64,000 nt of DNA from Heterodontus francisci (taxonomy: Eukaryota), in NCBI RefSeq assembly GCF_036365525.1, contig NC_090374.1:144547288-144611287 (forward strand). The letters are read 5' to 3'. This document shows, piece after piece, positions 1-64,000 of this stretch. The notes under the pieces are model-generated. The model was not told the DNA's origin, made no database searches, and saw only the letters and a program-made list of their open reading frames with translations. Numbering within the stretch: position 1 is the first letter of the stretch; every line of letters begins with the position of its first letter. The position numbers were made by a program, and so were the translations under genes.

Positions 1-12873: not shown

Positions 12874-14294
12874 CTCAACTCTCAGGCTGCAGCATCTCTT
12901 TGCTGATGGTTTGCATATATTTACATAGCCAAATATTCACCCAGTAATTTTCCTGTGCTGCTACTAAGGGGACAACTGGAGAAATGGACAAGGCCACTCA
13001 TGAAGCAAAACAGGTTCATTTTAAACATTCCACTTTATTATGAAATGGTTAAATTATTGTGTGTAGACCAAGCATGGCTGAAATCCTGCTCTGCCGAGAA
13101 TAGAGCTCCAGCCTATGAACATCATGGTTGCATATCTCCATGGCAGTGACAAAAACTGCTTCTACCTGGTTTCACTCTTGGGCCAGCTGGAACCACAAAA
13201 AGGAGCAACAGTAAAAGGGCAATGTTGTTAAAACATGCTGGTAGGTCAGTAATACCAGTGAATTATTCCTTCCCTCCTCCCAAGCCCCAGTATAGCTTCT
13301 TACCATGAATAAAATAAAATAAATCAGAAGTAGGAAACTCAAGTTCCTCACAGAACTGACGAGTTATTGTGAAACACAGGTTAGCTAGAGACAATCTAGA
13401 GGTGCATAGTTATTTTACTCTAATTTACCTACAGACTGATTATAGTTTTAAAAAAGCTGTATTCCTTTAAATTGCCTCTGGAGACCGACCGGTGTTTCAC
13501 AGTAACTAGAGCCCATTTTCCATGAAAGAAAAAGAGAATAGACAACCACTGTCAGCTGTACTGATAAATATAACTAATCAGATCTATCTTCCTCCAACAG
13601 GAGCAGAGATCCACTTTTTCATTGGCATTGCAAGCACTCATCGAAGATATCGTTCCATAGCTGGTTTGATGGTCACCTGAAATTCTTCATTATTTGTGCA
13701 TATTGGGATACAGAATGCAGGATGGTCAGAATTAACATTACATCAGTTATTGATCTGGGTGAAAATTGTTGCAGAAAAATGAGATGGATGAACAGTGACT
13801 GAAAACATTGATAAGTTTGTTGTGGATTAAGACGACGCAGTCTTGTGTAAAAAAAAAACTGCAAGTTACAATGATCCAATTTGGACGACCAGCAACTACA
13901 GCAGCTTGGCAACAGGCGCCACACCGAAAGCTACAAAACGTCACTTGGCAGCTTCATGTGCGGCACTGTGGCAGAGCCTGCCTCTCAAGGATTGGCCTCC
14001 ACAACCATCAGCAAAAATACACCATCTGAAGACACCCCATCAAATGTAAATGTATTGTTTGCTGCTTGCCCATCATTACCACCATTGGAATGAGGATCTT
14101 TAATGACATCAATATACTATACATGCAGAAAAATGGGTCCCTATATCCCAACTAACCTCCAACACGGCTTGGAGAGTATGGATGAATAATGTTATTTAAC
14201 TGCAAGCAGACAGCAAGAGCTTAGTATACAGTTGCACTCACAAAACCAGATCAAAATCCAACAGGGAGGTAAAAATGCAAATTTTCAACAACTG

Positions 14295-14610
14295 GCCCTG
14301 AGGCATAAATATCAGAAAAGTCTCAGGTTTGAATCGATGTCTGCACTGAGTTAGTTCCTCTCAGCCAGAGTGGCAGTTTAACTCAATTAGAAAAGAGTGT
14401 TCAAAAAATCAGCTGTTCCTGACTGTGACTCAGTGACCTATTCAGAAAGTGCACGTGCATAGCTATATAGCATCTATGATGGCCCACATGGTTAAATACT
14501 CTGTCAAAACTCACTATCTCACATAGATGAAAGATTGACATTTCATTAAGTACTAGAGGGCTGCAGGGGACCTTCAGGGGAGCAGGGAGAGTAAAGGAGA
14601 AAAATGTGAA
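14295..14610 (+). mobile_element. Ancient unclassified SINE-like repeat (related copies ~24515-25345, ~32580-32900, ~50920-51170)
   Basis: Shared blocks ctctcagcca / aaaaatcagc / ctggaaagtgcac / ctcacacatga among copies. Confidence 0.45.
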
Positions 14611-14721
14611 ATTGGAGATTTAAAATGTTACTGCTTGCCCAAAAGAAGGTTTAGTAATGCATCATTTGTTTTATTCCTTGGTGTGACCATACAGAATTGG
14701 AACAATGCCTGTTATGGACTA

Positions 14722-15063
14722 TGAGGAGGTGGTGGCATAGTGGTAATGTCACTGGACTAGTAATCCAGAGGCCTGGGCTAGTGCTCTGGTGACATGGATT
14801 CAAATCCCACCATGGCAGATGGTGAAATCTGAATTCAATTAATAAATCTGGCATTAAAAAGCTAGTCTAATTGTGACTATGAAACCATTGTTGATTGTTA
14901 TAAAAACTCACCTGGTTTACTAATAAGAAAATCTGACGTCCTTACCTGGTCTAGCTTACATATGACTCTAAAATGCCCTCCGAAATTGCCCAGCAAGCCA
15001 CTCAGTTCAAGGGCAATAAATGCTAGCCTATTCAGCGACGCCCACATCCCACAAAATGAATAA
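14722..15063 (+). mobile_element. tRNA-derived SINE sharing its 3' tail with LINE family B
   Basis: Box A tggcatagtgg, box B gattcaaatcc; tail gggcaataaatgctagcc...gacgcccacatccca matches 16880-16920. Confidence 0.8.
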
Positions 15064-15825
15064 TAATTTTTAAAAATCACACGCAGCGTTTGCTGCTGCA
15101 AGTTCAGATATCATCATGTACAGATTGGATCATTAATCATTCATTTAACAATCTCAACATAGCTGCTTGGCTCTTCCACTGTCAGGCCTGGCCACTGACT
15201 ACTACTTTCATTGTGTCCCAAGTTCAATGTGGGTGTAGTTTCCCTATTGTCTGTTGGGCCAAATAATGGACATTCCACAGCGGAAATACTGGAGTGCTGA
15301 GTCTTGATTCACAACTGTGAACACCAACGTCCACTCTCAGGTTTTAAACTAAAAAGGTGGGACGGAGGGTTCAGGTGAGGGGAAATTTATAACTCTAAAG
15401 AGAAAAGAGCAGTGTGGTGATTTGAGTAAACATGAGCAGGAAAGGACAAGGCATACAACGGTAATAGCACATCAGTGAATAAGATAAAAATCAGGAAAAA
15501 ATGGTAAAAACTTAAAATTAATGGCACTTTATCTGAACGCACGAATCATTTGTAACAAGATAGACAAATTAACAGCATAAATAGAGATAAATGGGTTTGA
15601 TCGAATAGCCATGACAGAGACTTGGTTGCAAGAGGACCAAAATTGGAAATAAATATTCTAGGATACTTGATGTTTCAAAAAGACAGACAAAATGGATTAA
15701 GGGGTGAGGGGTTGGGGGGGGGGGGGGGGGGGGGGTGGAGAAAGGAGGGGATAGTTCTGATAATAAAGGATGATATATGAACCGTAGTGAGGAAGAATCT
15801 TAGCTCAAAGTTGAATGAGTATGGA

Positions 15826-16936
15826 TGGAGATGTGTCCTGTACACAAAAAGCAGGACAAGTCCAACCCGGCCAATTACCGCCCCATCAGTCTACTCTCAA
15901 TCATCAGTAAAGTGATGGAAGGTGTCATCAACAGTGCTATCAAGCGGCACTTGTTTAGCAATAACCTGCTCAGTGATGCTCAGTTTGGGTTCAGCCAGGG
16001 GCACTCAGCTCCTGACCTCATCACAGCGTTGGTTCAAACATGGACAAAAGAAGCTGAACTCCAGAGATGAGGTGAGAGTGACTGCCCTTGACATCAAGGC
16101 AGCATTTGACCAAGTATAGCATCAAGGAGCCCCAGCAAAACTGAAGTCAATGGGAATCGGGGGAAAGCTCTCTGCTGGTTGGAGTCATACTAAGTGCAAA
16201 GGAAGATGGTTGCGGTTGTTGGAGGTCAATCATCTGAGCTCCAGGACATAATTGCAGGAGTTCCTCAGGGTAGTTCTAGGCCCAACCATCTTCAGCTGCT
16301 TCATCAATGACCTCCCTTCAATCATAAGGTCAGAACTGGGGATGTTCACTGATGACCATTCGTGACTCCTAAGATAGTGAAGTAGTCCATGTAGAAATGA
16401 AGAAAGATCTGGACAATATGAGTGTGATGGAATACTCTCCACTTGCCTGGATGGGTGCAGCTCCAACAACATTCAAGAAGCTCGACACCATCCAGGACAA
16501 AGCAGCCCACTTGATTGCCACCCCATCCACACAGATTCACTCCCTCCACCACCAACGCACAGTGGCATCAGTACATACCATCTGCAAGATGCACTGCAGC
16601 AAAGCACCAAGGCTCCTTAGACAGCACCTTCCAAACCCGTGACCTCTATCACCTCGAAGGACTAGGGCAGCAGATGCATGGGAACAGCACCACCTGCAGG
16701 TTCCCCTCCAAGTCACACACCATCCTGATTTGGAACTATATCGCCGTTCCTTCACTGTCGCTGGGTCAAAATCCTGGAACTCCCTTCCTAACAGCACTGT
16801 GGGTATACCTATTCCAAATGGACTGCAGCGGTTCAAGAAGGCAGCTCACCACCACCTTCTCAAGGGCAATTAGGGATGGGCAATAAATGCTGGCTTGGCC
16901 AGCAACGCCCACATCCCATGAACGAATAAAAAAAAA
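15826..16936 (+). mobile_element. 5'-truncated LINE family B copy with internal deletion
   Basis: PVHKKQDKSNPANYRPISLLS, ALDIKAAFD; same tail as 6308-7747. Confidence 0.88.
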
Positions 16937-17153
16937 GACAAGAAATAACAAGGGGCATTAAACACTAGTGGGAGTAATTTATAGCCTCCTAACAGGTTCT
17001 ATACTGTTGGACATGCTATTAATCAAAAAATAAAAGGAACTTGTAATAAAGGTAATTTAATAATCGTGGATGGTTCTAATCTTCATATAGACTGGACAAA
17101 TCAAATTGGCAAAAATAGTCTGCAGGATGAGCTCATGAAATGCAATTGAGACA

Positions 17154-17557
17154 GGGTGGCACAGTGATTAGCACCACCTGTGGGTACTGCCTGTGCGGAA
17201 GTTGCAAGTTCTCCCTGTGACTGTGTGGGTTTCTGCTGGGTGCTCTCACAGCCAAAAGACGTGCAGGTTGATAGGTAAATTGCCCCTAGTGTAGGTAGGT
17301 AGTAGGAGAATGGTGGGGATGTGGTAGGGAATTCTTTACACAGAGGGTGGTGAGTGCCTGGAACTTGCTGCTGGGGGAGGTGGTGGAAGCAGGTACGATA
17401 GCGACGTTTAAAAGGCATCTTGACAAATACATGAATAGGATGGGAATAGAGGGATAGGGTCCCCAGAAGTGCAGAAGGTTTTAGTTTAGACAGGCATCAA
17501 GATCGGTGCAAGCTTGGAGGGCCGAATGGCCTGTTCCCGTGCTGTACTGTTCTTTGT
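17154..17557 (+). mobile_element. V-SINE fragment fused to a CR1 3' end
   Basis: SINE head and body to ~17330, then tctttacacagagggtgg...ctgtactgttctttg identical in family to 57049-57280. Confidence 0.75.
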
Positions 17558-18016
17558 TCAATACATTGTGGAACCAACCAGAAAAGAGGCTCTTTTGGAT
17601 CATGTCTTGCACAATGAGACAGGGTTAATTAGTGATCTCATAGTCAGGGATCCTCTGGCAAAAAGTGATCAGACTATGATAGAATTTCACATTGACTTGG
17701 AGAGTGACATACTTAAGCACAAAATTACAATATTAAAATTAAACAAAGTAATTTAGAACAAAGAAGAAAATTACAGCACAGGAACAGGCCCTTCGGCCCT
17801 CCAAGCCTACGCCGATCCAAATCCTCTATCTAAACCTGTCGCCTATTTTCTAAGGGTCTGTATCTCTTTACTTCCTGCCCATTCATGTATCTGTCTAGAT
17901 ACATCTTAAAAGACGCTAACGTGCCCGCGTCTACCACCTCCGCTGGCAATGCGTTCCATGCACCCACCACCCTCTGCGTAAAGAACTTTTCCCCTTTCAC
18001 TTTGAACTCATGTCCC

Positions 18017-20618
18017 CTAGTAATTGAATCCCCCACTCTGGGGAAAAAGCTTCTTGCTATCCAACCTGTCTATACCTCTCATGATTTTGTACACCTCAAT
18101 CAGGTCCCCCCTCAACCTCCGTCTTTCTAATGAAAATAATCCTAATCTACTCAACCTCTCTTCATAGCTAGCGCCCTCCATACCAGGCAACATCCTGGTG
18201 AACCTCCTCTGCACCCTCTCCAAAGCATCCACATCCTTTTGGTAATGTGGCGACCAGAACTGCACGCAGTATTCCAAATGTGGCTGAACCAAAGTCTTAT
18301 ACAACTGTAACATGACCTGCCAACTCTTGTACTCAATACCCCGTCCGATGAAGGAAAGCATGCCGTATGCCTTCTTGACCACTCTATTGACCTGCGTTGC
18401 CACCTTCAGGGAACAATGGACCTGAACACCCAATTCTCTCTGTACATCAATTTTCCCCAGGACTTTTCCATTTACTGTATAGTTCACTCTTGAATTGGAT
18501 CTTCCAAAATGCATCACCTCGCATTTGCCCTGATTGAACTCCATCTGCCATTTCTCTGCCCAACTCTCCAGTCTATCTATATTCTGCTGTATTCTCTGAC
18601 AGTCCCCTTCACTATCTGCTACTCCACCAATCTTAGTGTTGTCTGCAAACTTGCTAATCAGACCACCTATACTTTCCTCCAAATCATTTATGTATATCAC
18701 AAACAACAGTGGTCCCAGCACGGATCCCTGTGGAACACGACTGGTCACACGTCTCCATTTTGAGAAACTCCCTTCCACTGCTACTCTCTGTCTCCTGTTG
18801 CCCAGCCAGTTCTTTATCCATCTAGCTAGTACACCTTGGACCCCATGCGCCTTCACTTTCTCCATCAGCCTACCATGGGGAACCTTATCAAACGCCTTAC
18901 TGAAGTCCATGTATATGACATCTACAGCCCTTCCCTCATCAATCAACTTTGTCACTTCCTCAAAGAATTCTATTAAGTTGGTAAGACATGATCTTCCCTG
19001 CACAAAACCATGTTGCCTATCACTGATAAGCCCATTTTCTTCCAGATGGGAATAGATCCTATCCCTCAGTATCTTCTCCAGCAGCTTCCCTACCACTGAA
19101 GTCAGGCTCACCGGTCTATAATTACCTGGATTATCCCCGCTACCCTTCTTCAACAAGGGGACATTAGCAATTCTCCAGTCCTCTGGGACCTCACCCGTGT
19201 TTAAGGATGTTGCAAAGATATCTGTTAAGGCCCCAACTATTTCCTCTCTCGCTTCCCACAGTAACCTGGGATAGATCCCATCCGGACCTGGGGACTTGTC
19301 CACCTTAATGCCTTTTAGAATACCCAACACTTCCTCCCTCCTTATGCCGACTTGACCTAGAGTAATCAAACATCTGTCCCTAACCTCAACATCAGTCATG
19401 TCCCTCTCCTCGGTAAATACCTATGCAAAGTACTCGTTTAGAATCTCACCCATTTTCTCTGACTCCACGCATAACTTTCCTCCTTTGTCCTTGAGTGGGC
19501 CAATCCTTTCTCTAGTTACCCTCTTGCTCCTTATATATGAATAAAAGGCTTTGGGATTTTCCTTAACCCTGTTTGCTAAAGATATTTCATGACCCCTTTT
19601 AGCCCTCTTAATTCCTCATTTCAGATTGCGCCTACAATCCCGATATTCTTTCAAAGCTTCGTCTTTCTTCAGCCGCCTAGACCTTATGTATGCTTTCTTT
19701 TTCCTCTTAGCTAGTCTCACAATTTCACCTGTCATCCATGGTTCCCTAATCTTGCCATTTCTACCCCTCATTTTCACAGGAACATGTCTCTCCTGCACGC
19801 TAATCAACCTCTCTTTAAAAGCCTCCCACATATCAAATGTGGATTTACCTTCAAACAGCTGCTCCCAATCTACATTCCCCAGCTCCTGCCAAATTTTGGT
19901 ATAGTTGACCCAACACCAGGTCCAGTATGGCCCCTTCCCGAGTTGGACTATTTACAGACTGCTCTAGAAAACCCTCCTGGATGCTCCTTACAAATTCTGC
20001 TCCATCTAGACCTCTAACACTAAGTGAAGCCCAGTCAATGTTGGGAAAATTAAAATCTCCTATCACCACCACCCTGTTGCTCCTACATCTTTCCATAATC
20101 TGTTTACATATTTGTAACTCTATCTCACGCTCGCTGTTGGGAGGCCTGTAGTACAGCCCCAACATTGTTACCGCACCCTTCCTATTCCTGAGTTCTGCCC
20201 ATATTGCCTCACAGCTCGAGTCCTCCATAGTGCCTTCCTTCAGCAGAGCTGTGATATGCTCTTTGACCAGTAATGCAACTCCTCCACCCCTTTTACCTCC
20301 CTCTCTATCCCGCCTGAAGCATCGGTATCCTGGGATATTTAGTTGCCAATCATGCCCTTCCCTTAACCAAGTCTCAGTAATAGCAATATCATACTCCCAG
20401 GTACTAATCCAAGCCCTAAGTTCATCTGCCTTACCTACTACACTTCTTGCATTAAAACAAATACACCTCACACCACCAGTCCCTTTGCGTTCATCATCTG
20501 CTCCCTGCCTACTCTTTCCCTTCGTCACGCTGACTTCATTATCTAGTTCCTTACAGGCTTTAGTTACTACCTCCTTACTCTCCACTGACCTCATTTGGTT
20601 ACCATCCCCCTGCCACAT
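18017..20618 (-). pseudogene. CR1 ORF2 (APE endonuclease + reverse transcriptase), disrupted
   Basis: FNARS, ITETWL, GDFN, LDLVL (APE); NYRPVSLTS, DFSKAFD, PQGSVLGP, FADN (RT; catalytic DD to DN); internal deletion near 19908. Confidence 0.9.
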
Positions 20619-20799
20619 TAGTTTAAACCCTCCCCAACAGCGTTAGCAAAAGCACCCCCAAGGACATTGGTTCCAGTCCGGCCCAGGTGTAGACCGTCCA
20701 ATTTGTAATAGTCCCACCTCCCCCAGAACCGGTCCCAATGTCCCAAAAATCTGAACCCCTCCCTCCTGCACCATCTCTCAAGCCACGCATTCATCCTGA

Positions 20800-21561
20800 C
20801 TATTCTTTCATTTCTACTCTATCACGTGGCACTGGTAGCAATCCTGAGATTACTACCTTTGAGGTCCTACTTTTTAACTTGGCTCCTAACTCCCTAAATT
20901 CTGCTTGTAGGACCTCATCCCGTTTTTTACCTATATCATTGGTGCCTATGTGCACAACGACAACTGGCTGTTCACCCTCCCCCTTCAGAATGTTCTGCAG
21001 CCGATCTGAGACATCCCTGACCTGTGCACCTGGGAGGCAACATACCATTCGGGAGTCTCGTTTTCGACCACAGAACCGCCTATCTACTCCCCTTACAATC
21101 GAATCCCCTATGACTATAGCCCTTCCACTCTTTTTCCCGCCCTTCTGAACAGCAGAGCCAGCCACGGTGCCATGAACCTGGCTACTGCTGCCTTCCCCTG
21201 GTGAGCCATCTCCCTCAACAGTATCCAAAACGGTATACCTGTTGTGGAGGGAGATGACCGCAGGGGACACCTGCGCTGCCTTCCTGCTCTTTCTCTGCCT
21301 TTTGGTCACCCATTCCCTTTCTCCCTCAGCAATCCTAATCTGCGGTGTGACCAATTCACTAAACGTGCTATCCACGACCTCCTCAGCATCGCGGATGCTC
21401 CAAAGTGAGTCCATCCGCAGCTCCAGAGCCGTCATGCGGTCTAACAAGAGCTGCAGCTGGACACACTTCCTGCACGTGAAGGAGTCAGGGACATCAGCCA
21501 TGTCCCTGAGCTCCCACATTGAGCAAGAGGAGCATGTCACAGGTCTGAGATCTCCTGCCAT
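20800..21561 (-). CDS. CR1 ORF1: zinc finger/leucine zipper + SGNH esterase (C-terminus frameshifted)
   Basis: CSSC..CRKC, heptad leucines, GDSIVRG, PGA and HIGTND esterase blocks. Confidence 0.88.
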   Translation of the reverse strand: MAGDLRPVTCSSCSMWELRDMADVPDSFTCRKCVQLQLLLDRMTALELRMDSLWSIRDAEEVVDSTFSELVTPQIRIAEGEREWVTKRQRKSRKAAQVSPAVISLHNRYTVLDTVEGDGSPGEGSSSQVHGTVAGSAVQKGGKKSGRAIVIGDSIVRGVDRRFCGRKRDSRMVCCLPGAQVRDVSDRLQNILKGEGEQPVVVVHIGTNDIGKKRDEVLQAEFRELGAKLKSRTSKVVISGLLPVPRDRVEMKE

Positions 21562-21745
21562 TTTTAATCTTAAGCTTAAACTTAGTTAAATGAAAAAGGA
21601 ACGAAAAGTTTTTAACCAATCACACGATAAAAAAAAAGAGAAATAGAAAAAGCCTTACCTTATCTACACACCACCGAGTCCTTTTTTTTTGGTTAGAGGA
21701 GGGTGGTGGGTGGGAGACACTACAGGTGTAGCGTCTCGGGTTCAG

Positions 21746-22057
21746 AAACGGCCCAAATATATAGGGTTTTACTTACCCAGCAGCCCCCTGGTCTCCGCCG
21801 AAAACAAAAAGAAATTAAGTTTACTTTAAACTGACCTTCCCAGCTGCTCACTCGCTCGCACTCTCTGCTCCCAAAAAAGCTGCTGCAATGAAAGGCAAGT
21901 TATTTTAAACGGCCCAAATATATCGGGTTTTACTTACCCAGCAGCCCCCTGGTCTCCGCCGAAAACAAAAAGAAATTAAGTTTACTTTAAACTGACCTTC
22001 CCAGCTGCTCACTCGCTCGCACTCTCTGCTCCCAAAAAAGCTGCTGCAATGAAAGGC
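21746..22057 (-). repeat. Two ~161-bp tandem monomers at the CR1 5' end (candidate internal promoter)
   Basis: 21746-21906 repeated almost exactly at 21907-22057. Confidence 0.9.
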
Positions 22058-23088
22058 CATTTACATAGATGTGAGGGGCAAGTTGGCTAAGGTAGATTGA
22101 GAAATTAGATTAAAAGGCAAAATGCTAGATGGCAAACATTTAAAGAAATATTCCATCAATGAATATACATTCCATTGAGAAATAAAAACTCCATGGGAAA
22201 AGTGATTCATCCGTGGCTAACTAAAGAGGTTAAGGATAGTATTAGATCAAAAGAAAAAGTTTATAATGCCAAGAGTAGTAAGCCTGAGGATTGGGAGAAT
22301 TTGAGGCCAGCAAAGGATGACCAAAAAAATCAATAGAGAAAATGCAGTGAGAGAGTAAACTACCACAAAATATGAAAACAGATTGGAAGTGCTTCTGCAA
22401 GTTTGTAAAAAGAAAGTAGAGAAAGTCCCTATAAAGGCTGAGAGAATAGGAATTATAATGGGGAATAAGGAAATGACAGACATTAAACAAATAATTTGCA
22501 TCTGGCTTTGCAGTAAAAGACACAAAAAACCCCAGAAATAGTGGGGAACCAAGGATCTAAGAAGAATGAGAAACTTAAAGTAATTATTCATGAAGAAAAA
22601 GTACTGGAGAAATTAATGGGGCTAAAAGCCAACAAATCCCCTTGACCTGATGGCCCATATCCTGAGGTTCTAAAAGAGAAAACTGTGATCTCATTTGCTG
22701 TGATCTTCTAGAATTCCATAGATTCTAGATATGCTCCCGTGGATTGGTAACTAGCAAAGATCTGAGTCAGGGATCCTCTGGCAAAAAGTGATCATACTAT
22801 GATAGAATTTCACATTGAGTTGGAGAGTACATAGAAATATAAGCTTGCTGTTCTGAAAAGGAGAGAGAAAACAGGGAACTACAGGCCAGTTAACCTGACA
22901 CCAGGCATCGGAAAAATGTTAGAATCCATTATTAAGGAAGTGATAACTGGGCGCTTAGAAAGTCATACAATGATTAGCCAGAGTTAACATGGTTTTACGA
23001 AAGGGAAATATTGTTTGGCAAATCTATTACAGTTTTTTTTGAGGATGTAACTAGCAGGGTAGATAAAGGGGAACAAGTGGATGTAGTT

Positions 23089-23410
23089 GGGTCCCATATG
23101 CTTTATTAACTGCTTTGTGAACCTGAGCTGCCACCTTAAAAGATTTATGCACCAACGCCTCTAGGTCTCTTATCTTCTTGACAACCCCTTTAAAATTGTA
23201 CCATTTAGCATGTATTGTCTCTTATCATTCCTCCTACCCAAATGTATCACCTCACACTTTTATGCATAGAATTTCATATGTTTTGTTTCGGACCATTCCA
23301 CCAGTCTGTTTATGTCCTCTTGGCATCTATTATTATGTTCATTGCTGTTTACTAGGCTTCCAATTTTCCTGTCATCTCCAAATTTTGAAATCATACCCTG
23401 TACCCTGCCC
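23089..23410 (-). mobile_element. Decayed CR1 RT fragment, inverted relative to the adjacent old CR1
   Basis: MISKFGDDRKIG...QEDINRLVEWSE. Confidence 0.7.
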
Positions 23411-24634
23411 GCCGTTGAATTATCCTGAAGGTCAAATGTCACAATCAATTGTAATGCTAGTACCTTATTATGCAGATACTAGCATTATGATTTAAATAAT
23501 ATGCTTATTTTAGTTACATCAGACTTTGTGCTTAATTATATTTGTGGTGCTTCCTCACTTGTGCAGTAGTCTTTCTGTTAATAACACCGTGGCAACCCAT
23601 CACCATCCCTATTGGTTTATTTAAAATAGGCAAACATCCAATCATGCTCAACAAGATGCATATTGGTAAGAAAACAGCCATTAAAAAGTATGTAGTATTA
23701 AAAATGTAAAATGTATACAAGACAATAACACAAGCCAAAACTCAGCTTCAAATTTATAAGCTAATTGTAATTTTGAGGTTAATGCTGGCTTCTGAATCCC
23801 TTCATTGGATTACAGTAACTCCCTCGCATATAGCTATTAGGTTATCGACACCAACAAAGCCAAGAGACTGTCAAAACCCAGGAGATCACACTAGTCAATA
23901 AGCAAAAAGAATTCTTTATTTTATCCCAGCTTACTGGAACATCTGAAAATATTATATTTACTGTAAGTCAAATGTGGTTTCTTTATATCATGGCGTCTGC
24001 TACTCCTGACAAGATTTCTTTGCAACTATTTTGACACCGAAGCAAAAAATATTTGGAGTTCAATTCCGATGCAAGATTACCTCCAGTTTCAAATTGTGTA
24101 ACAGTTGCCACTTGTATGCTATTGAGCCACTTATTTCATAGCAATTCAAAAGCCTCACATGCTGGTCAACAGAAGTAACTCAAAAAATTCTTAATAAAAG
24201 AGCTAAAGTGCAAATGGAAACTGAGCTTCTCCAAAGCACACAGACAAAGCAACCACAGTAACTGCTTCAGCCAATGAAAGGAACAACTCGTCGTTGTTTT
24301 GGCTGGACTTCAAACAGCACTGCCAGCTGTTAGCAAGTCCAGCAGTGCTGTTTGACCCCAAAGTGCAATGCATGCAGAACAGCATCAACTTTATGGTGAG
24401 CAGCATTTAAACTGTGAGAAAGTTCAGAGAAATGTTTAAATTGCAAAGTAAAAATAAAATGCAAAATAAATTTTTTTGGCTGGTTAACAGTGGTTTCCCC
24501 ATTCTTCTATGCAGACGATACCCAGCCAGTACTGAGCTAGCTGGACTCAGCTGGGAAGGTGGTACAAGTCCCACAGGGCTTTGAGGGGGCACCAGAGGGA
24601 AAAAAATAAAAACCAGCTGAGGATTCTGACTTCT

Positions 24635-25193
24635 GGGATGGAATTTCCTTCAGAGAGATCTCCAACCGTCCAGTCGTTCTGTTGGAGGTCCTGTTTATTG
24701 GCATCAGGTCAGCAGGCTGTGGTAGAGGTACGAATGCTCTCGGGTCACCTACTGGCTGCATGCCACCACATTATCAGGCTGTCTGGTTGGCCTCTGGGTT
24801 GGAAGGTAGGTAGGTTTCCGGGTGTGGGGCATCAATCTGCAGGTAGCGGAGTGACAATCACCTGGGCTCGGTTTGTGGGGCTTGGAGCAGCAGTCCGGCT
24901 CCCTCATCACACAAAATTTCTGAAGAACTCAGCTTTCAGGTCCTCTTCAGACTGCCACCTGAAGCTGGTCAGAGGGTGTACACTGCATGCTTCACCCAGC
25001 TCAGTCCAAAAATTGAAATCTGGTTCCTACAGATGTTATAGAATATCGATTTCCATTTTAATTATGTCTACCTCCCAATTCAAGGGGCTGCTCCAGTTAA
25101 CAGTGCTGCAACCACAGTGACAATGGGAGATATGACATTGCTCACCCCTTCTTGGGGCAGTGCCACCAGACGGAAGGGCTAAAAATTTAGCCC
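24635..25193. mobile_element. Decayed Harbinger-like MITE inserted in an old SINE-like repeat
   Basis: gggatggaattt ... aaaatttagccc ends; host repeat resumes at 25194. Confidence 0.5.
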
Positions 25194-25357
25194 TTGGTTG
25201 CTACCAGTAACTCCTGCTGGAAATTGTGTGCGAGAACGTTGAGAGAGAATAGGATCAGCTTGACGGCATTGATGAAGAAGCTTGTTGGTGCTTGCTTTCC
25301 AGGCTCACATGTAAAGACTGGTCATTTGGATAAGGTACAGGGGCTTTAAGTTATCAT

Positions 25358-25962
25358 GGGTGCAATTTTAATTCTCAAAAATGGGTGGATTTGTGTCGGG
25401 TGAGAAGTTAAAATTTCAAGCCTGACTACATGCTGCCTTGAACCTTCCTACTTGTGGATTAATGGAAGCTGGATAAAGGTCGGGCATCGGGCAACCAACG
25501 ACCTATTTATTCTTAACTCATATTGGCCGGGTTTCCCTGGGCTCAGTAAACATGGAATGCAAAAGGCGGCAACAAAGGCTGGCTCCATATTAACAGCACT
25601 GCTTGTGGGCCTGGAGGAGCAAGAGTGTTCCCTCCAGGCCCCACAAGATTATCTGTAAATGCCCCAACACACCTCCATCACCTCGCCCTAATAGACCATG
25701 AGCTCCCTTCCTCTGACCACTATTTGCTACCCGTCCCATCATCTCTACCCCGCCACCATCGGCGATCTCTCTCTACTTGCTCCTCCACTGCGTCTTTCTG
25801 CTGTAAACTTTCCTGTCCTGTCCGTTAAGCTGGCTGTTGGGCAGGAAACCTGGAGAAAAAAAAAATTATAAGGTGCCCTCCAGTTTTAATTGTGCTTCCT
25901 GGCTTCCCGTCTGTAGCTCCACCCTCACCCCCGACTGTCCAGCCCTGTAAATATCGCGACCC
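25358..25962. mobile_element. Decayed Harbinger-like MITE
   Basis: gggtgcaatttt ... aaatatcgcgaccc ends. Confidence 0.5.
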
Positions 25963-26394
25963 AAAAATCAACAGGTTTAGGCGAGGAAGGCACAGAAAGG
26001 AGAAGTTTGAAGAGAAAAATATAAATAGCTTAAAAATAATTTTTTCAGCCATCATCAAAGTTTAGTGTCCATGGATTCGTGTAACATGCAACAGGTCAAA
26101 ACAGACAGCACCAATCTGTATTAAATAGATTTGCAGCTAATAGTACAGCTATTAGAAACTGGGTAAGGAGACAAACAGGATTTAAAATAAATCAAACTAT
26201 GCCCAGCTGAGTGTACCAACCAGAATTGTAGGTTTAAACTTCCTCATTTGCAGAAAGATTTAGACTGAACTAAGCTTTTTGTTGGCACTGCCCACTTTTC
26301 TCCCCCCTCACAATCTAGCCTTTCCCTTTTTTTAAATTTGCACCTGCAGCTATGTAGAGAGTACATAGTACATTTCAATACATAGAGAGTCCTA

Positions 26395-26730
26395 TGCAGC
26401 AACAATTTGCATTTATAAAGCACCTTTACCTTTGGAAAACATTTCAAGATGCTTCACAGGAATGTAAAGAAGAAAACTGGCATGGAGCCACCGAAGATGT
26501 TTTAAGAGGAGTGACCAAAAGAGGTAGGTTTTAAGGACAATCTTAAAGGAAGGTGGAGTGGAGAATTTTAGCGCTCAGGGCCTAGACATCCAAAGGCATT
26601 GCTGCCAATGGTGGGGTGAAGTTATTAGCCTGCAAACAAGAGGCCAGGGTTGGAGGAATACAGAGGCCTTGGCTGAGGAGACTACAGAGCTAAGAAGGGG
26701 AGAGGCCATGGAGGGCTTTGAACACAAGGA
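26395..26730 (-). mobile_element. L2 3' fragment
   Basis: caacaatttgcatttataaagcaccttt is the reverse complement of the L2-type tail at 9280-9305. Confidence 0.55.
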
Positions 26731-27228
26731 TATGATATATTACCCACTGGTTCTAGGTCCTGTGCTGGCTCCAATTACTTTACTGGAACCAAAATAACTC
26801 TAATCCAACGCCAGAATACCTGCTACAGAAAGCACAAGGGGAACAAGATTATCAATTTCACATTCCCTACAGTTGCATGATAAATTTGGTACAAGCAATT
26901 GATGCTAACACCATTGTGAACTTGGCATTAGGTACTGTTGGTGTACCAAACTCATTGCAGCTTGTATACCCCTGGTGAGGGGTAATGTGGACCAGTGTTG
27001 TGTAGGGAAGGGGAGAATTAACAGTATTTTGCACTCAATTGACTCGGAGTGGGAGAGTGATTATAATATTTTTATATAGTTCATAAATTTGCAGGACTCT
27101 TTTATTTAACAGTCTACATTAGCAGTCATATGATACATCATTATCTTCTATGCTGTCATCTACATCATGCTCTCTGTGCCATACTTAGTTTATCCACAAA
27201 AGAATATTCATTACCTTTCCTACTGTTA

Positions 27229-30200
27229 GAACATAGAACAGTACAGCACAGTACAGGCCCTTCGGCCCACGATGTTGTGCCGAACCTTTAACCTACTCTA
27301 AGATCAAACTAACTACCTACCCTTCATTCTACTATCATCCATGTACCTATCCAAGAGTCGCTTAAATGCCCCTAATGTATCTGCTTCTACTACCACCGCT
27401 GGCATCGCATTCCACGCACCCACCACTCTCTGTGTAAAAAACCTACCTCTGACATCTCCCCGAAATCTTCCTCCAATCACCTTAAAATTATGCCCCCTTT
27501 CCACCCTGGGAAAAAGTCTCTGGCTATCCACTCTATCTATGCCTCTCATCATCTTGTACCCCTCTATCAAGTCACCTCTCATCCTTCTTCGCTCCAATGA
27601 GAAAAGCCCTAGCTCCCTCAATCTTTCTTCATAGGACATGCCCTCCAGTCCAGGCAGCATCCTGGTAAATCTCCTCTGCACCCTCTCTCAAGCTTCCACA
27701 TCCTTCCAATAATGAGGCGACCAGAACTGAACACAATATTCCAAGTGTGGTCGAACCAGGGCCTTATAGAGCTGCAGCATAACGTCGCGGCTCTTAAACC
27801 CAATCCCCCTGTTAATGAAAGCCAACACACCATACGCCTTCTTAACAACCCTATCAACTTGGGTGGCAACTTTGAGCGATCTATGGACATGGACCCCAAG
27901 ATCCCTCTGTTCCTCCACACTACCAAGAATCCTGTCTTTAAGCCTGTATTCTGCATTCAAATTCAACCTTCCAAAATGAATCACTTTACACTTTTCCAGG
28001 TTGAACTCCATCTGCCACTTCTCAGCCCAGCTCTGCATCCTGTCAATGTCCCGTTGCAACCTACAACAGCCTTCCACACCATCCACAACTCCAGCAACCT
28101 TCGTGTCATCAGCAAACTTGCTAACCCAGCCTTCCACTTCCTCATCCAAGCCATTTATAAAAATCACAAAGAGTAGAGGTCCCAGAATAGATCCTTGTGG
28201 AACACCACTGGTCACCGAGCTCCATGCTGAATACTTTCCATCTACTACCACCCTTTGACTTCTATGGGCCAGCCAATTTTGTATCCAGACTGCCAACTTT
28301 CCCTGAATCCCATGCCTCCTCACTTTCTGAATGAGCCTACCATGGGGAACCTTATCAAATGCCTTGCTAAAATCCATATACACCACATCCACTGCTCTTC
28401 CTTCATCAATGTGTTTTGTCACATCTTCAAAGAATTCAATAAGGCTTGTGAGGCATGACCTGCCCCTTACAAAGCCATGCTGACTGTCTCTAATCAAACC
28501 ATGCTTTTCCAAATAATCATAAATCCTGTCTCTCAGAATCCTCTCCAATAATTTGCCCACTACCAACGTAAGACTGACTGGTCTATAATTCCCAGGGTTA
28601 TCCCTATTCCCTTTCTTGAACAAGGGAACAACATTTGCCACCCTCCAATCATCCGGTACTACTCCAGTGGACAGTGAAGACGCAAAGATCATCGCCAAAG
28701 GTGTAGCAATCTCTTCCCTCGCTTCCCATAATATCCTTGGGTATATCCCGTCTGGCCCCGGGGACTTATCTGTCCTCACATCATTCAAAATTTCCAGCAC
28801 ATCCTCCCTCTTAACCTCAACCTGTTCGAGCATATCAGCCTGTTCCACGCTGTCCTCACAAACGACCTGGTCCATCTCACTAGTGAATACTGAAGCAAAG
28901 TATTCATTTAGGACCTCCCCTACCTCCTCCGACTCCAGGCACAAGTTCCCTCCACTATCCCTGATCGGCCCTACCCTCACTCTGGCCATCCTCTTGTTCC
29001 TCACATAAGTGTAGAACACCTTGGGATTTTCCTTAATCCTACCCAAGACATTTTCATGTCCCCTTCCAGCTCTCCTAAGTCCATTCTTCAGTTCCTTCCT
29101 GGCTACCTTGTAACCCTCTAGAGCCCTGTCTGATCCTTGCTTCCTCACCCTTAAGTAAGCTTCCTTCTTCCTCTTGATTAGCTGTTCCACATCTCTTGTC
29201 ATCCAAGGTTCCTTCACCCTACCATCCCTTCCCTGCCTCATCGGGACAAACCTATCCAACAGTCGCAGCAAGTGCTCCCTAAACAACCTCCACATTTCTG
29301 TTGTGCATTTCCCTGAGAACATCTGTTCCCAATTTATGCTCCCCAGTTCCTGCTAATAGCATTGTAATTCCCCCTCCCCCAATTAAATATTTTCCCATCC
29401 CGTCTGCTCCTGTCCCTCTCCATGACTATAGTAAAGGTGAGGGAGTTGTGATCACCATCACCGAAATGCTCTCCCGATAGATCTGTCACCTGGCCTGGTT
29501 CGTTGCCAAGCACCAAGTCCAATATAGCCTCCCCTCTAGTCGGCCTATCTACATATTGAGTCAGGAAACCTTCCTGGACACAACTGACAAAAACTGCTCC
29601 ATCCAAACTATTTGCACTGAGGAGGTTCCAATCAATATTAGGGAAGTTGAAATCACCCATGACAACAACCCTGTTACTTCTGCACCTTTCCAAAATCTGC
29701 CTCCCATTCTGTTCCTCCATGTCTCTGTTGCTATTGGGGGGTCTATAGAAAACTCCCAACAAAGTGACTGCTCCTTTCCTGTTTCTGACTTCCACCCATA
29801 ATGACTCAGTAGACAAACCCTCCTCGACGACCTCCCTTTCTGCAGCTGTGATACTATCCCTGATTAGCAATGCCACTCCCCCACCTCTTTTACCTCCCTC
29901 CCTATTCCTTTTGAAACATCTAAACCCCAGAACATCCAACATCCATTCCTGCCCCTGTGATAGCCATGTCTCCGTAATGGCCACAACATCGTAGCTCCAA
30001 GTACTGATCCATGCTCTAAGTTCATCACCCTTATTCCTGACACTTCTTGCGTTAAAATAGACACACTTCACTCCATCATACTGGCTGCAACTTTGCCCTG
30101 TCAACTGTCTAACCTTCCTCACAGACTCTCTGCACTCGGTATCTGCCTGTTCAACAGCTACCCCATCCACTGATCCGTAGCTCCGGTTCCCATCCCCCTG

Positions 30201-30967
30201 CCAAACTAGTTTAAACCCTCCCGAAGAGCTCTAGCAAACCTCCCGCCCAGGATATTGGTGCCCCTCCAGTTCAGATGCAACCCGTCCTTCTTGTACAGGT
30301 CCCACCTTCCCCAGAAGGTATCCCAATGATCCACATATCTGAATCCCTCCCTTCTGCACCAGTTCTGTAGCCACGTGTTGAGCTGCACTCGCTCCCCGTT
30401 TCTAGCCTCACTAGCACGTGGCACCGGTAACAATCCTGAGAATACTACTCTGCTCGTCCTGCCTTTCAGCTTCCAACCTAACTCCCTATATTCGCTTTTC
30501 AGGTCCTCATCCCTTTTCCTAGCTATGTCATTGGTACCGATATGTACCACGACCTCTGGCTGCTCCCCCTCCCCCTTAAGAATCCTGTAGACTCAATCCG
30601 AGACATCCCTGACCCTGGCACTCGGGAGGCAACATACCATCCGGGAGTCTCGTTCGCGACCACAGAATCTCCTGTCTGTTCCTCTAACCATTGAATCTCC
30701 TATCACTATCGCTCTCCTATTCTCCCCCCTTCCCTTCTGAGCCACTGGGCCAGGCTCAGTGCCAGAGACCTGGCCAATGTGGCTTTCCCCTGGTAGGTCG
30801 TCCCCCTCAACCGTATCCAAAACGGTATACTTATTATTGAGGGGAACGGCCACAGGGGATCCCTGCACTGTGCGCCTGTTCCCTTTCCCTCCCCTGACGG
30901 TCACCCAGCGACCTTTATCCTGTAACTTAGGTGTCACTACTTCCCTATAACTGCTATCACCCCCTCA
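27229..30967 (-). mobile_element. Near full-length CR1 LINE (second subfamily), 5'-truncated inside ORF1
   Basis: Esterase GDSMVRG/HIGTND/DGLHLN (30206-30937), APE (29334-30170), RT with intact FADD (27688-29322); (ttcta)n tail; GTTA flanks. Confidence 0.93.
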
Positions 30968-32067
30968 GTTATGTAAATAAACTACAGACTATATCGTGAA
31001 AAAACAAGCATCAGGCAGTGTTTAAGGCAGTAATTCAATCTCAGAGTTTGGATGTCACAAGAGCTGCACAACTGAATCATTGCCCTGTTACTCCCTGCTA
31101 ACCACTCCTAATCCAACATTTAATTCACTGTATTTTCCACATAAATTAGAGAACAGTCATGTTCAGATTTTCTCTATGTACACATGCAGATATGCTGTTG
31201 CAACGTAAAATATTACAGACCATTTCAAATGTGGTGTTAAAGAGAAAGTTAAACTTTAAAAAGAGTAACTGCACTTTATTTGTTTCCCACCGTCCTGTTA
31301 ACTGATAAAAAGCTGTTCTGAGCTGCACAAAGTACGGAGGGGGACAGACTTGCCAAGGCACTAATGTGATTCAGTAAGTACTGCTCCTTCAAGCAGCAAG
31401 CTCACAGCTTCCAGCAGCCTTTAAGAGGAATGGTGTTTATAACATATCACATGATGTTGCATTATATTGTAAAACTCCAAGATATGTAGTTAGCAGCTTC
31501 AGAACACGTCCTTCCTTTCTCTCCAGCCAGCCTTTTTAAGCTAAAGCCTGCTTTCTTTGACAAGCAAAATCACCCGGTCACTTTGAATCCAAATTATCTG
31601 CACTATTGGATGATTCAAGAGCTCAGCTGATATCCGGAAAGCGGAACACTGCCACTTTGATTCCGGGGATGACTAAGCCTTTTTTGGCAAGCAGTCTACA
31701 ACAGCTGGTTTAGCAAACACTCAGGTACAGTAAGTGGGAAGGATGTGGTATCTTTATGAACAGAGAGTGAGAAAAAAAACTCAGCGCCTGGAGACTGATC
31801 ACTGGGGTCAGTCACAGGAACTGCAGAAATTACCCTTCTACTTACAAACAAAGCTTCAGTGTATAGTATTGAGGTTTCACTCGCAGTGGACATAACAGTA
31901 TCTAAAAGCAAACCTTGGGAATTAAACACATTTTAATTTGCTAGCTAAATAACAAAGTGGACCCACCACTGTAATTATCTGGCAGATTTTTCACAGGACA
32001 AAGCCTTGTTTTGAGACATAGCCTACCAACATGGCCCACTCTTTGCATTTTATTATTTATATTTTAC

Positions 32068-32470
32068 CTGTGGTTCAGTGGTAGCACTCTCACCTCTGAG
32101 TCAGAAGTTGTGCAATCAAGTCTCACTCCAGAGACTTGAGCACAGAATTTAAGCTGACACTTCAATGCAGTACTGAGGGAGTTCTGCACTGTTGAAGGTT
32201 CTGTCTTTTGGATGAGATGTTAAACGAGGCCCCATCTGTCCCCTCAGGTGGACGTAAAAAATCCCAAGGCATGATTTCAAAGAGGAGCCAGGTGACCTGG
32301 CCAATATTTATCCCTCAACCAATATCACTAAAAATCTAATTATCTGGTCATTATCACATTGCTGTTTATGGGAGCTTGCTGTGCGCAAATTGGCTGCTGT
32401 GGTTCCTACATTATAGCAGACTAAGATGTCCTGAGGTTGTGAAAGATGCTATATTAATGCTAGTCTGTCT
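32068..32470 (+). mobile_element. DeuSINE/SacSINE-like SINE
   Basis: tggttcagtggtagcactctcacctctgagtcagaag head, cagtactgagggagttctgcactg core, L2-type tail. Confidence 0.75.
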
Positions 32471-33100
32471 ATCTCCTTTTGGTCAATGAAATTACACAAC
32501 CTTCATTTAAGTATTTGTCTTTCTTCCTGTGATTAGTGTACTGGTGGTTTTGGCACTGAACCACAATGAACAGAAAGGTCCTGCAATCACTCATCTATGC
32601 CAAATTAGCTGCTCTCAGCCAGGGTGGTGGTTGGAAAGTCATACAGATGGCCTCAGCATTCTTAGGGTAAGTATCAGTGGGGGATCAAAAAATCAGCAAG
32701 GTTCTTGTTCCTGATCTCTAAGCGATTCCTGCTAGAAAATGAGTGAATAGATGTCAGTACCAGGATCAGCTGTAATGCCCCTGACAAGTAAATAGCAGGT
32801 TCACACTCAGCATCTAATTTCACACATGAAAACAGTCACTTGGTTGGGATACTGAAGGCTGCCTTACCTAAAGTACAAATGAAACTGTGCCTCCAGGAAA
32901 GGACAGGTTAAAAAGCTTTTTTGTCGTAGACAAATATATTGCAGCAGTTTCCAGGCATGTCATCTCCTGAGAGTTCAGCTGATGGCTATAATCTATTCAA
33001 GTTTATGATGTCATCTGAATCCTTAAAAAGATAACACCCTGGCACCTGATCTCAAGTATCTGTTACTCACAATTTAAGCAATAGTTACCAAATTAACAGC

Positions 33101-34328
33101 ACTTCTGATATGTCTTCCTTTTTCCTCAACCGAGGATTCCCCCCTCCACTGTGGTTGACAGGGCCCTCAACCGTGTCCAGTCCATTTCCCGCACCTCTAC
33201 CCTCACCCCTTCCCCTCCCTTCCAGAACCGCGACAGGGTTCCCCTTGTCCTCACTTCCCACCCCATCAGCCTCCATATCCAAATGATCATCCTCCGCCAT
33301 TTCCGCCACCTCCAGCGTGATGCCACGTGATACCAAACGCATCTTCCCCTCCCTTCCCGTCAACATTCCGAAGGGATCATTCCCTCCGTGACACCCTGGT
33401 CCACTCCTCCATTACCCCCACCACCTCATCCCCTTCCCATGGCACCTTCCCCTGCAATCGCAGGAGGTGTAATACCTGCCCATTTACATCCTCTCTCCTC
33501 ACTATCCCAGGCCCCAAATACTCCTTTCAGGTGAAGCAGTGATTTACTTGTACTTCTTTCAATTTAGTATACTGTATTCGCTGCTCACAATGTGGTCTCC
33601 TCTACATTGGGGAGACCAAATGCAGACTGGGTGACCGCTTTGCGGAACACCTCCGCTCAGTCCGCAAGCAGGACCCTGAGCTTCCGGTTGCTTGCCATTT
33701 CAACACTCCCCCCGGCTCTCATGCCCACACATCTGTCCTGGGCTTGCTGCAGTGTTCCAGTGAACATCAACGCAAGCTCGAGGAACAGCATCTCATTTAC
33801 CGATTAGGCACACTACAGCCTGCCGGACTGAACATTGAGTTCAATAATTTCAGAGCATGATGGGCCCCCCATTTTACTTTTATTTTCAGTTATTTTTTTC
33901 TTTTTCAAAATATTTTTTTGTGTTTATTTTATTTCATCTTAGTTTGTACAGTTTGCTTACCCACTTTTTTTCATGTTTGTACTTGCGGCTGTTCAATTTT
34001 CAGTCATTAACACCCTATATGTACTAATGCTTTGTCTTTGAACACACCATTAACATATTGTTTGCCTTTGCTCCACGACCTTCTGGTCAGCTACTCTGTG
34101 ACCTTGTCCTATTTACACCTTCTCCTTTGTTATCTCTTGCCCCACCCCTGCTTTACTTGCTTATAACCTTTTACATTTCTAATATTTGCTAGTTCGGAAG
34201 AAGGGTCACTGACCTGAAATGTTAACTCTGCTTCTCTCTCCACAGATGCTGCCAGACCTGCTGAGTATTTCCAGCATTTCTTGTTTTTATTTCAGATTTC
34301 CAGCCTCTGCAGTATTTTGCTTTTATTA
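33101..34328 (+). mobile_element. 5'-truncated Penelope-like element: GIY-YIG endonuclease remnant + pLTR
   Basis: LVYCIRCSQCGLLYIGETKCRLGDRFAEHLRSV...GTLQPAGLN (33540-33860); 16-bp duplication tt(a/g)ccaaattaac(a/t)gc at 33085-33100 and 34329-34344. Confidence 0.9.
34191..34227 (+). ncRNA. Minimal type I hammerhead motif in Penelope pLTR (core mutated, CGGAAGA)
   Basis: agtt-cggaaga-agggtcactgacct-gaaa-tgtt-aact. Confidence 0.55.
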
Positions 34329-37134
34329 TTGCCAAATTAACTGCCTGATCTTATGCTCATTCATTTTGGATTGACCAAATCACTGTTAATGCTTTATCCT
34401 ATCAGTGTATATGTGGTGGGGGTGATGTGGGGGCATGTCATTTTTCTTTCTCCCTAGTTCTCTACACTGCAGGAGTTACTGATGTGTACTAGAGCGTGCA
34501 TTGATGAGTGCTGACCCTCACCTGTGCCTTGTACAAATGTCCACCTTTCATTTGTGAGTACAGACAGCAGATGCCAGCAGACTATTTGATTATGGAAGAA
34601 GGGTAACACTACAACCAAGCCCGACATCCACCATCCACCCATGCATGCTTTCTTGATCAGGAGGGATCATTAACTGGATTTCTCCTATGTAACTGTGCGC
34701 AATGTAAGTGTTTTACCACTTCCCAGACTAAAATTAGCCACTTCACTACAGAACATTTATATTTTTTAATACCGCATCACATGGTGGGCTTAGCCACTAA
34801 TTCATTGGGGCAGCCCAATTAATTTATTATACATTATAGGATCTCCCATAGCACTGCTCAGTAATAGACAGCCTGCAGCTGACCTTGCTTATTCAAAGGC
34901 CACTGCTCAGTGTTTCCCAAGGGAAACAGGTAATTCCAGTTGCTTGCAAATTTCTGATGTAAATTAGATAGTCAAATGGAAGAGAAATCATGAACTATGA
35001 ATGTGAGATTTCCCAAAATATGTTTCCAAAATATTCTGGTGTATGAGGTGGAAAATCTCTCCTAACTGCTTGCGAATTTCAATATTCATATCGGAAGATC
35101 CCAGGATGTAGTGCCTCCCTTCCTTTCTTTTTTAAAAATTGTTTTGCTTTTGTAAGAAAGTGACATCTGGACTGTGATGGATGCATGCCAGGCATAAAGG
35201 GTTGATAACATATTGTTACTGTCAATACTTATTGGGGGAAAAAATTTGTTCATGTAGAGACAACATGGATTCTCTGGCAGCAGTTCGCACCACTGGATGC
35301 TACCTGTGCTTTGCTGCGTGGGTTTCTTGACCGATATCATTGTCTGCCCTTGCGGAAATCGACGTAGTCTGCATAGTACCATTAGAAGTGATGCTATGTG
35401 AAACAATTTTTCTGCCATTGTATTGGACCCTCCTTTCTCCTACAAACAGCAGCCCTAGAAAACTCTCCAGCTCCCAGCTTCTTTTCTTCCTTCTCTTGAA
35501 CCATACCCTTTCATGCTTGGCTGTTTGGGGAAAGTCTCTTCCCACTACAGTTGCAATGATCTTTTAACAGTGAGGTTCTTAAAGGAACCATACCCTGCCT
35601 CTTAAAGGCAGTTTCTAAAAGGGCTGTACCTTTACTCAGGGATCAGGGCCATCAGCCTGCAGCTGACATGCCTACCATCAATCACCCTGCTACAGTATAT
35701 ATTTTTCAGGAGTATTACACCACTAGAAAGCAGAGTGCAGATTTTCTCAATCAATACCTCCTGCTTGACAGCTGACCTGATTTTAACCAGAATGCATTAA
35801 CCATCATAGTGCTTTCCCATCACAGAGCAGGGAGGTGCCCAGAAATTCCAGGCAGATATAATGACAGAATTAATTATCCATACATACATTTACAAAAAAT
35901 GTTTGTATTTTTAACAAGTGCTAACCCTATGGCATCCATCTTGAATGCCCTTTAACTTTTCTTTCGTCAGTAGAGAAGTCCTTCACTAGTCATTTCAATG
36001 GATGTTCTCCTGATTGACCTCCATAACCTCACGGAAGATAGGTGGAATTCACAAAGAAAGTGTAAATGGGGCTTCTACCAAAGTAACGATGGGAGATTGG
36101 AGAAACCATGCAGATATCCTACTCCACTGAGTTTTTCTCAATCATCTATTTTCCCCTTTCATTAATCCATCAACATTACTACACAAAATCTTCCTCCCTT
36201 AAAAAACGTCTACCCATAAAATTCCCAAAGATATGGTTGCCACCCTGGCTCATCCTGAGAGGAAAGGTATCAACAGTATTATTTTAAACATTGTGAATTC
36301 TCAGGTGAATGAATCACCATGTGCCTTGGCATAAAATAGCAGAGACTACCTGTACAAACCTACAATTCCCTCCCCACTCTAGCCCAAGAGATCCTGGGCA
36401 TTTCACTTAGCTTAAAACACAACACCGTTCCTACAGCTTCATTAGATACACACCACCAACTCCATCTTAGTCCATAAGCAAAACCAGAGGAGACCCACTT
36501 TTATTACTTTTGGAAATAGAAAACAATGTTTGGAAGTGTGTTCATGGCTGTCTCTTACTCTTAGGATCAGATAGATTTTAGGAAAATTTGATACTCTTGT
36601 ATTTTGTTTCCCCTCTTGGTTCCAGCTCTTTTTCACATCAACCCCAATTCCCAATAAATCACACCCTCTCAAGTACTCTCTATCAGGCAGGTAGAACAAA
36701 TTTTCAGTAACCTGTTAAGCAGAAAGAATTACAATTTCATGGAGTAAAAGTTGTGCAACAGTTAAGGTTTCCCTAATGGGAGATTATTTATCTTGGCAGT
36801 TTGGAGGAACACTGATGACACACATAAACGGAGGTGAATCTTCGACCTCCATCAGTACTCAAAATAACCACCGCAATGAAGTGGTGTGAAAAGTTGTGAA
36901 ACAAAACTGCAACTTGCCCACAAAAGGGTAAAGTCTCCACAAAACTCCAACGGACTTGCTTTTGTTTGACCCTTTGTTGTCACACTTATTACTACAGGTT
37001 TAAGAAGGATAAGAACTCCACCCAATATAAATTCACCATTTGCTTTCAGTTTTTAAAAGTATTTTGATGCATATTTGTGTTTGATAAATATGCATGAGTT
37101 TTTTGAAGAAATGAATGCTTTTAAAGAACATACA

Positions 37135-38700
37135 GCAGATATAATGTATATAAATATTGAAATTTGCTGATGGCACAGAGTACAAGTGAGGCGGACTATA
37201 AAAGACTTCTGGAAGAGATGGGCTTGTTAATGGAATGAGCAGACAGGTGCACTTTAACATGGAAAAGAGTGAGGTATTTGTGGTGGAGAAACAAGGAATC
37301 AGAATATACGCTCAGTGGAAAGATGAACAGAGATATCCAGGAATTTGAATACTTAATTCCTTGAAAGAGCGAGTGCAGGTCAGTAAAGTCATTAAAAAAG
37401 GCTAACAGAATTTCTGGTTTATAAATTAGGGCACAGAACTGGAGAGGTCCTTTTAATGCAATGGCTAAATACAGTTAAAATAGATTTAATAGAATTAATA
37501 AGTGTTACGACCGACTGCTCCAGTCAAAGCCCCCAATCAAAATATACGATTCTGATTGTGGTGGGAGAAACGCACTGTTAATTCAATCCTGTCCCTCCAC
37601 AGATTGCCTAACATATCATTTAAAACTTTCCAAATTAAAGAAAGACCCAGCCAAATTGTACCATCGATTAACCCCCGAATGGGGCTAACTAAACCAGGTG
37701 TCCTTAAATCAACAAATTAACTGTTTAATTAGAAAAACTAAATTCTCAAACACTACAAAGATATAAACATTAAAAATAGAAAAAATTAGAGTCCTTGCAA
37801 ATTTACGCTCCTGCCAGAGGTGAAAAAGTCCAAGATTGCTTGAAGTCCTCACAGCCGCTCAATGGGGAGAAAAAAAGGTTCTTCAACAATAGAAAAGTCC
37901 GTAGTCCAATTCCAGCAGTAAGTGATGCTTTCTTTCTCCAGCGATGACCGCAGTAGATCAACAGCTCGCAACCATCTTCAATAGAATCAATCTGGCTTTA
38001 GAATTTTTGAGGGATAAAAGATTGTCACAGTCTAACTTCCCTTCCTTCAGTTTAAATTAGCTGAGAGCTCTCCTTTCAGGTGTGAACACACAGCTGGCTG
38101 TCTGTCCTCTGTTAGAATAGGCTGTTTGCACTATAAGCCAGTTCAAAATTAAATTGTAACAAATGTATCTCTTGATGCTCTGTCCAAGTGGCTGTATCCA
38201 AGGCAACGAGAATGCACTCTTTGAATTGCAGTCTCCAAATGGCTGTATCTAAGGCAACAAGAATGCATTCTTTGAGTCAGTCTTTCGAGCTTGCTGCCTT
38301 AAAGCAGTACGGCTCTTTTTCCAGCCTTAAAGGGACACCATATTCTTCCCGGAAAAAAAAACTACAGGATAACAACATAAGGAACAACTATTTCTTCTGG
38401 CTGGAAGAGCAGTGACGAGGGTTTATCAATTTAAAACTACCATCATGACAGTGACAATGGAGAAATTCTTTTATTGGGAAAATTGTTAAGAGCATGGAAT
38501 ACTTTGCCACAGGATGTATTTGTGGTTGAGACCACTGCAACTTTTAAGGGCAAAGTGGATAAACATTTAAAGCAGAAGTACGTACAGGGCTATCAGGAAG
38601 AGGCTGGAGGGTGCAATTAATTTTGGATTGGTTTAGTAAAGAGCTGGCACAGAAATGATAGGCTGAATGGCCTCCCCATGTGTTGCAAACCTCTATGACT
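37135..38700 (+). mobile_element. Highly decayed CR1 RT/3' remnant split by a solo LTR
   Basis: ttgaaatttgctgatggcaca (KFAD), aaaaaggctaacagaattt, and tail ggctgaatggcctcc...ctctatga. Confidence 0.65.
37503..38377. mobile_element. Solo LTR (Gypsy/ERV-type)
   Basis: TGTTAC...ACAACA ends, 4-bp TAAG duplication both sides, internal ~51-bp tandem duplication at 38184-38283. Confidence 0.8.
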
Positions 38701-39149
38701 TTGCAAAGTAGCTTCTTCTAATCTTGCTTCTTCATTTCCCTCTTGCCCAAAATGAGCAGGGGAGTTGGGTTAATCAAACCACTCCTCGAAAGAGTCATAC
38801 AGACTTAATGGATGAGACATTGGGCTCATTTTGGGGTGTTATGGATTCCCTTAGAGCTCCAAAATGGTGTCCACAGCACGCACACTTTTGAGGCGAATCA
38901 CACCCGATGCCATTTTAGTGTGGCTATTCATGCATGCGGAGTTAATGGCCACCGGATGTGTGCACAGCAGGCATATCATGATGCCAATCTGCATACAGGA
39001 CTTCTTGCTGATTTCAAGGTTTCTGCACAAAGTAGTTATTCCCAGACATGGGTGCACCAGTAGACATGCCCATTGAAATACAGCGTGACTTGGGAAAAGA
39101 ACAGAGGCCACACAGAGCAGGACAAAACTGCTGGAGGACAGAGGAGGAG

Positions 39150-39753
39150 AAGGGGGAGAAGGCCATGTCTGCCCAGGGTATTCAAAATTCCTGAACTTCA
39201 GTGAGGAACAATGTGTGAGACATCTGCGCTTCAGTAAGGGTGTCCTCACTAAAATCTGCCACCTGTTCCAGCCACAACTGCAACCTCAGAGGCGTACAAG
39301 GACTGTGTTGCCAGTGACTGTGAAGGTGACCGTGGTGCTGTAACGTTATGCTCTTGGCTCCTTCCAGGCTGCAACTGAGATATTTTCAAGAACTTGCAGC
39401 TTCTCATCCACTATTGTATAAGGAAGGTCAGAGGCTTTCTATTCAAAGGGAGCAAACTACATTTGGTTCCATCTTGCCAGAGACAAGCAGGCGGAGTGAG
39501 CACACAGCTTCACTAGGATTGCAGGCTTCCCCATGGTGCAGAGTACATCTATAGCATGCACATTTGCTTTGCTGGTGCCACATGTCAACTCTGCCTTACA
39601 CTGGAAAAGGGATTCAACTCCCTCAATGTTCACCAGCTACACAGCAAGCAGCTGAGGAGCAAGAGCATGATGGGGAGGCGGAGGAGGAAGAAAGGGAGGA
39701 AACAACCTAGACAGCCCCTTTCTGCCCAGATTGTCCACGAGGAACTAATTTGA
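39150..39753 (+). pseudogene. Harbinger (HARBI1-like) DDE transposase remnant
   Basis: FLNFSEEQCVRHLRFSKGVLTKICHL..LPVTVKVTVVL*RYALGSFQ, IAGFPMVQ, KGFNSLNV; stops, frameshifts and a large deletion. Confidence 0.85.
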
Positions 39754-40122
39754 GTGCAATACCAGTGACTGCAACTCCAATTCCCCATTCACCAACAGTT
39801 CCATATGTTACCTCCTGTCTGTCACTGACCATCACGACGTCTGCTTGGCCACAATGCAAAAAAGCCCCCACAAAATAAACATTCCAAACCAAACCACCAT
39901 GCCATATATCATACAAATGTAAACTAATCATCTTGATGCATTCGCTTAGTGTTGATCTTCTATTTGCCTTTGCCTGTCCTAGTATTCCTACACAATGGTA
40001 TTCCAGTGGCTGCAGCATGGCTGGTGGAAAACTGTTGACTTTCACTGGGAGAGACTACAGATGAACTAGCAGGATGCCCTTGAGCAACTATGGATCTAGA
40101 CGGCCTAATTTCAGACTTCACT

Positions 40123-40466
40123 ATTAGATTAGATTAGAGATACAGCACTGAAACAGGCCCTTCGGCCCACCGAGTCTGTGCCGAACATCAACCACCCATT
40201 TATACTAATCCCATATTCCTACCAAACATCCCCACCTGTCCCTATATTTCCCTACCACCTACCTATACTAGTGACAATTTATAATGGCCAATTTACCTAT
40301 CAACCTGCAAGTCTTTTGGCTTGTGGGAGGAAACCGGAGCACCCGGAGAAAACCCACGCAGACACAGGGAGAACTTGCAAACTCCACACAGGCAGTACCC
40401 GGAATCGAACCCAGGTCCCTGGAGCTGTGAAGCTGCGGTGCTAACCACTGCGCCACTGTGCTGCCC
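40123..40466 (-). mobile_element. HE1/V-SINE-type SINE inserted in the Harbinger remnant
   Basis: Near-identical to 3003-3343. Confidence 0.88.
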
Positions 40467-41644
40467 TAATCTTGGCATGGGCAGCAGCTTTCAAGGCTGG
40501 CTGGCAGGCAACAGCAAGGGCACTAACAGGAGGATAAATGATGTCATCCTGAGTGAGGACTGCAGGTTTGTGGTCCACGGAGCCACTGCCTCTCCCCCGG
40601 GTCGATACCTCAGCAATCCTAGTAATCTGTTGGAGGATAGATTACTGGATTTCTGTGACATCTTGCGAGCCTCTTTAAACACTGGTATCTGCAGACACAA
40701 TGAAAGCAGTCTGAGCTTGCAGGGCAACAAACCGACCTAGCATGACTTCAGTCTGAGCTTCCATTGCAACACTCTGAATTCTGGTGAAAGCTGTTTGTGC
40801 TGCAATGGAAGCTAAGACATTGGCCAACAGATGCTGCATCATGGTTGGATACACAAGTGTGGTAATGGAGTTGGTCACCACTTCCACGCTGGAGAGAATG
40901 GGCTCCAAGCACTACCCTGAGCCAAGCTCGTGACATTGACCGCAGGCTTTCCTGGCAGGCTTCCCAGTGCATCCATCATTTTGTTTTGCATACCCATCAT
41001 CGTTCTTCTGTAAGCTGCCCCATAATTCCTCAATCTTGAAAAGAATGGTAATCCTGAAGAGTTAATTTAAAATATTTACCCCAAAGTACTCGGAATAGCT
41101 TTATTCCTTTTAATGTTACAAAACCTTTCATTAATCAGGTGTTGACTGTCGTGGAAACAGCTGTGTATAAAAGGAGTGGGTGGGGATTTTCCTGAGAACG
41201 AACAATAAAAAAAACTGGACTTAAATCAATTTCATATCAGTATGCACGATGTCACACAAATGAGTGTGTGGACTATTTTTAGAACACTGGTTAACATGTT
41301 CCTATCAGATTCCAGTTTCCACTTTGCAACTCAATTATTAAACCAATTCAAATAAATAAGTTAATCGAGGTGTTAACACAAGTAAATAGGAATTGAAAAG
41401 AAACATGCGAACCAGTGGGATAACATACTATACTGAGGCAATTAATCCCCTCAGTTATTATTATTGTGCCCTGCTTTATTATATTGGGTTATTAGTGCTG
41501 ATGCAGAAGAATGCTTCCCATCAAGTTAATGGCAAGAAAATCAGATGGGGTCAATTCAACATCGACTGCTTTATGCTATTGCCCATGATGAATTTATAAC
41601 CAAAGAGAAGTGACACTATCCTGGAGAGAACAGTTCATTGGTTA

Positions 41645-42060
41645 GTACCTCCACCACTGAATTCTACATCTACTCCCTCCACCACTGCAAACTGTTGTTA
41701 CAATATCCACAATCCACAGGAAGCCTGCACCAACTCACCAAGTTTTCTTTGACAGCATCTTCCTCCTTTGTGAAATCTACCATTAGAAGGATGACAGTGG
41801 AAGTGTCACAGGAACATCATCTGCTCCAAGTTCTCCTCCAAGTCACACATCATCCAACTTGGACATATACAGCTGTCCCATCATTGTCATTGGATCAGAA
41901 TCCAGGAACACTCTATCTAGCATCATTGTTGGATCACAATCTCCATATGGATTACAGTGGCTCACTGAACAGACCCACTACCCCCTTCACCGAGCAAATA
42001 GGGATAAGCAATAAATGCAGCTTTGCCTACGTCACCCATTAGCAGAGAACAAATAAAAAA
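41645..42060 (+). mobile_element. Old LINE family B 3' end
   Basis: Decayed homology to 16520-16936 including gcaataaatgc...cacccat tail. Confidence 0.65.
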
Positions 42061-42211
42061 GATTTGGAACACAATGTTCCCTTTATTGAAATATCCTGCA
42101 GACAAAATATCTCAATGTGTCAGAGTGGAATCAAGGTCATTTTTAGTTAAATTTTAGTCTCTGTTAGTACATTTTGGTTAGATACAGATGCAAGTACAGA
42201 GTAGCTTCATC

Positions 42212-42945
42212 GGCCGGAATTTCACACCCCTTGGGAGTAGGCTAGGAGGTGGGGTAGGGCGTTAGATTGAGTGGTAGACAGGGGGGTGTCATGCATGTTG
42301 CCTACCTGCTCCTGCTGCTACTTCACCAGTGGTGGGGAAAATGGCAATCAGCCCTCCTGCCTTTAGGCTAATTGAGGCCCTTAAGTGGCCAATTAAGGGC
42401 CTCTTCCGTCCGCTGCTGGTATTTTACCAGCGACGGATGGCCACTTCACCACCTGAGGAGGCCATCTAGTAATACCTGGCGGTCTCCTTGTGGGCTGAGG
42501 GAGCCCTCCTGATCGGGCATCCTGTACCCCACAAAGGGTCCCCTCGGCAACATGGGCCACCCCCGCTAAAATTAACCCCCTTGCCTTGCTCTCCAACCCA
42601 CCACTACCCCTCGCCAGGGACTAGCTGATTATCCCCGGTGAGCTGCGATCCCCACTTACCTCTTTGAAGGGCGATGTCCATCATTCTTCTTCTTGCTGGG
42701 TGGAGTCCCAGTAGTGACATCACTCCCAATGGCACTGCTGGGACCTTGGATTGGCCAGCACCACTTAGAGGCAGGACATCTTGCCTCAGAGGGGTTGGGG
42801 GGGGTGGGGGGGGGCCCAACTTCTTCCATTTAAGGGCCTGGGCCACACAAAATAGCATTGTGGCTTCCAGGCATGGGGGAGGTGGGCTCTCCCACAAATT
42901 CTCAGCCAGTGGGCGGGGCCACCGCCTCCTCGTGAAATCCCAGCC
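42212..42945. mobile_element. Non-autonomous Harbinger-like MITE
   Basis: TIRs ggccggaatttcac / gtgaaatcccagcc; internal ccttaagtggccaattaa block shared with other MITEs. Confidence 0.75.
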
Positions 42946-43214
42946 ATAATCACCGCTACCTTTATCACTAAAATTAGTGAAGATAATACACCTGCTGTAT
43001 GAAAACAATTCAACACAGAAAAACGGGAACTAGCAGAGGCTCATGTCTCTGTTATATCTGCAGACCAACATGTTGACCATTCATCTGTCTTAAGGAGATT
43101 GAATTTATCTGGGGCTCCTATGGAAAAAATACACAATCTCCACTATCTACCCTAACTGGCTTCATTTATTTTCCATCCTGTCTTTAACTTTTCAGTTTCC
43201 CAAAACTGCTGAAT

Positions 43215-44112
43215 GAACAAAGAACAAAGAAAATTATAGCACAGGAACAGGCCCTTCGGCCCTCCAAGCCTGCGCCGATCCAGATCCTCTATCTAAACCT
43301 GTCGCCTATTTTCTAAGGGTCTGTATCTCTTTGCTTCCTGCCCACTCATGTATCTGTCTAGATACATCTGAAAAGACGCTATCGTGCCCACGTCTACCAC
43401 CTCCGCTGGCAATGCATTCCAGGCACCCACCACCCTCTGCGTAAAGAACTTTCCACGCATATCCCCCCTAAACTTTTCCCCTCTCACTTTGAACTCGTGA
43501 CCCCTAGTAATTGAATCCCCCACTCTGGGGAAAAAGCTTCTTGCTATCCAACCTGTCTATACCTCTCATGATTTTGTACACCTCAATAAGGTCCCCTCTC
43601 AACCTCCGTCTTTCTAATGAAAATAATCCTAATCTACTCAACCTCTCTTCATAGCTAGCGCCCTCCATACCAGGCAACACCCTGGTGAACCTCCTCTGCA
43701 CCCTCTCCAAAGCATCCACATCCTTTTGGTAATGTGGCGACCAGAACTGCACGCAGTATTCCAAATGTGGCCGAACCAAAGTCTTATACAACTGTAACAT
43801 GACCTGCCAACTCTTGTACTCAATACCCCGTCCGATGAAGGAAAGCATGCCGTATGCCTTCTTGACCACTCTATTGACCTGCGTTGCCACCTTCAGGGAA
43901 CCATGGACCTGAATACCCAAATCTCTCTGCACATCAATTTTCCCCAGGACTTTTCCATTTATTGTATAGTCCACTCTTGAATTGGATCTTCCAAAATGCA
44001 TCACCTCGCATTTGCCCTGATTGAACTCCATCTGCCATTTCTCTGCCCAACTTTCCAATCTATCTATATTCTGCTGTATTCTCTGACAGTCCCCTTCACT
44101 ATCTGCTACTCT
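43215..44112 (-). mobile_element. 5'-truncated young CR1 (same subfamily as 17756-22058)
   Basis: Near-identical to 17756-18625. Confidence 0.92.
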
Positions 44113-44696
44113 TAACCACATTGTATTGGAATAGACTCACACAGGATAGTAACAACAGCAGTACTTTATTCCAAAATCTTTGAGTTTTCACTTGCTTGCC
44201 AGGCTGCATGTGTTCTTTGGACAGCCAGTTCCCACTGGTCTGCACTGGCACCCACTTCATTTATACTCATTCAGCACTCCCCCTCCTGGCCTTTTAAGTT
44301 TATTGCACCAATCTGACTTAACTGCCTTACATCCTAACTACAACATGACCTATCAACCGTAGGAACTGTCTATAAAAGATGTTACAGGTCAAATAGATTA
44401 AGTAATTATTTATGTGGCAACTGTGAAAAAGTTTTTTTAAAAACTTGCTCAGCATCGGATGTCACTTTGTACTGTATTCAGCAATAGAAGCCAAGTGCCA
44501 TCACAGCACTGAAGAATGACAGTATATTGCGCAGAATGTCTTCATCGATGTCTTTGCCTTGCCGAAAGCATCAGAACATTACATACTCCCACTTTGTAAA
44601 GATTGAGACAATACTGCAGCAGGGCAGTGAAAGGTAATTCGCAGGAACACAGAACATTCAGTACAATAATGACTGTGACAAAAACTAAACTGGAGT

Positions 44697-44931
44697 AAAT
44701 AAAAACATAAAGTGCTGGAAATACTCAGCAGGTCTGACAGCATCTGTGAAAAGAGAAGCAGAGTTAACGTTTCAGATTAGTCACCTTTCTTCAGAACTTT
44801 TTGATGAAAAGTCACTGATCTGAAATGTTAACTCTGTTTCTCTCTCCACAGATGCTGCCAGACTTGCTGAGTATTTTCGGAATCTTCTGGTTTTATTACA
44901 GATTTCCAGCATCTGCAGTATCTTGCTTTTA
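44697..44931. mobile_element. Inverted (fold-back) pair of Penelope pLTR fragments
   Basis: 44697-44798 is the reverse complement of ~44799-44897; homologous to 34191-34328. Confidence 0.85.
44762..44798 (-). ncRNA. Minimal type I hammerhead motif (CUGAAGA...GAAACGUU)
   Basis: Minus strand agtt-ctgaaga-aaggtgactaatct-gaaa-cgtt-aact; stem II degenerate. Confidence 0.6.
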
Positions 44932-44979
44932 TGTTACTATACCGGAGTAAGTTGATCACTGCAAATAGCTGTAGTCTTA

Positions 44980-45278
44980 TTTATTTTATTTACAGACACA
45001 GCACTGAAACAGGCCCTTCGGCCCACCGAGTCTGTGCCGACCAAGAACCACCCATTTATACTAACCCTATAGTAATCCCATATTCCCTACCACCTACCTA
45101 CACTAGGGCCAATTTACCCATCACCTGCAAGTCTTTGGCGGTGGGAGGAAACCGGAGCACCCGGCGTAAACCCACACGGTCACAGGAAGAACTTGCAAAC
45201 TCCGCACAGGCAGTACCCAGAATCGAACCCGGGTCCCTGGAGCTGTGAGGCTGCGGTGCTAACCACTGCGCCGCTGTG
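44980..45278 (-). mobile_element. HE1/V-SINE-type SINE
   Basis: Homologous to the 61887-62213 subfamily. Confidence 0.88.
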
Positions 45279-45349
45279 AGCATAAATGTCAATTTAATAC
45301 CATGTATTCGTGACAATCCAGAAGTACTGGAAAAGAAAATGTCTTGAGT

Positions 45350-46000
45350 AGTAACTAGTTAGTATAAGACAATCCTGTAATCAGTAACCAGCTAGTGTAA
45401 AAAAAATCCCACTGGTAAAATGCTGTAATTAGTAACCAGTTAGTATAACTATTTCCACTGGCAACACCCAGTTACTATAATTATCCAAGCTAGTATGGTA
45501 AACATTCGTGATGGGAATTTAAGTGTAAATATTCCTAATCCCCAGTTAGTGTAACTATCCCCTGGTTGTATCCGATTAGTGTAACTAACTCTTATGGCTG
45601 TTCCTGGTTAGTGTAAATATACCCACTGGTAGTACTCATTAGTGTAAACAACTCTGTTAGCTGGACCAGGTTAAGGTAAATATCACGGGTGACAGTATCC
45701 ATTAAAGTAACAAAGTAATTCATGACAATGCTACGTCATCGCACACGTCATCAGGATGCGCCGCGGTGCGCACATGCGCAGACGGTCTCATGCCCCCTGC
45801 GCATGCGTTGCGGTCCGGCTTACCAGGACCGCTTTGCGCATGCGCAGATGACTTAAAGTAATTACACTTGCTAGCAGTACCTGGTTGGTATAAATATATC
45901 TGCTGGTGGTTATAGGCTAGTGTAAATGTCCCGATGAGCCATACCAGGTTAGTGTAAATGCCTTCACTGGCAGTTCCTAGTTAGTGTTAATATCCCTGAT
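45350..46000. repeat. Degenerate ~31-32 bp minisatellite with TTAGTGTAAAT core
   Basis: Core at 45547, 45577, 45609, 45640, 45672, 45703, (insert), 45854, 45886, 45918, 45950, 45982. Confidence 0.8.
45711..45852. mobile_element. 142-bp CpG-rich palindromic insertion of unknown family
   Basis: Flanked by TTAAAGTAA (45702-10, 45853-61); removing it restores the satellite period. Confidence 0.7.
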
Positions 46001-46071
46001 CAAAGATGTTTATTGTATTAAGATGCTCATATTACACATGTCCCTTTTTAGTTATTAATAATATATATAAT

Positions 46072-46308
46072 ATATAAACAAGAAATGCTGGAAATACTCA
46101 GCAGGTCCGGCAGCATCTGTGGAGAGAGAAGCAGAGTTAACATTTCAGGTCAGTGACCCTTCATCAGAACTGGCAAATGTTAGAAATGTAATAGGTTTGA
46201 AGCAAATAAAGCAGGGGTGGGGCAAGAGATAACAAAAGGGAAGGTGTTGATAGGACAGAGGGTCACAGAGAATAACTGACCAGAAGCTCATGGAGCAAAG
46301 GCAAATGG
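46072..46308 (-). mobile_element. Penelope pLTR fragment
   Basis: Reverse complement of ~34060-34290. Confidence 0.88.
46135..46171 (-). ncRNA. Minimal type I hammerhead motif with intact CUGAUGA/GAAA core
   Basis: Minus strand agtt-ctgatga-agggtcactgacct-gaaa-tgtt-aact; stem I agtt/aact, stem II ggtc(a)/(t)gacc. Confidence 0.7.
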
Positions 46309-46492
46309 TTTTTAGTCTCTTTTTAGTTATCAGACTTCCTTAACAGAAGGCTGGTACTGCTGATGCTTCTAACTAATGTAAATCAACTGAATAATAAGCA
46401 CTCAAGTCACAAAATGCTTAGCAGGGAGTATTTATTGATTAATATAGGGTAGCTACTAAATTCCACTTCTAGATAGAAAAAAAAAACTCCAT

Positions 46493-49400
46493 AACGTAAC
46501 TCCTTTATTCAAAAAGGGAGGGAGACCGGAAGCAGGAAACTACAGCCAGTTAGCTTAACATCGGTCTTAGGGAAAATGTTAGAAGCTATTATTAAAGACG
46601 TTATAGTAGGGCACTTAGGAAAATTCAAGATAATCAGGCAGAGTCAACATGGTCCTGTGAAAGGGAAATCATGTTTAACCAACTTATTGGAGTTCTTTGA
46701 AGAAGTACCATGTGCTGTGGATAAAGGGAAACCGGTGGATGCACTGGACTTAGATTTCTAGAAGGCATTTGAAAAGGTGCCACATCAAAGGTTATTGCAG
46801 AAAATAAAAGCTCACTGTGTAGGGAGCAACATATCGGCATGTTTAGAAGATGGGCTAGCTAACAGGAAACAGAGAGTAGGCATAAATGTGTCATTTTCCG
46901 GTTGGCAAGATGTAACGAGTGTGTGCTGCAGGGATCAGTGTTGGGGCCTCAACCTTTTACAATTTATATAAATGACCTCGATGAAGGTACCAAAGGTATT
47001 ATTGCTAAATTTGATGACACAACGATACGTAGGAAAGTAAGTTGCGAAGAGGACGTAAGGGAGCTACAAAGGGACATAGATAGGTTAAATGAGTGGGAAA
47101 AGATCTGGCAAATGGAATATAAATTTGGGAAAATGTGAACTTTTCCATTTGACAGGAAGAATAAAAAAGAAGCATATTATCTAAATGGTGAGAGATTGCA
47201 GAGGGATCTGGGTGTCCTGGTGCATGAATTGCAAAAGGTAAATATGCATTTTTAGCAAGTAATTAGGAAAGCTAATAGAATGTTATCATTTATTGCAAGG
47301 GGAATTGAATACAAAAGTAGGGAGGTTATGCCTCTGTTATACAGGGCATTGGACTACATCTGGTGTACTGTTACACTATTGGTCTCCTTATTTAAGGAAG
47401 GATGTAAATGCATTGGAAGCAGTTCAGAGAAGGTTCACTAGACTATTACCTAGAATAGGTGGGTTGTCTTATGAGGAAAGATTGGACAAGCTAGGCTTGT
47501 ATCTGCTGGAATTTAGAAGAGTAAGAGGCAACTTGATTGAAACATATAAGATCCTGATGGTTCTTGACAGGGTGGTTATGGAAAGGATGTTTCCCCTTGT
47601 GGGAGAATCTAGAACAAGGGGTCACTATATGAAAATTTGGATCGCCCATTTAAGATAGAGATGAGGAGAAATTTTTTCTCAGAGGGTCGTGTGTTTTTCC
47701 AACTCTCTTCCTTAAAGGGCAGTGGAAGCAGAGTCTTTAAATTTTTTTAAAATTTCATTCATGGGATGTAGGCATCACAGGCTATGCCAGCATTTATTAC
47801 CCATCCCCAATTGCCCTCGAGAAGGTGGAGGTGAGCTGTCTTCTTGAACTGCTGCAGTCCATTTGGGGTAGGTACACCCACAGTGCTGTGAGGAAGGGAG
47901 TTCCAGGATTTTGACCCAGCGACAGTGAAAGAATGGCGATACAGTTCCAAGTCAGGACGGTGTGTGACTTGGAGGGGAACTTGGTGGTGTTCCCATGCAT
48001 TTGCTGCCCATGTCCTTCTAGTCGGTAGAGGTCGCGGGTTTGGAAGGTGCTGTCTAAGGAGCCTTGGTGCATTGCTGCAGTGCATCTTGGAGATGGTACA
48101 CACTGTTGCCACTGTGTATCGGCGTTGGAGGGAGTGAATGTTTGCAGATGGGGTGCCAATGAAGCGGGCTGCTTTGTCCTGGATGCCAAAGGTATCAAGG
48201 GATTATGGGGAGAAAGCGGGAACAGGGTACTGAATTAGATGATCAGCTATGATCTTTTTTGAATGGTGGAGCAGCAGGAATGGCCGAATGGCCTACTCCT
48301 GCTCCTATTATGGATGGTGTCGAGCTTCTTGAGTGTTGTTGGAGCTGCCCACATCCAGGCAAGTGGAGTGTATTCCATCACAGTCCTGATTTGTGCCTTG
48401 TAAATGGTGGACAGGCTTTGGGGAGTGAGGTGGTGAGTTACTCGCCACAGGGTTCCTAGCCTTTGACCTGCTCTTGTGGCCACGGTATTTATATGGCTAC
48501 TCCAGTTCAGTTTCTGGTCAATGGTAATTCCCACGATGTTGATGGTGGGGGATTCAGTCATGGCAATGCCATTGAATGTCAAGGGGAGATGGTTAGATTC
48601 TCTCTTGTTGGAGATGGTCATTGCCTGGCACTTGTGTGGCGCAAATGTTACTTGCGACTCATCATCCCAAGCTTGGATATTGTCCAGGTCTTGCTGCATT
48701 TCTACACGGACTGCTTCAGTATCTGAGGAGTCGCGAATGGTGCTGAACATTGTGCAATCATCAGCGAACATCCCCATTTTTGACCTTATGATTGAAGGGA
48801 GGTCATTGATGAAGCAACTGAAGATGATTGGGCCTACGACACTACCCTGAGGAACTCCTGCAGTGATGTCCTGGAGCTCAGATGATTGACCTCCAACGAC
48901 CACAACCATCTTCCTTTATGCTAGGTATGACTCCAACCAGCAAAGAGTTTTCCCCCTAATTCCCATTGACCTCAGTTTTGCTAGGGCTCCTTGATGCCAT
49001 ACTCAGTTAAATGCTGCCTTGATGTCAAGGGCAGTCACTCTCACCTCATCTCTTGCGTTCAGCTCTTTTGTTCATGTTTGAACCAAGGCCATAATGAGGT
49101 TAGGAGCCAAGTGGCCCTGGCAGAACCCAAATTGAGCATTACTGAGCAAGTTATTACTAAGCAAGTGCCGCTAGATAACACGGTCGATGACACCTTTCAT
49201 CGCTTTATTGATAATTGAGAGTAGACTGATAGGGCAGTAATTGGCCAGGTTGGACCTGTCCTGCTTTTTGTGTACAGGACGTACCTGGGCAATTTTCCCC
49301 ATTGCCGGGTAGATGCTAGTGTTGTAGCTGTACTGGAACAGCTTGGCTAGGGGTGTGGCAAGTTCTGGAGACAGGTCTTCTGTACTATTGCCGGAATATT

Positions 49401-50810
49401 GTCAGGGCCCATAGCTTTTGCAGTATCCAGTGCCTTCAGTCATTCCTTGATATCACGCGGTGTGAATCGAATTGGCTGAAGTCTGATATCTGTGATGCTG
49501 GGGACATCAGGAGGAGGCTGAGATGGATCAACAACTCGGCACTTCTGGCTGAAGATTGTTGCAAGTGTTTCAGCCTTATCTTTCGCACTGATGTGCTGGA
49601 CTCCCCCATCATTGAGGATGGGGATATTTGTGGAGCCACCTCCTCCAGTTAGTTGTTTAATTGTCCACCACCATTCACGGCTGGATGTGGCAGGACTGCA
49701 GAGCTTAGATCTGATCCGTTGGTTATGGAATCGCTTAGCTATGTCTATCACATGCTGCTTATGCAGTTTGGCACGCAGGTAAATATGTGTTGTAGCTTCA
49801 CCAGGTTGACACCTCATTTTGAGGCATGCCTGGTGCTGCTCCTCCTGCACTATTCATTGAACCAGAGTCAGTCTCCTGGCTTGATGGTAATGGTAGAGTG
49901 GGGAATATGCCGGGCCACGAGGTTACAGATTGTGGTTGAGTACAATTCTGCTGCTACTGATAGCCCACAGCGCCTCATGGATGCCCAGTTTTGCATTGCT
50001 AGATCTGTTCGAAATCTATCCCATTTAGCACGGTGGTAGTGCCACACAACACGATGGAGGGTATCCTCAACGTGAAGGCGGAACTTCGTCTCCACAAGGA
50101 CTGTGAGGTGGTCACTCCTACCAATACTGTCATTGACAGATGCACCTGCGGCAGGCAGATTGATGAGGACAAGGTCAAGTAGGTTTTTCCCTCACCATCT
50201 GCTGCATACCCAGTCTGGCAGCTATGTCCTTTAGGACTTGGTCAGCTCGATCAGTAGTGGTGCTACCGAACCACTCTTGGTGATGGACATTGATGTCCCC
50301 CACCCAGAGTACATTCTGCAACCTTGCCACCCTCAGTGCTTCCTTCAAGTGGTGTTCAACATGGAGGAGTACTGATTCCTCAGCTGAGGGAGGGCGGTAG
50401 GTCGTAATCAGCAGGAGGTTTCCTTACCGATGTTTGATCTGATATCATGAGACTTCATGGGGTCCGGAGTCAATGTTGAGGACTCCCAGGGCAACTCCCT
50501 CCCGACTGTATACCACAGTGCTGCCACCTCTGTTGGGTCTGTCCTGCCGATGTGGCAGGACATACCCAGGGATGGTGATGGCAGCGTCTGGGACATTGTA
50601 ATGTATGATTCCGTGAGTATGACTGTGTCAGGTTATTTTTAAGGCAGAGGTAGATAGATTCTTGATAAGCAAAGGAGTGAAAGGTTATTGGGGGTAGGCA
50701 GGAATGTGGAATCGAAGTTACAATCAGATCAGCCACAGCCATGATCTCATTGAATGGCAGAGCAGGTTTGAGGGACCAAGTGGCCGACTTCTGATAATTC
50801 GTATGTTCGC
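46493..50810 (+). mobile_element. CR1 RT + 3' end (46493-47745, resumes 50632-50810), split by LINE family B
   Basis: KGKSCLTNLLEFFEE, QGSVLGP, KFDDT, ALEAVQRRFTRL; continuation ttaaggcagaggtagatagattc and tail. Confidence 0.85.
47757..50631 (-). mobile_element. Long LINE family B copy (APE + RT remnants)
   Basis: GVPQGSVVGP, FADD, WHYHRAKWDRFRTDL; tail matches 7690-7735; contains a small + strand CR1 tail at ~48186-48310 flanked by TGGATG. Confidence 0.88.
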
Positions 50811-51291
50811 AGATTTTCACTTCCCAGTCTAATTATGTCGTACAAAGTTGGAACAAAATGACCTATTATTGTTTATCCTAACATCTGCCAGCAAAATAAT
50901 GAAAATGCACAGCTCCCTCTGTGACTTAGCGTTAAGCCAAACAGATCCAAAGGTTCCAGTTTATTTCCCAGGATGAACTGAATTTGCTGATCTCGAATCA
51001 GGAAGCTGTTGGTGTATAATAGAAAGTCTATAGGATTGGGGAAAATAGAACAGCCAGAATTACAGCTGCCCATTGTTTCTCAGTCACGCGTTCTGGAAAG
51101 TGCACATTTGCAGATTTCCGGTAAGGACAGATATAGGATCTGTTGTGATGCCCAGTACAGTTGAATAACCAAAATTTACTATCAACATAAAGAATATCCT
51201 GAGGCATCAGTGGGATGTTGGTACAAGCATTATCTCAGTAAGATTTAGCACCTTCAGTAAAAGAGGGGCAAGGCCTCAAAATAAATTGTAT

Positions 51292-52108
51292 AATGTGGTT
51301 AAATATGAGGTTATCCACTTTGGTAGCAAAAACAGGAAGGCAGATTATTATCTGAACGGCTATAAACAGAGAGGGGAATATGCAACGAGACCTGGGTGTT
51401 CTTGTACACCAGTCGCTGAAGGTTAGCATGCAGGTGCAACAAGCTGTAAAAAAGGCAAATGGTATGTTGGCCTTCATAGCGAAAGGATTCGAGTACAGGA
51501 GCAGGGATGTCTTGCTGCAATTATACAGGGCCTTGGTGAGGCCACACCTGGAATATTGTGTGCAGTTTTGGTCTCCTTCTCTGAGGAAGGATGTTCTTGC
51601 TATAGAGGGAGCGCAGTGAAGGTTTACCAGACTGATTCCTGGGATGGCGGGACTGACGTATGAGGAGAGATTGAGTCGGTTAGGATTATATTCGCTGGAG
51701 TTCAGAAGAGTGAGGGGGGGATCTTATCGAAACCCATAAAATTCTAACAGGTCTTGACAGGGTAGATGCAGGAAGGATGTTCCCGATGGTGGGGGAGTCC
51801 AGAACCAGGGGTCATAGTCTAAGGATACGGGGTAAACCTTTCTGGACTGAGATGAGGAGAAATTACTTCACCCAGAGAGTGGTGAGCCTGTGGAATTCGC
51901 TACCACAGAAAGCAGTTGAGGCCAAACCATTGTATGATTTCAAGAAGGAGTTAGATACAGCTCTTGGGGCAAAAGGGATCAAAGGATATGGGGAGAAAGC
52001 GGGAACAGGTTACTGAGTTGGATGATCAGCCATGATCATAATGAATGGTGGAGCAGGCTGGAAGGGTCGAAGGGCCTACTCCTGCTCCCATTTTCTATGT
52101 TTCTATGT
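51292..52108 (+). mobile_element. 5'-truncated CR1
   Basis: QRDLGVLVHQSLK..RPHLEYCVQFWSP; (ttctatgt)n tail. Confidence 0.9.
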
Positions 52109-52719
52109 TAATACTGCATTCTGGAGCATCAAGATTCAAGATAGAAGTAATATTTACATGATGTTAACGTCTCAAAGTGTTACAGTTTTATGCTGCTGTC
52201 CACATCCTCACCTAAAACAGCATGTCTTTACAATATTACCTCACTTTTTTTGGTTGCACTTCGCTTTTGCTGGTATGAAGGAAAAAAAAATATAGGAACA
52301 AACATTTATCCTTTGGCAACATACGAGGGGAAATAGGGCCGATTGGATTTCTCTACAGAGAGCCGGCATCAACTTGATGAGCCTAATGGCCTCCTTCTGT
52401 GCCATTATGACTCTATGAGCATGTAGATATTTAGATCTAAAGACATTTATCTGAACAGAATCTGGAAGCCGTGCATCAGGCTGAGATTCTGGAACGTAGG
52501 AGGAGCTTCAGATGAAGTCACCTTATTATAAAATTCAGGGATGTAAAATAGAAAAGTATTTTAAGCAATTCCCAGAAAAACAAGTTATTACTGACATAAC
52601 TCACCTGTTATATTTGTCCTCATCACTGTTTGTAACAAGGTGACTATGTAACACATTATCTTTATTCATGTGCTCATTAAAGAATAACTTAAAAAAGTGA
52701 CAGCAGTAGATTGTCTCAC

Positions 52720-52959
52720 CGCCTCTTCATGCTCCTTCCAGCAGTCATAGTCGGTTGCCATGGCAATGCTAGCATAACAAATGCCTGCTTCTTTAGCCAG
52801 TACCACCTCTGGTACGGTGGTCATGTTAATGACATCGCCATGCCACTGACGAAACATTAGGCTCTCAGCCCGAGAGGAGAAACGGGGTCCTTCAATTGTA
52901 ACCATCGTCCCTTCTGCATGGTGTCTAATTCCCAGTTTCTTTACAACATCTATCAACAC
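52720..52959 (-). CDS. MTAP: MTAP exon (human exon 6 equivalent), [10 protein letters not shown]...CWKEHEEA
   Basis: [56 protein letters not shown] identical to human; 240 nt, AG/GTGAG boundaries. Confidence 0.98.
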
Positions 52960-54173
52960 CTTAAATTCAAATAGATAAAAGCAATAAGATAGTTGGGGAT
53001 CATCACTCAGCAACAATACTGATAAAAGGAGCACATTTTAAAAATTCAACGGAAGCTCGATGCAATGGCCTAAATAAACCAGTCGATACAAATGCATTCT
53101 TATGAACAAACACAGGGTTCCATTTTTAACAGGTCTCTGCATCAACATTATATATGCAAGTGGGTGCAGTTGAAGTTGTGACAAGCACACTGGACCCAAG
53201 ATGTGTTGCTTTTGTCAGAAGAACACTGTGCAAAGGAGAACAGCTGAATAACTGTGATGATAATTGAAGCTGTTCTACTTCCCCCAGCATTTGAAATACT
53301 GCCTTTTACGCAGACCAACTTCAACAGATTAACCCTGGCTCAGTTCCATCGCCAACACACCCATGTTGCAGGTCCAATGCTGAAACAATGACTCCGCAGG
53401 TTCAAATGTGCATACTTGAGTATTTAAGGGAGAACAAGAGGCAAAAAGATCCCCTGACATTTTATCAAAGCGTAAGTAGTTCTTCTCTTCGCCTGGCCAA
53501 CATTCATCCCACACTAACACCACATTGCTGGTCATTGGACTTTGCGGTGTACAAATTGGCCCACAAAATTCATTACATAAGTTCAAGTCCTTTATCACAA
53601 GGTGTTGTATATTGCAGCTACCCTGTCTCTCTCTCTATGGGTTCAAGGTTGACCCCTCAGTCTGGCATGTGAATGTCAGTAAATGAAAATAATGGCACAA
53701 AACTGCTGGAAAGGGGGCTCTGTTACGATATTTTTCCTGCATCCTTCAGCTCAACATATTTTTCTGCCACAAATTGCAGAAACTGTGAGCTGATAATGAC
53801 GTGTTGAGGGCAATGGACATCTGGAACCTTGATGAACTATGAACAGTCTATCTCCTTAACCAAAGAGAGTTAAGGATTGCGAAAGAAACAGCAACAATAG
53901 AAAAAAAAAGGACTTGTGTTTATATAGTGCTTTTCACAATGAACAGATTGCTCAAAGTGCCTTACAGCCAATGAAGCACTTTTTAAGTGTAGTTACTGTT
54001 GTAATGTAGGAAAAGAGAAGGAAATAGGCTGAATTAGTGTCAAATCAGGTGCAGAAAAAAGCAAGAAATAGGGGAAAGATTAGATGAAAAGAGAGCAAAA
54101 AAAGAGAAGAATAGAAAAGGATTTTTTTTTAATTTCTATTTTAAAAACCTCTAGAACAACTTTTTAACCGTAG

Positions 54174-54665
54174 GCTTTGGAGAGGGTGCAGAGGAGGTTC
54201 ACCAGGATGTTGCCTGGTATGGAGGGCGCTAGCTATGAAGAGAGGTTGAGTAGATTAGGATTATTTTCATTAGAAAGACGGAGGTTGAGGGGGGACCTGA
54301 TTGAGGTGTACAAAATCATGAGAGGTACAGACAGGGTGGATAGCAAGAAGCTTTTTCCCCAGAGTGGGGGATTCAATTACTAGGGGTCATGAGTTCAAAG
54401 TGAGAGGGGAAAAGTTTAGGGGGGATATGCGTGGAAAGTTCTTTACGCAGAGGGTGGTGGGTGCCTGGAACGCATTGCCAGCGGAGGTGGTAGACGCGGG
54501 CACGATAGCGTATTTTAAGATGTATCTAGACAGATACATGAATGGGCAGAAAGCAAAGAGATACAGACCCTTAGAAAATAGGCGACAGGTTTAGATAGAG
54601 GATCTGGATTGGTGCAGGCTTGGAGGGCCGAAGGGCCTGTTCCTGTGCTGTAATTTTCTTTGTTC
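54174..54665 (+). mobile_element. 5'-truncated young CR1 (same subfamily as 17756 and 43215 copies)
   Basis: Reverse complement of ~43215-43713. Confidence 0.92.
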
Positions 54666-54881
54666 TTTTTTGAATGAGACTCCACAAGGTTCAAATGTTC
54701 CTCTTCTAGCTGGCGAGATTGAATAGCATTACAGGAACATAAGTCTGGTCACTGAAAAGGTCCTTACACTGTTAGTACCAGCCCTATTAAGGGATATGCG
54801 ACAAAGGCGGGTATACGGATTTAGCCACAATCTCATTGAATGGTGCAGAACAGGCTTGAGGGGCTAAATGGCCCACTCCTG

Positions 54882-55086
54882 TGTTAATTGCATATTGGTT
54901 GTATACAGATGTGGGTATAAACTGGGATTCACTTGTGCTCCTATAAATAGGAAAAGATTGAAACTGTGGTTGTTGGGTTATGAAGTGAATGTTTGTAATG
55001 TGTATCCCTGTAGGTAAATGCTTATAAAAGTTTGTAAAGATTGGCTCCAGTTCTATCCTTCACCATCTGTTTTTCTCGTACATATC
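54882..55086 (+). mobile_element. Short solo-LTR-like insert within a CR1 tail
   Basis: Begins TGTTA, has ctataaata; interrupts gggctaaatggcccactcctg|ttcctatgttcctat. Confidence 0.5.
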
Positions 55087-55169
55087 TTGTTCCTATGTTC
55101 CTATAGTACACAGCCCCCTGTAGATATAGAGGCATTGGATCCTTCTAAACAGCAATGGTGTTGTGTATT

Positions 55170-55410
55170 GAGATGGAAATAGAAAATGGTAAAAGTACAT
55201 GGAAAATCAATCAGCATCTATTAAGGCAAAAAAACCATGTTAATATTTCAGGTGTATACACTTCATCAGAAACCAGTATTGTTAATTACAATAAAAAGAT
55301 ACACCCAGAATGTTAACTTGTTGCTTTTCTTTAGATTCTAGTTGACCTACTGTGCATTTCCAATATTTTCTATATTTATTCCAGATTTCCAACATTTGTC
55401 TTTCTTTTCA
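55170..55410. mobile_element. Old inverted Penelope pLTR pair with hammerhead relic (minus ~55238-55273)
   Basis: Minus strand ttt-ctgatga-agtgtatacacct-gaaa-tatt-aac; decayed mirror arm ending ccagatttccaacat. Confidence 0.55.
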
Positions 55411-56061
55411 TTGTAGCGAATGTTCAGAACTGAATTCACATAACTTGCAAATGAAGGAGCAGACTTAGGTTGCAAGGTCTTAAAAAAACATTAAAATAGA
55501 CAAACTAATTTATGTTCAGTGATTTCAGCTGGAAGATTCCCAGCACACCCACTAGTTGGTCTGCACACACCCCAAGCTTTATGTAACCAAGAGCACACTT
55601 TCTGGTAGGCTACAAACATGTATAAACATGAGTATCAGACAAATAATTAATATCAGTCAGCTGTAATTTAATCACCCATTCACCAACAATTATACTCAAA
55701 AAGCCCTTCAGAAAGGCAGAATGTTTTTAAAACTTAAATATCAGAACTCAGAGCGATGACAAATATATTAGGTAACAAAACATACAGCTCCTTCATTTCT
55801 GAAAAATTTTAAGTGCAGTTTCTACCAGTTGACTTTGAATGGACAATAAACTTGGCCCTAAGTTTACGCAGTCACTGGGAGGCATCTTTCACTAAAAACT
55901 CATACATCTCATACATTTCAATAGCTCCTCTCCTCATTTCTGGTAAATCAATGGACAAAACATACAGGGTATTTGAGGTTTTTGGAAGACAAACCAAGTT
56001 CTTCCCTGTAAATTAAACTGAAGAAACCTCTAGTGGCATTCTTGAATGTTTCTTTGAACTT

Positions 56062-56440
56062 ATTCTCTGGATGTAGACGTTGTTGGCAAGACTGACATTT
56101 ATTGCCCATCCTCAGCTGCTATGAGAAGGTGGTGGGTTTTCTTGAACCACTGCAATAACTGTTTGCTATAAGTGAATGGTTTACTATTCCACTTCAGAGG
56201 CAGTTAAGAGTCAGACACGTTTGTATGACACTGGAGTCACATATAGGCCCAGACGAGTTAAGGATGGCATGTTTCCTTCCCTAAATGATGCCTATTTGAT
56301 CATTTTTATTGATACCAGCTTTTTATTCTAGATTTTTCAATACTCAAATTGTCATGGGGGGATCTGAACTCAAGATTCTTTGGATTATTCATCCAGCCTC
56401 TGGATTACTAGTCCAGTAACATAATACTACACTATCATAT
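56062..56440 (-). mobile_element. Old SINE of the LINE-B partner family
   Basis: catttattgcccatcc tail and ctctggattactagtccagtaacat head, homologous to 14722-15063. Confidence 0.7.
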
Positions 56441-56677
56441 CCATAACCCCATTTAAGTTTGATGAGCTTAAACAGGTTCTACCAGAATCTATACTTTGAA
56501 GTCTTCCTAAAAAAATAAAGTGAGCCTGCCTGCATTTTGGATCGGTAGGTTTGCCTATTTTGCTTAGTCAGCAGATTCTGTGGAATAAGGATGATACCGC
56601 ACTTTCAAATTTCTTAGTCATCTGTGCTTCAAGTCAGTGAGATATTAGCTTGTCCTAATGCATGATATAGCACTCAC

Positions 56678-56780
56678 CTCTCTGGTTTTCCTGCAGAATG
56701 GGTCAGCCATTGCAATGTGACAAACACCTACTGGGCTGGTTGGACTCCCATCATAGAAGGTCTGATGCCTCTTTGTCGTT
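56678..56780 (-). CDS. MTAP: MTAP exon (human exon 5 equivalent), [34 protein letters not shown]
   Basis: Matches human [34 protein letters not shown]; 103 nt, cacAG acceptor and GTGAGT donor; absent from the ORF track. Confidence 0.96.
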
Positions 56781-57048
56781 CTGTGATTGATTAAAACAAA
56801 ATGATTTAACTCTTATTGAGTTGGACTGAGTACCTATGTTATTGATTGTCGGAAAATTGAACACAATAATAACTAAGTTTCAAACTGAACAAGTATTCTG
56901 AGAAAAACAATTTATGAATTTATCCACTTCCATCTTGTGATATCGTGTCCATAAAAATGATGGCAAAAGAAATCAGGGAACATCATTGCAGTTTATCTGC
57001 TCTCTTACTGCACCATACTAATTTCCTCTGTAGTCAGGTGCTCCATGG

Positions 57049-59505
57049 TAAGAACAAAGAACAATGCAGCACAGGAACAGGCCATTCGGCCCTCCAAGCC
57101 TGCGCCGATCTTGATGCCTGTCTAAACTAAAACCTTCTGCACTTCCGGGGACCATATCCCTCTATTCCCATCCTATTCATGTATTTGTCAAGATGCCTTT
57201 TAAACGTTGCTATCGTACCTGCTTCCACCACCTCCCCCAGCAGCAAGTTCCAGGCACTCACCACCATCTGTGTAAAGAACTTGCCTCGCACATCCCCTCT
57301 AAACTTTGCCCTTCGCACCTTAAACCTATGCCCACTAGTGACTGACTCTTCCACCCTGGGAAAAAGCTTCTGACTATCCACTCTGTCCATGCTCTCACAG
57401 AGAGTAGTAGGGGCGTGGAACGCCCTGCCTGCAACAGTAGTAGGCTCGCCAACTTTAAGGGCATTGAAGTGGTCATTGGATAGACATATGGATGAAAATG
57501 GAATAGTGTAGGTCAGATGGTTTCACATGTCGGCGCAACATCGAGGGCTGAAGGGCCTGTACTGCGCTGTAATGTTCTATGTTCTATGCCACTCATAACT
57601 TTGTAAACCTCTATCATGTCGCCCCTCCACCTCCGTCGTTCCAGTGAAAACAATCCAAGTTTATCCAACCTCTCCTCATAGCTAATACCCTCCAGACCAG
57701 GCAACATCCTGGTAAACCTCTTCTGTACCCTCTCCAAAGCCTCCACGTCCTTCTGGTAGTGTGGCGACCAGAATTGCATGCAATATTCTAAGTGTGGCCC
57801 AACTAAAGTTCTGTACAGCTGCAGCATGACTTGCCAATTTTTATACTCTATGCCCTGACCGATGAAGGCAAGCATGCTGTATGCCTTCTTGACTACCTTA
57901 TCCACCTGCGTTGCCACTTTGTGACCTGTGGACCTGTACGCCCAGATCTCTCTGCCTGTCAATACTCCTAAGGGTTCTGCCATTTACTGTATACTTCCCA
58001 CCTGTATTAGATCTTCCAAAATGCATTACCTCACATTTGTCCGGATTAAACTCCATCTTCCATTTCTCCGCCCAAGTCTCCAACCGATCTATATCCTGAT
58101 GTATCCTCTGACAATCCTCATCACTATCCGCAACTCCACCAACCTTTGTGTCGTCCGCAAACTTACTAATCAGGCCAGCTACATTTTCCTCCAAATCATT
58201 TATATATACTACAAACAGCAAAGGTCCCAGCACTGATCCCTGCGGAACACCACTAGTCACAGCCTTCCATTCAGAAAAGCACCCTTCCACTGCTACCCTC
58301 TGTTTTCTATGACAGAGCCAGTTCTGTATCTATCTTGCCAGCTCATCTCTGATCCCATGTGACTTCACCTTTTGTACCAGTCTGCCACGAAGGACCTTGT
58401 CAAAGGCTTTACTGAAGTCCATTTCGTCAACATTCACTGCCCTTCCTTCATCAATCATCTTTGTCACTTCTTCAAAAAACTCAATCAAGTTAGTGAGACA
58501 TGACCTCCCCTTCACAAAACCATGCTGCCTCTCGCTAATAAGTTCATTTGTTTCCAAATGGGAGTAAATCCTGTCCCGAAGAATCCTCTCCAATAATTTC
58601 CCTACCACTGACGTAAGGCTCACCAGCCTATAATTTCCTGGATTATCCTTGCTACCCTTCTTAAACAAAGGAACAACATTGGCTATTCCCCAATCCGCTG
58701 GGACCTCACCTGTAGCCAATGAGGATGCAAAGATTTCTGTCAAGGCCCCAGCAATTTCTTCCCTTGCCTCCCTCAGTATTCTGGGGTAGATCCCATCAGG
58801 CCCTGGGGACTTAGCTACCTTAATGCTTTGCAAGACACTCAACACTTCCTCCTTTTTGATAACGACATGACCGAGACTATCTACACTCCCTTCCCTAGAC
58901 TCATCATCCACCAAGTCCTTCTCTTTGGTGAATACTGATGCAAAGTACTCATTTAGTACCTCGTCCATTTCCTCTGGCTCCACACATAGATTCCCTCCTC
59001 TGTCCTTGAGTGGGCCAACCCTTTCCCTGGCTACCCTCTTGCTCTTTATATACGTATAAAAAGCCTTGGGATTCTCCTTAATCCTGTTTGCCAATGACTT
59101 TTCATGACCCCTTTTAGCCCTCCTGACTCCTTGCTTAAGTTCTTTCCTACTTTCTTTATATTCCTCAAGGGATTCGTCTGTTCCTAGCCTTCCAGCCCTT
59201 ACGAATGCTTCCTTTTTCTTTTTGACTAGGCTCACAATATCCCTCGTTATCCAAGGTTCCTGAAACTTGTCAAACTTATCCTTCTTCCTCACAGGAAGAT
59301 GCCGGTCCTGGATTCTAATCAACTGATGTTTGAAAGACTCCCACATGTCAGATGTTGATTTACCCTCAAACAGCCACCCCCAATCTAAATTCTTCAGTTC
59401 CTGCCTAATATTGTTATAATTAGCCTTCCCCCAATTTAGCACCTTCACCCGAGGACTACTCTTATCCTTATTCACAAGTACCTTGAAACTTATGGAATTA
59501 TGGTA
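57049..59505 (-). mobile_element. 5'-truncated CR1 (third subfamily) with a nested + strand CR1 tail at ~57393-57583
   Basis: RT motifs DFSKAFD, PQGSVLGP, FADD; nested fragment flanked by c(c/t)atgc. Confidence 0.92.
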
Positions 59506-59676
59506 ACTAGTGCAATCCTTTGAATGAGAGGTTAAACTAAGATCCTCCCTACCTATTTTGATATATGAGAGCCCATGGGAATGGTTAAAGAAAAGTAGAA
59601 TGATCTGCTGTCCTGCACAACATTCCTCCCTCAGCCAAAGTTACTGCTGCTTCGGGAATCTTGCTATGCACAAAAT

Positions 59677-60474
59677 GGGCTAAATTTAACCAACCCCCCG
59701 ATGTCGGGGACCGTGGCAGGGGAAGGCTCAATAATGCCCCCGGGAGAGGCCCGCCACGGGCCTCGATGCCAGGAAGGCCCAGCCCTATATTGGCAGCTAG
59801 GCCTCGTGGCAGACACCCACCTGCCGCACGACGACGGGATGGCCATTTAAATATGTTAATAAATGTAAATGAATTAATTAATGAACTACCTGGTACCGCC
59901 GGCTGCCCCACTCCAGTATTGCAGTCGGCGGCTGGCACTCCCTCGCCGTCGGATCTCCAACCAGTGTTGTAAGGCAGAACACTGGTGAGGAGGGGGAGCA
60001 GTTAAGTTTCTCAGTGTGGGAGGTGGGGGAGCGGGGTCAAACTATTTTAATTGGTCAAGAGGGGGTGGTGGGAAGCGATCAAAATTAAAGTTTGTGACCT
60101 TGGGGGAGGGGGAGGAAGGTCAGCTGCAAAAGGTAAGTGGGAGGGCCAGGGGGAGGACAAGGAATGAATTGTTTGGTCATGCGGGTGGGTGGGAGGGGGT
60201 GGCTTGAAATTTTTTTCTTTTTTTTTGCAAATAAAGCCTACGTATCTATTTCTTTAAAAATTCAAATTACATGTAAGGGCTTGAAGCCCTTTAAAAATGG
60301 CGTTGATGCCTGAGCAATGGCGCCGGACGCCACTGCGCCCGTCCCCTCCACGTCATTGGTGGAGGGGGTGGGGGGGAAGGCAGTCTGCCCCAGCCATGTA
60401 AATGAGTCGCTGTGTTTAATATCACGGCAGCTCCACAGAGTAAATCCCGCATATGTGCTCGTGAAATGCAGCCC
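59677..60474. mobile_element. Non-autonomous Harbinger-like MITE inserted in a DeuSINE-like remnant
   Basis: TIRs gggctaaatttaac / gtgaaatgcagccc; 3-bp AAT duplication both sides. Confidence 0.8.
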
Positions 60475-61427
60475 AATGTAATACAGTCATTGCATTTCAT
60501 ACAAATTCATTTTATGTGAAACATTCTGGGATTTTTCTGAAAGGCTTGATAAGGCACTATAAAGGTATAACGCTTTCTTTCCTTCAAGCTTTATAACCAA
60601 TTTTAAACATTGTAAGCTAAATGTTTCCATTTAAATTTTCAATTGTTAAAGGGAGAAGAGAGTCAGCTCTTGTGCCAGGGAGAGCACCCTATGACTGTCT
60701 TAAAACTAAACCTGCCATTTGAAATATTTAAATTCATGGAGTAATATTCATAATCTAAAATACTCAGTGGGTAACTGTAGATTATCCTATTGCTGGGAAG
60801 ACTTTGATAACTCAAGTGACAATCCTTGTTGATGGGATCTAAAAGGAGATAATTCACTGTTCCCTACCCAGCATCCTGCAAGTGTACTGCATGTATCTTC
60901 CACCAACTCTTAACAGATCACTTCCAGTTCAAAGCAATAAACAGGGAAGTAGGTTAGAATATTTATGTTCTCTATTGCTACCATCTGCAGCACATCTTAT
61001 GTCCATGCAATACAAAATTCTGATGGTCTACAACCATGAAAACATTCACTCTGCATTTCAACGCTACTGCTCCTTCCAGTTATGAAGGTAGTTCAATGGT
61101 ATCACAGTAATTCAGCATTAACTGGATCGTTGATCATCAAATTATAGATCAAATCAGAATCTACGACTGATATAAATTAGTGAGATTAACTTAAGACGAA
61201 ACTCCTTAGATAGCTGACATGTTAATAGCCAGTCGATTGAATGAAATCTATGTCCTGGTGGCTAACAATGTCCTGATGAGTTGCTTGGCTGTGCTGGTTG
61301 CTTGCCCTGCCCTGGGACAATGGTGATGGCTTCTGAGATGTTGGATGAAAAGCCTCCTTCTCTAGCCGTGTTACCTGTTCCCCCAAATCCTCTGCCACCG
61401 GGTAAATCCATCTTACATTCTGTTAAC

Positions 61428-61850
61428 TGTGTCAGCTGTGGCTCGGCGGTAGCTCTCTCGCCCTGAGTCCCACTCCAGGAACTCGAGCACAAAATGTAGT
61501 TTGAGAATCCAGGAGTGATTGCGTTCTGCAGAGTCTGAGGTGTCATCTTTCAGATGAGACGTTGAACCAAGGCCTCTTCTGCCCTCTCAGATGAGTGTAA
61601 CAGATCCCATGGCATTATTTTGAACCGATATTCTAGCCAATACCGTTCCCTCAACTAACATTGTTAAAACAGATTATCTGATCATTATCACATAGCTGTT
61701 TGTGGGACCTTGCTGTGTGAAAATTGGTTGTCGCTGTTCCTACAATACAATAGTGACTACAATTCAAAAATACTTCATTGCTGTAAAGAGCAATGGGCCA
61801 TCCTAAGGTCGTGAAAGGTGCTATATAAATGCAAGTCTTTCTTTTTATCT
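61428..61850 (+). mobile_element. DeuSINE/SacSINE-like SINE
   Basis: ctgtggctcggcggtagctctctcgccctgagtc head; gtgctatataaatgcaagtctttc tail. Confidence 0.75.
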
Positions 61851-61886
61851 CGTTTTGCTTGTAACATCTCAGAACCCATCACCATT

Positions 61887-62213
61887 GGGCGGTACAGTGG
61901 CGCAGTGGTTAGCACCGCAGCCTCACAGCTCCAGGGACCCGGGTTCAATTCTGGGTACTGCCTGTGCGGAGTTTGCAAGTTCTCTCTGTGACCACGTGGG
62001 TTTTCGCCCGGTGCTCCGGTTTCCTCCCACCGCCAAAGACTTGCAGGTGATAGGTAAATTGGCTATTGTAAATTGCCCGTAGTGTAGATAGGTGGTAGGG
62101 GATATGGGATTACTGTAGGGTTAGTATAAATGGGTGGTTCTTGGTCGGCACAGACTCGGTGGTCTGAAGGGCCTGTTTCAGTGCTGTATCTCTAAATAAA
62201 TAAAATAAATAAA
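61887..62213 (+). mobile_element. HE1/V-SINE-type SINE
   Basis: Complete head to (taaa)n tail; atcacca on both flanks. Confidence 0.9.
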
Positions 62214-62755
62214 TATCACCACCCTTGATCTGAGTACATTGTGCATATATGCATGTCACAAGTTGGTATAGTGATACACTTTGATATCTATAGTCTTGTA
62301 CCCTCTGCTAAAGATGTATTCTTGATTATTAGAAATACTCTTTAAAACACTCGGTATAGATCACGAACACAACAAAAAAAATCAAACAAGTAAACAGAAG
62401 TCTAAACAAAACAAGAAATCCTAAAAGCTGGAAAGCCTTAAAACATGCCAAAACACCTTCTTTATGTACTCTTGAAACTCAAAGAAACTCCCCTTTCAAT
62501 TGAATTGACCAATCTGAATGACATGTGTTAGAAGAGTTCACATCTTTTGGTGTCAATTACTCTGTCATGTAAGTTTCTCTTAATCACCCGGTTGCTGACA
62601 ACCTCAGGATTCAGACATGACAGGTGATAATTTCCTCTCTTAACTTCAACAGCCTCCTAATGAACAAAGGAAGGACTTAACCAGTTTATCTCCTGTTTCC
62701 AAGTCATTTCTCATTTATGGCCTTGAAGTTATGCTTTTCGGCATTCGATGCAAAT

Positions 62756-63650
62756 GTTTTAGAGTCATAGAGTTATACAGCACAGAAAAAGGCCCTTCAG
62801 CCCATCGTGTCCGTGCCAGCCATCAAGCACCTATCTATTCTAATCCCATTTTCCAGCACCTGGCCCGTCGCCTTGTATGCTATGGCATTTCAAGTGCTAA
62901 TCTAAATACTTCTTAAATGTTGTGAGGGTACCTGCCTCTACCACCCCTTCAGGCAGTGTGTTCCAGATTCCAACCACCCTCGGGGTGAAATTTTTTTCCT
63001 CAAATCCCCTCTAAATCTCCTGCCCCTTACCTTAAATCTATGCCCCCTGGTTATTGACACCTCCACTAGGGAAAAAGCTTCTTCCTATCTACCCTATTTA
63101 TGCCCCTCATAATTTTGTATACCTCAATCCCCCCCTCAGCCTTCTCTGCTCTAAGGAAAACAACCCTAGCCTATCCAGCCTCTCTTCATAGCTGAAATGC
63201 TCCAGCCCAGGCAACATCCTGGTGAATCTCGTCTGCCTTCTCCAGTGCAATCACATTCTTCCTATAGTTCAGCGACCAGAACTGTACACAGTACTCCAGC
63301 TGTGGCCTAACTAATGTTTTATACAGCTCCATCATAACCTCCCTGCCCTTCTATTCAATGCCTCAGCTAATAAAGGCAAGTATCCCGTATACCTTCCTAA
63401 CCACCTTATCGACCTGTGCTGCTGCCTTCAGTGATATATGGACAAGTACACCAAGGTCCCTCTGAACTTCTTAGGGTCCTACCATCCATTGTATATTCCC
63501 TTTCCTTGTTAGTCCTCCCAAAATGCATCACCTCACACTTCTGAGGATTAAATTCCATCTGCCATTGCTCTGCCTATCTTACCAGCCCATCTATATCATC
63601 CTGTAATCTAAGGCTTTCCGCCTCACTATTTACGACACCACCAATTTTTG
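62756..63650 (-). mobile_element. 5'-truncated CR1 RT/3' end
   Basis: atagagttatacagcacag tail; ccagaactgtacacagtactccag (LEYCVQFW). Confidence 0.88.
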
Positions 63651-63739
63651 TTCTCACAGCCTTTCACAACTCTTAGCCATTAAGTATATCCCATATCTGG
63701 CCACTGATTCCATTTGGAGGACACCTTCAAGGCAATTTT

Positions 63740-63960
63740 CAGGACATTGTACCTACAGCGTTAAACAAAGTAAATATTGCAAGACAGAAAAGGAAGTACC
63801 TCTACCTTGTTGAGGCTGAATGTCAAGCTTCTGACAACTTTTCTGTCTCCTCCTAAACTATGACCCCACTACTGAACACCAAGCCATCATGTCCCAGGCC
63901 ATTACTGACCTCATCTCCTCTGAAGATCTTCTCACTACTCCCTCCAACCTCAGTTTCCCA
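63740..63960 (+). mobile_element. Decayed Penelope RT fragment
   Basis: LYLVEAE...YDPTTEHQAIMSQAITDLISSEDL resembles the Penelope pre-RT region. Confidence 0.55.
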
Positions 63961-64000
63961 ACTATGGATTTACAGACCCTTTACACATTAATCCTCATCA

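Follow-up and report, generated by a model that had tools for sequence, protein, structure and literature searches.

Decayed minimal hammerhead motifs of an abundant Penelope-like element in an MTAP intron of Heterodontus francisci are likely inert

Introduction

Two motifs that read as minimal hammerhead ribozymes lie 1373 nt apart, in the same orientation, in one intron of the MTAP gene of Heterodontus francisci. Their arrangement raises the question of whether they could pair in the nascent transcript and cut it, as was proposed in an initial annotation of the 64,000-nucleotide stretch of DNA analysed here (the window). The two motifs are referred to below as copies A and B. Comparison with the rest of the genome and folding predictions together indicate that A and B are decayed minimal hammerheads in two separate truncated insertions of an abundant Penelope-like element (PLE), and that they very probably bring about no meaningful cleavage of the MTAP pre-mRNA. 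They appear to be additional examples of the minimal hammerheads known from PLEs: real, ordinary and likely inert. For MTAP itself there is likely no consequence, the motifs being repeat debris of which some 48,000 better-kept copies exist in the genome, and according to published work PLE hammerheads are dispensable for insertion in vitro. The family as a whole is of modest interest, in that an activity-lowering core variant dominates its intact elements and cut RNA is rarely the template for new copies.

Hammerhead motifs and their host intron

Read from the window sequence, copy A is AGTT CTGATGA AGGGTCACTGACCT GAAA TGTT AACT and copy B is AGTT CTGAAGA AAGGTGACTAATCT GAAA CGTT AACT (Table 1). 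Both contain the canonical core C3-U4-G5-A6-N7-G8-A9 together with G12-A13-A14, A15.1-U16.1 and H17, and both are closed as type I hammerheads by a short helix I (AGUU/AACU). Helix II has an extra base after A9; in A its G.U pair stands at 10.1-11.1, and in B it has lost the closing pair and is weak (-0.6 kcal/mol, against -4.4 and -6.0 kcal/mol in undecayed forms). Cleavage is predicted at 46139/46138 in A and at 44766/44765 in B. A strict descriptor, consisting of a 4-bp stem I, the core, GAAA and NUH, matched the 64-kb window at A and B only; on 300 approximate dinucleotide shuffles it gave one match in a single shuffle and two matches in none. The motif at 55238 retains its core, with only 2 pairs in stem I and a stem II of -0.8 kcal/mol.

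All five motif stretches read as the initial annotation had given them. Its description of them as type I hammerheads of the minimal form, belonging to the terminal repeats (pLTRs) of Penelope-like elements, is supported, and the defects that it named, AAUGUU in A and a weak stem II in B, were found in the sequence and the stem energies. The Rfam search that it proposed brought no hammerhead among the 12 matches of the window at E<=10.

Table 1. Positions in the window of the hammerhead motifs, the insertions that carry them and the flanking MTAP exons
Feature	Position	Strand	Remarks
Copy A	46135-46171	-	minimal hammerhead; CUGAUGA core, 5-bp stem II opening with G.U, palindrome AAUGUU (decayed)
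Copy B	44762-44798	-	minimal hammerhead; CUGAAGA core, AACGUU intact, stem II down to 4 weak pairs
Third motif	44797-44833	+	core mutated; inside right arm of fold-back
Fourth motif	34191-34227	+	core position 4 is G; lies antisense to MTAP
Fifth motif	55238-55273	-	badly decayed; in older, diverged stub; intron upstream of 52959 exon
Fragment carrying copy A	46072-46305	-	PLE end fragment, 5'-truncated
Likely target-site duplication of fragment A, left	46040-46055	+	16 nt, 1 mismatch to right copy
Likely target-site duplication of fragment A, right	46315-46330	+	pairs with 46040-46055
Fold-back PLE stub, left arm	44697-44798	-	element positions +1 to +102; holds copy B
Fold-back PLE stub, right arm	44799-44932	+	reaches ~+137 including PLE tail; antisense in MTAP transcript, transcribed before B
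Likely target-site duplication of fold-back, left	44684-44698	+	15 nt, 2 mismatches to right copy
Likely target-site duplication of fold-back, right	44936-44950	+	pairs with 44684-44698
Broken PLE, 3' part	33102-34345	+	88% like an intact element; runs antisense to MTAP; complementarity to fragment A 90.6% over 234 nt
GIY-YIG endonuclease remnant	33543-33857	+	Pfam PF01541, E 3.7e-4, 21.2 bits (cut-off 22.6)
MTAP exon	52720-52959	-	human residues 151-230
Next MTAP exon	2512-2634	-	human residues 231-270

The two MTAP exons are bounded by AG/GT ends and enclose an intron of 50,085 nt, which we take to be intron 6 by homology to the human gene. Because these exons flank both copies on the minus strand, A and B are sense within the same intron, and the co-transcription that had been claimed for them is supported. 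The motif at 55238 lies upstream of the 52959 exon and hence in another intron; motif scans for an earlier MTAP exon in the window and the next 50 kb found none. A literature search for a hammerhead ribozyme in an MTAP intron found nothing. Two minor features of the intron may be noted. The stretch 45730-45860 is GC-rich, with repeated TGCGCATGCGCA palindromes amid AT-rich intron DNA, and a candidate cryptic splice acceptor lies at 46117-46140 (-), where a branch-like TTAAC overlapping the cut site is followed by a pyrimidine tract and a CAG ending at about 46117. Contigs of four sequencing runs, putatively of RNA origin, were aligned to 43800-53300; they include the MTAP exon within longer contigs, next to tens of thousands of contigs that stem from other repeat copies.

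The parent Penelope-like element

The fourth motif directly follows the GIY-YIG remnant of the broken PLE. When the genome was searched with this remnant and 150 of 98,760 candidates were scored, several of the matches lay in 924-aa open frames. In 14 of the matching regions, picked mostly for long frames or paired matches, frames with reverse transcriptase (RT) and GIY-YIG domains occur in 3295-bp tandems, each repeat with the motif. Since the remnant precedes the 34191 copy and the motif is found in every tandem repeat of the intact elements, the motifs are of PLE origin. At one locus outside the window, L061, a single ORF combines RT with a C-terminal GIY-YIG domain, as in an EN+ PLE, and the window holds a remnant only; the L061 protein, 916 aa from its first Met, matches RVT_1 at E 6.3e-6 and GIY-YIG at E 0.0018, neither match reaching the Pfam cut-off.

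The first ATG of the intact element is at +173, with the motif 172 nt upstream. A candidate leader intron of about 95 nt (L061:4560-4665), running from GTGAAT to a pyrimidine tract and a CAG just before this ATG, was also seen; Drosophila Penelope, to which it can be likened, reportedly has a leader intron. The linker between the RT and the endonuclease of the L061 protein is C-X4-C-X2-C. This fits the linker CX2-5CxxC, which is described as absent in Penelope/Poseidon and as a mark of Neptune and Nematis (PMC8557442).

The element is abundant. In the 6.0-Gb H. francisci genome there are 100,950 exact matches to a 28-nt PLE flank, and 48,086 undecayed motifs (36,738 with a CCGA core and 11,348 with a CUGA core), or about one per 125 kb; because of this number the MTAP pair is nothing special. 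A sample of copies was formed by the 99 unique copies out of the first 100 flank matches listed on one contig (C1). Their 3' ends fall at +93..+112 in 55 and at +133..+152 in 42, and 23 of the 99 are fold-back arms. The hallmarks of PLEs, namely tandem pLTRs, 5' truncation, inverted stubs and a 30-40 nt tail, are all present. Two of the loci on this contig, L095 and L098, lie 278 kb apart and have a common host flank as well as the stub, which makes a segmental duplication likely. The window itself holds a further PLE remnant at 63798-63952 (+), which resembles the intact element's coding region at 75%.

Copies A and B are separate, decayed insertions

A and B are separate insertions and not a pLTR pair, because each has its own likely target-site duplication. 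The DNA between them is unrelated to the fragments, and they do not form the head-to-tail tandem units by which retrozymes are recognised. The arms of the fold-back that holds B end at +102 and about +137, which are the two 3'-end classes of the PLE family and agree with the tail reported for PLEs (PMC11167929; PMC8557442).

Both copies have decayed, with 98 of 100 positions identical to an undecayed older-subfamily copy in A and 88 of 100 in B. Neither motif is better preserved than neutral source copies: B lacks stem II pairs and A its palindrome, while the genome holds the 48,086 undecayed copies counted above. In the motifs of the 30 loci nearest to A, the stem III site reads CG in 11, TG in 11, CA in 4 and otherwise in 2, a pattern which indicates that AAUGUU in A arose by CpG decay. 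A like origin for its core, with CUGA as a CpG-decayed CCGA, was rejected: 27 of the 28 motifs in the nearest loci read CTG with T11.1, and genome-wide 9,641 of the 11,348 CUGA copies carry T11.1, which is a subfamily state.

Predicted pairing in the MTAP transcript

In vitro, metazoan minimal hammerheads are reported to be inactive as monomers and of low activity as dimers (PMC4209133), and the PLE hammerhead of the anole is described as failing to cleave in the absence of the element's protein, with RNA-seq showing no ends there (PMC11167929). The folding model used here does not include the tertiary contacts of the core and sets a penalty of 11-18 kcal/mol on intact pairs as well, which leaves only differences between its values as meaningful. 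A and B can be arranged on paper as a nested dimer that lacks one of its 22 pairs, stem III showing only one G.U wobble. Distance would be no bar to it, since natural PLE tandems span about 3.3 kb.

In the MTAP transcript, copy A is predicted to pair with itself, with the arm 44932-44799 or, later, with the antisense copy 34061-34294, so that the dimer would be out-competed; two antisense partners in the same intron are stronger, at a predicted -132 and -389 kcal/mol. The least improbable of the competing ideas is that A alone is occasionally cut in trans by the hammerhead of another PLE transcript with the help of PLE protein, which would amount to a genome-wide leak and not to a device of MTAP. 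A is nearly identical to an undecayed copy and keeps its stem II, the genome offers undecayed partners by the tens of thousands as well as intact protein frames, and assistance by the protein has been published (PMC11167929). The dimer interface would consist of three 4-bp helices, however, and A is predicted to misfold locally, with a stem II probability of at most 0.09 in context, as well as to meet its long antisense partners in cis. We regard such cleavage as very improbable.

Copy B is predicted to be closed off before it could act. The antisense arm 44932-44799 would be made before B and would close it up in a hairpin about 90 bp long; the fold-back has a folding energy of -119.9 kcal/mol (z -14.8), and B pairs with the inverted arm at a predicted probability of about 0.8 in its natural context. 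The suggestion that the arm could sequester B is in this respect well founded. The central proposal of the initial annotation, that the two copies could pair despite the 1.4 kb between them and cut the intron after GUU, fares badly under the same model; that this happens in the nascent transcript to a degree that alters MTAP processing is, in our judgement, less probable still than cleavage in trans. It has in its favour that both copies are sense in one intron, that they retain the canonical CUGANGA/GAAA core, that nearly all dimer pairs can form and that natural dimers bridge a longer distance; in addition, the protein encoded by the numerous intact PLEs could serve as a chaperone. Against this, B is held by the earlier-made arm and its stem II is nearly lost, although weak stems II are found in natural hammerheads (PMC3088659). 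No A-B dimer pair is predicted above 6e-5 in natural context. The forced dimer lies 56.2 kcal/mol above the ensemble in a 1.7-kb context and 54.8 kcal/mol above it in a transcript ending just after B, and still 32.2 kcal/mol above it when the inverted arm is removed in silico.

As two strands with 135 nt of upstream context, A x B has a gap of 53.3 kcal/mol, compared with 17.9 and 15.7 kcal/mol in undecayed pairs, so that in context the dimer is predicted to be about 35 kcal/mol worse than the controls. As bare 37-mers, the gap is 8.9 kcal/mol for A x B against 11.1 and 15.1 kcal/mol for the controls, the dimer energies being -3.5 against -13.7 and -8.5 kcal/mol. Since the bare 37-mers fare no worse than the controls by their gap, the case against the dimer rests on context and decay and not on the cores. 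Separate insertion and ordinary decay also speak against a joint function, and introns cut by hammerheads are reported to be spliced nonetheless (PMC2995048). If A-B cleavage did occur, two unrelated insertions would have built a working ribozyme in a host gene; the evidence is against it.

Least probable of all is that any effect of the repeats on MTAP RNA comes without a ribozyme, from long double-stranded RNA (an editing substrate) or a cryptic splice acceptor, for which the predicted intron duplexes (-110, -132 and -389 kcal/mol) and the branch-like TTAAC, pyrimidine tract and CAG of the sense repeat could be adduced, yet inverted pairs are so common among the sampled copies that MTAP is not singled out. 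The preferred reading is that A and B likely do not cut MTAP RNA, because they are decayed scraps and B is predicted to be shut by its mirror copy.

Where genomic copies begin

The ends of genomic copies bear on which RNA was inserted. Among the 99 sampled copies, the 5' end lies at -8..+6 of the motif's first base in 43 and at +7..+29 in 11; the cut site is the start of one, and the others begin at -279..-9 (16 copies) or beyond this upstream (28 copies). An origin of the short copies at the cleavage site was rejected on this count (1/99), and an origin at a splice acceptor is not favoured, the DNA upstream of them being without a common sequence. Exact duplications, found in 16 of the 43 short copies tried, place the starts at -2 to +10, often with microhomology, so that a cap-derived G is indistinguishable.

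The motif's first base falls within TCAGTTC, which we take to fit the initiator consensus. In Drosophila, Penelope is described as having an internal promoter with an initiator (PMC2377424). Transcription likely begins at +1, with uncut RNA serving as the template for insertion; to judge by the copy ends, cleaved RNA seldom takes this role. A literature search on this point led to PMC8557442 only. Within the parent element, the motif would form the first 37 bases of the transcript and dimerise with its twin 3295 nt downstream in the tandem. Most genomic copies would then be reverse transcripts of uncut RNA which landed at random and decayed neutrally.

Core subfamilies

The commonest subfamily does not have the core of A and B. 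It has a CCGAAGA core (U4C) with a G10.1-C11.1 pair, as at L061:4492-4528, and accounts for the 36,738 exact CCGA copies; older subfamilies have CUGA with G.U or A-U at 10.1-11.1. The CCGA core is found in 24 of 24 motifs of the 14 long-frame regions and in 25 of 28 in the GIY-YIG loci, sets which were chosen through the window's own GIY-YIG remnant, and intact U4 elements may exist beside them. The C4/G-C class is likely the youngest subfamily, because it is the most uniform: its mean differences per 30 nt are 1.05, against 4.65 and 2.96 in the U4 classes. The expectation that the CUGANGA/GAAA core would be conserved in a genome-wide pLTR consensus thus holds in part. The majority reads CCGAAGA; the core positions other than 4 are retained in 55-59 of 59 spanning copies, and the AACGUU palindrome is kept in 55-57 of these 59 at each of two positions.

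At the 10.1-11.1 pair, 80 copies are readable, 19 of the 99 being left out as cut inside the motif or shifted; the pair is G-C in 46, G.U in 23, A-U in 10 and unpaired in one. That pairing is kept in 79 of 80 suggests that the fold has been maintained along master lineages, which is modest evidence, as copies of the same master are not independent. On these alignments covariation is demonstrated within the PLE family alone, at one pair. An unrelated hammerhead family was sought by pattern; of the 1,201 matches, the 100 listed contained nothing beyond variants of this family. A search for relatives of the 55238 stub to the same end gave mostly matches to the stub's flank, and a relaxed descriptor run over 650 kb of genome DNA found only this PLE family.

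CpG decay of the core in the young subfamily has led to CUGA (with C11.1) in 1,707 copies and to CCAA, which kills the core, in 1,588, by search patterns that differ slightly at 11.1. Decay in the two directions is about equal and gives no genome-wide sign of canonical cores being purged, in a count that takes sense-strand intronic copies together with all others.

The U4C core of the dominant subfamily is a fresher result than the MTAP motifs. The change is reported to lower activity considerably in vitro and yet to be sufficient for a viroid (PMC3088659). A literature search for U4C in a PLE hammerhead did not find it; the supplements of the papers may list it. It is possible, although we hold it to be doubtful, that the subfamily which is both youngest and largest spread through the genome while carrying an attenuated U4C hammerhead on the opening bases of its transcript, its copies made from uncut RNA and the MTAP pair standing idle. 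In that case, successful PLEs would retain cleavage that is slow or held back, and comparing the U4/G.U and C4/G-C subfamilies would offer a direct test of the ribozyme's part in the PLE life cycle.

Comparison with known systems

The motifs resemble the minimal hammerheads of metazoan PLEs (Cervera and De la Pena 2014, PMC4209133) in their 4-bp helix I, the absence of a helix III loop, the palindromic 15.2-16.2, the extra base after A9 and their occurrence as thousands of scattered single copies and close opposite-strand pairs. They differ in helix II, which has 5 bp here and 7-8 bp in the schistosome families, and in the core, where the majority subfamily has C4; the parts of that report drawn on here name the variant U3-A8 and not U4C, and do not name cartilaginous fishes. 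A literature search for Penelope hammerheads in elasmobranchs or sharks found no relevant paper.

In the green anole, the Poseidon element PAc (Frangieh et al. 2024, PMC11167929) likewise has a hammerhead in its pLTR, two 3' ends separated by 30-40 nt (at about +100 and +137 in the present element) and uncut RNA as the template for insertion. In PAc the ORF starts inside the hammerhead, whereas here the first ATG lies well downstream; the linker motif of the L061 protein also sets the element apart from the Poseidon group of PAc, going by the description in PMC8557442. The inverted, 5'-truncated pLTR described by Craig et al. (2021, PMC8557442) resembles 44697-44932 in having an inverted truncated copy by the 5' end and a tail at one end. 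In the present fold-back each arm is a stub of 100-140 nt beginning with the hammerhead's first bases, a fixed start that does not appear in the relevant part of that account.

Two further groups are comparable. The intronic hammerheads of amniotes (RECK and others, PMC6155905) are also of type I, lie in host introns and are thought to be derived from retroelements. They are conserved across species, whereas A and B are minimal, need a partner and belong, in decayed form, to a mass repeat. Non-LTR retrozymes, reported from one chondrichthyan, have a type I hammerhead from PLE pLTRs too (bioRxiv 10.64898/2026.07.22.740005), but they form head-to-tail tandems, whereas A and B lie 1.4 kb from each other as dispersed fragments of unequal extent.

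Other features of the window

A weak tRNA-like match is present at 14726-14817 (+); at 22.4 bits it is below the gathering score and is likely the head of a SINE. Long reading frames like those of reverse transcriptases and endonucleases occupy 18017-21585, 27313-30964 and 57127-59640, and are presumably copies of CR1-type LINEs.
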